From positions 43,338,001 to 43,402,000 of the forward strand of contig OZ076421.1 in the NCBI GenBank assembly GCA_964187785.1: a DNA stretch of 64,000 nucleotides, read 5' to 3'. Source of the stretch: Amphiscolops sp. MND2022. Lineage: Eukaryota. Position 1 is the stretch's first letter; the number at the start of each line of letters is the position of its first letter. The notes under the pieces were generated by a model. It made no database searches. It saw only the letters and a program-made list of their open reading frames with translations, and was not told the DNA's origin. This document shows, one piece after another, positions 1 to 64,000 of this stretch. A program made the position numbers and the translations under genes.

Positions 1-60
1 ATTCACTACAGCAATCATCGAAAACTTTCAATTCGTCACCGTCTAGCCAAAAACAATGCT

Positions 61-1330
61 ATGGCCATAGAACAAAATAACGATCCTATCCTACAGCAAC
101 TCAAACTCAAAATACTGAAGCAAGAACACTCAGAAACCATCCTGATACAAGACATCAGATACCAACACTACCTACGTCAATTGAACCGAATTTCCATTCA
201 AGATGAAATCATCACCAGGCAGTACTATGATGAACCAGGAAACATCAAATAGCAACCAAGTACTTCTACCTAAACACCCGGTGACTGAATTACTTGATTC
301 GCTTCACAGGAAAGCTGGTGGACACCCAGGCATAACCAAAATGATACAGGAAATCAGATGCAAATATTATTACCATGGAACAGCAAAACTTCCGAAAATA
401 GGTAAATGGATGCGAAACATGCATCAAAGACAAGAGAATTAGCAATGAGTTAATAACTCCTGAGCTACTCAATTTACCGGATTGGCCCTAAGGTCCAGAA
501 GACGCAAGGCAAATAGACCTTCTACCAAACCTTCCGTAGAGCGGAGGATATGAAAATATTATCACAGCTATGTACGTTTTTTCGCGTTATCTTTTTGCTT
601 ACCCAGTTACAGACGCATCAGCGACAAATACGGCTAAGGTCATTATCGACATCATGATCAAACATACCTATTTGCCAACGACTTTGATTGCCGATAAAGG
701 AACAGCCTTTACTTCAAAATTGGTGGCTGAAATTGCGCAAATATTGGGAATCCAAATCAGTTGTGTGACGACAAAACACCCGGAGACCTTAGGGAAGCTC
801 GAAAGGACTCATGCAAGTCTCAAAACAAATCTCAAGTTGGCTTCAGGGGAGTATAGACGTCAGTGGCACAAATATTTACCTCTGGCAGTCCTAAATTACA
901 ACACGTCCTACCATTTGACGTTGGGCTGTGAGCCTTTAAAGATATTCCATGGTCGAATACCCTACAATATTTTAGACCTAAAATTGGGACTCAATCCCAA
1001 TCCTACAGTTTCACCAACTACTAATTTTGCTGAAGAATTCCAACGCGGAACGCAAATTCTGATTGATACAACGAGGAAAAACATCTTTTTTGAAGTGCAA
1101 GGTATATTATGACCGAAAAGCCACTGCGGCTCCTTTGAAACAAAATGATTATTGTTTTAATTTACAACCCATAGTAGATCACCAAGGATCGAAAATCCCA
1201 TTTCGAGAATTCAGATGGATTGGTCCCTATATAATTGGAAAAGTTTTATCAAATGACAACTATATCGTCTGAAAACCTAATTCAAACAAAACGCAGAAGT
1301 TACACCGTATACGACTACGAAAATATGAAC
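61..1330 (+). pseudogene. Ty3/Gypsy integrase (copy A), frameshifted and with stops
   Basis: H2C2 zinc-binding start (LH..AGGHPGITK). Core has FSRYLFAYP, ADKG.AFTS, ERTHASLKT and YNTSYH.TLGCEP. C-terminal FRWIGPY. Broken into ORFs 61-252, 203-442, 570-1112, 1063-1272. Confidence 0.92.
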
Positions 1331-1963
1331 CGAACGCCCCACTAAGGGACGTACGACCTGAAGGCAACCTACAGCCATACGACGAAAATATTATTCTTCA
1401 AGATGACATATACATTATTACGTGGAAACGAATTTTGGCGACTTCGAATCTGGTTGCCGTCAGGAGACCTTTTTATGACCCAGCGAGCACGCCGAAATGA
1501 ATTATGACGCTGCTGACTCTACTGAGCTGCCAGATCAAATTTTTACCGACGTGTACTTTCGGTCTATCAGACGAGACGTGACTGAAGATATTCTTCCTGA
1601 TCGACTGAAGAATGAAAGTGACAACGAAACAAATGCTGATGATGCAAAATCATTAGGGGAGAGCGATACTACTGTGCCCGAAGTATAAGAAAATGGAAAT
1701 GACAACATGATTGTAGAAAATGAAAGTCCTTGAGCAGGGAAATATAACCTGCGACCTAACCCAACCCCCAACTTTACTGATGAATGCAGATACTAGCCAG
1801 ATCTATTTATTACCGGTCCAAGCATACTATTTGACCATAGGAGTAATCTGACTTTAACTAGAAATAACGAACTACTGCAACAAAGGACTATATATAAATA
1901 TTCTAAACAGAATAAATACAACACTACAGCAAAAGTTTATTAATGTACGTACACTAGGTACAA

Positions 1964-2443
1964 CTAGCCTTTACTGCTGCATTGACGCAGACGTTTCGCA
2001 GATTGGCTAACTTCGGAATCAGACAGGTGATGAGTGGGCCGAACATTCTTCCTCGAGTAACTAAGAGTACTCGGAGGCTGTTGGACCTTAGTGCACTCAG
2101 TTGCCTTCACTTTGCTGCCATTACACTGGTATTTGTCCGAAGGATCCAGTTTAGATAAAAAATCAGAACGTCCAAACTTATCCAGCCCCAACCACGGATC
2201 GTAGGTATCGATCAGTGCCGTGCGACCAAAGGTAGACTCTAAATCAAGGAAATCTGCGATCGAAGCATCAGTTGTAAATGTACTGATTGAATCCTCAACA
2301 CTGCTGAAGTATGACTGGACTGGAATGACAACGTCGACCAATTTACTTGTGAGGTCTCCTGTGTTGACAGATCCGAATTTGACAACGGGATGCGGCCTAA
2401 ACGATTCGTCCAGGCAAAGACAAGCAAGCTTGAAGCATCGCAA
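1964..2443 (-). pseudogene. C-terminal fragment of the antisense accessory gene (copy A)
   Basis: The 159-aa ORF is almost identical to the last 159 aa of ORF 8318-9394 (RCFKLACLCLDE...QCSSKG). Confidence 0.85.
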
Positions 2444-2454
2444 CAGAAGCGGTC

Positions 2455-2642
2455 AGGACTCAATAGTGGGTTAGGGACAAATGTGGACTCAAGGTCCAGT
2501 AGACTAAGCAGGAACACCGAAGGTCGAAAGCACCAAAGTGCTTGGGGAAACACCCACAAAATAATTCCAACAAATTTCAACGACCATCCTCATTCTAGAG
2601 AGAGTTCCTTAAACTCCCTGGATAGTCTTTGTGATCATACCA
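2455..2642 (+). repeat. 3'-terminal 188 bp of an element-1 LTR (truncated 5' LTR)
   Basis: Matches 15956-16143 at constant offset 13501 and is followed by a PBS. Confidence 0.88.
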
Positions 2643-2659
2643 AGGTGACAGGAGTGGGG
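2643..2659 (+). promoter_or_regulatory. Primer binding site, tRNA-Leu type (first base mutated)
   Basis: AGGTGACAGGAGTGGGG directly after the LTR end; element 2 has TGGTGACAGGAG at the same place. It resembles the complement of the 3' end of eukaryotic tRNA-Leu (TGGTGTCAGGAGTGGGA). Confidence 0.7.
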
Positions 2660-2672
2660 CTCAATCCTTCGT

Positions 2673-3759
2673 ATGGTTCCTGACTTTGTCACTGGACGAC
2701 CCACACAATCCCAAGATGACGACCAACAGTGCCAGAACGATGCAAATCATGTGTCTCAGGACAACTCACACATTGTCCTGGAGACTACTGGTCCAAATGC
2801 CACCCTTGACCCGCTCACACGACTTGCAGACGTCTTGGTTGGCATGAACACTAAACAAACTCCACAAACACTCATGGCACGACCCGTCAGTACTACCACA
2901 CTGACATTTGATAGAAAATTTGAAAAATTTGAACTATTTGAAGATCTTTTCCATACCATTATTAAAATGCAACCAGGAACAACTGAAACCATGAAGATCA
3001 GTCACTTCCACTCACTACTACGCAAAAATGCACTACAGAGTTTCTGAAATATCAACACTGCCAATCGGCAGACGTTGGAAGACGTACTCGCTGTCTTCAG
3101 ACGAAAGTATGTCGAACCAGAATCCCAACCAACTGCCAAGCACAAATGGCATAAACCAGTATTTGACCCAATCACCATGAAGCTCCCGGATTTCCTCGAG
3201 GATCTTAACCAGGGAGCAGAAAAAGCGTTTGGCGACAATCCCAAAGCGATGATAGATAGCCTCTTATACGCTAAATTACCCCTAAAACTCAAGAGGTCAG
3301 TCAACATGGCGCGCTTGGAAAATGCCTCATGTGAAGAGGTTGTCACCCATCTAGAACGAGTATTAGAACTTAATGGACATGAGGGAGGTGACGACATTCC
3401 TGTCCCTACATTGTGTACTGCCCCTACAGCAACACGACCGGGAACTGACTGGCCTTCTTTCTTCCGGCATCGACCAAAATGTCACATGCAACCATTGCAA
3501 AAAACCTGGGCACGTCAAAGATGACTGCCGAAAGCTTAAAAGAAAGGAGGAACAAAAACGCAACGGTGGCCAGGATACCAAGAAAGAATATCCAAAATGT
3601 CCTACTTGCGACAAAACGAACCTACCGGCAGAAAGGCGTTGGAAAGGCGCTGGAGCCCACCTGAAGCCCAACAACCTCAAACTAGAGGACACACAACAAA
3701 ACGATGCGTCTTCCAGCCAAAACGAGACTACTAATAAACAAACAACTTCAATTTTTTAA
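2673..3759 (+). pseudogene. gag: Gag of element 1 (capsid-like region plus CCHC zinc knuckle)
   Basis: TFDRKFEKFELFEDLF...FHSLLRKNALQ is homologous to element-2 Gag. Knuckle CNHCKKPGHVKDDC and a second degenerate CPTC knuckle. Stops and frameshifts present. Confidence 0.88.
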
Positions 3760-6700
3760 AAAAACCAAAAAAATAAATTTGCCACGATTCCAATTTAATG
3801 ACAAAATACGCGTCAGACAGTATGTAATCTCTGACCCTTCTAATGTATTTTATACCGAACGTTACTCTTCAACTCGGGACACCTCATCGACTGACTGGCA
3901 GCAACAAATGAGAAACATCACTACTCAACTTCACACTTCAGACCACAGGTCCACCCGACCTGATTCGACTACAATCTATATTCGTCCCCTTCCTTGAACC
4001 TGATTACAATCCATATTACATAGATCTTCACTACGGTGTTGATCCCTATTGGGACATTCAAATCTACAATCAACACGAATTACAATTCCATGAAAAATTC
4101 ACTAAGCCAGAAGCTGAAATTGATCTTGACTGTCCCGTGTATGACAGAACTTTAAACGATGTTTTGACCAAAGCTCTGTTTGACCCATGGCAAGAAAAAT
4201 CCAATACTTGTGCTTCACGAGCACAAAATGAATTAGAACATGAATCCTGCAAATCCGGACTACAAGTTTCTTTGACTACAGCCTTCGAAGCACGATTTGT
4301 AAGCACGCTGGTCACCAGAAATTACGCTGGCGTGCCAGATTACGTACCGCTGACAACCAACCTTGGACTCAAATTCAAACGGCGAATGCTCTATTTTCCT
4401 ATGGATTTTAGCGAACTTACATTCGATGGCCTTGTAGACACGGGAGCTCTATCTAGCGCAGTCCCAGAAGCTGATCTACGTAAAATCTTATTGTTAGACC
4501 TTCAGTCAATTGTCAAAGAGGGCACAGCACCCATTATTCAAATCATGGAAGCAAATGGGCAGTTGTGAACACCAAAGAGCACTGGCGAACTAAAAGTTGA
4601 GCTCGGCGATATAGAACTCCACGAAATTTTTGTAATGGAGAACTTAACGATTCCCTTGATTGGCCTTTCGTTCCTACAACGAAACAATACCATACTTGAC
4701 ATGCGACAGGGAGTCTTAAACTTCCCGTTTTCCTCCATGCAATTGAAAACAGCGGATTACAAGTACACCAGCGTCATGGAGTCTATCTGTACACAGGAAG
4801 ATATCACAATTACCCCTAATGATAGACAACTAGTCACGTTGAATTCACAAATGTACGAAAATACCACTGTTACTGGCATCCTCCAACCGAGTATTGCACT
4901 CACTGAAGACGGAGAAATTGCCTCTTGTGCGACATTGGTCACATTGACCTCCGGTCAAGTACATATTCACTTAAATAACTTCACGGACCATCTTTACACC
5001 CTCAAGAGAGGTTCGCATGTCGCCAATTTCTCTGTCATGACCCCAGGACAGATAAAATATGTTAAACCTATAGATCCGGTGACCACTTGGCATCTATTGC
5101 AAGACAACATTGAAAACGATGCCTTTTATGTGAGCAGCTTGATCAAATCTTCCAAACCCTAGGATTTTAAAGAAAACTATTGCTTCCCTACTCCGGAAGG
5201 CCCTGGGGATCCGCAACAACATACGCCTATTCAAAAACGCATTCTACAAGAATTATTGAATCTCCAAGAGCTGGAAAAACTTAATCCTCAGGATGACCCT
5301 GAGTCTAGGCGACAATTCCTGACCAACTTTGATTGGACGGATTCTATGCTGCAACCACAGGAAATCGCCAGCATTGATAATCTATTAGTTCAATTCCACG
5401 ATATTTTTGCAAGACACCCTTTTGACATGGGCATGAACGAGGAGTTTAAAGTTAAACTGACACCAACAGATGATTCCTCGGCTTTGCCCGGACAATCACC
5501 CCGGTTGGAGTACGCCCGCAACGACCACGAGTCCAAAACGTCTCGAAAAAACACAATTCCCAAAATCTAAGAAGGCACTACAACGATACCTATGATTCCT
5601 CAACTACTATCGCAATTACATCCCCAGGCTTTCAGAGATGTTGACTCCGTTCTTTAAATTGTTAAGGAATGATGAAATAGTCTTGGTAACACCGGAACTG
5701 TTGGAAAAATTCACCGCGATAAATATGGCTCTTGACCGTTGTTGCGAATTGGCGCTTAAACAACCGCTACCGAACAAGCAAATAGCCCTCATGACTGATG
5801 ACAGCTTCATGGCTGCTGGATATGCAGTCCTGATTGAGGACGATCCAAGGAAAATACACCTCAACGAGGAAAACTTTTGCTCCGGTGGCTTACGGCTCCA
5901 AGACATTCAGTCCCGCACAGTTGAAAATGTCCATCTACGCTAAGTAATTTGGACATAAATTCTGGGGGACCCCAAATCCGGTCATAATACTAACAGACAA
6001 TAAATCAGTCACGCGCTCCTTTCAAACAAAAATCTTTCCAGATACCCTTTGGAATGCATGTGATTATGTCATCCAATTCAATTTCACCATTGCGCATATT
6101 CCAGGCAAAACAACACAGCTGCGGACTATTTGTCCCGCCTAGAAATCTCTCCTAAGGAAAAACTGATCCTCAGAATCCGCGAAGACATACAAACAAAGCT
6201 ATTGAATTATACGTCCGATCGGCCGGTGTCTCCGAAGAAGAGCAAATATATTATACGGAAGATGATGAGGAAACAAGAACAATTTTGGCAACGTAAAAAA
6301 CAAGCGCGAGAAAACCCTACAAACCATTTTAAGATATATAGCTGAAAACACTCAGCATTCACTACAGCAATCATCGAAAACTTTCAATTCGTCACCATCT
6401 AGCCAAAAACATTGCTATGGCTATAGAACAAAATAACGATCCTTTCCTACAGCAACTCAAACTCAAAATACTGAAGCAAGAACACTCAGAAACGATCCTG
6501 ATACAAGACATCAGATACCAACACTACCTACGTCAATTTAACCGAATGTCCATTCAAGATGAAATCATCACCAGGCAGTACTATGATGAAACAGGAAACA
6601 TCAAATACAACCAAGTACTTCTACCTAAACACCCGGTGACTGAATTACTTGATTCGCTTCACAGGAAAGCTGGTGGACACCCAGGCATAACCAAAATATT

Positions 6701-7690
6701 ACAGGAAATCAGATGCAAATATTATTACTATGGAACAGCAAAACTTCCGAAAATAGGTAAATGAATGCGAAACATGCATCAAAGACAAGACAATTAGCAA
6801 TGAGTTAATAACTCCTGAGCTACTCAATTTACCGGATTGGCCCTCAGGTCCAGAAGACTCAAGGCAAATAGACCTTCTACCAAACCTTCCGCCGAGCGGA
6901 GGATATGAAAATATTATCACAGCTATGGACGTTTTTTCGCGTTATCTTTTTGCTTACCCAGTTACAGACGCATCAGCGACAAATACGGCTAAGGTCATTA
7001 TCGACATCATGATCAAACATACCTATTTGCCAACGACTTTGATTGCCGATAAAGGATCAGCCTTTACTTCAAAATTGGTGGCTGAAATTGCGCAAATTTT
7101 GGGAATCCAAATCAGTTGTGTGACGACAAAACACCCGGAGACCATAGGGAAGCTCGAAAGGACTCATGCAAGTCTCAAAACAAATCTCAAGATGGTTCAG
7201 GGGAGTATAGACATCAGTGGCACAAATATTTACCTCTGGCAGTCCTAAATTACAACACGTCCTACCATTTGACGTTGGGCTGTGAGCCTTTAAAGATATT
7301 CCATGGTCGAATACCCTACAATATTTTAGACCTAAAATTGGGACTCAATCCCAATCCTACAGTTTCACCAACTACTAATTTTGCTGAAGAATTCCAACGC
7401 GGAACGCAAATTCTGAATGATACAACGAGGAAAAACATCTTTTTTGAAGTGCAAGGTATATTATGACCGAAAAGCCAATGCGGCTCCTTTGAAACAAAAT
7501 GATTATTGTTTTAATTTACAACCCATAGTAGATCACCAAAGATCGAAAATCCCATTTCGAGAATTCAGATGGATTGGTCTCTATATAATTGGAAAAGTTT
7601 TATCAAATGACAACTATATCGTCTGAAAACCTAATTCAAACAAAACGCAGAAGTTACACCGTATACGACTACGAAAAGATGAACCGAACG
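3760..7690 (+). pseudogene. pol: Pol of element 1 (aspartic protease, RT with core deleted, RNase H, integrase)
   Basis: LVDTGALSSA protease motif. RT N-terminus FARHPFDMG..FKVKLTP jumps at about 5475 to FLG..RTITP, so YxDD is absent. RNase H LMTD.SF.AAGYAVLIE. Integrase at 6417-7690. Confidence 0.9.
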
Positions 7691-8317
7691 CCCCACTAAG
7701 GGACGTACGACCTGAAGGCAACCTACAGCCATACGACGAAAATATTATTCTTCAAGATGCTTATACATTATTACGTGGAAACGAATTTTGGCGACTTCGA
7801 ATCTGGTTGCCGTCAGGAGACCTATTATTGACCCAGCGAGCACGCCGAAATGAAGTATGACGCTGCTGACTCTACTGAGCTGCCAGATCAAAGTTTTACC
7901 GACGTGGACCTTCGGTCTACCAGACGAGACGTGACTGAAGATTTTCGTCCTGATCGACTGACGAATGAAAGTGACAACGAAACAAATGCTGATGATGCAA
8001 AATCTTTAAGGGAGAGCGATACTACTGTGCCCGAAGTATAAGAAAATGGAAATGACAACATGATTGTAGAAAATGAAAGTCCTTGAGCAAGGAAATATAA
8101 CCTGCGACCTAACCCAACCCCCAACTTTACTGATGAATGCAGATACTAGCCAGATCTATTTATTACCGGTCCAAGCATACTGTTTTGACCATAGGAGTCA
8201 TCTGACTTTAACCAGAAATAACGAACTACTGCAACAAAGGACTATATATAAACATTCTAAACAGAATAAAGACAACACTACAGCAAAAGTTTATTAATGT
8301 ACGTACACTAGGTACAA

Positions 8318-11300
8318 CTAGCCTTTACTGCTGCATTGACGCAGATTTTTCGCAGATTGGCTAACTTCGGAATCAGACAGGTGATGAGTGGGCCGAACAT
8401 TCTTCCTCGAGTAACTAAGAGTACTCGGAGGCTGTTGGACCTTAGTGCACTCAGTTGCTTTCACTTTGCTGCCACTACACTGGTATTTGTCCGAAGGATC
8501 CAGTTTAGATAAAAAATCAGAACGTCCAAACTTATCCAGCCCCAACCACGGATCGTAGGTATCGATCAGTGCCGTGCGACCAAAGGTAGACTCTAAATCA
8601 AGGAACTCTGCGATCGAAGCATCAGTAGTAATTGTACTGATTGAATCCTCAACACTGCTGAAGTATGACTGGACTGGAATGACAACGTCGACCAATTTAC
8701 TTGTGAGGTCTCCTGTGTTGACAGATCCGAATTTGACAACAGGATGCGGCCTAAACGGTTCGTCCAGGCAAAGACAAGCAAGCTTGAAGCATCGCAACAG
8801 AAGCGGTCGGGTCGGTAGAGAAGTCTGAACCATGAGGAATTCCACTGTGTCCGGAATAAGCAGAGTGGGTTGATCGAATTCTGCAAACTTTACACTTAAT
8901 TCGTCTACGAAACACAAGTACTCCTCCTGTGCTAAATCTCTTGATCTTGCAAAAAGTAACCTCGGAGACGGAAGGTCATAAACAATTTGCCAAAGCATTT
9001 GGTAGCCAATGAAAGGAGATTTCAAGAGTATTTTCAGGTCGAAACTCCCTGACCCTTGAGCAATTATGGTCGTAAAGTTGAAGTGACTACGTGTCTCTTT
9101 GAACAGTTGAGTGACGTAACTTCTGGCAAGACGACAGTAATCTTCTCGGGCTTTCTCAGTGACTATTTCCAGAGGTAATTTCTCGCCTTTTCGTTCATGC
9201 AACTCCAATTCTGTTTGAATTTTGCATGCCTGGTCCAATTTTGACCAAATTTTCATACAGTTAAGGAAGACAGTCACACTTAGCGCTGAGGCCGTCGCAA
9301 CATCAAGGTCCAGAGTACTTGCAATATCATCTTCAGTCGGAAGGGATGAGGGCAAGACCATTCGTTTTGCTAGATTGCGTAAGAACAAGCACAACTGCCT
9401 GAAGGCATGGAAGGCCCGGTCCCGTTGTCCACTGAGACTGAAAGAGAAGTGAGTAGTATCTAAATAGGATAAAGGTCACACAATGAAGTCTACACCGACA
9501 AGGACCTTTAGCCGAACTGCGTTGCTATATCCCTTGGAAACATACTGAAGAATTTAATTAGAATGCACGAATAACCCCAACCGACAATTACATGGGATAC
9601 GAATGGTGATAGCAGGGAAACAAGCCAACATCGTCAATAATACTCAAAGTCTCGGATGAGTTTGTAATAGAGCTCCGGTTTCAAGTGAAGAAATGGTCGT
9701 AGACTATTGACCACTCAAGGGATTAGGGTTGATTTCTAACTCCCTGCATTTGCTGTTGCTCTGTGTGGGACAGTAAAGAATCAGTAACGGACTTCCAGTG
9801 AGTTATGAGTTCTTGACACAAACTTGGGATGGGCGGTCCATCTAATTTGCCAGCTTTTATCACCTGTAGGAAGAAACTACATTCAGTGATAGCCAAAATT
9901 AAAAATACCTAAGAAATACGAACTCTAGGTCTCACCTTGACTAATGTTGAAGCAAGGAGCGTCCACTCTTGTTGAAGACTGCCGCTCAAGCTGGTCACCA
10001 GGTACTGTAACACAGAAAAGAAATCTATTCTACCAAATACACTGTAGCTATCTTTATGCGATAATTTTCGGATGGCAACCTCGTTGAACAATGTGGGTCT
10101 TTGGACCCCGTGTCTGGTGAGGGGAGATTTGTCCAGCATTTGCACCAAGTTGTAGGTCCCACCTGAACAGCAGACTGAATCGGCTTCGGTAGAGATCGCA
10201 GCTAACAGGGTGCTCACAAGTCGCAGTTCGGCTGAAGTTCGTTCGCTGGTACCCCCGGTCCGCAAGAGGTACACCCTGCACAATCTGTCCGCTTTCCAGA
10301 AGCGTAGGTGCAAGAGAAGAAACACGTTTCAAATTCGAACAAGAACTGTCCGGACGTAAGGACATCGTTGCCCAGATCAGGGATGATTTGCAGAAACAGA
10401 TGATGGAATAGTACCTGAAAGTCACTATTGGGTTAACCAAATTATATTCTCAACTAAAGATGGTACACTTAGTCTTGGGTAGCTAATTGTACTGGTAGTT
10501 CATTCTGAAGCCTAATGAATGGGACGGACAATCACATATGTGGGGACATGGACCTCAGGTAGAAGTGCGTAAGTGTGACTACTTACCGATAACTTGGTGG
10601 TACTCCAGTCAATATCGCAGAATAATGCTTGGTGGTTGACAATTGTGCCGATGTATTGCCAGAGCTTCCGCAAGACAGCATTATCTCCAGATAATGGGAG
10701 GTAATGGCCAAGGATGGAGATCTGGAGACGATTGCGATTTTGTCGTGACGCTGCTATATGATCGGCGCCAGCCATTGCTTCCTCGTAAAATAGAAATTTT
10801 TCCCCTATGTCAACTAGTTCAGAGTTGATGAAATGAGGCAATTCTAACTGCAACTGGTAATTTGTCAGAACTTTACCGTCTCTGCCTCTAACTTGGTATC
10901 GCGGGTCCTCAATTGTAAGGTACTCGTACCTTCAATGCTGGTCTTTGCGCAAAAGTCTCTAAGTGGAGTAATGGCGCAAAATCTCCTTCGGTCCTTTAGC
11001 CTTGATTGAAACATTACATTTGCAAATTTGACAGTATTTTTTTATTTGGATTCCACTTTGGGTCCATGGGGCCAGAAACAAACGTACGAGTCCATGTCAT
11101 AGACCCAAAGTATTCTTTTTTCCTTATTCAGCCAATTCGTCTTCGTGGGGTTGGTCGACCTCGGGATTTGTTAGTGGCATGTGTCCGTTTACTGGCTTTA
11201 CTTTTTTCCTTCATCGCTTCTCGTTTCAAAGTTGCTAATGTTTGAGGACTGGAACATGTAGGGGACGTAGGCCTTGTAGGTAAGTCTGTAATTCCTTCGG

Positions 11301-12359
11301 AAGAGAATCCTGGTGGGGACGGCAAGGTAATGCTGGACTGAAAGTCCTGTCGCGACTCGGCGTCAGTTGATGCCCCGTGACTACTATCACTATCTCCTGC
11401 CCCGTAGGTCATCACGGAATCGCTAAGGAAATCAGTGTCAATCCCTGGGTCCGCAGTAGATTGAGTCTAATTCCGAGGTTGTACTCGGTTGGGCTGCGTA
11501 ATTTCAGCTGACTCGCCCTTTGCACGACACTGTTTAGCATCTCGAAAGACGCACGGGCACCATCATCCGCTACGATACGTAAGATACTACTGATCTGATC
11601 CTGATTGAAGGCGACAGTTGGGTGACCAAGATACAGGCAAATGGGATTGGTTTCTATGAAACACTGCTTGATAATAGCCCTACTAGAGCCAGAAAGCGAA
11701 ACAGAACCTCTGGCTGCTGGGACGGCTGGTACACTGGATTCATTACTTGAATCATGCGGGCAAGCAATACTGGTATGTTTAGTCGGACAATAAAGAGCTT
11801 GAGCAAGGGTAGACCGTTCAATGGACCTAGTGTCAGTTCCCATACCGAAACGGGAGTCATCGTCAGTTTGAGACCCGTAGTCCATTAGACTCCTATGATC
11901 CCTTTGCTCCTCAGACTCGTTTGCATCAGACCTCGTTTGCCCAGTCTGATCAATCGGTACTTCAGAGGCAAGAATTACTACAGGTTGCTCAGCTGATGTG
12001 GTAATCCCCACTGTATTTGCACTAATGTTTGTCACCTGCGGTTGCTCAGTCTGTTCTTCGGGTCTGTCTAAGAAAATAACTCTGGGAACATCTTCGGGGA
12101 CTTGAGTTTCTGGCATTAGTTCATTCATACCAGGAGTAACAGTGAGAGGGTCACTCAGGCTTGTTTTGTTCTGGTTGGAGATTAAATCGTTGGGACTGGG
12201 TTGGGCAAGTTCAAGAGACTCAACTTTCCGACTTATGTAGGCCTCACAACTTTCGGAGTCAATAGTTGACAACAGTTCAAGTATGGACGTCTTGTCCATT
12301 GATAATTCAGTTGTTTCTGGCTCGGGGATTCCTTCTGCTGATTGTTGGGTAATCTCCAT
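8318..12359 (-). pseudogene. Antisense multi-exon accessory gene: disordered N-terminus, CxxC-H-H zinc finger, hAT-transposase-like body
   Basis: ORFs 11412-12359, 11128-11415, 10512-10853, 9909-10325, 8318-9394. My translation near 11040-10960 gives YCQICKCNVSIKAKGPKEILRHYST. GT-AG introns at 9864-9935 and 9438-9545, and a donor at 10586. Colinear homology to the element-2 gene. Confidence 0.8.
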
Positions 12360-13547
12360 TGGCTCAGAGACATTTTGGATTGGCTGGCCGCTCGTTTTGT
12401 TGAATAAACTGAAAGAAATAAATTTCGCGATCCACTTCCGCTAAAAAGATCCATCTCATCGCATTTGAAAGTCTTTCGAAAGCAAGTTTATTAGTTATTC
12501 ATACCTGTGGTCGAATATTTCACGATGAAGGACGATAAAACGTAGTCAATGGGAAGCCCTGATCAAGCTCAAAATTGACGAAATACTTTGAAAAAGAACC
12601 AACCTGATGTTCGTTTATATTGGCGAGCAGAATTGTAAATCAACATTCAACTGTCGAAGTCGGGAACTGGCAATTGCAAATCTAGTTGACTGAGGTTGTA
12701 TGAGAAAATTCTGGATCAAACTGCAGGATAAACAAGAAATTAAGTCGTTGTAGGTCGAACAGACTTACGGTCCAGAGGATGTAAATCTGCGGGCGATGCT
12801 GCTACACGACGACGAAAATTTGACAAGGTTATACTGTGCTGATTCAGCGGGTTAATCGGCCACAGAGAAATAGTAGCAAGCAGTGGGAACGTAGATTGTG
12901 ACAAAATTTAATTCAACTCAAATGAAGTGTTGTCTGCTGAAATTGTTGCTAAACTGGTTTACTTGTTCTACGTCAGTTCGACTACTAGTCCTTTTACTTA
13001 CATTTACTATTAGTGCAACACTTGACTCTCTACACAATTGATTATATAAATACTGAATTTTTTCATAACAATGCAATAAAAGGCGTCGTGGCTACATGCA
13101 AATTATTTCACTATAATTGCGTTAATAATCCTCTCAACTATACTTTTATCAGGACCACCGGTGTTTCAGAACCTGCCAGTGATGCACTACCGGCTATTAC
13201 TTATTGTAACATACTCTTGATTTCTTTGCTAAAACTACCATCATTTTAATCATTCTCATTGATCTTCACCATCTTTATATTATTTCATTCAAGTTTTCTT
13301 CATTTGTTTATCAGATCGTTTTGATTGGCTTATTAGCCAGAACTAGACGAGTAGACCGCCGGTCTTTGGAGATATTTCACTAGTGAAGATGAGTGATAAT
13401 AAACAATCTGATCACCCATTTACACTCCTTCACTAGCAATTACTACTACTTATGGTGGCCCCAAGGACTTGTCAACTTTACTAGCGGCTTATTTTCAAAA
13501 CAGAATTAGGGAAATAATCTGCTTTATGAGGAAACTCAAAAGATTCA

Positions 13548-14382
13548 ATGGAGAGAGCGGATAAAAATTTCCCCAAGGAGGATTTCCGCAAATTTTGTGG
13601 GTCTCGACCTAAGGTCGATCGGGCTGAGACCGTCATAATATCTGAATTTCACCCTACTAAACAGTTGACTTTTCAAATCCGCAAAAATTGCAAAGAAACT
13701 TTTCTTGGAGAAATTTCGAGAATAAATGTCCTTACAATTTTCAGTGGAGGATCTAATCAACCACTAGTCAGCCTTTCATATTTTTCATCGGATGAAGAAA
13801 TAGTAGTGGATGACTCTCCTTCTGTTACCAAAAAAGAAAGTAGCGACAGCGGCATAGTATTTATTGCCTGTTATTCTCAACAACCGCCCCAAGGCCACAA
13901 GAAGTTGCAGGACGAGGCATGACATACGACTTGCCGAAAAATGAAGATGACTTCTCCCTGTACGATGGACTCTACGGCCCATCGACTAAGGTAGACTCTG
14001 ATCCGGCTGGAGAATTAGTTGAATTAGTCCTTGGCAATAATCCCTTGATAGTACACCTAAACCTACCTACCAACAGCCAATTGCCATGTGTAGTCAGTTG
14101 GAACCCTTGCCAGATACCTCGCAGTCTCCTCCTGCCCATGAATGCGGCCAAAATTTCAACCGTTGGAATGACCCATGGGAGGAGGACGATCAATTTCATT
14201 ACCAGCCAGAGAATGCACATATTAGAGGGGTGCCCGTAAGTACTAGCGGGATTTGCGGTAACCCAAATCAAGTCAGCCAAGGCAACCATGCTGTTTGTGG
14301 TAAGAGTTTCGATACGATCAAAGAAGAAATCGTTTTCGATTACTTGGAAAAAAAACCCACATGGCTGGCGAGACATATTTAG
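13548..14382 (+). pseudogene. Sense accessory ORF(s) before the 3' LTR of element 1 (acidic, Ser-rich, unknown function)
   Basis: Overlapping ORFs 13548-13922, 13919-14239 and 14086-14382 suggest one frameshifted gene. Same position and orientation as ORF 26648-27246 in element 2. Confidence 0.5.
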
Positions 14383-14454
14383 CCCGCTGCAAAAGAAGAG
14401 AAGCGTTTCAAGCAGGTATGGCAGCTGGTTCATTTAGTCTCATCCTTGGGGGAG

Positions 14455-16143
14455 TGTCGCAGGCTGCCGCCTGTGACGGCAACAGATATCAAATTGCTCC
14501 AAATGATACGCCCCTTCCCCCTGGAATACTACCACTGTAGGTCACGTGGACCATCAGTCCTCGACTAGCACATATTTTACAAGCAATTGGAACTTATAAA
14601 CTGGCCTTAGTATAATTTTATACTGTTGCGGACCTCAAGTCCACGCGTCTAAGTACAGCCTTTAGTTAGAATAATATTCTTAGTGCAAGACGTATATGCA
14701 AAACTAGTAAGAATGTGTTCAATTATTGGTTTATTATGATATATGTTTTTTGTCATGTAAACCAGATTGCTGGAAATTTTGATTAGTAACAATAAATGTA
14801 AATTAGCAATTCAATGCAACTGTAGTGCTGATAGGAAACGCGTTAAAGTCCTGGTAACAACTAATCAACTTGGACGCGAATTCCATTACATCTTAACCAA
14901 TCAGCGTTCACTATTTCTTTATTCACTTGTGCTATAGTAGTGCTGTCTACCATTGTTGCCTTCAGCTATTTGGACCGCTGGTCCAGGCACAAATTACATG
15001 TAATATTTACTTTAACGTGAATATGATTAGATCAATATAATGTAAGGATCTACTTCAAGGCTTTATAGTTGAAAGTCGTACCGCCTAACCCCCCTGATAC
15101 CATGACCTATTATAATAATCAATTCCCTGAAGTGATGCTATTTTTAGAAACAACTATATTATTTTTAGAAACAACTATATTGACGTATTGGTGTAATTGG
15201 CCCCAAGACCCTATTAATCCTCAGAAGGTTACTAATTTTATCTCAGTTATAACGTCACAGTGACGTCAGGTCAAAGTTGCTAGCTATTTTGAAGTGATGA
15301 CATCGATAATTTTGCGTGTCATGTCCCCCAGAGTATATATACGAGGACCGCAAGTCCGAGAGGCCACAAAATCATCCTTGTACAACTATCACACGAATCA
15401 CGATTGCTGTTATTTTAGTTCAGAGACTACAAGTCTAATTGAAATATTGATACTAGTGTTGACTATTTGTTCGTTGTTCGTTCACTATTCGTTCACAAGT
15501 TCAGTTGATGATAATACTGAGTTCAAACATTATATTTTTGCTTGGCTCAATCTTGTCTCAATGCTTTCAACTAGAAAGCAAAAGGCACAGGAAAAACGTT
15601 CTAGACAATCAGACGTAATGTCTGATCTGGAAAGCATGAATATGATGTTAGGGAAATACTCACGAAATCACTCAGAGGACAAATTAATTGTAAACCTTGA
15701 GATGGACTCAAAGTCCAATGAGACTAGAGCCCACATGGCTCAGAGTTGTGAAGATTTCAGGTCACTGTTAAACACTGAAAATAGAATAGAAAATGAAATA
15801 ACTTGCGGTACTTCTAGGCTAATCAGTACAGAAGTTTCATTGCAAATATCAAGGAACTTAGACGAACTGAAAAGGGATCTAAACTCCCAAATTACGGAGT
15901 CGATCAATTCGGCAATTCACGAAACTGTATTACCTTCATTACAAAATTCATTGTCAGGACTCAATAGTGGGTTAGGGACAAATGTGGACTCAAGGGCCAG
16001 TAGACTAAGCAGGAACACCGAAGGTAGAAAGCACCAAAGTGCTTGGGGAAACACCCACAAAAAAATTCCAACAAATTTCAACGACCATCCTCATTCTAGA
16101 GAGAGTTCCTTAAACTCCCTGGATGGTCGTGGTGATCATGACA
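14455..16143 (+). repeat. 3' LTR of element 1 (about 1.69 kb)
   Basis: Starts TGTCG after the purine run GGGGGAG (14448-14454) and ends TGACA. Last 188 bp repeated at 2455-2642. First 25 nt are identical to the TSD-defined terminus of solo LTR 43403-44549. Confidence 0.85.
15561..16143 (+). CDS. gag: N-terminal ~194 codons of Gag encoded inside the LTR (orphaned in the 3' LTR)
   Basis: Open frame MLSTRKQKAQEKRSRQ... (part of ORF 15294-16148) runs to the LTR end and stops 5 nt into flanking DNA. In the 2455-2642 copy the same sequence leads into PBS and gag. Confidence 0.7.
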
Positions 16144-16506
16144 ATTAATTTTTGAGGTCTATAGCTGGAGCTGATTGTTGTTTAATATTATCAGTATTTC
16201 CACTAAAGTTTTGTGTCGAAAAAAGTAAAACTTCGGTCAAAAGTTGGCTGTCAATTGCATACAATAAACTTCGAAGACCTTTAAGTCATCATCCTGAAAT
16301 TTTCTTGAAAACGTGAGATTTGCAGCTAAGCATACACGACTGTTTGGTTGTTATCAATGATTTAGGTTTATCACAACATTTACATCAAAGCCAAAGATTG
16401 TACATCTACCGCGCAAGACAGAATTTGTTGACAAAAATACTGTACAAGTTTGTTCTGTAGCAGAATTTGATGAACTTCTCGAAGAATTGAGTTCTGGCTA
16501 AGCAAG

Positions 16507-18632
16507 TGTCACAGTCCGCTCCCGGACTGGATTGCGGTTGTAGACGAGTCAGCTACGGAAGAGGCTATGGTTGTACTGCACACTTACAAAATGGTATTTT
16601 GGATTCTGCCACAATTTAGTTCGTACCACAACTCTCAAATGATTAAATAAACTGTGACTGGAAATACAAAATATCCGTCTGCCTTGCGCAAATCCTGAAT
16701 AAGAAATGAAAATAAAAAATAAAATGATCTAAAATGTTTTCACTCATTTCGCAAGACGTTTTTGCCACGTCAAAATAGTAACATCTCAGTTCTGCCAAGA
16801 AAACTCGTCAACATGACGTTGACAAGTTTATGAAAATTAATTCTGCCAAGAAAACTTGTCAACATGGCGTTGACAAGTTTATGAAAATAGGCAAAATGAA
16901 CGAATTCGCCAGATTAGTCAGGAATTTCATCGCATTGAGGCTGCTAGCTCATAGGGAACGATATTTACGGGTTACCTTAAATTGTAAAACAAATACTTTA
17001 CCAGTATGTTTCACGACTTAAAGATCAAATCTAAGATGTAATTGATACATTGAAACATTGAAACATTGAAACATTGAAACATTGAAACATTGAGTTTCAT
17101 TGGATTAATATACATGACATACATTAAAGTATTCATAAATGTATAGAAAATCCAATGTGGACACAAAATGAGCATCAGTGCTCTTCAAGTTTGTGCCCAT
17201 TCATGATAGAGTAACCCAATAGAGTTGATACATGCAGAGTAACCCAAATTCGTGTCAACTAGCCGTCTTGCACTTTTAACAATAAGTTTAGTTGTCCGCA
17301 AAGGCCGTTTCAAATGGGATTTTATAATTGCAGAGACGGAAAGTCACAGTTCATATCCATAACTAAAGTGTATTTTATACTGAAAATGTATTTTTGCATA
17401 TTTACATTTTTGTACTTGAGATTTCCAGACAATGTTTCATAATCGTGCTTGTGACCATATTTTTGTACCAGTTCATCGTTGCTGTTCATTAAAATTGCTG
17501 TATTACTGTTGCTGTTGAATAAGTGCTGATGTACAAGTAACAATTTTTTATAATAGTCAACTTGTCGCAATTGTCGCGTCAATCTAAAGTTATCGTGTGT
17601 GTACTAATATGTTTTGTTGATAATCATAAACGTTAAATTTGCCTTAATCTAGTATTTCACTCATTAACCTCTTCAAAATATCTTCCTAGCATCGCCCAAA
17701 TAATCGTAATTTGGAAATGAGTCATCGCGTTTGATCAAGCTGAATTTCAAAATCAGGTATTAGTTGATCACGCAGCGTCATCTCAGCGTCAATTTTCCGC
17801 GAACCAAAGCAGTAAAACAGGTAATCATTTCCGGTTTGACAGACTGAAGTAATATCTACTTCCTGCTTGGGAGGAAGCAAAAGGACGCCGGGATGAAATA
17901 ATATGCTCGTGATAGATGACTAATAGGGAAAACTATTGCCGTGTCTCAAAATTTGACGAAATGTCGATGCAAATTTGGGATCCTAATAATTTTTTCACCG
18001 TAAAAACAGAAAATGACTAATTGTTCGAAAGAAGTTGGGAATATGTACGTGATCAAATGATGCTAGGAGGGTATATATATGATGTGTAACCTTATTCAAG
18101 GGACTCAGTCCTTTTCAAGCGCTATAATTCAGTTGTTTCAACTTGTTTTGCCCAAACCTCATTCTCAACTCTGTCAAAACCAGAAGACAAATTTGAATTC
18201 TTTGAGAAACAAGCTTTCCCATCAATATGTCAACAACAAGAAGTCAAAAGAGAAGAAACACTCAGCGAGAGACTGAAGACAACGTAAGTGAAGGTTTCAT
18301 TTCACCAATAAATATAGAGAGCTCTCGTTCTTCGAACCAGGATACCGACGTGGCAGGCCCGTCGAGACCAAAATCTCCTAGGGTAGAAAATTGCTCCTTG
18401 GAGAGTTTGAGAGCTTCTTTAAAAGAGGAGATTACGTCTGAGATCAAAAATCTTCTTCTAGAATCCCAAAGAGAAATGTTGAGGCTTCTAAGATCTGAAA
18501 CAGGAAAAAATGTAAGAAATAGCACTGTTGATGAAACGGAAAATGAAACAAGGAGCTTCCATACTCCAACGAGAAAAGTACGAATCAACTCTACCGAAAA
18601 TAACGACCCTGACACGAACGTAAATCGTAACA
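16507..18632 (+). repeat. 5' LTR of element 2
   Basis: Long direct repeat of 27299-29693 apart from indels, TG...CA termini, TATA-like TATATATA near 18074. Confidence 0.95.
17041..17093. repeat. (ATTGAAAC)n microsatellite, about 6 units, in the 5' LTR only
   Basis: Directly visible tandem 8-mer; absent from the 3' LTR. Confidence 0.9.
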
Positions 18633-19685
18633 TGGTGACAGGAGCTCTAACCGACTCCACAAATCACCCGAAAAGACCAAAAATAAGGTCTCAGAGCCAA
18701 CCAGCGCCAAAAGAGCGTCCCGCAGTAGCTAGAACACTGTTTGGAGCAGAAAGAAACGACAACCCCGCGTTACCTATGCCAAAAGCACTAACGGCCTCAC
18801 TCCCTACATTTGACGGGAAAACCGAAAAATTCGAACTTTTCGAGGATCTTTTCCGCAACAACATCAAAATGTATCCGCACCTCACGGAACTCCAAAAAAT
18901 CAACTATTTTCACTCCTTGCTACGAGGAGACGCCCTACAAGCGTTTTGCAATATAGAAGATGCGAAAAAAGATTTGCTAGAAGAAATCATGACGATTTTT
19001 AAACGCCGTTTTGGCGAATATTTACCAATGGCAAAAGCCAGACAAGAATGGGACACACTCCCCAACACAAACACCAACACAAACCTACGTGAACTTTTGG
19101 ACGTCCTCCAAAAAATTGCAAAGGAAGCCTTCGGTTCGGAAGCCCAACAATTCATTGACAAGGCTATATACGCCAAGATGCCTGATCACGTCAAAAAGAT
19201 ACTTAACAGGGCATATCTTGAAGACAAGCCGTAGAGTGACATTGTACTCCACCTTGAAAGGGAGATGCGGCTCAATGGCCTCGGTGTACCAGAGGATGTC
19301 AACTTAGTACCGCTAAATGATATAGAGTCAGCCGAAACAAAGCCCGAGACCAAACCAAACAAAAATACCACCCAAAATACAACACAAAACCATAAAAAAG
19401 GATACTGCTTGTACTGCAATAAGTTTGGCCATTTCAAAGCAGAGTGTCGAAAACTGAGAAGGGATGAATGGCAACAGACAAAGAAGAACAACGGCCAAAC
19501 CAAAAATAACGCAGGCACCACACATAAATGTGATACATGCGGAAAACCTCACAAAACGGAAGATTGATGGAATGGAGCCAACTTGGCCAACAACCCGAGA
19601 CCTAAACGACATTTCCAATGAGAAGAACACTGATACTTCCACCCAGCAATCGACAACTAATTTCGGAGACGAATCAAAAAACTAG
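18227..19685 (+). pseudogene. gag: Gag of element 2, initiating inside the LTR
   Basis: ORF 18227-19234 starts 406 nt before the LTR end and crosses the PBS in frame (...NRN|MVTG...). Knuckles CLYCNKFGHFKAEC and CDTCGKPHKTED. Internal stop at 19234 plus frameshifts. Confidence 0.9.
18633..18644 (+). promoter_or_regulatory. Primer binding site (tRNA-Leu type)
   Basis: TGGTGACAGGAG immediately after the LTR-terminal CA. Confidence 0.8.
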
Positions 19686-22204
19686 TTACGCCGCTCCTGC
19701 GTTTCGGGGAAACCGTAGACGCGAGGGCGTATCCACCAAAAGACCCCCTCACTACTTACACAGATAACTCAACAATAGAGTGTGACGGTACTCCAACAGG
19801 GGACTGGTTGAGACAACAAGCACTCGCAGCAAAAAAAAAGACCAATACGACAACCAGAAAGAGAGGCAATCTACACTCAAGACAAAGACTACAGAGACGA
19901 CCATACACGTCATGCCAACCCCATCATCCAGCTCCCTTGCTCCACCAAAGAACAAACAGCTAAAACCCAAATAGACCTAAATGAAAATGCCACCGGCGAC
20001 CACTCATCGCCACAAACGAACGAAGAAGATACTCACGGTCCCACCAGGTTACCTATCTTACACGACGATCTCCCCACCTCCCTTAATTCGATCAAAGAGT
20101 ACATAACTGAAAAAGATGGGGATACCTACATACTTCTGCACTCGACCATAGTCCTCAAGAACAGAAGACGAATGCTGTACTTGCCACTCGAGTTCGGCGA
20201 AACAACCATGGACGGCCTCGTTGACTCAAGATTGAACGTGCAAACGCCCAACTCGAACAACCTATCGCCACTGCTGTTATTCAATTCAATATCGGAACAA
20301 ATACGTTCACCGACACCTTTGTCATCCTATCAAAGACGTCATTCCCCATAATTGGAGTGAATTTTATGAGAAACCACCAAGCCGTGATAGATACGGCCAA
20401 CGGGAGCATCACCTTCCCACATGTCGAAATGACATTAGTCATGACAGACGAAAAGAAAAACTGTAACCCCAAACCTCTCCAAATCATGGCCGAAGGAAAT
20501 CAAACGCTGCTACCACAACAAACAACAACAGTAAAAGCAATAGTCATAACCACCAATGCAACCGGCATCACAGGTGCAGTACAACCGCTACCACAGTTTG
20601 ATGAAACAGCCACCATCATCGTTGCACCAGCTTTGGCACAGCTCATAACAAACGAATCAACCTCCGAATAGCCAACTTGACAGATTTCTCTCACACCATA
20701 AAAAACCATACCAAACTGGCAGAATTGCAAATTTTTAGGCCAAAGGACACCAATTAGATACGACTCATAGACGTCGCAACACTGACCACCCTACAAGACC
20801 CAGATGACACGCACATGTATGTAAATGAGCTCATGAAATCCACAAATAACGAACAAAACGACAAAAACATCTGGTTCCCAACACCCGAAAACCCGGGAAA
20901 CGAAGATGAACACACGCCAATACAACGGCGAAAATTAAAAGAAATCAGAGAACTCATGAAGAAAGAACAACTCGACCCCACCAAAGATCCATAATCAAGG
21001 AAAAAGAGTTCCTCGATATGTTCAAATGGGAAGGATCGCAGATTGAGGGAAACGACGAAAAACAGCTTGAGCAAACGATAGTTGAATACAACTACATTTT
21101 TGCGCGTCACAGACTCAACATCGGCATCAACAATAGCTTCAAAGTGAAACTGACGCCAAAAGACGAACGCCCCATATACACACAAAGCCTACCAGTACCA
21201 ATCAACTTGAAAGAAGACCTAACAGTCGAACTAGCGCTCATGCACAGGTATGGCATAATCACGACATTACCATTTTCAAAATATGCCAGCCCGATTTTCG
21301 CACAACGTAAATCAAATGGTAAGCTACGTCTACTTGTCGACCTGCGAAAAATCAACGCACTGATATCTGACGGCTACATCAACAACAATAATCCAGTCAG
21401 CACCCTGTCAGACGCAGCTCAACACCTAGCTGGGCAAAAAATGTTCTGTCAAATAGATTGCTCTCAAGCATATCACTGCCTGCAAATGGTGGATCAAAGA
21501 TCCATCGAAATGCTAGCGTTAAACTTTGCAAGCAGAACCTTCGCATACAAACGACTGACACAAGGACTGAGCAGAGCTTTGTCAGCATTTTCAAGCTTCA
21601 TGAGAGAATATTTGGATAAAGTAATCAAAACTGACCAGTGCGCGCAATATGTGGATGATATTGGAATAGATGCCAACTCCGTGACGCAACTGATACGAAA
21701 CATTCGAGCTGTCTTTGAATGCATCAGACAAGCAGGGCTTGAACCATCCAATGACAAGTGCCATTTTGGAGTGACTGAGGACGAATTCCTTGGAAGAACG
21801 ATCACCCCACAAGGAATTGCCCCCCAAGACCACAAAATCCAGAAATTCAGAAATCAAAGAAGCAAGTACAAAGATACATAGGCTTTGTCAACTACGACCG
21901 CAACTATATCCCGCGGTTGTCAGAAAAGTTACTCGGTTTCTACGAGCTACTGAAAGCAGACAAACAAATCAAGGTCACAGAGGAATTGCTAGATAACTAC
22001 AAAGCGATCAACGCAGCACTAGCGGAGGCATGTGGATTGGCTCTCAAACAACCTATCACAGGACGACTATTTGTCCTAATGACGGATGCAAGTTTTCGCG
22101 CCTCGGGATATCCGCTAATGATCGAAGAAGAGAATGACAAAAAACTCAATTCCAAAAAAATACTTTTGCTCCTGTAGCATTTGGACTGAAGATGTCAATT
22201 TATT
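19686..22204 (+). pseudogene. pol: Pol of element 2: degenerate protease, RT, truncated RNase H; integrase absent
   Basis: RT motifs SKYASPIF, LRLLVDLRKIN, FCQIDCSQAYH, QGLS, QYVDDIG. RNase H LMTDASFRASGY. Sequence leaves pol just after KMSIY at about 22204. Confidence 0.92.
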
Positions 22205-22291
22205 AGGTTTTTCCAAACAAAAGCAGAACGTTTTGCGTTATTTCTGGAAGCAATTGGAAATAATCAGTACATATACAATACAACAACAGTT

Positions 22292-25200
22292 TCAAACCAC
22301 ATGAATAATAAAATACACTAGTCTTTTGACGACGAGGCTCCACTTTTCTTCACTGACTTGGTAGACCCTTTTTTTCTTCGACTCAGCATCGACAGCTTCC
22401 CTTGCAGATCTTTTTCGACCAAGCAACGACCCCAGACTACTGTACTTCTGCCCTTTACTAGGACAACCGGAACTCGTTCCACTGTCACCCTGAGCTGCAA
22501 CGACTGCACCAGCAACAGAGGACTCGCCACTTTCTGAATAAGTCACAGTAGTCAAATCAGAATGACCAGCAGACTGAGCACGACTACCATGTATGTTTGC
22601 GACACGAAGTCGGTGGTACGACTCGTCCTTTTTCTGCGCCACATAAGCCTCGAACAATGACGTATAACGACTCACGAAGCCACTCTGCCCACCACTGCAA
22701 ATCCTGCTCAATGGATCAAACTCGGTACAGGACATAAAAGAATACGAGTTGACGATAGCATCGCGAATACATTCCATAGTGTGCTTGGTAAAAATGATTT
22801 CTGTGTGTAATTTGGCGACAGCACCCAGCTCTGAACACCACGGATACAAGATGATACTACAAGCTTTGGCACAGTGCAACCTGACAGATCAATATCAACG
22901 ACAGGAGAATTACGTTGAGGTTTTACAACAACCAGACAGCACAACTTGAATACTCGACATAAGTTTTTTCGAGCTAAATAACTGTAATCCGATAACGGAA
23001 ACGTCCCCAAATCGGGGATCTCGTCAACATGTTGATTGCTAGTATCATGTCGGACACGATCATCAACAACAAAAGATGAAAATTCCTCAATCGCAGCACC
23101 AGCCTCAACGTCAGTCACCACTTTGCATCGTTTCAGTAATGCAACCAAACAATTGAACAGTCCAAAGATATATTCATCACCTCCTCCAAGCAATATTTCA
23201 GGACAAAAACAATAGATATACTGCATGAAATCCGAGGAAGCAGGGTATTGCATCAGAACAATATCCACAAACCGATCAATAAAATCGGGACACTGACGAT
23301 GGAACTCTCGTGCCTCACCACCTCTGATGCCCCACAAGACACTGCCAAACTCATAATTCATCAGCAAATCATCACACGACAACTTCTCCATGTAGGCAAC
23401 TTTGGAAACGTCCATGTAATCTTCCCACGAGTTCAAAGGGGGCAGGGATGCACTTTTACGGCTACGAGACAATAATCCATATACGAATTGACTCAGTTCC
23501 ATATAAAAATGGAAGCCATAATCAGATCGTCCAGCACATCGCTTCTTGAAGGGAACGGCATCTGCAACACAACAAGAAGCAAATACAACACTGTCCCGCA
23601 ACTGTAACGACGAGTAAATGAGAAAGATGACGATGCTATAAAGACAACAGCACAACAAATACACGACAATATAAAATAACACGAGACTTACGGAGATCAA
23701 GAATGTGACCAAGAAGGCCAAGTCGTATTACAATCGTGTTGTCGCTGCTCACCAACCAGTCCAGTCCTCGCATCTGCAACAAATCACAACCAAATTAAAT
23801 ATAACCATATAAGAATTCACGTCGCCTCGCCCAACCCGATTCCATGGCACAACCATAACCTTACACAACTCCTTATTTTAGGTAAAGGACATCTCACCTT
23901 ATCAACCTCACATCTAGAATGTCCAGGAGCCGTGTATCGCACAAACTCTCGTACAATTGTCCAACTGGCCACGAGATCAGCCACCACCTGTCGCAGATCT
24001 GCAAACGTCACGCGACCAGAGAGCACACAGCGCTGAAGGGTACGAGCCCCGTCCATCCACGATTCCTGAAGGGCACCCCGCAACCGCAACATCAGAAAGT
24101 CAATCATCAATGACGTATCCAGCCTACCGAAGACCTCTTGCTCAGCCTGACGATATTCTCGTAGAAAATCATCTTCAGTAAACTCTCGACAATAAAAAAA
24201 TTGGCGTCCATCGACACGGTTGTCTTTCAAGACACGCAGAAGTGACGTACTACACCCTGGCATGGCAGAAGCAATTGGCAAGACGACACACTGTCCACAA
24301 CACGAGAGATGCCAGCCAACTCCGCAACAGGCACACGCTAACCAGCGGACTCCACCCGAACACACACAGAAAAAAGAGAATCGTCGTCCCAAGTGTGGAC
24401 AAAGCACTCATGAGTTGTAGCATCACTGACGAAGAAGACGCTGTACTCACGGAAGGATGCGATCCGAGAAACAAGCAATCGCAACACTCGCGGGAACAAA
24501 GCCTGGCAGATCAGGGACTAAAACAGAATAAAACACCATAAACACCATAAGTGACCTTCCCTAGCCCACCCAACCACCGATACACGCCCACTTACTGCAA
24601 GTCATAAATACACAAAACAACTCACCAAGGTTTCAGCACGATCCCACTTCAGGCTGAACAGAGGCTCCTCGGGACCAAGAGTAGCACGAAAACACCCCCA
24701 CAACTTCCTCAGTAGGGTGTAACTCCCTCCACAACGGAACAGTTCTAACACGCTGTTAATCATCGTCATGAGTGGAACAGAAGAGTCCACACGAGTGCAT
24801 GAAGGAAGAAGATCCTCCGGGAAGCTAAAACCCTCCGCCAGACCCTTACTTGGACGACTCATGTAATCAGACACTTGGGCCTCACTCAGTTCGATAGGAT
24901 CCATGAGCCGATTGAATATGGGAAGATCATGTTGCACCCGATACGTCACATCCAACTGCCAATGACGTTTCCCAAAGAAGTGACGCGAGAACTCCGATGC
25001 ACCATGAGATTCCATCGACACATCCCGATGACAGATTTTGCAGAAAAACAATTTGTCGGACCCCGTATTCGAACCACTCGCAAACAGTTGATAGATAGGG
25101 TTATCACCAACCATATCGCGACGGAGTCGATTCCGGGAACTGTTAACCCCTCTGCGCTGATGTTGTGGCGCCACAACTCCTTCCAAACTGGTCTCCACTC

Positions 25201-26181
25201 GGGACACAAGCTCTTGAAACCCTACAAACATCAAACACCACTTACCGAATAAAGAGTAACAACACTCAGACATCAATCCCTGGCCATTGAACACCCCCCT
25301 TCTCTTCAACTACTCTACAGACAGGAAATGAAACAACAAAATACTAACGAGTAACGAGGGGCTCCATCGTCCGATGTTCCAACTCAGTGGCCAATTTCTC
25401 TCCAAGCCTCACGGCTTGACGGGGTGTACATGGCAATCCGGACGTGTCAACTGGGACACTCCCACTGCTCTCAAGCTCGAATCGCAAAGTACGCGAGGCT
25501 GTTTTTGAGGCTGTTCTCTCTTCATGGCCCCGAGAGCGCAAACACCTCGATGAACTTGGTGGAGCGCAACCAGAGCGCAACATTGAACCTACACACAAAA
25601 CAACCAATTTCCACAAAGGCTCCACACCGGAAACGTCGAATCAACAAGACATAAAACTTCACAAAATATGAAAACATAGGAAAAAGACACTGAACGCATA
25701 CACTAAAATCGGCTCTAACCTCGCCCAAGCTCTGCACTAGTGGGCAACACGTTGGAGCCCACGTTAAATTCAGACAGGAAAGACGGAAAACATGGTGAAG
25801 TCGTTTTCTGCCCATCAACAACAACAGCTGCTGCAGCAGACAACGGAACGACCTCCACTGCAGAGAGATCTGCGGGCAAGGAGATTCCAGAAACAACTGC
25901 TGGCACCACAAGAACGGAACCATGTAAATCAGACCCTGAAACAACATTCCCAAATCGACGTGTCAGAAAACCTAAGCTGTGAAAATGCGAAACAGAAAAG
26001 GCCTATTTGACAGTAGTAATATTCACAAAAGCTTAATGGATTGGGGAACGACAAACTTACCAGCAATAGGATGTACAGTCGAAGGGTTAGCATCACTCTC
26101 CCGAACGTCTGCTTCTGAGAAGAGGAATTGAGTCTCGTGACCGCTCTGGAAGCCAGATTCAACACGGCGCGGAGACGACAT
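22292..26181 (-). pseudogene. Antisense multi-exon accessory gene of element 2 (zinc finger, hAT-transposase-like)
   Basis: ORFs 24602-25309 (FFCKICHRDVSMESHGASEFSRHFFGKRH), 23817-24407, 22708-23721, 22292-22879. GT-AG introns at 25977-26060, about 24518-24625, 23774-23897 and 23602-23691. Candidate ATG at 26181. Confidence 0.8.
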
Positions 26182-26242
26182 CTTTCTTTTTAACAAGGCG
26201 ATCTAAAAAGAGGAAGAGATGAAAACAACAACCAAAACTGAC

Positions 26243-26531
26243 GTCATCATAACGGCGACAAAAATGAAAGTTGACTAATCACCAACGAAATTGATGTCGA
26301 CATAACGCCGACAAAAAGGTCATTAGGGTTAAGAAGTTAATCCTGTAATCTACAATGACGTCCCATAACGGTGACAAAGTCAGAAGTTAGCTAAGCTAAC
26401 GAAGTGACGTCAGCATAACGTTGACATGTTTGGCTAAGTGAAATTTTTCAATTTACAGCCAATAAAAATGCGATGTTGACATAGCGTCAACACCTGGGAA
26501 TTAAAAGGATTAAAAAGACTGATCAACCAAT
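26243..26531. promoter_or_regulatory. Putative divergent promoter: five 6-5-6 spaced palindromes, TGACGTCA and two CCAAT boxes
   Basis: Motifs at 26243, 26296, 26360, 26409 and 26475; CCAAT at 26459 and 26527. Lies between oppositely oriented ATGs at 26181 (-) and 26648 (+). Confidence 0.6.
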
Positions 26532-26647
26532 CAGAATAGAGGGATTTTTCCCAATATTCTCCTTAATCCTAAGTAATCCGAAAAATCATTGTGGAAAGAA
26601 CAGAGTTAAAGTGCAGCTACAAAAAACCTCCAATTCATCACAACCAG

Positions 26648-27246
26648 ATGGCTAATCTTAAAGATATCTATGAGCTAATAGACATCTCATCAGAAAGCGA
26701 GAACGATGAAATTTTGGAAAGGGCCTCTACACCGCTTCCTAAAGATACGTTCCCAAACATCAGGGGGTAATCCTAGAAACATCACACTCCTCCATCGAAG
26801 CTAACGCAGATTTAGAAGAGGATCTCAACTCATCTTTAGACTCTATAGACATGGATTGCAAACGACTCAAACTGGATAAGAGCGTCGAGACGGTAGAATC
26901 AGGAGAACATCCAAACTCTCCCGGGAAATATGAGGATGGGGAGATAATTGAGAGCCCAGAAAGCCCTGACGAATGCACCATCAACACAACGAACTCTGGA
27001 GTCTTCATAGTAGAGAGCCCAAAGCAAACTAGCTCTCAATCAGTAGACAGCGCGATCATAACAGAATACCTGGAACAAGTTGCAAAAGCAGACGCAGATT
27101 CGTACTTCGTCACTCCTCCGGGCCCACTGAAGAGAATAAATACTATCTCTGCAAGTCTACTAAATGATCTAGAAGAAAGAAGGGAAGTATGCGTACCCCC
27201 AGAGAAGCCCGAGGTGAAAAACAGCCACGGCCGTTACCCTAGTTAA
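26648..27246 (+). pseudogene. Sense acidic accessory ORF of about 200 codons with one frameshift, unknown function
   Basis: MANLKDIYELIDISSESENDEILE... from 26648 shifts frame near 26765 into the frame of ORF 26851-27246. D/E/S-rich; ends 52 nt before the 3' LTR. Confidence 0.55.
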
Positions 27247-27298
27247 CCGTTCCAAGTTGGTCTCCCTGGATGTGCTGCACGACCCATGACAGTGGCCC

Positions 27299-29693
27299 TG
27301 TCACAGTCCGCTCCCGGACTGGATTGCGGTTGTAGACGAGTCGGCTACGGACGAGGCCATGGGTGTACTGCAAAACTCACAAAAGGTATTTTGGATTCTA
27401 AACTCTCATAAGATTAAATAAAATGTGACTGGAAATACAAATTATCTGTCTGCCTTGCGCAAATCCTGAATAAGAAATGAAAATAAGAAATAAAATGATC
27501 TAAAATGTTTTCACTCATTTCGCAAGACGTTTTTGCCACGTCAAAATAGTAACATTCACCACCTGAAAACTAAATTAAGACACGTTTTAAAACAAAGAGA
27601 ACATTAGCCAATCTAAATGAAAACATATCCTAAATCATCTCCGAAAGGAACATCAATCAGATCGAAAAAAATATCAGATGGCACGTCAGAGAAACTAAGC
27701 CTGTTCTAAGAAAGGCAGCTTTATTACTCTTTGAACAGCAATTAGTGTGGTGTAGGACGTCAATATTGCGCTGAGCAAACAATACGGCGGAAGAAATAAG
27801 AATACATGTATATTTGTCGTCAGTAAGTCGCAGACAAGTTTGAAGGTATATCAATTGACGTCACTGCCTCGCCTATGCGTACCAGAAAATCATTCCAATT
27901 ATCCGCCTATGTTAATAATTTTACTAGAAATCATTCCAATTTACCGCCATTGTGACGTCACCACACCGGCAGCTAGCTAGAAAATCATTCTAAAATACTC
28001 GTCAGCATTACATCAAACTAGTCAAAATGTCAGTTCTGCCAAGAAAACTCGTCAACATGACGTTGTCAAGTTTATGAAAATTAATTCTGCCAAGAAAACT
28101 TGTCAACATGGCGTTGACCAGTTTATGAAAATAGGCAAAATGAACGAATTCGCCAGATTAGTCAAGAATTTCATCGCATTTAGGCTGCTAGCTCATAGGG
28201 AGCCATATTTACGGGTTACCTTAAATTGTAAAACAAATACTTTACTAGTATGTTTCACGACTTAAAGATCAAATCTAAGATGTAGTTGATACATGCAGAG
28301 TAACCCAAATTCGTGTCAACTAGCCGTCCTGCACTTTTAACAATAAGTTTAGTTCTCCGCAAAGGCCGTTTCGAATGGGATTTTATAATTGCAGAGACGG
28401 AAAGTCACAGTTCATATCCATAACTAAAGTGTATTTTATACTGAAAATGTATTTTTGCATATTTACATTTTTGTACTTGATATTTCCAGACAATGTTTCA
28501 TAATCGTGCTTGTGAGCATATTTTTGTACCAGTTCATCGTTGCTGTTCATTAAAATTGCTGTATTACTGTTGCTGTTGAATAAGTGCTGATGTACAAGTA
28601 ACAATTTTTTATAATAGTCAACTTGTCGCAATTGTCGCGTCAATCTAAAGTTATCGTGTGTGTACTAATATGTTTTGTTGATAATCATAAACGTTAAATT
28701 TGCCTTAATCTAGTATTTCACTCATTAACCTCTTCAAAATATCTTCCTAGCATCGCCCAAATAATCGTAATTTGGAAATGAGTCATCGCGTTTGATCAAG
28801 CTGAATTTCAAAATCAGGTGTTAGTTGATCACGCAGCGTCATCTCAGCGTCAATTTTCCGCGAACCAAAGCAGTAAAACAGGTAATCATTTCCGGTTTGA
28901 CAGACTGAAGTAATATCTACTTCCTGCTTGGGAGGAAGCAAAAGGACGCCGGGATGAAATAATATGCTCGTGATAGATGACTAATAGGGAAAACTATTGC
29001 CGTGTCTCAAAATTTGACGATATGTCGATGCAAATTTGGGATCTTAATAATTTTTTCACCGTAAAAACAGGAAATGACTAATTGTTCGAAAGAAGTTGGG
29101 AATATGTACGTGATCAAATGATGCTAGGAGGGTATATATATGATGTGTAACCTTATTCAAGGGACTCAGTCCTTTTCAAGAGCTATAATTCAGTTGTTTC
29201 AACTTGTTTTGCCCAAACCTCATTCTCAACTCTGTCAAAACCAGAAGACAAATTTGAATTCTTTGAGAAACAAGCTTTCCCATCAATATGTCAACAACAA
29301 GAAGTCAAAAGAGAAGAAACACTCAGCGAGAGGCTGAAGACAACGTAAGTGAAGGTTTCATTTCACCAATAAATATAGAGAGCTCTCGTTCTTCGAACCA
29401 GGATACCGACGTGGCAGGCCCGTCGAGACCAAAATCTCCTAGGGTAGTAAATTGCTCCTTGGAGAGTTTGAGAGCTTCTTTAAAAGAGGAGATTACGTCT
29501 GAGATCAAAAACCTTCTTCTAGAATCCCAAAGAGAAATGTTGAAGCTTCTAAGATCTGAAACAGGAGAAAATGTAAGAAATAGCACAGTAGATGAAACGG
29601 AAAATGAAACAAGGCGCTTCCATACTCCGACGAAAATAGTACGAATCAACTCTACTCAAAATAACGACCCTGACACGAACGTAAATCGTAACA
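27299..29693 (+). repeat. 3' LTR of element 2, including an orphan Gag N-terminus (29288-29693)
   Basis: Direct repeat of the 5' LTR. ORF 29288-29755 equals the Gag N-terminus up to ...NVNRN and then reads into flanking DNA. Confidence 0.95.
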
Positions 29694-30467
29694 GTAAGTA
29701 TACTGATCAGAAGAAGTACACGCTTTGTTGTACTTCATGCAACACGCAATTCTAAAAATGATATCGGTTGAACAATTTTTACTCAATTTTTTACGTGAAA
29801 ATTTTCCAAAAGATTTTTCCGTTTTGCAAAATGTTTGTCAAAATCTCTCATACGTCATTTAGTCGTTCAATTGAGCCTAGTCGTGACTGAAACGGACACA
29901 AAAACAAGCAAGACGGTTCGTCACTCCATGTACCTACATTTTTGCGACAAACGTCAGGTTACTGCTGGAAATACAAAAACGCAGTTCTAGTGTAAATTCG
30001 ATCTGATTGGTTCGTCCTTTAGTTTATTTTCCGGTCTGTGCTTGCTCCCAATAGCCGGTTTTGAGCTCACAAAGATATCATTTAAGTAGCATCAATTGCA
30101 TCAGTTACAAAGGAACTTTGGGTTCCAATACTTGCATGCTTTTTGTATTCAAGAAAGAACGATCTGAAAAAGCGCCAGGATAAATCAGAAATTTTCTCAA
30201 AAAAACAGGTATACCACCCACGGGAAAAACTTCATGACTTCATGGGGAATATTGAGCAACACTGGGACGCGTGTCATCAGAAGATTCAACGCAGCAAGCA
30301 CTATGCTACACGATGGTAGAAAAAATCAGTATGTGAGTAACTAGTGAACAATGCACTTCACTTTCGTGTGAGAGTGCATTTCCGACAAATCGGCCTTTTT
30401 TCATCGTTAATCTAACTTCTCTGATTCTGTTCGACGACTTCGTCTAATGCTTTTCTCAAAAGTTTTC

Positions 30468-30667
30468 NNNNNNNNNNNNNNNNNNNNNNNNNNNNNNNNN
30501 NNNNNNNNNNNNNNNNNNNNNNNNNNNNNNNNNNNNNNNNNNNNNNNNNNNNNNNNNNNNNNNNNNNNNNNNNNNNNNNNNNNNNNNNNNNNNNNNNNNN
30601 NNNNNNNNNNNNNNNNNNNNNNNNNNNNNNNNNNNNNNNNNNNNNNNNNNNNNNNNNNNNNNNNNNN
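30468..30667. other. Assembly gap (200 N)
   Basis: Run of N; sequences on either side are unrelated. Confidence 1.
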
Positions 30668-33600
30668 ATCAGCTAATTTTACTTTCCAATACCGAACATT
30701 TAAATGTAATTCTTCTTGCCGGAGCGCTTTGCGTCTGTTTTAATTTCAGTTAATTCTTTCTGATACAATCTAATAAGTTTTATACAAAGTATACAAGGAC
30801 AATCCCCTTGTTGTGTGTGTTTATCTCATGGTAAGCATTGTATTGGATTTAAGTACATACGCATATCGTCAAAAGGATTCAAAGCTAGTTTGTTTTGTTT
30901 TTCAACTAATATTTTATGTAAGTTTGAACGAATTGAATAATTTGTTGCATTTGTTGTTTCGGACATAAACAATGAATTTATGTAATCTTCACATTTGGGG
31001 CATTTTTATTCCTTTTTGTTTTGCTTTTTGTATACCGAAGGCACTTTGTGTATCATTATACGCTTCGCGCCTTTGGTAACTAAAGGAATATGACTTCGAT
31101 CGTAAAGCTGTGAAGCTATCTAGTACTAATACCGGACTTGTTTCAATTTTCGTTCAGCTAATTTTACTTTCCAATACCGAACATTTAAATGTAATTCTTC
31201 TTGCCGGAGCGCTTTGCGTCTGTTTTAATTTCAGTTAATTCTTTCTGATACAATCTAATAAGTTTTATACAAAGTATACAAGGACAATCCCCTTGTTGTG
31301 TGTGTTTATCTCATGGTAAGCATTGTATTGGATTTAAGTACATACGCATATCGTCAAAAGGATTCAAAGCTAGTTTGTTTTGTTTTTCAACTAATATTTT
31401 ATGTAAGTTTGAACGAATTGAATAATTTGTTGCATTTGTTGTTTCGGACATAAACAATGAATTTATGTAATCTTCACATTTGGGGCATTTTTATTCCTTT
31501 TTGTTTTGCTTTTTGTATACCGAAGGCACTTTGTGTATCATTATACGCTTCGCGCCTTTGGTAACTAAAGGAATATGACTTCGATCGTAAAGCTGTGAAG
31601 CTATCTAGTACTAATACCGGACTTGTTTCAATTTTCGTTTTTCCTATATTTTTTTCGTTAACAGGATAAACTAATTCATGAAATTTTATCTACTTCACTA
31701 AAATCAAATTCAATTTTGTTTTGTTATAAAAAGTTTATTAGTTCTTGGTAGTTTGTATCAAAACTAAGAACAAAACTGTTAGTGTCTACATAATGTTAAT
31801 GCACTTTATTTTGCCAGTATGGTTCTGAACGTTTATAATAGAATTCATGCATTAACAACTTGCTCATTTCTAGTACTGTAAAGCCTAAATAAATTGGTTT
31901 ATCAAAGACTGTTTTTATTTTATCAAACTTATACACACTAAAATTTTCAAACCATTTGATGATTCCTTTGAAACTTAACGTGAATTGCCCATTTTATTAT
32001 TTGGTCTATTTGAGAATGAGATGAGAATTCTAGATTGGTTCTATCTCTTACATTTTCCATAGTCTTCCCACAGAAAACATTGTTCATTTATTTTTACAGG
32101 TCTTTTTCAAAGTTTGTTTTTGCTTGGGTATGTTTTTGGGTGTTATGATCAATGTATTTTGCTAACCATGGACTTTGCATCAAGCGATAGATGGTGTGAA
32201 ATTTTGTTACTTCCATCCCTTGGTTTAGATAAAACTTGAACATCCTGTAGTGTATCATGTACTTTTGTTTGTTTGTTTGTTAGATCACATACAAGTTGTT
32301 GGGTTGATTTGCATTTCGTTTTTTTTCACAATTTAAATAAAGTGTGAATAACTGTGAATCTGCTTTTGTTTGATAAGGGCACAATGGAAAGTTTTTTATT
32401 TTTTCTTGAATTTCAACAGGATATTCTAAATCACATTCTATAAAAAATCAATTTTCATTGTCATCTGGTATTTGTAATAATTCTTCCACTACTTGTTCTT
32501 GTGAGTAGTTGTTCGAGAACAAAAGTTTTTCGAATTCGCCAAAAGGAACATATTGACTCATAGCCCATCCATATAGATTATTTGAATCAATGTTTAAGAT
32601 ATGTTTATTGACATCCGATACAACATGCCTATCACCCATAAGACTTGAAATTCCTCCACGTATATTATTTTCAAGTAGTAAACATAATACTTTATCTTTT
32701 ATGAAATCTAATTTGACTTTGGTTATCTTCAATCCAGCTTTCCATTTATATCCAGGTAGAGAGTAACTATACAAAGGATTAATATTATATTCTCGTGTAG
32801 AACTATCCACCAGATTTCTAAAACATCTGCTAATTGTAGAACATCCATTTGCAAATAGAACTCTTTTCCGTTCTCTACATCTTACTTTTCAATTATTTCT
32901 TTTGTACGATTGATTTCCTCATCTGATGGATTGTTTTCGTGTTGACCAAAAATCGTCTTTTGTTAGATTGAATGATTCTTGGAAATTACTAAGCGTAAGG
33001 TATTCATAAGGTTACGCCAATTTCTTCTTGAGTAAATCATCCTCGAGAGATTTTTCTTTAAAATTGCTGGAACCTAAAAGAGGGAAATTGTCTAAACTTT
33101 TAACTAATTAATCTAAACTACTACTTAAAAAACTGTATGAGTCGAAATACCTTAAACAACCTACTTGAATTGATACACATTGACTTTGGAAATAATTTTG
33201 GTTCATACCCCATTTTGTAAGCTTGTGTTCTTCATCTAAGCTTCTTCATGTTAACTTGTTTGTAAGAGTTCTTCATATATAAAATGACAATCATACCCAG
33301 AAAAGTTATGAAAAAATATGGGAACAAAACTTGATTGCTTTTGTTTTACATTTATGTTACATATGGAACGGGCGGCTCCTCTGTATTTTCCTGCTAGGTG
33401 ATCATGATCTCTTACTTTACCTTCGGTAAAAAACTCTTTGCAAAGCCGACATATGGTAGATTGTTGGAACTGTTCTTCTTCTTGAAGAGTTATTTGTAAT
33501 TCTAAATTTGTTTTAAAATAATTACTTGCAAATTTTTCTATTATCAACATTTCATCTACAAACCATTCTACACAGCTTTGCTGCCCTCCGGTACAACCTT

Positions 33601-34909
33601 AGTCGAAGTATGAGTAATAGTTATTTCCAGATGGTGCTATTAGATAAAATCCTACTGCAATTGGAATTTGTTTATTTACTACGTTGGGGTTATTTGTGGG
33701 TTGATTGATTCATTCGGAATCTGTATGTACTCTTATTGGTACATTACCGTTCACATGGTGGTCTTGAAATTTTAGGAGATCCTTCCAACTGATTGTGATA
33801 TCAGTTGTTTGTTGATATATACATCTTTCGATATGATCAAGTAGACCCGGTTGTGAACTGAATGCTGTTAGACATCTTCTACATACTTGTTTCATATGTG
33901 AACTTTTCTTTCTTAAACAACGCAACTTTGTTATTAGGCAATAGTGATTTTGATACAAAAAGAAAGCTATTTGTGGTTGATCATAGGTCGTATTTATGTG
34001 GATTGGTGTTAACACAGTTCCACTGAGTTCAAATACATTTATACGCAGTCCGATATTTAAATTTTCAAACTTGGGAATGTTTGACTTTCATTGGGAAATC
34101 TAAACCTTCTAGGTTGATTTTATTAAAATGTATTGAATAACTTGGTGTTTTATTTTTATTAACCTCAACGGGATATAAATATGCTAAAGTATTCCACAAA
34201 AAACAAAATTGATCTTTATTTTTTATATTTATAACTGACTGATTCTCTTTAAGTTTTGGTGCTAACTCAATATATGAAGATGCTTGAACATCATTGACTT
34301 TATATATTTCTAATATAACATTGACAATACCGTTTAACACAAAACTTGATCCTTCTAATTGTTCATCATCTAATTTCTGCATTATTATATTATGAACACC
34401 TTGATCCAAGTAATTATAATATAAATTTGATCTATTATATACTTCTTCTTCTCCATTACCTATTTTTGAAAACTTAGCTAAATAACTCAATTGAAACTTG
34501 TATCGGGGGAAGAAAGTAGTTCTTAGCAAATTATTAATATGTTCTTCGAGATTTTCAGTTGGATTTATTTTAAGTTTGATGTATATTCTTTCATTCACAA
34601 TTAATTCTACATAATTATCGAATTGCGTATCTTGATTAGAGTTATTTTGTCGATTTCATAGGTGAATTTCACTTTGGATATGTCTTGTTGTATCAGATAT
34701 ATGTTCATTACAATCTTCACACCACACTTTATTATGATTGTTTTTATGATCATCTGAATTTAGATGAATAAACTTATTTGAGATATGCATAAACAAATTA
34801 CATTTTTTACAATAATATTGATCTATTTTTTCTTGATCTTTTACTGATTCTATATGATTGGATTTGAAGACTGTCTATAATTTAAATTACAATTTCTACA
34901 ATACTCCAT
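30668..34909 (-). pseudogene. Polinton/Maverick-type protein-primed family B DNA polymerase, decayed
   Basis: SSYIEL..KNKDQFCFLW; VCRRCL..FSS C2H2-like; VRDHDHL.GKYRGAA endonuclease-VII-like; FFHNFSGYD exonuclease; NIRGGISS and ID.NNLYG.AMSQ (motif A); YVDTNS (YxDTDS-like); FTALRSKSY; PFDD.R. Many stops and frameshifts; candidate ATG at 34909. Confidence 0.88.
30669..31639. repeat. Apparently identical tandem duplication, 485-bp unit x2
   Basis: C30670 corresponds to C31155 and C31151 to C31636. No differences seen by eye; abuts the gap. Confidence 0.9.
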
Positions 34910-37009
34910 TTCCTTTTAATAAAGAAAAAATAGTTTAATTAAAAGTTTTTCAATCAATTTTTTTCAAAAAACTGGTGAAAAAAGTTTTTTATTTTGTGGG
35001 TTTAAGGTAGCAAATTTTATCCACAAATTCCTTGAATGACAAATAATTCATTTGAGAAAAAAATTTCGGTAAAATTTTTTTCTAAGCTCTGCTTGTATTA
35101 GTTATTTTTCATCGATTTCAATTTTTTATGCGAAGCCAGCTTTGCTGTATTTTTGTTAAAATGCAAAAAAACCCAAGTTTTTTACACCTGATTTCTCACC
35201 TGGTAATCAGTGGGTCCAAGATACAGGAAACTTTCCTCTCGTGAAATGTGTATCTTGTTATTGACAACAATTTTGATTTCCTGTGTCATTGCGCTGGAAT
35301 GAGTCAGTCGCGAGAAATTGGGGAAAAAACTCTTTTTCACACCTGTTTTGACATCTGGTAACTAGTGGGTTGATTTTAGAGGTAAACCGCAGATACAAAA
35401 TGTGTGAAACGTTTGATTATCTACAACTTTTATTTTTGATGTTTTCCTTTAAAATTATTTCCCGTTGAGATACCGAAGGCACTTTGCGTATTGAGCAAAA
35501 TATGTTGTTCCCATAACAACAGATCCCTTGTATTAAGATTAGGAATAAACCAAAACGCGGCTTCATCGACCGACACTATATTCCATGTACTACAGATGTT
35601 CCCCGCTCGCAAATTAACTACACAGGATTTTTCTCCCCGCTGGTTAATTCACTATAGAGCTCCAGTTTATGTAACACACAATCGTTTCCCCTCCCGAAAG
35701 TGTGTCCTGGTAAAGCTCACGTTACTATTGCCAATACTGCTAGAAAGCGGAGGAAAGGATGACAAATCCTTTTAAACAACAGTAACTTTTCTGTAAAAAT
35801 TATGTACTAATTTTCTCATATACCCACCTCTACTAATAGTGAAATTAAATAGACATTGATTAGAAGCGAACCCCAAAGACTCCGCAAAAGCTCCAACTTT
35901 TCATAGTTGCTTTTCAATTAAAACAGGACTTAGAGAAGCATCTGGGAAACGTTTCATTAGATTTGATTTGTCACCAAATTTGAATTTTTCACCAAAAAAA
36001 CAATTGGTTCATCCTGTTGTAATTTTAATTTTTATATATAATTTGGGTTAATATCAAAATAAGATTCGAGGTTTAAACTGAATATGGTTTTGTTTGAAAA
36101 ATTTTCGTAGAATCAAGTTTCATCGAATTCAATATTGATTTGTTTGAATCTGAATTCTATTCAAAATAGTTTCTTTTAGGTTGATAGTGTTTACCAAGAA
36201 ATCATCCTATGAAAACAGTTGAGAAAAAGATAAGTAGCTTTCAAGTTTTTTTTTAATATAAACTAATACTACGTCAAGTTTGCTGGGAAAAATTGTATTT
36301 AATATGAAGAGCAAGTGAAACCTTGATTTTCCCAGAAAACACAAAATTGTACATCTAAGAAGTATCCTTTTCTTATAATGAATAAATTTTCAACTACTAG
36401 AAGTTTTTCCAAGTGGGTCCAAACGGGCTTTTTTCTTGCCAGAAATGTAAAAAAAATATGTCTTATCACCAGAAACAGCAAAAAAAAACCAAAGACGGGA
36501 ACAGTTACCAAAAACGTCGAAAATTGTCCAAAAACCCAAAGTTGAACTTTTTGGGACATTAATCCAACTCAAATTGATCTAACTTTTCGCCGTAAATGCG
36601 CACAACATACACCAACAAAATGTGGTTTTACGACCAAAAATGTGCAAGGTTCAAAAAGCGCCGTCTTTTAAACATGCTCAACTACTGGTTCTGAAGAAAC
36701 AAACTCTCAAAAAATGCGTGAAAGTGATACACGCTCTACTTTGATTGAAAATGTTAAAAACAACAAAAAGTTACATGTTGTCAAAAAACCAAAAGAGTAG
36801 ATTTTTAATGGCGTAAAAGTATACAACAGTCATAGGAATCTCTTTTTGTTCAAAAAAGCCACCAATAAAAGTAATCTCGGAAATTCTCCAAACCGATGCT
36901 TCGTTTCTGGTGTTCAAGGAAACCGTGTAAACCATAATATCATAAGATACAATCCAACGCAATCCCAATTTTGACAAAATAAAAAAAAATAACTATGTTC
37001 ATCGTTTTG

Positions 37010-37210
37010 TGACGTCATTTGATGACATCGTTCGATGACGTCATTTGATGACATGGTTTGATGACGTCATGTGATGACATGGTTTGATGTCATTTGATGA
37101 CATGGTTTGATGTCATTTGATGACATGTTTTGATGACGTCATTTGATGACATGGTTTGATGACGTCATTTGAGGACATGGTTTGTTGAGATGATTTGATG
37201 ACGTCATTTG
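37010..37210. repeat. Minisatellite of ~25-bp units (TGATGACGTCATTTGATGACATGGTT-like)
   Basis: About 8 degenerate units, several containing the palindrome TGACGTCA. Confidence 0.9.
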
Positions 37211-37985
37211 CTTGCTGGTTAAATGAAGTTTTGTTGGAGGTAGCAGAGTGCCATGTCCCCCTTGAGACTCTTGAAGTTGCTTTTAACCACCGCTCTGTCC
37301 ACTTTCTCCCCCTTCTTGTTCTCCAGATACTCGCACACTTTCAGAACATACCTCCTGTAAATAATAAAGGCCCTCATTTCGATAAATTCACCAAAATACA
37401 GAAAACGGAAACGTAAAACGGCATTACGAGACACATCCCGGTAACGAACTAGTAGGATCCTGCTAGTTCGATTTTTGTCCAGTCAGAGCGCGAATTCGGG
37501 ATGCAATAACGACCTATTGGGTGGGTCAGAACCATGCCCTTAAATCCGAAGAATGTTTTAACCGGAAAATTAATATCTTTCTGAAAGGGCGCACTGTATA
37601 AAGTACAGACATTGCAAGCGTTTTCATTATTAGCAATTGAGCAAGCTTTTGGGGCTTTTTCAACTTGGAAAGTTTCGACCCTTTTCAACTGAACGTTGTA
37701 AAAAATTATCCAAAAGCGTCTACTTTGTGAAATAATTTACAAATATTGATATTTCTTCTTGAATGGGGCCAATTGCTGGCTGTTTGTATCGCGTCGCATT
37801 TTCACCGCATACACCTAATTTTTGATGTACAAAACAAACTTTGAAATTTCTACTAGTTGTATTTTTGGACAAAGGTTTCACTTTTTTCTGTTTTGTACCT
37901 GTCAGACCCAAAATTTTATGCGTTTTAGGTATCAGATCAAAAATAAGTGAACTATTTTGACTCACTCGAATGTAGGGACCATAAT

Positions 37986-39003
37986 TGTTAACGATGGACT
38001 ATGCTGATCTGATGAGGAGATAATGTTGAGCAATACTGTATTTTACTAAGACCATGTGGCAATTAGTCAAACTCAAATATCGGACTGATGCATATGTTTT
38101 TGTAAATAATATGCAATAAATATGTAAATATGTATTTACAACTTGCTCAATTTAATGTTCATTTACTTTTTTTTACTTAAGTGTCGAGAGTTAAGGTCAC
38201 TCTCTCACAATGATAGTCAAGGTAGATGTGTCTGTGTTTTCATGTTTTCAATCATGTCAGCTTTACGTGTTCTCGAACCCTTGAAACTTAATGTAACTTC
38301 CATCAGTCGGCGAACGAAAATCACAAAACTTCGATGAAAAATTCGAAATGTGCGATTCAAAATGGCCGATCCAGGGGTACCGAAAATCGTAGAAGAAGTA
38401 AAAAACGCACAAAAAACACCCCCACCCAGCCCGAGAGAGAACACCGCGCAACAGAAGTATCTCCGAAAACGCCGTGTGGTGCCATCTCCCTCGGAAGACG
38501 TCCCAGCTACCAGCTTAACCCGAAGAATGGCCCAAGAGATGAAGAAACTCAGAAGTTTGCATATTTTGGATGTGCCACCTAGCAGGTCAAACACTAGCTG
38601 ACACTGACGCCTGATGTTTCCTCAGTCTGTTGTACCATATTTGTGGTTTTTGCAATTATTTGGTGATGTTTGACCCCTATTTTTGTTATTTTAGACGTTA
38701 TTCATCTAATTAAAATGTACTTTAGCTAAACCCCTGTTTTCGGACCTCGGAGGTATGTAGAGTCGCAGGAATGTTAGGAACCTTAGGATACGTTTTTACA
38801 GGCTTGTGGGACGTGTCCGGACTTTGAGTGCACCGGCACGTCGCCTCGGAGCTGTAACTGAGGAGCCTCCTTTGACGTTTGAAAAAGTCCCTTTTAGGAG
38901 ACTATTTCGGGATTAAGAACTAATGTCTAGGGCTGTAGTAAGACAACAGTCTCCTGTTTAAGCACCCTAGGCGCATGATGTACTCTGCTAGGTGGACGCT
39001 ACA
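37986..39003. mobile_element. Candidate solo LTR (1018 bp)
   Basis: TGT...ACA termini flanked by TAAT on both sides; interior is GC-richer than the flanks. No second copy in the window. Confidence 0.45.
38362..38601 (+). CDS. 79-aa basic, Pro-rich ORF inside the candidate solo LTR
   Basis: AAAATGG start context; MADPGVPKIVEEVKNAQKTPPPSPRE...YLRKRR; no recognisable domain. Confidence 0.3.
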   Translation: MADPGVPKIVEEVKNAQKTPPPSPRENTAQQKYLRKRRVVPSPSEDVPATSLTRRMAQEMKKLRSLHILDVPPSRSNTS

Positions 39004-39137
39004 TAATGTTTTCCAATTTTTCCATTAGCTAATTAGTTTAATGATAATCAAGTAATGAAAATACATATTTTAAAAAATCAAGTTATAACGATCGAACAGT
39101 TTTTCTTATTATTGCGATACTAGAGTTAGTAGAAACT

Positions 39138-40129
39138 CTAGTAGCGCATAGCTTGTTTGAAGACAGAAAATCGTGATGAATTAACCCACAAAATAAGGGT
39201 TTTAAGAAAATATTTAGGTAAATATATGCAAAATTGTAACAATAGGCGTGATAAAAAAAGAAGCAAGGTTTTGCATCCGGTTTCTGCTTGGACAACGATC
39301 GAAAGGTCGAAACGATTGAAACTTGAAAACAACATATTCCTGTCTAACAGTATGTAAAAAAAATACTTCAAAGCAGAGGTGTGACAGCGGCCCCCCAAAA
39401 CCGCTGTTCGCCATTGTCTCAACTTTGGGCTGTCGCTAATCGCTATGACCGCTATTTTGGGTGCCGCTATCGCTAATTAAAAAATCTGATTTTCAAGATA
39501 TTCATTCAAAAATTTCAGAATGGTATTTTACAAATAACAAATTTCGGGAAAAATTTGGGCAAAATCTAGTTCGCCTTGGGTTCTGCACGTTGCCGGGCAC
39601 ACTGAATAACCGTTCGGAAGAAAATGAAAGCCAAGCCACAGCCAATATGATGTGTCAAGTTATTCCCATTAAATTATTACATTAGTTAATTTTGAATTCT
39701 TTTAGCGAATAAAAATGTTCGCTAACTCTTTAATTTGTCTCTAACTATCGCTATCGCTGATTCATGCTGAATTGTCGCTAACGCTACCGCTATCGCTATC
39801 GCTGTCACACCTCTGCTTCAGTGAAATGTACCTTATCAAATAGCGTTTTTTGGAGTTAAGATAATCTACTGTTACACTTTTGTGAGGCACTGTATACATA
39901 AAAGCGTTAAGCAGGGTAGAGGCGACTAACCTGTCAGTATGCTTGCGGAAGGCTCCGCGAATTAACGAGAGGATTACCACGGCACTGGCGCACGCAAGCA
40001 GGGTCAGCATCAAGGCCACCGGGTATCTCCACTCCACTGGTTCTTCTAACACGAAAAGGAGGCGCAAATAGGGTACGAAATTATTGGTTCGAAAGTTACC
40101 GTCAAAACTGTTGGTTTTCAAAGTCAAAC
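39138..40129 (-). pseudogene. Candidate host exon for a membrane protein, interrupted by the MITE
   Basis: TTTTTAG acceptor at about 40130; hydrophobic WRYPVALMLTLLACASAVVILSLIR. Removing the MITE and one TSD fuses ORF 39762-40127 in frame to ORF 39138-39422. Confidence 0.4.
39374..39815. mobile_element. hAT-type MITE (442 bp)
   Basis: Perfect 16-bp TIR CAGAGGTGTGACAGCG / CGCTGTCACACCTCTG; 8-bp flanks CTTCAAAG / CTTCAGTG (6 of 8 match); subterminal GCTATC repeats. Confidence 0.85.
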
Positions 40130-40808
40130 CTAAAAATCAAAACGTTTGAAACTACAATTTTTTATCAAGACTTTTCCGGCCAAGAATTGATTCTTCGTGT
40201 TCACGGAGTAGACTCTGACTGAAATCGAAGACGAAATTGTTTGGACAACTCGCGAAAGAAACTGGGAAAAAATATTTTCAAGAATTCTCCTTCAATTCTA
40301 TTTATGACCAATATTAGACACCCCAATGAAGCCGTATGCAGTTTCAAAGACAGTTAACGAATAATCCCTTCCGCTCAAAAAAGTTTAAAAACATTAGGAA
40401 GCAACGCGAAAGTCTTAAAAAAGAAGGATTTTGAAATGAAAAACAGTCAAGACAAGAAAATCCAAAATTCACGCCCAGATTGGGGCTCAAAACTGCGAAA
40501 ACAGTTTAAAGTCGGTTAAACGACTGCTTTTTATCAAAATCACGACATCTCTCAGTTCTGAAAAAACACTCACCAGGAGACGTTTTGTGTTCCAACAATG
40601 ACTGTCTCTATCTGAGAGCATGAGCATCAAAGAACCAAAGGGTACTCTCTGAAGATAAAAACCACTTTTCAAAATAAAGTCGAATTGACGGAAAATTTAA
40701 GTCTTTATGCACGAAATGAAGACTTTTGTCACATCTGGGACCGCTTTAGACCCTATGCTTAACTTACGTTAAAAATAGACCACGTGAAGTGAGCTCTATG
40801 GCCTGAAG

Positions 40809-41390
40809 AACAAGCGGGACCGGCCCAAGTCGGCGACATCTCTAAAGCTCAAAAATAGCAAAAGGACTTCAAAGTGACTAAGTATTCTCTTCTACAGTAC
40901 CTCAAAAACCAAAAAAAGTTGGACCGAATTGCGCGCCGGAGGGACGCTTTGAGATTTTCGATCCTTTCTGTCACAAATCATCAAACAAATTGAAGGTAGG
41001 ACCCTCCGGTGGAAAAAAATTTGAAAAAAAGTCTCACAATGCCAAAAAACTGAAAAGGGGACCGTTTGGGCTTTGGGACTTTTCAACATCCATTCTTACG
41101 CAAAACATCAAAAAATTGAAGGGTAGACCCTTTAGGGAATTTTGTTTTCAGAAAGAAAGTCTTAAATGCCGAAAAAAACTGAAAAGAGGGACCCTTTAGT
41201 CTCTCTCCGTATTGTATGTTACGCGGAAAAAAAAAGGAAAAACCTTTTTGGCTCAGTTCGCTAGGCCAAATGATTCAATTTGGGACCATGCAATTTTGTA
41301 TACTTTTTAGGAACTATTTTGGTCAGTTCGTGTGGATTGGAAAAAAAGAGTCACTTTAATAGTCGCGTTTCACTTCATGAAGGGCCGACT
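40809..41390 (-). mobile_element. Helentron-associated non-autonomous (HINE-like) repeat, copy 1
   Basis: One end AACAAG..GGGAC..AAGTCGGCG..CTAAAGCTCAAAAA, other end GGGCCGACT followed by an A-run, with inner AGTCG inverted repeat. Same ends as the other copies. Confidence 0.6.
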
Positions 41391-41402
41391 AAAAAAGGGA
41401 GG

Positions 41403-41535
41403 CGGAAATTTCGTCGCCAGAAATTTCAACGTCAGAAATTTTGTCGTAGGAAGTTTCGTCGTAGGAAATTTTGTCGTAGTAGCAAATCCAGAAACTTTGT
41501 CGTCAGAAACATCGTCGTCGGAAAATTCGTCGTAT
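41403..41535. repeat. 15-bp minisatellite (GGAAATTTCGTCGTA-like), about 8 units
   Basis: Directly visible tandem degenerate repeats. Confidence 0.85.
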
Positions 41536-43402
41536 TGATTAAAATTAACAGCGTTCACGAAAAGACATCATTTGAATTTTCAATTAAATAATTATTTAGA
41601 TGAGATCTTAGGAACAAGTTTCATTTTGACATCACAATTCAGTCAAACAATAAATAATAGCATTCCATCAACTCATCAAAACGCCTATTGAGCCATGGTA
41701 TATTTTCAGTCCTGAATTATTTTACGTTCAATTGTCGAAACAACTTCGTGTTGGCAGAGGGGTAAGAAACAGGGTGTCTCTGGGGTAACAGGGACAAAGG
41801 AAATGGTCCGAAACTTTTTCTCTTTAAACCATAACTAAAAGTAGGCAATGGTAGCAATAATTGCACAACTAACAATTTTATTTTTTATTATTATCAAGAC
41901 TCGTTAATTATTATGACTCAATAAGTTTGAATCCTTTCAAACTTACTACACCAGGTTGCCTGCGGTGTATTAGCAGCTTTTGATGACAAGGTTACATTAC
42001 TTTCGAACGAAGGTCTTTAATTGCGCACCCTGTAGTGAGTTGGAGTTGGAGAAGAGTTCGGGGGGTTTGGTGCTCGAAGAGGCAAAGGAATGCGAAGTAA
42101 GCGGGCATCCAGAATTCGAAAAACAAGGGTTCCCGATGTTTTCCATTCTAAAATTTTCTTGCAATTTCAAAGAATTTCAGCTGAAAAAAAAAGAGGTTTG
42201 AGTAGGTTAGATATCGAATTATGAGCTCAGAAAAGTTGGTAAACAAAATTTGACACACATATAATTGTCCTTGCCGTATAAGGAATATGGGTGGAAAGTA
42301 ATGAATTGGTTTGGAATCGATTCATGAAAATTTCCTCTTGTTTTGCATTGTTAGGTTTGTGGTACAATACTAGATTCTTGTATTTTTTCACCTAGAATAA
42401 CCTTTATAAATTAATGAAAGCATTTTGCTTTAATTTGGTAAATTCTCCTGAAAATGTTTTTATTTCCTGCGCAAAAAATCGTTTTACGGCAGAAAGATTG
42501 ACACTAAAACAAAACTCACCATTCAGTGTGGGTAAAAAAACGAAAATTTAATGGACCTGGTAAAAACAGGAAAATTTTTTCGATAAATTTTTCACGCACT
42601 AATGCAGCGATAGCAACTCGTACTGTTATCATTCACGTAGCAAAAATTAGGACTACAGGAAATATGAAATAAAAGAAGAGAATGTTTTTGAAAGAAGCAT
42701 TTCCGTTTTGAGATAATGAAGCGAACGTCGAGTAGTGGTGTGAATTAGAGTAATGAAGTGTCGTAAGTAAGATGGAGGGAGGGGTAGGTTTCAAGGTGCC
42801 AATGTGGAAAAACGGAAGACTTCAATCATCGAAGTAACGGGTATAAATCATCGGAGATGAGCTTAAATAGCAGGAAATATAAGCGTGGCAAACTGCTTCC
42901 CGCTTCAATGCTGCAGTTTACACATGACAGTTTAGACCAACAAAATGCGATGTTCCATTTCGAATCTCTGTTTTAATTGGCATATAAGCCTATGCAAAAG
43001 ACTAAAATAGCCCCCTCGCAAATTTGATTTGAAAAAATAGAGATGAAAGGAATTTTGTCTCTTTTTCAACTTGGAATTAATTAAACCGTCAATTATTGAA
43101 TTATGAAAGCATTGACTTTTTGTGGGGGTTATTGAGGTTCTATTTTATCTTGGATACAGAAAAAATTTTTACAAATTACTTTTAATCCGCTTAGCTTCTA
43201 ATCAGCCTAGCGAAATTAACAAATTTGAACTAAAATGATTCAATAGCAAACTATTTTAATGTAAGTTAGTTTGTCAACATCTGTATAAATTGAACCATTT
43301 AAAGTGGTATATTTAAAGTTAACTGGTATAGTCTTGTCAGTTTTTCTAGGTGACATGAACCGAATGATTCAGACACGGTATGACAATATCAGCATAGACG
43401 TA

Positions 43403-44549
43403 TGTCGTGAGAGTCCTCCTCCTCCTCCTCCTCCTCCTCCTCCTCCTCCTCCTCCTCCTCCTCCTCCTCCTTTTCCTCCTCCTCTTCCTCATCTCTAATC
43501 AAGCTTCGGGGAAACTCATTTCTAGAGCTACTCCTGGACTTGCGGTTGAAGGCTTCTTCAGATCTATATTCCGGTCTCAGCCGGGACGTTCCATGCTTTA
43601 CGAGGTACTTGTCCTTATCCGGACCTAAGAGCAACATGAATCTGAGGTGAAACTTGCTCATTATTAGCTTCACTTATGCCCGCTGGATTTGTGAGCTCAA
43701 GCTACGCAGTAGATCATTCATTTCTTGAGTGTTCTTTTAGTTCAAATACCCTGACAGTCTATTGATTTAGCTATTAGAATCAGCTTCTCTCGAATTTGTG
43801 ATTGGTCAGCCATAAGCCAACAAGTCACGACGCCGAGAAAGGACATTTAAGCACTCGAGCACGTTTCCTTTGCATCGCACAGTAACTGATTTACACTTTG
43901 CATTTCAACTTTAAACAGTTAACAACAGTTTGAACAACAGTTAATAGACTAATACAAAACAAGTGTGTCAAAATATCTGAACAAACTAAGAACTAGCTTT
44001 ATGAAAATGAAAATGTTTTAAGTTTTAATATTAGAAGGTATGATGCGTCCCCGACGCAACGTCTTGTCCGTTTGCGGTTGTCGTGATCGATGTGCCGTAA
44101 CATGCGGCTGCCAGCGACACACAGCTTTTAGTCGTAACCGGCAAATAACTAAACTGCACTATGAAAATGGATGCTATGATTGGTTAATGAGGGGCTGGTA
44201 AGTATCATAAGCTCATTTGAAATCATTTCCGTACTTTCACGCAGTGTTATGCCATTGCTCAGCATCACAACTTTACAGCTATCGTTGCAATTAATTAATA
44301 AGTTACTCCAACTAACACATCCAACTCTTGATCTGAATATTTCAGATCGTAATATTCAACTGATTAATACCAAATACAAATTCAATGTTATCATCAAATG
44401 CAACAATCCAAATCAATTTAAAACAAGCTAGATAGTATTAACAAGATGAACGTTTTTGTTTTAAGAGATCGGGAGAGTTCCCGGGGCGATCTCTTGCTCG
44501 TATGCGGACGTTGTATACTTGATCCCGTCACAGGCGGCAGCCTGCGACA
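43403..44549 (-). mobile_element. Solo LTR (1147 bp) related to element 1 at its terminus
   Basis: TGTCG...CGACA termini and perfect 5-bp TSD ACGTA (43398-43402, 44550-44554). First 25 nt identical to 14455-14479. Confidence 0.9.
43414..43490. repeat. (CCT)n / (GAG)n trinucleotide repeat, poly-Glu on the minus strand
   Basis: About 25 units near the 3' end of the solo LTR, inside ORF 43389-43673. Confidence 0.95.
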
Positions 44550-46849
44550 ACGTATTCAAAAACTTCCAGATTTAGAGGTTACAAAAATTGATTTCACCAT
44601 ACATGGCGGACTTAATACCGCAATGCCATGTTCAAGTGAAACGACGAGCAGTCAGACCTTTGTGAACACGACAGGTGACTTCAAAATCACAGCTTTAAAT
44701 CGACCATAGTTTCCAAAAGGTACGCTGTTCGAAAACCAAAATCACCAATGCCGCTAGTTTAGGGTAATTTATTTTTTATCTTTTCTCAACTTCCAATTGA
44801 TTTTTGCACCTGTTTTGCAATTTTTAGGTTTCTAAAGGTACGATAATTCACGAAATCAAGCAACGACATAATCGTTACTTTGTTTCTTCTTCAGCAGAGC
44901 ATTATGTTTTCCATTATTATGAACCAGAAAGTTTTAGAAATCTGTTTCTTCGACCGTTTACTCTAAAGTTTGTACAGTCATTGGACGTTTTATTGGTATG
45001 AGAATCCAAATAGTTCCACAAAAAAAAACAATTAACTACCAATCATACTTCTGTTCACTTGAAATGATACTATTGACAAGTTATGTTTTTCCTTTTCAAA
45101 AAGTTTAAGATGAACATTTTTCGTTTTTCAAACTTTCAAACTTCTGTGCAACGGGCTTCGTGTTGAACAAAAAAACAAGCCGGGAACGTCATGAGCCGGC
45201 GGCCCCGCCTAAGGCTCAACATGCTCAATATACTTCGAAGTTTAAGGGAATTCTTTTTGGAAACTTCTCTCACGGTGATAGAATCAGTCTCACAGGAGTC
45301 GTTTTGCGTTCAAAAAATTTCATTATAACTGTACCGGCCGTATGTACTGCAATATGAGACTCCTTCATGTTTAAGATGCTTCTTACAGGACGCTTGAGAA
45401 TTCAATTAACGTCGCGAAAATGAAGACATGGATGAAACAGCATCATTCGATATATAATGAATCATGATGATTTTTGCAACCTAATACCAAATGTGAAAAA
45501 ATGATGCAATTTCAATTGCAGATAGCTTGAAGTGAATTGAATAGAGGTTTCTCAGTTGGTCCAAATTTCATGGTTTTTGTTTTTTACTGAGAAACCATCG
45601 TTGATAGCTAGCATGAGGACCAATTTGGATCTGACCTCGTCTTCAACATTAGCAGTTTCCAAGCTGCGTTTTTACTTTCTGAAACTTTCATTCAAGACCA
45701 TTTTTTTGCATCTTTCAGGGTTTAGCAACATTCACAACAACTTAAAATGATGGCTTGAATCTTCAATCAACTCAAGTTTCGCCAACTCAAAATCGGCCAT
45801 CTGTTTACTTCTAAGAAGCCTCCTGGACAACGAAATCTTTTCATGTTGCACGTTTTTAACATTCTAAGCCACCAAGACTGTAAAAATTTGACAAAAATTA
45901 CTGAAAAAAAGTTTGAAAATTTAAAATTTTTGCAATAATTCCCATTTTTGGGACCGTTTTTGGATCGTTCTGGGGTCGTTGGGGTCAACCAAAAAACTTC
46001 AAAAATCTCTACAAACACGTTTCGCACGGAGCCAAATTTATGTGAGTTGAATTCTTTAGGTGACACCCTTTGATTTGAATATAAATATGGTGCTTGGCAA
46101 ATTTCGTTAAAAAAACCGTTTGATTCAAATATTTTGCTTTCCCATATGGAATATGGGCGGAAAATAATTATCGAATAGATCCTATTTTGACAATTTCAGT
46201 GAATGTCTGCGAAACTTTTCGTGAATTAGATGGTCATAAAGCTCAAAATAATTCATAAAGCTTTGCAGTACGCCTTTGAAGGGAAACTCTGTAGTTGTTT
46301 CAGGTAGTAGTTGTTTCCGACTCAATGATTCTGAAATTGTAATTGTAGCACCATGGAAAGTTACTTTTGAATCAAGATCTAATCTTTTTTGGAGTCCGTG
46401 TTAGTGGTTGCCAAATACAACTCTAGGAATTCGGTTTTGAGAGTTACATACTGAGTACGTTTGAAATAATGAACCACTGGAATGTTGGGATCTTATACAT
46501 ACACATGAAGTGAAAAATATCATCCGAAAAAAAGTCCTTCAGAAAAAAGTGAAAAATAGCCCTTGGAAAAAGTGTAAAATATCTTCCGGAAAATGGCTAC
46601 TTGTCATCAAAATAGTATATGCTATACGTGACATATTTCCAACAGCGACACAATTGTCATTACTCAATGCCTTAATTTGCAGTCACCTACATTAATCTGG
46701 TACCTTATTAACTGGTATCAGTGAAACCTTGATTACTACGCTCGAAGAACAGATGAATTGGGCAATAAAAGCCTGTTTCAAAAGATCTAATTTTGACCAT
46801 TCAATAGATCTCAAAATTCGACATAACATCCTTCCCGTTCGATATTTTG

Positions 46850-48069
46850 AGTCGGCGCCTTTTCCCTTAAGGAAAAACGCCCGACTATTACAGTGGGTAG
46901 TTTTTTTAGTCGGCGCCTTTTCCCTTAAGGAAAAAAGTCCGACTCTTATAGTGAGTAGTTTTTTTTTAGCTTTTTTAAAGTTGACTATCTCACTCTGAGT
47001 GGTCCACTTTTCTTACAATCTTTGTTCATTTGTTCACATTTGTTCAACTAATTTTCTGAGAAGCAGGAGATCGTGGGTTCGATTCTCGCACTAAACCACA
47101 AATTTTTTTATGCTTCCAAAAGTAGATGCGAGACCAAAGCTTTTTTTCGTTTCGTTTTTTTGTTTGGTTTTTTTTCGGCACTATGCGACTTTTTTTTCGA
47201 AAATTTTCGGACTCTATCAAAGGGTACCCCCTGGCATTTTTTTTGAAGTTTTAGGTTTGTAAAAACGTTTAATGAGCCTGAATGGCTTCTTTTTGAGTTT
47301 TTCGGCATTGTGCGACTCAAAAAGAAAACAAGACGGGATCGTCTCAAGTCGGCGCCATATCTAAGGCTCAAAAACATTCAAGGAACAACTATTGGAAACA
47401 TTTGCAAAAAATTAATTTTTTTCAAAAAAATTATTTTTGTTTACCAGAGTACTTGTTTCGAAAAAAGTTTTCAAAAATTATTTTTTTGAAAAAAAATTTT
47501 TTTGCGAATGTTTCCAATAGTTGTTCCTTGAATATTTTTGAGCCTTAGATATGGCGCCGACTTGAGACAATCCAGACTTGTTTTCTTTTTCAGTTGACAA
47601 TCTCACTCTGAATGGTCCACTTTTCTTACAATTTTTGTTCATTTGTTCACATTTGTTCAACTAATTTTCTGAGAAGCAGGAGATCGTGGGTTCGATTCTC
47701 GCACTAAACCACACATTTTTTTGTGTTTCCAAAGGTAGATGCGAGACCAAAGCTTTTTTCGTTTCGTTTTTTTGTTTGGTTTTTTTTCGGCACTATGCGA
47801 TTTTTTTCCGAAAATTTTTGGATTCTATCAAAGGGTACCCCCTGGCATTTTTTTGCAGTTTTAGGTTTGTAAAAACGTTTTATGAGCCTGAATTGCCTCT
47901 TTTTGAGTTTTTCGACATTGTGCGACTTGAAAAAATACTTTTTTCGAAAAAAATTTCAAGAACAATATTTTTAAAAAAAATAATTTTTTGCAAATGTTTC
48001 CAATAGTAATACCCTTGAATATTTTTGAGCCTAAGATATAGCGCCGACTTGAGACGATCCCGTCTTGTT
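46850..48069 (+). mobile_element. Composite HINE-like repeat: duplicated 5' hairpins, two ~330-bp internal copies and a foldback insert
   Basis: AGTCGG...CCGACT hairpins at 46850 and 46908; direct repeats about 46985-47320 and 47595-47930; 3' end CCGACT-T-GAGACG ATCC CGTCTT-GTT. Confidence 0.65.
47327..47582. repeat. 256-bp foldback made of two head-to-head HINE ends
   Basis: About 100-bp inverted arms AACAAGACGGGATC...TTGGAAACATTTGC / GCGAATGTTTCCAA...GACTTGTT. Confidence 0.85.
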
Positions 48070-48528
48070 CAGATTACAAATGTCTTTTGTACCTTTGAAA
48101 TCATAAAAATATCCTAATTCCAACCTTTTAAAAGAAAACTACACTTGCCGATTGCTAACACAAAGATACATAAAAGAACTCAAATTGAATACTCAGATAT
48201 GACAGTAAGATCTAACTTTCTACGCGAATGTTTTTTCAAAAGAACAATACTTGTGGAACACCCTACCAAGAAAACTGATTGGGAAAAAATTCATACGAAA
48301 CAGTGAATAAATGAATCAAATCTTTTCTTTCCAAAGATACGAAAAAGAATAAGATCGACCACAATATGGAATAAAGTGTTAGAGTGTTTACCGTTTTACA
48401 TATTTCGTCCCCATAATCACCCCCTTCACCCTTCAGTTACGTTTGTTATCACTTATGTTGTATAGACTGCCTCTTGAAATAGAAATGCATTTTGTATACT
48501 ATCATAAGTAGGAAATACGGTGTTTTTT

Positions 48529-49114
48529 AGTCGGCGCATTTTATCAAAATGAGCCCGACTATTACAGTGGCAAGTTTTTTTTTCTTTTTTTTTCGTCAGA
48601 CCACAGAATGTATGCGTAGTGGACACTTTTTACAGAACTACTAAAAGTACTGAACCGGCAAGCGGAATCACATCTGAGTTACTGCAAAGGGTCCCCCCTT
48701 CCGTGTACTCAATTTTTAACGTAAGATACCAAACCGGACGGGACTACAGCGTCAACCCTTTGAATTTTTTTCGGCACTGTGCGACTTTTTTTCGAATTTT
48801 TTTTATTGCCAAACGGCCCCCCCCTTCAAGTTTTTTGATATTTTGCAGCAAACCGAAGTTTCAAAAAGCCCAAAGGGTCCCCCCTCTCTAGTTTTCAGCA
48901 CTCTGAGACTGTTTCAAAATTCTCATTTTTCGTTTTTTCGAAAAGTTTTTTCAAAAAAATTTCCGATCTTTTTTGTCTCTTTCAATTTTTTTGATATTTT
49001 GCAACAGACTGGATTTTCAAAAAGCTGAAAGGGTCCCCCCTTTTACAAGTTTGAAAACTTAGCGCTTTTTTGAGCCTTAGATATAGCGCCGACTTTAGAC
49101 GTTCCCGTCTTGTT
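48529..49114 (+). mobile_element. HINE-like repeat, copy 3
   Basis: TTTTT-AGTCGG...CCCGACT start; end CCGACT-TT-AGACG TTCC CGTCT-TGTT. Confidence 0.65.
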
Positions 49115-49959
49115 TACATGAGCTCTAGAGATTGAGCAAATGAAACCTCCATAGCTCTAAATGAATGATTATATCGAGAAATCAACTTTTCAACCTTAGC
49201 GCAAGTTTACTATTTTTTCCATCTGGCGCCACGGCGAGGGAAGGACAAGAAACATTATTCAATTGAGTACTTTTTTAGTTCAAAAAAACAAACAAATTTC
49301 AAAACTTCAGGTTGAATGTTATCAATGAGGATGGAGAATGAAATTTTGCACCTCATTCTCTATTCTGGATAATTAATCAGATAACCTAAGTTGATAAATA
49401 AATAGAAACCAAAAAAGGCCTGGAACTGAAGACCAGTTTACATAATAAACTTCAATGAAGATACAACTTTTTATAATGTTTGTAACAATTTCAAAGTAGA
49501 AGAACTATGAACATTGGTGGGAAAAGTTACTTGGCATAATTATTCCTGATGAAAAAACCTTTCTAGCGTGTCAGTTGTCGTTTCAAGTCAATTTTTCTTT
49601 GCTTTTTCGATGAATCATTTAAGTTTTAAATCGATTTGTTTTCATCAAGTCGTTTTTTTTCCGGAAACTACTATAGATTGACGGGTTTTCTTCCGTTCTG
49701 CTACGTCCAAGGGGCAGCAATCCGTTTTCTGTCCTACAAGTACAATATGCGCATGGGTTATCAACTTTCAATAGTAAATCAAGGGTTTCAAATTTGGTGC
49801 AACCCTTCTATTACATACTTATATTGTAAAATACTAATTTCTCAAACGTTTCTTTAGCACGATGGACTCTTTTTCGGAAAAGGGCCTGCATGATGTTTCG
49901 CTCCCCTCTCTTGACGCATTCTGTACCTCACCATTGTCTAATATACTTCAATTTCAGAA

Positions 49960-51150
49960 TTTCATGTACACAACGCTCTGATTTCTTTCCCGATTGGCTC
50001 TAAGGCATGATCAAGGCATTTTGACTCAAGATGTGAGAGACCCGTCTGCCAGGTCCAATTTGGCAAACAGGACAAACTTTTTATAAAATTTTGACGGATA
50101 CTGATCAAGGATTTGAAGGAATAGTACCTGACGACCTTCAGCGTTTCATGTTTGGTGCTAAATAGATAGCACTCATGAAGCATGACGGAAGACTTCGACC
50201 TGTTGCTATTGGCAACACTCTCCGCCGGCTGTCTGCGAAATGTGCTGTTTTTCATGTTTATGATTTGCAACAGGCGCTGTATGAAGCTTTCAAGTAGGGG
50301 TTTAGACTAAATGGTTATTTGTGCTCTAGTTGAAAGTCCCCAACCTAAACGAAACATCAACGCTAAGAGAGATTTTAAAAAGCCAATAACGTGTGTCAAC
50401 AGACAGTTCATGCTCGATAAATCCTTTTCAATTCATCCTAAAATCTACAAATGTTAACATTCAGAATGTGGCCAGCCAAGTTCCTTTTCTTACGATTCCA
50501 AAAGAAGTCATGTGACGTAACACAGCAAAAAGATGCTGTATCGCACAATTTATTTTTTGACGACAACATTTGGAAAATGGTAGTTAAAATACAGTCCAGG
50601 AATACCTTTTGCTAGCTTAACGTTGGAAGTTTAGGCGACTATCACAAAACCGCGGTAATTGACCGTAGGCAAATTTTTGAAGCGACAACAAGCTTCGAAT
50701 GAAAGACAAACCCTCAAAATACGATCGTTTTTCGAGATGTCAACGGCGAGTGACAATCAGCACTTTTTCTGCGCTTCAAAAAGTTTGCCCGGGGATCAAA
50801 AAGTTGACGAAAGACGCACTAGCTATCTTCGAAGCAGCGCTAGGCGTAAAATCACAGGCAGAAATATTGGAAAAGAAGTATGATAAACTGAAAAATGTCA
50901 CTGAAGTATGTGTGAAAATAGATGCGTATTACGGATTTTTACGATGAAAAACTGTTCCCATTCACCAATGTTTTTTTACTTCCTGCGAACCAGCACGTGT
51001 TTTAGTCATAATACGCTTCTAGAGAAAGATGATGAAACCGTGAGAGACGAGTTTTCCAGTGTGTGCAACGTAAACTTCGACGATTTTTTGACTGTTCAGT
51101 GTTCAGCTGGGTTTGAATTGGTTGTCTAGGAGTGTCATCCGCATCATTCT
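49960..51150 (+). pseudogene. Decayed RT of a CRE/NeSL-like (RLE-class) non-LTR retrotransposon
   Basis: My translation gives FGAK..LMKHDGRLRPVAIGNTLRRLSAKC near 50150-50250 and KNCSHSPMFFYFLRTSTCF near 50950-51000. Confidence 0.7.
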
Positions 51151-51199
51151 TAGTACTTCCTGATTTTTGGTTTCGCCTTCTATTGCGATTTACTTCTTA

Positions 51200-51680
51200 G
51201 CAACTTCTTTCTCGGAAATGTTTGAAAAATTTCCGTTAAAAAGAACGCATGAAAAATGGATGGTTTTTGCAGGGTAGCGTTTCTGATGGGAAGAAGAAAA
51301 ATTGCACAAACACGAGTTCCAGCGTACTGCGCAAAATTTGATAGCTAAAATGGACGAAAATCGATCTACAACATTCCACGCTCATGGGTATAACTTCAAG
51401 TCGCGGTGGTTAATTCTCGTTCCCAATAATAACGTGGATTTACTTCGATATCGTAGCTAATTTCGCTCAGAAGCTTAGAAAATATGCCTCTGAAATCACT
51501 GTGTTTGATTTGAGTGTAACCACGTTTCGGACATTCCAGTGCCTGAGTTACAATGAAATTTTCAATGAAATGCGTAATCAGGTGAAGACGGCATTTTTCG
51601 TCCTGATCGAATCCATATTTACTAGCCATACGATTTAGGAGCTGAAGTAGTAGAAATAATAGTAGAATCCTTTTCAAGTA
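51200..51680 (-). pseudogene. Decayed C-terminal CCHC / restriction-like endonuclease region of a non-LTR element
   Basis: ORF 51396-51677 has ALECPKRGYTQIKHSDFRGIFSKLLSEISYDIEVNP, matching the H.L.C..GG...RH...RD....LL..V..EP pattern. Confidence 0.6.
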
Positions 51681-51999
51681 TCGGGAATTCTAAATTACGT
51701 ACATGTTATGAAAAAGGAAAACCCAAAATTTTGAACGACGAAATTAGCAGTAGCGTTTTATAAACAGTGAACAGGAGCAAGAGATATCAATGTCTAACAA
51801 TTTTGACAGAAGATATTTTACGGAGCGAAGTTTTGAGTTTTTGAAGCGACAGGTTGAAATCGAGCACTTTTTAATTGACAAGAGCATTTGCCTGCTCTAG
51901 TAAATCTAACAAAGAAGTTATTTTTAGAGTCAACTTTTTTGGTTTTCAGAACATCACAAAGAGCCAAGAGTACATGATCTGGTGTTCAGGGTACTCGTT

Positions 52000-53460
52000 G
52001 CAAGATTGTGATCGACATCTAGACAACCGTTGTGTAGTTTGCATTGCAGTATGAGGTTGTTTTCCGCCAGCTGAAAACAAAAGAGATGTAAGAATGACTC
52101 AACAGGGTTGACTTGTTTTTTTCCATCTTTTGAGGTAAGTAACTGAAAGCGCCCATACAGGAGATCCATATAGCAGAATAGATACTACCAAAGAGTGGTG
52201 AAGTCATTTCTTTCTGGGACTAGAGGTAGAAAAACGGTTGGTTCGATGCATATATTTGAAGACTCTTCTGCATTTGGCGAGTTTTGTTTCAATATGTTTC
52301 GCCCAAGCCTGGTTAGATGCGATTGTGAACCCAAGGTCTGCAGTGCAATTTTTCAAATAACTGAATATTTGATCCATGTTTTAGCATTACAATAGAGAAT
52401 GGAATACATTTACATTTTGAGGGATCAAACTGAGACCATTTAGAACGTAAAACTGCAAAAGGGCATCAAGATACAGTCAAAGTGTACTTTTAAGTTATCA
52501 GCAAACAAAAAGGATATCCACGGTCAATAGAATCCAACATATCGTTGATGAACAGAGTGAACAACAGTGGCCCGAAAACACTTCCCTGAGGAACACCTGA
52601 AGGAACAGAAGCGGGGGACTAGAGGCTCTGTTTCACTTTTTAAACATGTTTGAAATGTACGATTCTATTAATTTTGAGAAACTACGACATTAACCAAAAT
52701 GTTTGAGCTTAACAGAAATTTGGATTAAAGCAATTGATGGGAAACAAGATTGAATTCTTTTTACACATCAAAAAAGGTAAAGTGGGAGTAATGGACTCCA
52801 TGGCACGATAGGCAAGATCTAAACATGTTATCACTTGAGTAACAGCGCTTCGGGCTTTCATGAAACCGTGTTGTTTTCTGTGAATTAGTATGACAACTTT
52901 GCAGTACATAAAGCTGAAAACAATACGCTCTAGAATGAGCGAGAGTTCGCAAAGATTACTGATTGGGCAATAACTCTCAATGGAAGCATTTTTATGCCAA
53001 GGTGTTATGTGCGAAGCTTTTCAAACATCAGGCCATGTCCGATCGTTAACAACACCTATGAATATTTCGACAACAAGTGGAGCCAAAAGATTGATGCGTT
53101 TCGAAGAACAAAGCAGGTACTTGATCATGGAATTTGAATTATCATAGTTCTGCAGGAGAGTTTCCACTTCAATAAGTTAAAAATGCAAGTCATCTCTTAT
53201 AAGTATGGGTATAATTTCAGTTTCCCAAAATAGTGGGTACAAGTTTAGGTTTGTGGTCATTTGGCACAAAAATATTTGAGTCAAATGGCTCGTCGAAAGA
53301 AGGATGACAAATGATTTCAAACCAAGTGACTTGTGACTACTGCAATTAGAAGGTAGCACCAGAATGAGAACTCCTTCTTTCACAGATTGAAGAGTTTTTT
53401 CTCGTACTTTTCGTCAGTGACTGTTCCGTTGCTAATTTTGGGGATAACTTCTGATGCAAA
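52000..53460 (-). pseudogene. Decayed CR1/L2-like LINE reverse transcriptase
   Basis: QHGFMKARSAVTQ, SGVPQGSVFGPLLF (52560-52610), LFADNLK, ADLGF.I. Confidence 0.8.
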
Positions 53461-56400
53461 TGCTTTTTGCGATTTCTTCTAATCACTTCTCGGTTTGGTG
53501 TCTTGCAAGCGATGAAACAGTTTGTGTTGGACAGCATTCGTGATTACCTTGTTTACGTTCTGAGGCTTTGTTCACCATGTTTCCATAAAGGACCACAATA
53601 CACGATGACTGTCAATGATGACTTCGTTCTCATTGAAGAAGGCTGCTACTTTGTTCAATCCGGGCTCGGCTACAAGATGACACTTTGAGATCACAACCGG
53701 AAATCGTGTTGTGTTTCTTCAAGCTCAACAAGAATAGTCTTTGGAGTTGTTCGAACTTTCCCACCGCATTTCCGTCATCAGCGTACCTTTTCTGGGTGCA
53801 ATGGTTTGAAGGCGCGTTACCTATATTACCAATATAGGGATACCGATTCCTAGCGAAGAATTGGAATTGAACGATTTCTCATGAATTGGAAATTAGAATT
53901 GTATTTTTTGTCCACTAGGAGTTGGAATTCATACGCCCGGAATTGGACTTGGGTTGGAATTGATATCCCTGTATAGTACTATTTGTTGGGAGAGGCTTTT
54001 TTGCAATTCGACGATCAGCGATTGTGTTTTTGTTGGTTTGGTTCTGTCGGTCGACTGGGATGGTGGCTGGAATGAGTAGGAGCAGCAGTCGTGCTGCGTC
54101 GTTTATTTCGTTTCCTTTTTTGCATACCACGTGTGTGTTCCTTCCCTTATCAACCCCAACATGTGACCACCTACAGTGCAGATTCCATCGATCTATGTCA
54201 TTTGAAAATGAAAAATCTTCTTGAAGTAGTAGCAGTAGACATAATCACCAACATGATACCAGCACAATGGCGATGAATTATGAAATCTGATGTAGGAATC
54301 CATGGGTTACACTTTTCGCGAAGTTTTGGGTTCATCGGTAATGTGTCACAAGGCCTAAAGTGGTTTGGCTTAATGCATTTGGTCACTTGCCTTATGTATA
54401 TCAAGCCAAACGTCTTGGGTAAAAAGTCTTTTGGCCTAATTCCTTTTGGCTTAGAATCACTAAGTTGAAATTATTTGGTTGGCAGATTGTGGAAATTTTT
54501 TATTTTACGTAGTCAGCTATGTTCACATACCCCTGGTGCCCTAAATCCAGGGGCGAAGCGGAGCGACGTGCCTTATGGCTAGATCTCAATTTTTCTACTA
54601 GCCGAAGGAAGCAAAGCAACTGAGCCATACAACAAATATGCAAGCAGTTATTAAATTTTTTCGTTTCCTCGACTTGTCGTTTAAAGTTCATTTCAGTTTT
54701 GGTGGTTAAAAAATTGTTTTCAGACATTGCTCGAGTTAGAAGTGCCTTGGCTTAATTTTGTGGTTCGTTGGCTTGAAAAGTTTGAGCCGAAAGACTCGGG
54801 GAACGGAATTTACGCCAAATGACTTGTAATTGTTTCCTGGTTCATAGTCGACTTGTTTTTTTCGAATTTTTTATTTGAGTTCGGAAGCCTATTTCAGAGA
54901 CTCCTTTGGGTTTTGATTGCTCTCTTAAATAGTGTGTTTCCAATTATAATGAGTTTCGTGGCAGCTGTAGTGGCCCCAGGGGATCATTCTTGGCGAAAGC
55001 TCACTGTTTTATTCTGCGCGAGCCATCACCAAGAAGCAGAAAAATCGTCTCCGAGGTAAAACCATTGCAATCCCAAGACTCAGTTTCAACAGGAAAGCGC
55101 AAAAAGCAAAAACAGCTCAATTTTTCCTAGCAAGGTACTAGGAAGAGAATTTCGTCATTTGGCACGAGGTTCTCAATACCTAATTATCGGAACACATAAG
55201 CAACGGAAACACAAAACGCTTGGGGAAACAACTTGTCAGTGAGATTGAACCGAATGCGAAACGAATACCTTCATTAATATTTGTGAAAGAAACTCCACCC
55301 CTAATACAAGCGGAGATCCCAAACAGGGAAACTGCCAGTCGTGGACATCCTAAGGGATACAATGTCAAGAGGAAGATTACAAAACATCTGGGCAATGCAG
55401 AAAACTGCATCAAGACCTGAAGCTAGAGCACAAGGCTCTCGACACTGTTTTGAATCCCAAAGGCGTCGCATCCAGCTCATCAAGAAAAAGAGGCCTTCCA
55501 TGTTATCTGAGCGACGTAGACCCAACTACAGAAAGAAGCTAGAGTGCTGAACAAATCAGAAATTTTTGCTTATTTTGTTGAAACCTTCGGGTAGTTTCTT
55601 GCAGTGACAGTCGGTCGGTAGATGAGCACGCAAAAAAAACAATCAAAAGATGTCACACAATAACAAAATAACTGATAAACCTCAATGCAGAACCTGTCGA
55701 GAAGAATTAATTCAAGCTGGTCCATTTTTTCATTGTGTTACTAGCGCGGGGAAAGTGCACCTAACAGAAATCTGTACGCTTCTGTCTAAAGCAGCTTTGA
55801 ATGGCATTTAGGAACTTAGATTACTGAAGGCATTACAGATCTGCGATGACTGTGTGGGGATAAGAATATATAAAAAGCGACACTGATGAAAGTTAGCAAT
55901 ACAATCGAAGCAGCCCGCTTAAACAAAGAAATGAAAGAGATTATTAAAACTGTCAGTGAATTCAAAAAAACTCTGGATCATTTTAAAACTGAAGACAAAG
56001 GAAAGCCCACTGCGGAACAACCAAGAAAATTAAAATTGAGTCTGGGCCAAAAGTCGGAGTGCTCGCAATCAGAGGAATCATTGAGAGTGAATCACGAGAC
56101 CCTAGAGAGCAAAAAGAACACGATATGATCGAAATTAGTAACATATTAAAGTTCCTGGAAATAGACTGCCAGATCACTGACGTCTGGAGATTGGGTAGCT
56201 ATCAGAAGGAAAAAAATCGAACCATCGTCTTCAAAATAGCAACTTCGTGGCACAAAAGACTAATTTGAACATCTTTAAAAAAGCTCGAAGAATATGACAA
56301 ACCTGTTCCATAAGCAGAGAACTCACCACAATTGAAGCCCATGATAGAAGAATTGGCGCTGAATAAGCGCAAAGAACTGATTTACAATTGATCAACACGA

Positions 56401-58209
56401 GACTCCAGCAAAAAATTAGAACTGAATGGAAAGAAGTGAAATGTGACGAGGATGAAAACAGATGACTAGAGCTGAAGATGCATTTTTTCATGCTTGTATT
56501 TAATGTCTAAAGCATCCTGGAACTCGGAATCTCGGAATGCTTTGAAAATTCTCGACGACCATGATGTCTTACGCTTGAAAAAATTGACAGATATTCGGTC
56601 AACGGAATATGAAAATTTGGAGCTGTTCTAGTTGCACTGAAAAGAACAGTGGGGTTTACCAAAGTTGAAAACAACTACACCAACAATACGAGCGTATTAT
56701 TTGAGCTGGGGAAAAGCAAGTACTTGCTCTGCAGGTACATTTCCCAAAAACAGTCACTATCTTCTTGGCACGCCCACTATGATAATGGCGATGAATGGCT
56801 CCAACAAACGTCCGCAAATCAAAGGTTGTGACGCTCTACTGTATACATCGTGGGAGACATCAACTTCGATAACGCAAACTGGAATCAGATGACTCCGAAA
56901 GACGACAATGAATGCATCTTCTTAGATAATTTGTTCGAAAACAACTACCAACAACTAATTCATACTAGGCGAAAGTCCACAGACGTAATCATAACGAACA
57001 ACGCGGAATTTGTGCTCACCCTATTGGTGAACAACAAATCAAAACGTCTACATCGGTCAAATCATCCACCATATCAGACCAGATTACAGACACTGAGTTC
57101 ATATGAAAGAAAATTTTTCAAACTTCATACAGGATTCGGCTTCACACCTTTCGCTTATTCGGAAGACGATTGGAAAAACCATTCCTCGCACATCAACGCA
57201 CATCCTTTTACCTGTTTTTGCTACAGCAATGTTGAACTCGTCACTAAACTCTGGTTCGAGTAGTTGTACAATTGCGTCAGGTTATACATACCACAAACTA
57301 CGAAACATTGGAAAGAACTCGCTCAATAGGTTAGCTAGGAAACTTCTGATCTTCTCAAAAAAGGGAGACACTACAAAGATCTATGCTGAAGTTAGAGAAG
57401 CTTTCCAACGAAGCGAAGCTTTTACGACTTAACCAACTCCTGAAGAAAGCTTTATTATTGACCAGACGGAGTACGAAGAACAACGTTTGCAAATGGTAGT
57501 GTCTCAAAAATCGAGAAGTATTTCAAAAACCTCAAGAAACCTCAGCATTACCTCCTGAGATGTACCTGGACGCAAAACCTCGAAAGACGGAATAGAAATT
57601 ACCAAGATGTTAAATAGATATTTCCTTTCCAACTTCACGCTGACAGACTATAAACGAAAAGATACATAAGCACCGGCCTATTTGGAGACTTTCACTTCGA
57701 CGTAGATGAACCAGTTGCTGTTTTGAAGAAACTGTACGTTCACCAAGCTGGAGGCCCTGACGGACTCAGAGTTTATCCCCTCCGAAATCTCTCATCCTAT
57801 TTTGCAACGTCCCTCAAACTTGTTTACACCACGATAAGCAAGAAAACCAGCTTTCCAAGCATTTGGGAAGAAGGTAGAAAAAGTCCGCCTCATCACAAAG
57901 ATGGCAGCAAATAAGACGTCGAAAACTGTAAATCTATCACACTTCTTAACAGCGTCATGCCTCTTATTGAACCAGTAATCTTATAATCATCCGACGGTTT
58001 CACGAAAAAGAAGTCAGCTATCACACCGATGACTTTATACCTCGCAGAATTCAACAGTAATTACCACTCCAAAAACATACGAACTCTTTATCTAGATTTC
58101 GAGAAAGCCTTCAACAAAGTCTGCCATCAAAAGCTTCTTGAAAATGTGAGAGCACTTGGAATAGGTGGAAATGCAATGCGCCTCTTCCAAAGCTACCTCT
58201 TCAATCGGA

Positions 58210-59000
58210 AACAAGCCGGGAACGGCCGAAGTCGGCACCATATCCAAGGATCAATAAGACTCGAAAACCACTTTTTCTACAACTGGTTACAACAAACACT
58301 TTCAAAAAACTGAAAATTGAGGACCAAATTAATCCGAATTTTTTTCATTCGAATTTTTTTGAAGTCTCCGGTAAGTCGCTTAGTGCCAAAAAATGTAAAA
58401 GGGGGGTCCAAAATATCAAAAAGTTGATGGGGAAGCAAAAAAGACTTCGAAAAGAATGAGAAATTTGAACGGTGCCGAGAAAAGGTGGAAAGTCTCATGG
58501 TGTTGAAAATAGTGGAAAAGTGGACCAAGACAAAATAAACAGATTTGCCGGTCTCGACTCCAGTCACGTGGACCTAACTTCAGACATGGCTGACAAAGAA
58601 CGTGAACTAGAAAACCTACAGGTACTATTGATCGTTTCCTTCAATAAAAAGTCAATTGAAAAACCAGGCGGGGACGTCTGAAGTCGCCGCTATACCTACA
58701 GCTCAAAAAACGTGCAAAGTTTTTAAAATTGTAAAAGGGAGACCTTTAAAAAATTCGAAAAAATATCATAAAGCCAAAAGGGCGGGGAAAGTCTCATGTT
58801 GCCAAACAAAATGGAAATTGGGGACCCTTCAGCTTAGGAAAGGCTTTTATCTCATGTTAGAGGCTTTGGATTCGTTGAAAATGAAGTACTGAGTACATAT
58901 GGTGAAAGTGCAAGATGCACGAAAAGTGGACCGATCGCATTGATCTGACGAAAAAAACTAGACACTGTAAGAATCTGGATTTTCTTCGAAAGGTCCGACT
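58210..59000 (-). mobile_element. HINE-like repeat, copy 4, inserted in the LINE RT without TSD
   Basis: Removing 58210-59000 restores CGG AAA CAA CGG ACG GTC GTA AAT GGT (RKQRTVVNG) with no duplicated bases; target is A|A (T|T on the other strand). Confidence 0.8.
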
Positions 59001-59091
59001 AACAACGGACGGTCGTAAATGGTGCGGTATCAAATGTCGAAAATGTTCTCAGTGGATTTCCTCGAAGCTCAATAGTTGGACCTATGCTCTT

Positions 59092-59244
59092 GGTAGATAG
59101 TAAGTTCGTAGAAAACAAGTTTGTAGAAGTAAGTTTGTGATAAAGTGATAATGATAAGTTCGTAGAAAAGAAATACAAACTTACCCACCCATAGTAAGTT
59201 TGTAGAACTGTACAAACTTGCTTACTACGAACTTACTATAATCC
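59092..59244. mobile_element. 153-bp MITE with 8-bp TSD
   Basis: TSD ATGCTCTT at 59084-59091 and 59245-59252; imperfect 20-bp TIR sharing ATAGTAAGTTCGTAG. Confidence 0.85.
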
Positions 59245-59805
59245 ATGCTCTTTATCATTTTCATTAATGATCTCCCGCAGCAGATCAAGTCCAAGTGTTT
59301 TGGTTTCCCAGACAACTAAGAAGTAAATACCACTAATAGTTCTTCAATTTGATGCATATCGGATATGAAAATGGTGCTACAACAACATGCTTAGCCTAAA
59401 TTTGAAAAAGTGCAAACTTGTCCATTTCAAAGGGTCATCTACTGTCAAAATGAATGAGTTTACCATCCAGCAAGCAGAAGTTGAAAAAGATTTAGGTATC
59501 AAAGTCTCGAAATTGTTGACCTGGGGAGAACAAGCTGCGAAACGACGTGAAAAAGCAGTGAGATCACCCTTCATACCACAGCGAAATGTTTCCTGGAAAA
59601 CTTCTGAAAGTTTGAAGAAATAGTTGTAGAAAAAATACATTGTTCCCATTGTATCCTTTGGAGCAGTTCTCTGGAAAGCTTCAAAGACCAACCTCAGACA
59701 GATTGAAAGTGTGCAGGAAAAAATTCTGAGTTAGACGAAACCTTGCTGAGGCTCATGTTACTGCCACTTTCACTTCACCACGAATTACATGTACTCGTGC
59801 AGTGT

Positions 59806-60442
59806 GGAACCAGTTTGTAGAAAACCAGTTTGGAGAATCCAGTTTGTAGAAAAGTGTTGTCTAGTTTGAAGAATTTTTTTGTCCAAACTGGGCTCTACAA
59901 AATGGTATTCTACAAACTGGTTAGGTCCAGTTTGAAGAATTTATGTTGTAGAATTCTGGAATTGAAGAAGAACGATAAGACCAGTAATGTAGGAATGATC
60001 CAAAGCGTAAAACGTGCCTCGGATATGTCCCCATTTCCTCTGGTGCCCCGCGGCCCCTCAAGGCCGCTTTTGTTCCTATCTTGCTAAGCAAGGTCGAACA
60101 GGAGCAAAGACCTCGCGGGAAAGGAGTTCGCGAAGCGATCGTAGTGGGAGCTGGTCTTATCGACGGTGAGGGCGGGCGTGCATACACCGGATATGCCCCA
60201 CATTTCAGTTTTTAGATCTTATTCCTTTAGATCTTTAGCGGTGGAGTTCTCAGGATCTTGTGTGAAGGATGTCCAGTTTGTAGAATTTAATGATCCAGGT
60301 TGTAAAAATAAATGATCCAGTGTTTAGAAAAAAATGTAGAATTTAATGATCCAAGTTGAAGAATTAAATGATCCAGTGTGTAAAAAAGGACCAGGTTGTA
60401 GAAGTCTGCAAACTGTTATTCTACAAACTGGAACTAATTCAC
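59806..60442. mobile_element. MITE-like element with CCAGTTTGTAGAA terminal and subterminal repeats
   Basis: Direct and inverted copies of CCAGTTTGTAGAA at both ends; exact termini and TSD not resolved. Confidence 0.5.
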
Positions 60443-60910
60443 CAGTTCCTCTTGTAGACATTATTCACAAAAAATACACTTTGAACTGGGCAAATTACCT
60501 GAATGTTAACAAAGTCAACAATCCCACGAGATCTGAAAATCTGTCAGTATTCAAAACCCGACAGCGTAATACGGTTAAAGAAGAAAGTGATTTCTGAACA
60601 AGAGCATGTTACCTCGCAAACAAACTGGCAGTGGATTTTCCACAGACGTACACTCCACAGAAAACCCCAAGGGAAACTACATGTCTACTGGATTTACTTC
60701 TGCAAACATTACGACACTGCTAACATTTGCACATGGAATTTGTACTGTGCATGTTCGAACTGCAAAAACATTAATGTACACTGTGGCAAACTCTATTGTA
60801 ACAGATCATAAAATGTATAGATATATTTTAGAAGTGTCATTCTATTTCAGAGGACCATTGTATGAAATGAATGTTTTTTTGACTCTGTTTCTACAAATAG
60901 AGGTTTCTAT

Positions 60911-63613
60911 ATGATCCTCTATTTAATAGAATCCGAGAAGACGATCGCCACCTCACCACGTTCATCACACCATGGGGTCGGTACCGATACAAAACTTGTC
61001 CACAGGGCTACGGTGCTTCACAGGAGGGATACACCAGAAGATTCGACGAGATTGTCAATGACTTCCCCAACAAAACCTAAAGCATCGATGACACATGCTT
61101 ATGGGCAGACACTCTCGAAGAGAGCTTCTTTCAAACATTTCACTGGCTAGACTTTTGCTGTCGACACGGATTTGTCCAGAATCCCAAAAAGTTAGTATTT
61201 GTTTCCAACGCGGTGGAATTTGCTGGTTTCGTCATCACTCCGACCAATATCCAGCCCAGTGACATACATATTCGCGCAATCCGTGACTTTCCTACGCCAA
61301 AAAACATCACTGACATCCGATCTTGGTTTGGCCTCATCAACCAAGTATCGTAATGCGACTCGCTCCGCAACGACACGGCGCCTTTCCGCGAGCATCTCAA
61401 GCTGTCGTCAACGTTCTTTTGGGATGATAAGCTGCAACACGTTTTTGAGCAATCCAAGGCTGCTATACTGGACAAAATCACCGAGGGTGTCCGATATTCT
61501 ACTCCAAACGTGTGACATGTCTCTCAACAGATTGTTCCAAGAAAAGCATCGGTTTCTGGCTCTTGCAGAAGTACTGCACCTGTGAGGTCATCACTCCTAT
61601 CTGTTGTTCAACGGGATAGAAACTAGTGTTCGCTGGTAGCAGGTTCACACACCCAGCAGAATCAAGATATGCTCCTATTGAAGGAGAAGCAATGGCTGTG
61701 GTTTATGGATTGGAGTCCGCTCGTCACTTCGTACTCGGTTGTGACAACTTAGTGGTAGCTACTGACCACAAGCCGCTACTCGGGGTTCTCAACAACCGAC
61801 ACCTCGGCGATATCAAGAATGAAAGACTACTGTCACTCAAGGAGAAGACGCTGCCATACTGTTTCTCTATATTCCATATACCCGGACAGAAACAAAAGGC
61901 GCCGGATGCAAACTCGAGGAAACCCACTGGTGATGCAAACAAAAATTCCCACTGGAGATAGTGATTTCAAGGAGTCGGACTCCATCGCTTGTATTGAACC
62001 GCGTCTCCGCCTTCCTGAGGCCACCATGACGTGGGAACCCGACCCATCAGCTGATGAGGAAGAAAAGCTTGCCGTCGCTGCAGCCACCAATCTCTGCGAC
62101 ATTCGCGCCGTTACTTGGGCCGAGGTCCGAGAACACACCCTACGCAATGACAATCTACCAAATTTTCAAAAAAGATTGAAGACGGTTTCCAGGGCATTAC
62201 CTCACGATTGGATCTTGTCCCGGGTTTACGAGAATTCTTCTAATTCAAGAATGGACTCAGCACAGTAGATGGAGTGATTCTATACAACAACAGGACTGTT
62301 ATCCCATCACTACTAAGAGCACTGAGACACACTGCATTCTGCTCATCAAGGTGTCTCCTGCATAACTTCCAGGGCTGAATCCAGAGTCTTTTGGCCGGGC
62401 ATTACGTTGGCTATTGCAAACTTGAGAGCCCGGTGCCGGTTGGGCAACGAGCGTGCACCCAGTCATCCACATGGCCCGTCGCTCGCGGCTCTGGAACCAG
62501 TGTACCCCTTCCAGTGCATCTGTGCGGATTACTTCAAATACAAGGGCTGCAATTACATGGCGGTTGTTGACCGCTACTCTGGTTGGCCGATTGTGCAGCA
62601 ATCACGAGATGGTTCTTCGGGTCTGGTAAAATGCCTTCGCGAAATTTTCATCACATACGGCATTGCAGACGAACTATCGTCAGATAGCGGACCTGAATTC
62701 ATGGCCGAGGAGACACAACAACTGTTGTCAAACTGGGGTGTCCATCACCGCCTCTCATCTGTTGCGCTTGCCCATTCAAACGGTCGCGCCGAGCTCTGGG
62801 TCAAGACCTGCAAGCGCATGCTCATGGACAACACTGGCCCGAACGGCGAGATCAACCTCGCCAAATTTCAAAATAGCATGCTTCAATACCGCAACATGCC
62901 CTGACCGCGATAACGGTTTGTCCCGAGCACAAATGATCTTTGGACGACCGATTAAGGACTTCATACCCATTCTGCCCGGTTCATACAGACCTCACGGCAC
63001 CTGGAAAGGAACATCACGGGCCAGGGAAGAAGCAATGCGTGCTAGAAAAGTCGGAAATGCTGAACGCCTCATCGAAGACACGGTACGGGTACAACCCCTT
63101 AAAATTGGCGACCGGGTCTTTACCCAGAACCAGACAGGTAACCATCCACTGCGATGGGATCGAATCGGCTTAGTGATCGAGGTGAAACAGTTCGACCAGT
63201 ACGTTGTCAGAGCTGATGGATCGGGCAGAGTTACTCTCCGGATTCGAAATATCCTACGGAAATTCGACAAGATCGTTGTGAACCACATACCTGGTACTAC
63301 CCGCACCATCCAACCTTTGAAAACTCCCAGCAACGCCGCGAATCCGTCCCCGGTGCATCAACGAACCAACCCAGAACAGGCAAAAGGTCCACCTACAGCA
63401 AAGCCGCAAACACCGCAACCGGAAAAAAAGCGTCAAGTTCTGACCGGCGCACAGTTTACAAAACGCCCCCCAGAGACACCGGCACTTACAATTAAAGCCC
63501 CACTCAAGTTCAACTGCCCTCCAAATGAGTCCCTCGGAGATAAGATGGAGCCTTTGCTGGACAAAGATATCATGCCCCACATCCCTCTGCTTGATGCTGC
63601 TAGGATCTGCTAG
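60911..63613 (+). pseudogene. pol: Ty3/Gypsy pol (3' part of RT, RNase H, integrase), no LTR seen
   Basis: VEFAGF.IT..IRDFPTPKNITDIRSWFGL; FAGSRFTHPAESRYAPIEGEA..TDHKPL; HSAHQG; CADYF..VVDRYSGWP..SDSGPEF..SNGRAE. A family distinct from elements 1 and 2. Confidence 0.9.
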
Positions 63614-64000
63614 GAACGCCACCACTTGATCATCTGAGTACAGCCATCAACGTCAAATTTCTCTTGAAGCTCAAACCAGAAAACGATTTACTATCTTGGA
63701 TCCATGATGCATTTTCATATTTTCCGGACAGTGTTGCTAACCTCCTCGAGAGTCATGTTACTCGTTTCGGAAAGTTTTTGAGAATTCAAAATTGAACGAG
63801 ATATAAACAGGAAGATGTCAGCCTTTTCTTTACCCATCTTTGGAACCTAAGGTGGAAAAAAAATGACAACAAGTCATTTTTAAAAAGTTGCACCAAAACC
63901 CCACCAACTTGTAACACTATATCGCCCCTTTTCACCCTCTAAAGATATGAAGTCATCAAAATATGTGAAATGCTGATTGGCAATTCTTTCGCTTTAGCCG

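Follow-up and report, generated by a model that had tools for sequence, protein, structure and literature searches.

An antisense, multi-exon gene in two Ty3/Gypsy families of Amphiscolops sp., probably derived from a hAT-like DNA transposase

Two divergent Ty3/Gypsy retrotransposon families in the genome of Amphiscolops sp. MND2022 carry a homologous, multi-exon gene on the strand opposite to gag and pol. The gene is under purifying selection, is linked to its carrier and diverges together with the carrier's integrase. Judging from predicted structure, we consider it likely that the gene is of hAT-like origin. Given such an origin, transcription of the gene, DNA binding by its product and a regulatory role are somewhat favored. 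Our best explanation as a whole is that a captured, catalytically dead hAT-like transposase is kept as a DNA-binding helper, probably as a regulator of the element's own LTR. This full chain is tentative, in that some link in it is slightly more apt to fail than the whole is to hold.

Homologous antisense genes in two divergent elements

The window, that is, the whole stretch of 64,000 nucleotides that was analyzed (contig OZ076421.1, positions 43,338,001 to 43,402,000), contains two Gypsy elements, here termed element 1 and element 2. An earlier note on this DNA had described colinear homologous peptides on the minus strands of both, in DNA that is not obviously alignable, and both observations hold. 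The quoted peptides occur in both elements, on the minus strand and in identical order, and in tblastx five of them form a chain whose summed E value is 1e-11. By contrast, blastn between the two gene regions yields nothing better than E 0.3. Pairwise blastp between the elements is weak by itself (E 9e-7, 1e-6 and 0.05). The significant alignment that the note had named as a test was found with profiles: those built from one clade gave minus-strand matches in the window element of the other clade for each of the three exons tested and in both directions, at 12-44 bits. Codon shuffles gave best scores of 0.6-3.8 bits, and 0 of 60 reached the observed score in each of the six tests. These shuffles, together with the pN and pS values given below, rule out chance and shadow-frame origins of the gene. 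At first look, the genome holds more than 6,000 candidate copies.

Organization of the elements

In the carriers, pol domains follow gag in the order RT, RNase H, integrase (Pfam RVT_1, RT_RNaseH and rve), as in Ty3/Gypsy elements. Element 2 has LTRs of the form TG...CA and a short target-site duplication, and a motif starting with TGG lies directly after the 5' LTR of both elements, with one base changed in element 1. No purine run was seen before the 3' LTR of element 2.

The 5' LTR of element 1 is reduced to a remnant at 2452-2642, which matches the 3' LTR at 97%. A primer-binding-site-like motif and then decayed gag and pol follow on the plus strand (2643..8146), with pol parts corresponding to a protease region, a dUTPase-like domain, RT, RNase H and integrase. 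The accessory gene lies on the minus strand. Its exon 1 (10587..12359), a single open frame of 580-800 aa in relatives, encodes a long acidic Ser/Thr/Pro-rich N-terminal region, a basic stretch, a CxxC-x16-H-x5-H zinc finger and a helical domain. The start of the gene is uncertain and may be at 12359 or at a conserved upstream Met near 12450. Exon 1 has frameshifts near 11460 and 11050 and stops at 11130, 10961 and 10934. Intron 1 (10415..10586, minus strand, GT...AG) has a position and phase common to clade 2. Exon 2 (9936..10414, minus strand), modeled on a relative, L034, encodes an RNase H-like core (three strands, helix, strand, helix) and the beginning of a helical insertion, and is frameshifted near 10328. 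Comparison with relatives reveals two small exons at 9648..9863 on the minus strand. These are fused at 9729/9728, where relatives have an intervening intron of about 70 nt that is precisely absent here; they contain internal stops and a frameshift, and the next donor is broken. The last exon (8318..9459, minus strand) is an open frame whose acceptor AG is identically placed in all 13 copies. It encodes a helical insertion-like domain with conserved EE[YF] and R..L..F.L.CL helices, followed by an extra region and a basic Ser-rich tail. Head-to-head with the antisense gene is a second, acidic accessory ORF on the plus strand (13608..14540), which is decayed and is 35-62% identical to an open 311-aa frame of another relative, L054. 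The 3' LTR (14540..16143, plus strand) holds the 5' part of gag; its 5' boundary is not fixed, and its 3' end is ...CA at 16143. A second, truncated copy of family 1 (1..2457) is 97.5% identical to 6357-8811; it includes integrase as well as the 3' portion of the last exon of the antisense gene (1964-2457).

In element 2, the 5' LTR (16507..18632, plus strand, TG...CA) is preceded by GCAAG, is followed by TGGTGACAGG and includes about 140 codons of gag. The remaining gag, the protease region, RT and the start of RNase H extend over 18633..22185 on the plus strand. The element lacks integrase altogether and RNase H for the most part, and because this part is deleted, the accessory gene adjoins the truncated pol at about 22185. 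The gene is again on the minus strand. Its last exon (22318..23561) is frameshifted near 22780 and 22380; a small exon (23692..23773, AG...GT) corresponds by homology to the second of the two small exons in clade 1. The RNase H-like exon (23898..24517) has a frameshift near 24255 and a stop at 24340, whereas the exon for the zinc finger and helical domain (24626..25221) is open, and its ten closest relatives are 93-95% identical. Decayed N-terminal low-complexity exons occupy 25350..26181, of which the first spans 26181-26061 and the next starts at 25935; later boundaries are putative. An acidic second accessory ORF (26645..27246, plus strand), frameshifted near 26740, precedes the 3' LTR (27299..29693, plus strand, TG...CA), which is followed by GTAAG. 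The LTRs are 98.4% identical over 1410 nt, and the target duplication is 5 bp with one mismatch (GCAAG/GTAAG).

These layouts refine the initial reading in several respects. A homologous gene is indeed present in element 2, where by homology it ends near 22318 and not at 22292. In each element it follows pol and precedes the 3' LTR, as described, but pol of element 2 is truncated, and an extra sense ORF intervenes before the 3' LTR. The gene itself is real, but introns interrupt it, and both window copies are decayed by stops and frameshifts.

Exon structure, selection and linkage to the carrier

The accessory gene has conserved GT/AG sites at three positions common to both clades. All 12 copies have GT after the exon for the zinc finger; AG stands before the middle exon in both window copies and at 13 of 14 loci. 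Purifying selection is strong: dN/dS, which the earlier note had proposed to estimate, is 0.04-0.14 where measurable, far from 1 (two of three integrase controls were kept), and all 23 exon pairs have pN of 0.025-0.29 against pS of 0.47-0.99.

In all 15 flanked copies, the gene and integrase are arranged tail-to-tail, and in both clades a sense-strand ORF lies between the 5' end of the gene and the 3' LTR. Had it been an independent DNA-transposon insertion, terminal inverted repeats of its own might be found. A 10-mer scan of the flanks gave one match in element 1 and none in element 2, and a scan for inverted repeats of at least 60 nt gave none. Because the gene lacks flanking terminal inverted repeats in the window, it does not represent an independent insertion in each element. 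The absence of such repeats at the gene ends of either window element and the constant orientation toward integrase also make it very improbable that the gene is a nested, self-moving DNA transposon.

The gene was compared with the carrier through a tree test against integrase, which left out L034 (integrase pattern mismatch) and both window elements, and the two were found to co-diverge. Identity between the clades is 14-23% for the accessory gene, 55-62% for integrase and 79-85% for RT. Selection, shared intron positions, placement and co-divergence together support the proposal of an ancient, vertically inherited gene. "Ancient" is used here in a relative sense only, because the homologues that were placed come from this genome or from assemblies that may be of the same species.

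Predicted fold and comparison with hAT transposases

A model of the middle exon (131 sequences, pLDDT 76.5) predicts a helical insertion within an RNase H-like core, as in hAT transposases, and Hermes ranks first in both structure searches, with modest scores. With Foldseek against the PDB, ranks 1-10 are all Hermes chains. The best has E 0.0012, probability 1.00 and 212 columns, so that no match attains E 0.001, and the first non-Hermes row has E 0.04. In an unbiased VIA search of 48,161 chains, Hermes is again at rank 1 (174 aligned residues, model 1-198 on Hermes 152-345), with an rmsd of 11.8 and a Z score of 6.1 that does not set it apart from unrelated RNase H-like folds (glucokinase 5.8). 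In a separate viral library, a hAT protein has rank 2 (E 4.5e-3) and the top query TM-score among the 50 matches listed. The last-exon model places Hermes at rank 10 in VIA (Z 4.5, 147 aligned, on Hermes 243-565), a match that is within helical-bundle noise for a model with a third of its residues at pLDDT below 50. Foldseek with this model returned nothing under E 1 from the PDB and no transposase among the 50 matches listed.

A zinc finger followed by a helical domain, an RNase H core and a helical insertion is a domain order consistent with a transposase. Zinc ligands are more than 90% conserved in 130 sequences, and W and F upstream of the finger are conserved in clade 1. In Pfam, the finger has a weak C2H2 match (PF25420) below cut-off in 8 of 13 members and no zf-BED match. 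A homodimer prediction for the helical domain behind the finger, run without an alignment, scored 0.00 and gave no answer.

Residues D180, D248, R318, W319 and E572 are described as essential in Hermes (PMC6027215). We located the corresponding positions from the ends of the VIA ranges and from motif spacing, rather than from a printed residue alignment, and at these putative positions the residues are not conserved. The column for D180 has E in 58 and V in 31 of 116 sequences, and that for D248 has S in 74 and Q in 31 of 128; Asp is not among the six commonest residues of either. Glu is likewise not among the six commonest at column 219, in the putative E572 region. The putative CxxH position has F in 126 of 131, and by eye, without a tally, the RW motif is absent from its expected place in the sequences examined. 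Clade 1 sequences often have Glu where strand 1 ends, at and near the putative first catalytic position, which could speak for an active second recombinase. As the second and third acidic positions are not conserved, we consider an active enzyme as improbable as the nested transposon above.

Sequence searches gave no link to hAT. Pfam searches with single exons and with 137 last-exon, 131 middle-exon and 13 zinc-finger members returned neither a hAT family nor any informative family; the hAT C-terminal region (PF05699) matched 0 of the 137 last-exon members. Sequence-profile searches of the PDB gave no transposase (best E 0.04), and profile-profile comparisons with 8-9 host hAT sequences were not significant. 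One local profile-profile alignment of the last exon with a host hAT beat 20 of 20 column shuffles and was rejected, since it involved the wrong region at E 0.2. A host hAT C-terminal profile scored at most 4 bits on last-exon members, with scattered matches. The ESM Atlas gave leads for the last exon only, all under 0.9, and no usable match for the middle exon. Long relatives of the last exon (649-2000 aa) were found among 0 of 5425 candidates. A genome search for DUF4371 matched 0 of 7 candidates, but its control also matched nowhere. The genome also holds real hAT transposons with long open frames.

The missing sequence link and the Z score of 5.9 for the ISCth4 transposase leave room for a different helical-insertion DDE superfamily (Mutator/IS256, P, Kolobok, Dada), for a host gene domesticated from one, to which the several introns could point, or for an unrelated RNase H-fold protein. 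Few of these superfamilies are known to have solved structures. We nevertheless regard these sources as rather unlikely. Hermes alone covers the entire exon, with 174 aligned residues; ISCth4 aligns over 97, in the core only, with rmsd 3.2. In addition, a second hAT protein is near the top in the separate viral library, and the N-terminal finger and C-terminal helices appear by eye in hAT order.

Possible history and function of the gene

Under a hAT-like origin, the gene appears to reflect a single ancient capture, with catalytic residues lost afterwards. An ancestor of this Gypsy lineage would have taken up a hAT-like transposase gene once, in antisense orientation downstream of pol. Introns of an antisense gene would stay in the genomic RNA, and because they would not be removed, the gene could be copied along with the element. 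A promoter near the 3' LTR may drive it, and the conserved splice sites suggest that its transcript is spliced. The D-D-E catalytic residues would have been lost, whereas the zinc finger, the helical DNA-binding-like domain and the scaffold would have been retained. Together with its long acidic disordered N-terminus and basic tails, the protein would most likely be a nuclear, sequence-specific factor that binds the LTR of its own family or nearby DNA and activates or de-silences gag-pol transcription in trans. Identity between clades that is far lower for the gene than for integrase or RT is expected if the factor of each clade tracks its own DNA target.

From the same origin, the dead transposase could instead be an integration or replication cofactor that attaches to target chromatin or to the ends of the LTRs and, through hAT end-pairing, keeps the integrase complex tethered. 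Retention of the whole scaffold, beyond its DNA-binding part, and co-divergence with integrase favor this role. We think it unlikely, given that the gene diverges far faster than integrase and that a long acidic disordered N-terminus is presumably more typical of an activator. A third role, quite improbable in our estimation, is that of a dominant-negative protein against the hAT transposases of the host, or of an inhibitor of, or decoy for, host silencing factors, in either case without binding to the DNA of its own element. The hAT transposons of this genome and rapid evolution under constraint would fit such a conflict, but the zinc-finger residues are strongly conserved, and mixed oligomers with host hATs seem unlikely because the protein has no detectable similarity to those sampled.

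Relation to known systems and significance

The regulator that we favor would resemble several known proteins in part. Hermes and other hAT transposases (PDB 4D1Q, 8EDG, 2BW3) share with it an N-terminal finger, here of putative C2H2 type, and, in the model, the RNase H core followed by a helical insertion, colinear on Hermes 152-345, with a weak match of the last exon to 243-565. Unlike them, the gene here lacks terminal inverted repeats and conservation at the putative catalytic positions, is borne by an LTR retrotransposon, and encodes a long acidic N-terminus and an extra C-terminal region. In plants, Retand/Tat Gypsy elements such as Grande and RIRE2 have a lineage-wide antisense ORF, TRP28 (PF04195), between pol and the 3' LTR, a proposed DNA-binding regulator that the source confines to flowering plants, with role and origin given as unknown (PMC11963269). 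The gene described here has the same location but differs in being multi-exon, in its full transposase-like architecture and in lacking PF04195, which no member matched.

As for function, VANC is an analogue of the proposed regulator. ZBED genes are host-domesticated hAT genes. DAYSLEEPER/SLEEPER is described as a hAT transposase retained for a role other than transposition (PMC3499209). Such domesticated genes are single host loci, whereas the new owner here is a high-copy retrotransposon. Transposases and their catalytically dead derivatives act as sequence-specific activators, including Spm TnpA, MUG and FAR1, which are transposon-encoded or transposase-derived, often without catalytic residues (bioRxiv 10.64898/2026.08.24.746577). 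Unlike the gene here, these serve DNA transposons or the host, and the words "retrotransposon", "LTR" and "Gypsy" have 0 occurrences in that preprint. Burro, a giant Gypsy element of planarians, is also an animal element with extra domains, including a dUTPase-like one, but these are in the sense polyprotein, and "antisense" has 0 occurrences in the review that describes it (PMC6431247). Among the titles and abstract openings listed in literature searches, no description of a hAT-derived gene in an LTR element was found. What is new here is the predicted RNase H core of the middle exon, whose model suggests that it is closest to the Hermes hAT transposase.

It is possible, at somewhat under an even chance, that a class I lineage domesticated a complete class II (hAT) transposase, now catalytically dead, spliced in antisense and head-to-head with a small acidic ORF, as a family-specific activator or anti-silencing factor that contributed to the rise of the lineage to thousands of copies and to its division into many subfamilies. 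Among LTR retrotransposons, it is mainly those of plants that are known to have extra ORFs in antisense, and the origin and role of such ORFs are described as open (PMC11963269). A tamed DNA transposase would offer a concrete origin for one of them, in a high-copy lineage with many intact copies, and would extend transposase domestication from hosts to other transposons. If this explanation is correct, the antisense mRNA should be spliced, its protein should be nuclear, and LTR binding should be specific to the clade. Caution in annotation is warranted as well, since multi-exon "genes" without a Pfam match may, by the thousands, be cargo of retrotransposons in a genome of this kind.

The host elements and other features of the window

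The first 30 kb of the window contain two decayed Gypsy elements and one fragment. Element 1 begins with the remains of a 5' LTR (2452-2642); gag-pol follows, reaching about 8146, and its 3' LTR ends at 16143. The fragment (1-2457) is a truncated copy of the same family, 97.5% identical. Element 2 has LTRs at 16507-18632 and 27299-29693, with TG...CA termini and a 5-bp duplication with one mismatch. It keeps gag and RT, and most of RNase H and the whole integrase are deleted. In both elements, the 5' part of gag lies inside the LTR. It covers roughly 140 codons in element 2 and roughly 190 codons in element 1 (15562-16143). The element 2 gag frame continues across the LTR end and primer site. 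No obvious polypurine tract was found at 27262-27298, just before the 3' LTR of element 2. A dUTPase-like domain is located between the protease region and RT of element 1 (4569-5159; PF00692, E 7e-4, below the cut-off).

In both clades (each element with its kin), an acidic, sense-strand second accessory ORF is arranged head-to-head with the antisense gene described below (window 13608-14540 (+) and 26645-27246 (+); relatives' loci L054:7160-8092, L034:8639-8998 and L035:2-406). Its starting motif, first hydrophobic and then Ser/acidic, resembles a SUMO-interacting motif (putative). Pfam returned no family for this ORF.

Elsewhere, decayed frames at 32448-34655 (-) carry a motif that may reflect a Polinton-type DNA polymerase B; the two frames scanned had no Pfam match. 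An unrelated third LTR element is represented at 61196-63613 (+) by a fragment that carries RNase H and integrase. Repeats at 30669-31639, about 30470-30670, 36984-37239 and 46973-48069 comprise an exact 486-nt tandem duplication, a 13-nt tandem array and a duplicated inverted-repeat element. The 486-nt duplication adjoins an assembly gap and is possibly an artefact.

A conserved antisense gene, predicted to be spliced

The antisense accessory gene is a real feature of both elements, on the minus strand at 8318-12359 and 22318-26181. The earlier note had proposed, from colinear peptides, that both elements encode the same gene although their DNA does not obviously align. These peptides occur in the same order on the minus strand of both elements, and the DNA of the two gene regions does not align (blastn best E 0.3). 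Profiles built from 5-8 copies of one clade match the window element of the other in three exons and in both directions (12-44 bits), and none of 60 codon shuffles, used as the null, equalled the observed score in any of six tests. Both window copies are decayed.

Searches of the genome (1.07 Gb, 1929 contigs) with three exons gave 6523, 6225 and 6773 first-look candidates, which are not copy numbers; 111, 137 and 150 of these were scored. The matches listed are mostly stop-free, with identity from 100% down to about 50%. Selection also supports the gene: pN (0.025-0.29) is far under pS (0.47-0.99) in all 23 pairwise exon comparisons of natural copies. The dN/dS ratio is 0.04-0.14 in the seven pairs with computable dS, and the other 16 are saturated. 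On the opposite strand, apparent constraint occurs only in the mirror frame with common third positions.

Splice signals are kept, although intron sequence is not. All 12 copies have GT after the zinc-finger exon, and AG precedes the middle, RNase H-like exon (13 of 14 loci, plus both window copies) and the last exon (13/13 copies). Three intron positions are common to both clades. The predicted junctions are supported without RNA, because two predicted introns are precisely missing from natural sequences, one from window element 1 (9729/9728) and another from the protein P0252. In the 15 other clade-1 rows, which represent 13 distinct loci, the former always starts with GT. Such exact loss in single lineages would be expected if a copy had recombined with cDNA made from a spliced antisense mRNA. 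Introns of an antisense gene survive reverse transcription of the sense genome. The accessory gene is a real gene. At one locus (G000:C3:32222027; L055:3-1367), a single open frame spans exon 1 and the RNase H-like exon together with the intron between them.

Association with the Gypsy lineage

The gene is tail-to-tail with integrase in all 15 copies with flanks fetched, which were hand-picked from match lists to span identity bands. Trees of an integrase segment and of the middle exon have five of eight splits in common (11 loci). Distances for these 11 loci correlate (Spearman 0.865; 0/5000 permutations), although the deep separation of the two clades accounts for much of this correlation. 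Between clades, identity is 79-85% for RT, 55-62% for integrase and 14-23% for the accessory exon. Inverted repeats bounding the gene, which would mark a separate DNA-transposon insertion, were sought in the window and none was found. The gene travels with the Gypsy element. A role as an integration cofactor is an unlikely alternative to the role proposed below.

Predicted fold and probable origin

Searches of Pfam, PDB profiles and the ESM Atlas with the accessory protein returned nothing named. One search gave 1101 representative relatives with E values of 0.001 or below, and two others gave 153 and 166; all among the matches listed lack a name, and the 120 listed from each of these two are all from ENA assemblies. 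The one relative tested, P0253, is 100% identical to the genome searched.

Before any fold prediction, we took the zinc finger and C-terminal helices to resemble hAT transposases. The middle exon of a relative, L034 (131 sequences; pLDDT 76.5), is predicted to form a helix, three strands, helix, strand, helix and then further helices. The first ten Foldseek matches are all chains of the hAT transposase Hermes (best E 1.2e-3, probability 1.00). Hermes is also first of 48,161 in a VIA structure search (Z 6.1, rmsd 11.8, 174 aligned, 1-198 on 152-345), and a Pandoravirus hAT protein is second in a viral structure library (E 4.5e-3). These models make a hAT-like origin quite probable. Another origin is rather unlikely; bearing on it, unrelated RNase H-like folds and the IS256/Mutator-type ISCth4 score less than 1 Z behind Hermes, over about half the length, and sequence comparisons with 8-9 hAT transposases of the host found no link to the accessory protein. 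For the last-exon model (16 sequences, pLDDT 61.7), Hermes comes tenth, over its residues 243-565 and with Z 4.5; by itself this match is noise, and the model had no Foldseek match. Ordinary hAT transposons with intact motifs and open frames of 600-700 aa occur in the same genome (L044-L053).

Catalytic columns were inferred from VIA ranges and a Hermes alignment. At the columns for D180 and D248, Asp is absent from the six commonest residues. Phe occupies the column for the CxxH histidine in 126 of 131, and hydrophobic residues or Pro are found in the region for E572. At these inferred positions, the catalytic residues look lost, and a putative active recombinase is highly improbable. Glu is frequent at the end of strand 1 in clade 1, not in clade 2. 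An active hAT transposase or hAT transposon was rejected on the catalytic triad, CxxH and TIRs.

Proposed role

Plant Retand TRP28 ORFs, as described in PMC11963269, have the same placement, but their PF04195 is absent from the gene here. Among the papers listed by literature searches, we found no description of an LTR element carrying a hAT-derived gene, although TE databases and supplements may hold one; in the relevant sections, PMC9911081 mentions neither Gypsy nor antisense, and PMC13547354 treats LTR accessory proteins of other sorts.

The protein would be a nuclear DNA-binding regulator of the element, which fits its finger, basic stretch, lysine-rich tails and long acidic disordered N-terminus. 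A recent preprint (bioRxiv 10.64898/2026.08.24.746577) shows that transposases and their dead derivatives serve as sequence-specific activators of cognate elements, and by analogy the accessory protein may work like TnpA or VANC. Putative antagonism of rivals or of host defence is improbable. Between clades the gene diverges fast while strongly constrained, which is compatible with each clade's factor co-evolving with LTR targets specific to that clade. The likeliest reading, at somewhat less than even odds, is that a captured, dead hAT-like transposase became a DNA-binding regulator of its own family's element.

Follow-up and report, generated by a model that had tools for sequence, protein, structure and literature searches.

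Where Gag begins is the question raised by this 64-kb window (the whole stretch of 64,000 nucleotides that was analysed), which holds two retroelements that carry long terminal repeats (LTRs) and one solo LTR, all of them decayed copies, and whose proteins we take to resemble acoel-worm repeats. The sequence-only reading had placed the start 135-194 codons inside the LTR, in two and probably three LTR families, with the frame continuing through the primer-binding site (PBS). The explanation that we favour, at a probability of roughly 0.85, is that these copies derive from a Ty3/gypsy-like clade in which the promoter lies deep in a long LTR and Gag starts at an ATG of the LTR, reading through the integrase attachment (att) end and the PBS. 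The arrangement is clearest in element 2, whose LTRs were found by self-comparison:

16507-29693, plus strand: element 2, gypsy-like
16507..18632, plus strand: 5' LTR, 2126 nt (compared with the 3' LTR, a 473-nt gap and a 183-nt insertion)
18227..18632, plus strand: LTR-coded Gag N-terminus, 135 codons plus 1 nt, made up of a basic start, disordered linkers and a single long helix
18227..19234, plus strand: gag open reading frame (ORF), 335 aa, premature stop at 19232
18632..18644, plus strand: LTR end and PBS; the LTR-terminal A and the TG of the PBS form an in-frame Met136
~18809-19123, plus strand: capsid-type domain of gag, from a domain search
19406-19447, plus strand: CCHC knuckle, in frame past the gag stop
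20910..22177, plus strand: reverse transcriptase (RT) region, broken
22292..26189, minus strand: region of antisense ORFs, located between pol and 3' LTR
27299..29693, plus strand: 3' LTR, 2395 nt
29288..29755, plus strand: ORF of the 3' LTR, 135 Gag codons plus 20 flank codons, 155 aa

The two LTRs have TG...CA termini, differ by about 2.3% in aligned blocks and are flanked by a 5-bp target duplication with one mismatch (16502-16506 / 29694-29698). The Gag ATG at 18227 lies 406 nt upstream of the LTR end at 18632, and its frame is stop-free across CA/TGGTGACAGGAG (LTR end/PBS), as had been claimed and as the sequence confirms; the repetition of the Gag N-terminus in the 3' LTR (29288-29693) is likewise confirmed, the frame there running on into the flank. 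A stop-free, ATG-started run of such length ending at the LTR end appeared in 0 of 5000 first-order Markov simulations for element 2 and in 0 of 5000 for element 1, each based on the last 1000 nt of the LTR. The PBS contains a stop codon in one of its three reading frames, and the LTR ORFs of element 1, element 2 and the solo LTR all end in the same phase. No integrase match was found in the element 2 copy. Differences between its LTRs are concentrated at 18451-18596 versus 29512-29657, with 13 in 406 coding nt against 10 in 1004 non-coding nt (p=0.005), a cluster that is possibly a conversion or template-switch tract. The purine tract that precedes the 3' LTR in element 1 is absent from element 2 (27284-27298), where a short inverted repeat lies across the boundary instead.

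Upstream of the Gag ATG, and within its coding part, the 5' LTR of element 2 contains the following sequence words:

18072..18079, plus strand: TATA box candidate, from the sequence
18105..18110, plus strand: initiator-like word; by its spacing, the transcription start is predicted here, about 120 nt before the Gag ATG
18307..18312, plus strand: AATAAA within coding sequence, a word that the family does not conserve

The TATA box and the initiator-like word thus sit 120-155 nt ahead of the Gag ATG, and the stretch from initiator to start contains no ATG. Judging by this spacing, transcription would begin about 120 nt ahead of the Gag ATG, and the transcribed part of the LTR (R-U5, >500 nt) would hold the 5' UTR together with the first 114-216 gag codons; ribosomes would then start at the LTR ATG and pass through the integrase attachment end and the PBS. 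The AATAAA pointed out by the sequence-only reading is present, but as a family poly(A) signal it was rejected: it is possible in register in only 13 of 87 homologue rows, and none was found downstream of the TATA box in the element 1 LTR, so that the R/U5 boundary is not placed by it. A PBS beginning with TGG adjoins the 5' LTR of element 2 and is mutated in element 1; it presumably may pair with a leucine tRNA. No tRNA genes were found in the 64-kb window, nor was the PBS motif found in the accessible content of seven supplements of PMC13524379. Each LTR opens with a short hairpin-like inverted repeat (14455-14479, 16507-16530 and 44525-44549).

Element 1 carries a longer LTR frame, in a copy that has been rearranged:

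2452..2642, plus strand: 5' LTR remnant, last 191 nt only, with a mutated PBS from 2643
2670..3774, plus strand: internal gag, broken, 69-76% identity to residues 226-598 of homologue P0009
~5160-5940, plus strand: RT homology, upstream of integrase
6342..7466, plus strand: integrase, downstream of RT
8318..14433, minus strand: region of antisense ORFs, located between pol and 3' LTR
14455..16143, plus strand: 3' LTR, 1689 nt, intact, with a purine tract directly upstream
15334-15341, plus strand: TATA candidate of the 3' LTR, a sequence word
15561..16148, plus strand: LTR ORF, 194 LTR codons (583 nt in the LTR) plus 1 flank codon, 195 aa, 49% identity to P0009 residues 1-147

One out-of-frame ATG (15508) precedes the ORF start at 15561. 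The 5' junction is mutated: the LTR frame meets a stop 14 codons beyond the LTR end and gag homology goes on in another frame. The 583-nt open frame described earlier is therefore present, but the read-through is broken in this copy, and it is a natural homologue, P0009, that joins both parts in a single protein (LTR-type residues 1-147 at 49% and internal gag residues 226-491 at 69% identity, with the junction at 216). The 5' LTR remnant follows a second copy of the integrase region (1-2457 = 6357-8811, 97.5% identity), with short microhomology at the join to the remnant, which is either a tandem rearrangement or an assembly feature. Between the protease and RT regions there is a weak dUTPase-like Pfam match (4569-5159; E 7e-4, under the cut-off).

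The same layout recurs well beyond the window. A homology search gave 1178 relatives, of which the best 120 were considered, along with 9 longer ones; 114 close rows were kept and 15 left out (9 long, 6 of a sister family). In 85 of these 114 close homologues, an aligned start Met lies 119-135 codons ahead of the junction. Across the family, 105 of 114 rows with a long N-terminus show the junction peptide, by a pattern that missed P0009 and P0001; they sort into 7 lineages with identities under 50%, most of the first junctions lying at 114-195. At least seven N-terminal lineages share a basic, Met-started leader, and 114-216 codons lie ahead of the junction in at least seven. One lineage carries three to eight tandem in-frame copies of the junction peptide, the count being 3-7 with the stricter pattern and 4-8 with a looser one. 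These tandem LTR-end/PBS peptides occur in the Gag of P0002-P0006, P0008 and P0180, mostly at a spacing of 10-14 aa, and are absent from the window elements; they suggest repeated duplication of the att/PBS junction.

What the LTR contributes to Gag is dominated by a single segment:

18380..18490, plus strand: predicted helix, residues 52-88 (pLDDT 82-95 over residues 61-90)

In the AlphaFold model of the window Gag, whose mean pLDDT is 47, this helix is the sole confident part, and it is the best-conserved LTR-coded block after the basic start (pairwise identity 0.81). Its hydrophobic residues are spaced 3-4-4 and are barely more conserved than the other positions (0.83 versus 0.80). A three-copy self-association model of the helix scored 0.35, against 0.02 for the best of three controls and a mark of 0.32, which it only just exceeds and which 21 of 30 solved pairs but none of 23 single chains attained. 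This comparison is tempered by the fact that three-copy models fall outside this calibration and that, among eukaryotic proteins lacking an older solved relative, only 1 of 7 passed. Contacts are at least 70% the same between runs, with pLDDT of at least 66. On these models the helix is a probable parallel coiled coil. The LTR-coded piece has no capsid domain, since the capsid-type domain starts about 50-60 codons past the junction and the zinc knuckles are internal too; the basic leader and coiled coil would aid Gag oligomerisation ahead of the internal capsid and zinc-knuckle domains. A PDB sequence search with the full-length homologue P0010 returned no matches at E<=1, and the fold-atlas comparison of Gag residues 1-190 was uninformative (best 0.78).

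Since U5 is copied to both ends of the element during reverse transcription, every 3' or solo LTR inherits a Gag N-terminal ORF. This is visible in the protein library, where a profile search gave 1761 matches. Among the best 150 of these, 63 rows span the LTR part, of which 18 stop at the junction, 36 continue and 9 stop earlier. Also among the best 150, 32 rows reach the LTR end; 12 of them were classed as internal, a call that is probably wrong for P0208, and the other 20 pass into unrelated tails of 14-108 aa. For 19 of these tails the first residue can be encoded by a codon with initial A (background 0.42, p=9e-7), which is the signature of an LTR that ends one base into a codon, and no similarity was found among the 16 tails of at least 20 aa. 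By their sequences, the ORFs with unrelated tails are best read as those of 3' or solo LTRs continuing into the flank. That such LTRs carry Gag-N-plus-flank ORFs, as the sequence-only reading had proposed, consequently holds across the family, with at least 20 library ORFs leaving the homology exactly at the LTR end. Thr is the first flank residue in 9 of the 20, implying that flanks often begin with C (or G), which may reflect a target-site preference.

The solo LTR of the window shows what may become of such frames:

43403..44549, minus strand: solo LTR with a perfect 5-bp target duplication
43389..43661, minus strand: ORF reported earlier for the solo LTR, 86 LTR codons plus 4 flank codons, partly off the homologous frame, 26 codons microsatellite

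Its first 25 nt are identical to those of the element 1 LTR, the remainder having diverged. It aligns with the element-1-type Gag P0163 in two neighbouring frames, with E 0.001 and 0.003 against the whole window and E 4.8 for the next match, and the decayed Gag N-terminal homology, at 43793-43515, is split over these frames and contains four stops. These matches point to a decayed descendant of a Gag-in-LTR family that is a relative of the element 1 clade. As for the ORF that reaches its 3' end, a GAG microsatellite makes up 26 of the 86 LTR codons, the other run of 60 codons has P=0.018 for the given phase and 0.058 for any phase, and residues 1-57 had no longer homologue at E<=10 among 20 candidate longer proteins. 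Gag-in-LTR ancestry is thus supported for the solo LTR, but an intact Gag start is not.

That the LTR-coded piece acts alone, with 3' and solo LTRs expressing a coiled coil with a random tail that joins full-length Gag in assembly and so limits transposition, or is occasionally exapted, is improbable, even though it is the alternative that survives best. Solitary-fragment ORFs are indeed common (the 20 tailed ORFs among the best 150 library matches, and those of 155 and 195 aa in the window), the helix passes the self-association model, and Gag fragments able to restrict are known in Ty1 p22 and Drt2, as the available portion of PMC13709905 describes. The resemblance to p22/p18 and Drt2 is that a Gag fragment could arise apart from full-length Gag. 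In the same portion of that source, Ty1 p22 acts via the capsid C-terminal domain; the piece described here lacks the capsid domain that p22 and Drt2 use, and for this reason it is not p22-like. The tails are mutually dissimilar, and the solo LTR of the window has a broken Gag frame and no TATA word, as neutral decay predicts. Selection on the 5' copy fully explains why these ORFs are open; the truncated ORFs are a consequence of reverse transcription and require no function. Copy-number control or exaptation, as suggested by the sequence-only reading, is unsupported. A coiled-coil route to restriction is possible on the modelling. More speculative, and slightly less probable again, is a scenario in which the LTR boundary shifted downstream into gag as the LTR-end/PBS junction was duplicated in frame (one lineage still having tandem copies of it), until the oligomerisation domain became LTR-borne, in which solo and 3' LTRs express a capsid-less coiled-coil decoy that poisons Gag assembly, a brake growing with the number of solo LTRs, and in which insertions offer promoter-plus-coiled-coil cassettes for host fusion genes. 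Under the favoured reading, with Gag starting at the LTR ATG, the Gag-N ORFs of 3' and solo LTRs that run into random flank would most likely be an unselected, decaying by-product.

Whether the LTR-coded part has been selected as protein was judged from substitutions among the homologues, with singleton changes treated as post-insertion decay. Over LTR codons 1-128, singleton changes have a mean BLOSUM score of -0.33 (n=215), equal to the neutral expectation of -0.33, and shared changes a mean of +0.82 (n=200). In a stricter test on two-state columns, shared changes average +0.77 (n=35) and singletons -0.78 (n=97; p=4.7e-6), and the shared columns exceed the neutral expectation (-0.18 to -0.38) even for transitions only (-0.18), with the reservation that the rows were pre-selected as open ORFs and are mutually related, so columns are not fully independent. 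The contrast persists within the helix, outside it and at three thresholds, and internal gag behaves similarly (shared +0.68 versus singleton -0.50). Conservation is lower in the LTR-coded part (0.73) than in the capsid (0.90). Protein-level constraint on the LTR-coded part is supported by these alignments. On the codon-level bias that the sequence-only reading had put forward as a check, the sole DNA-level comparison is that of the element 2 5' and 3' LTRs, where 5 of 13 coding changes are synonymous, which is not significant (p=0.21). At the att site and PBS, which had also been held to be under coding constraint, conservation is equally explicable by constraint on the DNA, and the stop-free phase alone is established.

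These substitutions bear directly on a start at the ATG of the LTR/PBS junction, with the upstream frame open by chance or kept by RNA or DNA signals of U5, a region that carries cis signals in all LTR elements. This alternative, which we consider very unlikely, draws on the Met found at the junction column (codon 136) in 105 of 110 homologue rows and on database ORF clusters that begin at the junction ATG (P0117-P0119, one with 43 members). The junction Met is forced, however, because CA and TGG are invariant; openness by chance was not reproduced in the 5000 simulations; the conservative bias lies above even the transitions-only expectation; the RNA that encodes the helix does not fold unusually (z=+0.38, in a range of -1.7 to +0.4 for three segments); and a basic, Met-started leader with 114-216 open codons stands ahead of the junction in at least seven lineages. 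The junction ATG may also serve as a second start. That the repeat is a chance duplication including the gag start, and no LTR at all, can be set aside in spite of the large internal duplication in element 1 and the missing purine tract before the 3' LTR of element 2, given the TG...CA ends, the target duplications, the PBS directly after the repeat and the agreement of 19 of 20 independent library ORFs in end point and in codon phase.

The elements are Ty3/gypsy-like: they combine TG...CA ends and short target duplications with a TGG PBS and the order gag-protease-RT-integrase, the protease being found in homologue P0001. In a PDB ranking, which is not a tree, Ty3 RT comes first among the solved structures (E 1.7e-12), with foamy-virus RT close behind (3.7e-12); RNase H was not detected by Pfam. 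Gag homologues show weak Retrotrans_gag and Ty3_capsid matches, and also a match to a DUF1759-type Gag domain, which is linked to Bel/Pao and alone is not diagnostic. With Ty3/gypsy elements (Metaviridae) they have in common the order LTR-PBS-gag-PR-RT-IN-PPT-LTR, the PPT being present in element 1 and absent from the element 2 copy; typically, gag starts downstream of the PBS in that group, whereas here it begins upstream, and ORFs of 4-6 kb in antisense precede the 3' LTR. The Ty1 LTR codes for only about a dozen Gag residues, against 114-216 codons with a helix here. What the two share is a gag ATG within the LTR and a frame open through the PBS, Ty1 gag beginning in the 5' LTR according to the available text of PMC3522557. 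In element 1 integrase lies after RT, not upstream of it as in Ty1/copia, and these elements therefore belong to another superfamily. Coding frames inside LTRs are also known from MMTV sag and HIV nef, which occupy U3 and give rise to proteins of their own, expressed from the 3' LTR; the present frame is downstream of the promoter and forms the front of Gag. The Oikopleura Tor elements, likewise gypsy-like and from a marine invertebrate, have a start site in the 5' LTR, and the available part of that account (PMC4402516) mentions no gag that starts there; in the present elements, no env was identified. LTR elements predominate in acoel genomes, as far as the accessible portion of the published description goes. 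A literature search, weak in that subscription journals and repeat databases lay outside it, returned Ty1 as the sole precedent for a gag beginning in the LTR, no animal gypsy-like clade with a long LTR-coded Gag and no tandem PBS arrays; repeat databases may already note such LTR ORFs. It is well supported that the layout is real and family-wide, an extreme Ty3/gypsy-like variant of the arrangement in Ty1.

Annotation tools and dating by LTR divergence treat LTRs as non-coding. If the LTR of this clade bears up to a third of Gag, including the predicted helix, any Gag call beginning downstream of the PBS is truncated, U5 would evolve under protein selection, and every solo LTR would seed a promoter and an ORF of 130-200 codons fused to host DNA. 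LTR-flank ORFs, at least 20 of them in the protein library searched, appear as spurious orphan proteins. Two questions are raised: can an N-terminal Gag fragment restrict its own element, and can LTR boundaries shift by duplication of the PBS?

Further features of the window deserve mention. Antisense ORFs of 4-6 kb lie between pol and the 3' LTR in both elements (8318-14433 and 22292-26189, both minus strand); one pair is homologous between them (38% over 66 aa, E 6e-6), none has a Pfam match, a C2H2-like motif can be seen by eye in the ORF at 24602-25309, and the fold-atlas comparison of one gave Sec23-helical (0.90, with low recognition), a lead only. A perfect 486-nt tandem duplicate (30669-31639), directly after a 200-N gap (30468-30667), is probably an assembly artefact. 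Fragments of a further retroelement occupy 61196-63613, with integrase domains at 62326-62904, and an endonuclease-RT-like fragment is found at 56832-57263. A cluster of direct and inverted repeats at 46973-49150 (a 350-nt direct pair and inverted copies of about 50-115 nt) is possibly a nest of small DNA transposons.

What the first reader, a model, noticed from the sequence alone, without database searches (positions are those of the whole stretch)
26243..26491. A 6-5-6 spaced palindrome arrayed in the internal divergent promoter and repeated in both LTRs of element 2
Seen: GTCATC-ATAAC-GGCGAC (26243), GTCGAC-ATAAC-GCCGAC (26296), GTCCC-ATAAC-GGTGAC (26360), GTCAGC-ATAAC-GTTGAC (26409) and GTTGAC-ATAGC-GTCAAC (26475), spaced 49-66 bp, between the antisense and sense accessory genes. 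The LTRs carry GTCAAC-ATGAC-GTTGAC and GTCAAC-ATGGC-GTTGAC (16807, 16858; 28051, 28102). Inference: this is a site for a dimeric DNA-binding protein that would co-regulate the LTR and accessory promoters. The element's own zinc-finger protein is the obvious candidate, by analogy with VANC proteins of VANDAL transposons that bind motif arrays to counter silencing.
Basis: partly seen in the sequence, partly recalled or inferred. Interest (0 to 1): 0.72.

Follow-up and report, generated by a model that had tools for sequence, protein, structure and literature searches.

The report
Retrotransposon clades carry private DNA signatures
A large group of animal retrotransposons carries an extra zinc-finger gene, and each branch of the group is studded with its own short symmetric DNA word, clustered in its promoters, which suggests, without yet showing it, that these elements make a protein that recognises and regulates their own copies.

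Summary
The motifs are real (one half-site misread, one unit a base short) and element-specific: 3,577 exact genome matches against 9 for the control; 30 of 30 checked lie in this Gypsy family; 19 of 20 diverged copies keep the array. It is not a simple 6-5-6 site: the spacer is conserved and the unit holds a second axis, CG-N9-CG, which is enriched about threefold along the whole element, pol included. Element 1 in the same window has a homologous antisense zinc-finger gene but a different dyad, GAC-N5-GTC (32 sites against 2.8 expected), and lacks the element-2 motif; a further clade has GCC-N6-GGC. The dyads behave like double-stranded DNA sites, not hairpins. Best reading (0.55): the spliced antisense protein binds its clade's dyad as a dimer and regulates the LTR and internal promoter, working like foamy-virus Tas or plant VANC/TnpA without being one. 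Against: no binding or expression data, only two motif changes on the tree, finger residues vary while the motif stays, and no sign of CpG methylation, so the anti-methylation part of the VANC analogy is unsupported.

The parts
26240..26494 (+). Array of five same-orientation units (about 20 bp each) between two head-to-head start codons
16804..16877 (+). Two units in the 5' LTR, 51 bp apart (tandem 51-bp repeat)
28048..28121 (+). Two units in the 3' LTR
16507..18632 (+). 5' LTR of element 2 (TG...CA); lacks about 455 bp present in the 3' LTR; the gag frame starts inside it (ATG 18227)
18633..18650 (+). Primer-binding site starting TGGTGAC (tRNA not identified)
18227..22177 (+). gag and truncated, broken pol (RT, start of RNase H; no integrase in this copy)
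   Evidence: intact relatives PR-RT-RH-IN
22292..26181 (-). Spliced antisense accessory gene (broken in this copy); first intron donor kept in 30 of 30 copies, acceptor in 29 of 30, ATG in 16 of 30
24962..25042 (-). C-x2-C-x16-H-x5-H zinc finger of the antisense gene
26648..27246 (+). Sense accessory gene, acidic Ser-rich product, broken in this copy; ATG kept in 26 of 30 copies
26459..26555 (+). Three CCAAT boxes beside the array (kept in 29, 27 and 22 of 30 copies)
27299..29693 (+). 3' LTR; flanking 5-mers GCAAG / GTAAG (target-site duplication, 4 of 5)
16507..29693 (.). Dispersed CG-N9-CG dyads over element 2: 65 against 22.6 at other gaps; 55 against 21.6 with array and LTR units removed
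2457..16139 (.). Element 1 (sister clade): homologous antisense gene (8318-12440, minus) and its own dyad GAC-N5-GTC, 32 against 2.8, e.g. 13354 (internal) and 14549, 14631, 14973 (LTR)

Best explanation
The array is the densest form of a clade-specific self-recognition signal of a Gypsy superfamily. Shown: each clade carries a spliced antisense gene with a conserved C2H2 finger, and a two-fold symmetric DNA word of fixed spacing scattered every few hundred bases along the element and clustered in the LTR and in the region between the two head-to-head accessory genes. Inferred: the antisense protein (possibly a catalytically dead transposase derivative) binds that word as a dimer on double-stranded DNA, coats copies of its own clade in trans, and through the clustered sites switches on or keeps open the LTR and the internal promoter, including its own (feedback). 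Whether it activates, blocks chromatin silencing or represses is not settled; activation or anti-silencing is the more likely because the sites sit beside CCAAT boxes and are kept by short derivatives that have lost the gene.
For: Double dissociation: element-1 clade GACY-NNN-RGTC 71 observed / 1.7 expected and element-2 motif 1 / 0.3 in 6 copies; element-2 clade GTCnnC-N5-GnnGAC 94 / 0.7 and element-1 motif 3 / 8.7 in 20 copies; neither in the other 34 kb of the window. Further clades: CG-N9-CG in L194-L198, GCC-N6-GGC among the top five dyads in 7 of 8 loci L199-L206. Motif follows the finger-exon tree: the three CG-N9-CG clades form one branch, the GAC-N5-GTC and GCC-N6-GGC clades the other (100/100). 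The signal in three intact pol frames survives synonymous-codon shuffling: 39, 28, 24 against 13.9, 13.1, 10.9. Half-sites in dyads are better kept between diverged copies: 0.63 against 0.31 (element-1 clade), 0.68 against 0.53 (element-2 gag-pol). The fourth positions vary independently (C.A 29, C.G 26, T.A 17, T.G 19) and G.U variants are not favoured. Zinc ligands invariant in 16 of 16 aligned exons of both clades. Short derivatives with no antisense-gene match in the stretches held keep the array block and have 22-34 CG-N9-CG per 3 kb against 1-14 at other gaps. An unrelated Gypsy fragment in the window shows no dyad (3 kb).
Against: No binding, expression or chromatin data. Three motif states on the tree are only two changes, and any element protein or host factor inherited with the clade would give the same pattern. 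Within the element-2 clade the finger's helix residues vary (MESRGAxEF, IATKGIREI, MQSRGAREF) while the array stays the same (hits lie 1-2 kb from arrays listed, e.g. C1:34.137 Mb, C1:23.186 Mb). The finger's weak Pfam matches are mostly U1/matrin-type fingers, often RNA-binding (E 0.001-2.5, all under cut-off). For element-2 gag-pol the control gaps N11 and N12 give nearly the same conservation gain (0.66, 0.65) as N9. Units are only moderately better kept than their spacers (0.946 against 0.883; 0.94 against 0.85, inflated by choosing units by pattern). GCC-N6-GGC is significant in 3 of 5 loci tested singly and absent from the top list in L201. Array units overlap the host CRE word TGACGTCA (26240, 26405; recalled label).
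Confidence: 0.55

Rival explanations
1. Host transcription or chromatin factors bind the sites; each clade has adapted to a different host factor (for the element-2 array a bZIP factor on TGACGTCA/TGACG, or a CpG-pair reader).
For: CRE-like words overlap the array and recur in the 3' LTR; the motif is unchanged while finger residues vary; GGACYNNNRGTCC has 13,317 genome sites against 1,943 control and their family membership was not checked.
Against: Three differently spaced dyads in sister clades, each absent from the others and from the non-family 34 kb of the window; 30 of 30 checked matches lie in the family; sites inside coding frames are unusual for host enhancer sites (inference).
Confidence: 0.2
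2. Another element protein (integrase, Gag, or the acidic sense-gene product) reads the dyads on the cDNA, for instance to mark self DNA for nuclear entry or against autointegration; the zinc-finger protein does something else.
For: Even spread along the element, pol included, suits a coat on the cDNA; all element genes share the clade tree, so co-variation does not single out the finger.
Against: Clustering next to CCAAT boxes and in U3-like LTR positions; the sense product is acidic with few basic residues (D+E 0.15-0.17, K+R 0.06-0.09 in 5 copies); Gypsy integrases are known to read LTR tips, not internal words (own knowledge).
Confidence: 0.15
3. The units are small RNA hairpins (packaging or export signals) in the genomic RNA.
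For: Several window units fold as 5-nt-loop hairpins of -3.5 to -10.7 kcal/mol; position 4 of the 6-5-6 form co-varies between unit types.
Against: Independent fourth positions and no G.U bias in the element-1 clade; CG-N9-CG is a 2-bp 'stem'; 5 of 9 window units fold better on the antisense strand.
Confidence: 0.06
4. Neutral by-product: tandem duplication of a promoter piece plus shared ancestry.
For: Array length varies by duplication of an A+B unit (3-8 units in most copies) and LTRs hold 1-3 copies of a 51-bp unit.
Against: Spacers in the window are unrelated; dispersed dyads have different inner sequences (131 distinct for element-1 clade) and survive codon shuffling.
Confidence: 0.04

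Closest known systems
VANC proteins of Arabidopsis VANDAL elements (PMC5735166, passages read)
   Same: Element-encoded accessory gene; short motif enriched in one family and rare in sister families; same-orientation arrays that grow and shrink by tandem duplication.
   Different: VANDAL is a Mutator DNA transposon of plants; VANC motifs are non-palindromic and lie in non-coding regions; VANC removes DNA methylation. Here: animal Gypsy element, spaced dyads also inside coding frames, no CpG decay seen, no binding shown, no sequence likeness found.
Transposase-derived regulators TnpA and AtMu1 (bioRxiv 10.64898/2026.08.24.746577, abstract and one passage read)
   Same: Sequence-specific regulation of cognate copies by a transposase or a catalytically dead derivative; would fit if the antisense protein is hAT-derived.
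   Different: Shown for plant DNA transposons; the words retrotransposon and LTR do not occur in its main text. Transposase origin of the protein here is not established.
Foamy-virus Tas (PMC4929722, abstract read)
   Same: Element-encoded DNA-binding regulator acting on both the LTR and an internal promoter that drives the accessory genes.
   Different: Tas is a sense-strand gene of an enveloped retrovirus; here a multi-intron antisense gene, head-to-head accessory genes, no env, and dyads along the whole element.
Plant Retand/Grande/RIRE2 antisense ORFs (PMC11963269, PMC7264820, passages read)
   Same: Gypsy elements with a conserved antisense ORF between pol and 3' LTR, own internal promoter, family-specific repeat arrays, suspected DNA-binding role.
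   Different: TRP28 domain, flowering plants only, no cognate motif identified; no TRP28 match here.

Membership tests
Ty3/Gypsy LTR retrotransposon | LTRs TG...CA, PBS, target-site duplication | tested here: met
   (5-bp duplication exact in L069/L070, 4 of 5 in the window)
Ty3/Gypsy LTR retrotransposon | pol order protease-RT-RNase H-integrase | tested here: met
   on relative L072; the window copy is truncated
VANC/VANDAL system | Family-specific short motif enriched in cognate elements, in arrays that turn over by tandem duplication | tested here: met
VANC/VANDAL system | Mutator-type host element and VANC protein homology | tested here: not met
   host element is Gypsy; no Pfam family at cut-off for any antisense exon
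VANC/VANDAL system | Protein binds the motif | not testable with these tools
   needs EMSA, DAP-seq or ChIP
VANC/VANDAL system | Removes DNA methylation from cognate copies | tested here: inconclusive
   CpG transitions equal to GpC controls (0.048-0.049 against 0.044 at over 95% identity), CpG o/e 0.82-0.94 inside and outside elements: no sign of methylation to counter; no methylome seen
hAT transposase derivative | N-terminal BED/SPIN-DOC-type finger | tested here: inconclusive
   Atlas features 0.88-0.90 to zf-C2H2_12, zf-BED and FAM200/ZBED5 clusters, recognition under threshold; no BED match in Pfam
hAT transposase derivative | RNase H core with DDE and C-terminal dimerisation domain | tested here: inconclusive
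   middle exon shows a strand/helix pattern that recalls the hAT core with the acidic residues not kept (likeness recalled, from no call); no Pfam, PDB-sequence or fold support (models pLDDT 52-55; the middle exon was not folded)
Retand-type antisense ORF elements | TRP28 domain, plant host | tested here: not met
   no PF04195 match
Foamy-virus Tas system | Same sites in LTR and internal promoter | tested here: met
   sequence level only
Foamy-virus Tas system | Tas homology, env-bearing retrovirus | tested here: not met
   no such Pfam match in exons or sense product

The most novel reading that the evidence does not exclude
An animal LTR-retrotransposon superfamily captured a DNA transposase, kept it as an intron-rich antisense gene, lost its catalysis and uses it as a private DNA-binding factor; factor and dyad diverge together, so each clade writes its own barcode through its whole genome, coding sequence included, to regulate or shield only its own copies. 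This would be a VANC/TnpA-like self-recognition system evolved independently in a retroelement of animals.
Probability: 0.3. Interest if true: 0.85.

Novelty: new variant of a known kind. Interest (0 to 1): 0.7.

Why it matters
Element-encoded, sequence-specific regulators are documented for plant DNA transposons and complex retroviruses; antisense accessory genes of LTR retrotransposons have remained without function (PMC7264820, PMC11963269, passages read). Here several sister clades in one genome offer matched protein-motif pairs, so the question of what such genes do becomes directly testable by a swap experiment. If true it shows a route by which retrotransposons build private gene-control circuits and may help explain their success in this 1.07-Gb genome. 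The protein family is wide: 1,033 clusters at 50% identity match the C-terminal exon profile, with no Pfam name. Searches listed no paper describing these elements or motifs; most subscription papers and Repbase-type annotation were not searchable.

Tried and rejected
Structure: AlphaFold models of the C-terminal exon and finger exon were low-confidence (pLDDT 52, 55) and gave no clear match in VIA-align or Foldseek; this excludes nothing. Pfam, PDB-sequence and Atlas searches of the C-terminal and middle exons gave nothing usable. No long named homologue was found (weak evidence). No RNA holder was listed; this is no evidence on expression. Earlier-finding look-ups returned nothing. No tRNA gene in the window. 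Rejected: free 5-bp spacer (conserved); simple tandem repeat in the window copy; codon or helix-period artefact for CG-N9-CG (absent from homologous frames of the other clades); protection of CpG from methylation decay as the source of the dyads (decay equal in and out of dyads at high identity, 0.088 against 0.109 at 85-95%; the element-1 dyad has no CpG). Recalled look-alikes (RFX, YY1, MYB, W-box words) were considered and not tested. The host animal was not identified; a recalled likeness to acoel repeats is unverified.

Full report
Observation. A degenerate form gives 7 window matches against 0.00 by chance. In the own genome (G000, 1.07 Gb) it has 3,577 exact matches against 9 for the reversed pattern; 30 of 30 first-listed matches have flanks that align to element 2 (about 8 places, 30 of 3,577 tested).

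The element. Element 2 (16507-29693) is a Gypsy LTR retrotransposon: TG...CA LTRs of about 2.1-2.4 kb into which the gag frame already reaches, a PBS, a 5-bp flanking duplication, and pol order PR-RT-RH-IN in an intact relative. The window copy is broken and lacks integrase. Between pol and the 3' LTR lie a multi-exon antisense gene (ATG 26181) and a sense gene (ATG 26648); the array fills the 467 bp between them, beside three CCAAT boxes. The first intron's donor and acceptor are kept in 30 and 29 of 30 copies, the two ATGs in 16 and 26 of 30. That this is a divergent promoter is inferred from layout; no expression data were obtained.

Conservation. All 30 closest loci (one is the window itself) hold units in the same order; 19 of 20 copies chosen across subfamilies (finger exon 69-94% identical) keep the array, the twentieth being interrupted. 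Over 56 stretches (a few the same copy twice) strict units number 3-5 in 48, 6-8 in 4 and 0-2 in 4. Units are kept better than spacers, but not dramatically: 0.946 against 0.883 (p 0.003) and 0.94 against 0.85 in 11 diverged copies.

What the motif is. The five-base 'spacer' is conserved and the unit contains two overlapping palindromes; the second has the core CG-N9-CG. CG-N9-CG is not confined to the array: 65 against 22.6 at other gaps in element 2, 55 against 21.6 without array and LTR units, 35-44 against about 14 in three gag-pol regions, and 39, 28, 24 against 13.9, 13.1, 10.9 after synonymous-codon shuffling. The rest of the window shows no peak.

Sister clades. Element 1 has a homologous antisense gene (E 6e-6; finger found by profile) and a different dyad, GAC-N5-GTC: 32 against 2.8 in the window, 71 against 1.7 for the stricter form in 6 other copies, while the element-2 motif is absent there and the reverse holds in element-2 copies. 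GGACYNNNRGTCC has 13,317 genome sites against 1,943 control (membership unchecked). Searches with distant homologues led to three more clades: two (5 loci, with near-identical pairs) share CG-N9-CG without the long unit, one (8 loci) has GCC-N6-GGC in internal region and LTR, among the top five dyads in 7 of 8 and significant singly in 3 of 5. On the finger-exon tree of 20 rows the CG-N9-CG clades form one branch and the other two the second. This is two motif changes, not a statistical test of co-evolution.

DNA or RNA. In the element-1 clade the positions next to the core vary independently (C.A 29, C.G 26, T.A 17, T.G 19) and G.U forms are not favoured: a symmetric site for a dimer on double-stranded DNA, not a hairpin. 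Half-sites in dyads are kept better than the same words elsewhere, clearly in the element-1 clade (0.63 against 0.31) and less cleanly in element-2 gag-pol (0.68 against 0.53; control gaps N11 and N12 give 0.66 and 0.65). Short derivatives with no match to the antisense gene in the stretches held keep the array block and are the richest in CG-N9-CG, which fits a factor supplied in trans by full elements or by the host.

The protein. The finger is C-x2-C-x16-H-x5-H with invariant ligands. The Atlas gives weak likeness to fingers of hAT-derived proteins (0.88-0.90); Pfam gives only sub-threshold, mostly U1/matrin-type matches. The middle exon has a strand/helix pattern that recalls an hAT RNase H core without its acidic residues (recalled), but no search or fold supports this. 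A transposase origin stays a lead. The C-terminal exon profile matches 1,033 clusters at 50% identity, some without a close match in this genome, so the family occurs in other genomes too.

Results against the reading. Finger helix residues differ among subfamilies that share the same array. CpG transitions are no higher than GpC controls and CpG o/e is 0.82-0.94, so nothing suggests methylation to counter. Units overlap the CRE word. Co-variation cannot tell the finger protein from integrase, Gag, the sense product or a clade-adapted host factor.

Mechanism and odds. Element-encoded antisense protein binding its clade's dyad and regulating LTR and internal promoter 0.55; host factors 0.2; another element protein 0.15; RNA hairpin 0.06; neutral duplication 0.04. 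It works like Tas (PMC4929722, abstract) in site layout and like VANC (PMC5735166, passages) or TnpA (10.64898/2026.08.24.746577, abstract and one passage) in family specificity, but belongs to none of them. Plant antisense ORFs (PMC7264820, PMC11963269, passages) are the nearest in layout; rotifer ORF3s (PMC5408684, passages) and the Arabidopsis TE product atlas (PMC13547354, passages) describe other accessory genes. PMC9911081 (passages) was read for background only. Searches listed no description of this system; supplements were not read, and repeat libraries in them could already name these families.

Verdict. Real, element-specific, and the visible tip of a clade-specific dyad code in an unnamed accessory-gene superfamily; the binder is inferred. 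New variant of a known kind; interest 0.7.

Noticed in passing
window 18227-18632 and 29288-29693; also 15561-16139 (element 1): The gag reading frame begins inside the LTR, about 135 codons before the PBS, in both clades.
   Followed up: partly
window 27556-28010: 455 bp of the 3' LTR, with several TGACGTCA-like words, is missing from the 5' LTR; the gap is bounded by a short repeat (GTCAAAAT).
   Followed up: no
L051-L055 (G000:C1, 10.064-10.070 Mb), L040-L041: Short non-autonomous derivatives that keep the internal array block and very dense CG-N9-CG.
   Followed up: partly
window 1-2457 and 6357-8811: 97.5% identical 2.46-kb duplication within element 1 covering integrase and the end of the antisense gene; 200 N also lie in the window.
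   Followed up: no
window 4569-5162: Weak dUTPase match (E 7e-4, under cut-off) in element-1 pol between protease and RT.
   Followed up: no
window 26648-27246; L166, L171, L186, L194: Sense accessory product: acidic, Ser-rich, with a Cys/His-containing end that runs into the start of the 3' LTR; no Pfam match; a candidate co-activator.
   Followed up: partly
window 36984-37239: Satellite of 13- and 10-bp units rich in TGACGTCA / GATGACAT.
   Followed up: no
window 46973-49115: Cluster of direct and inverted repeats (122-bp arms at 47315-47594), MITE- or Helitron-like, unclassified.
   Followed up: no
window 30669-31639: Perfect 485-bp tandem duplication.
   Followed up: no
window 61000-64000 and 56832-57263: An unrelated Gypsy-type integrase fragment without dyad enrichment, and a weak endonuclease match suggesting a LINE remnant.
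   Followed up: partly
P0115-P0117, P0204: Homologues of the antisense protein from other assemblies; P0204 has no close match in this genome.
   Followed up: partly
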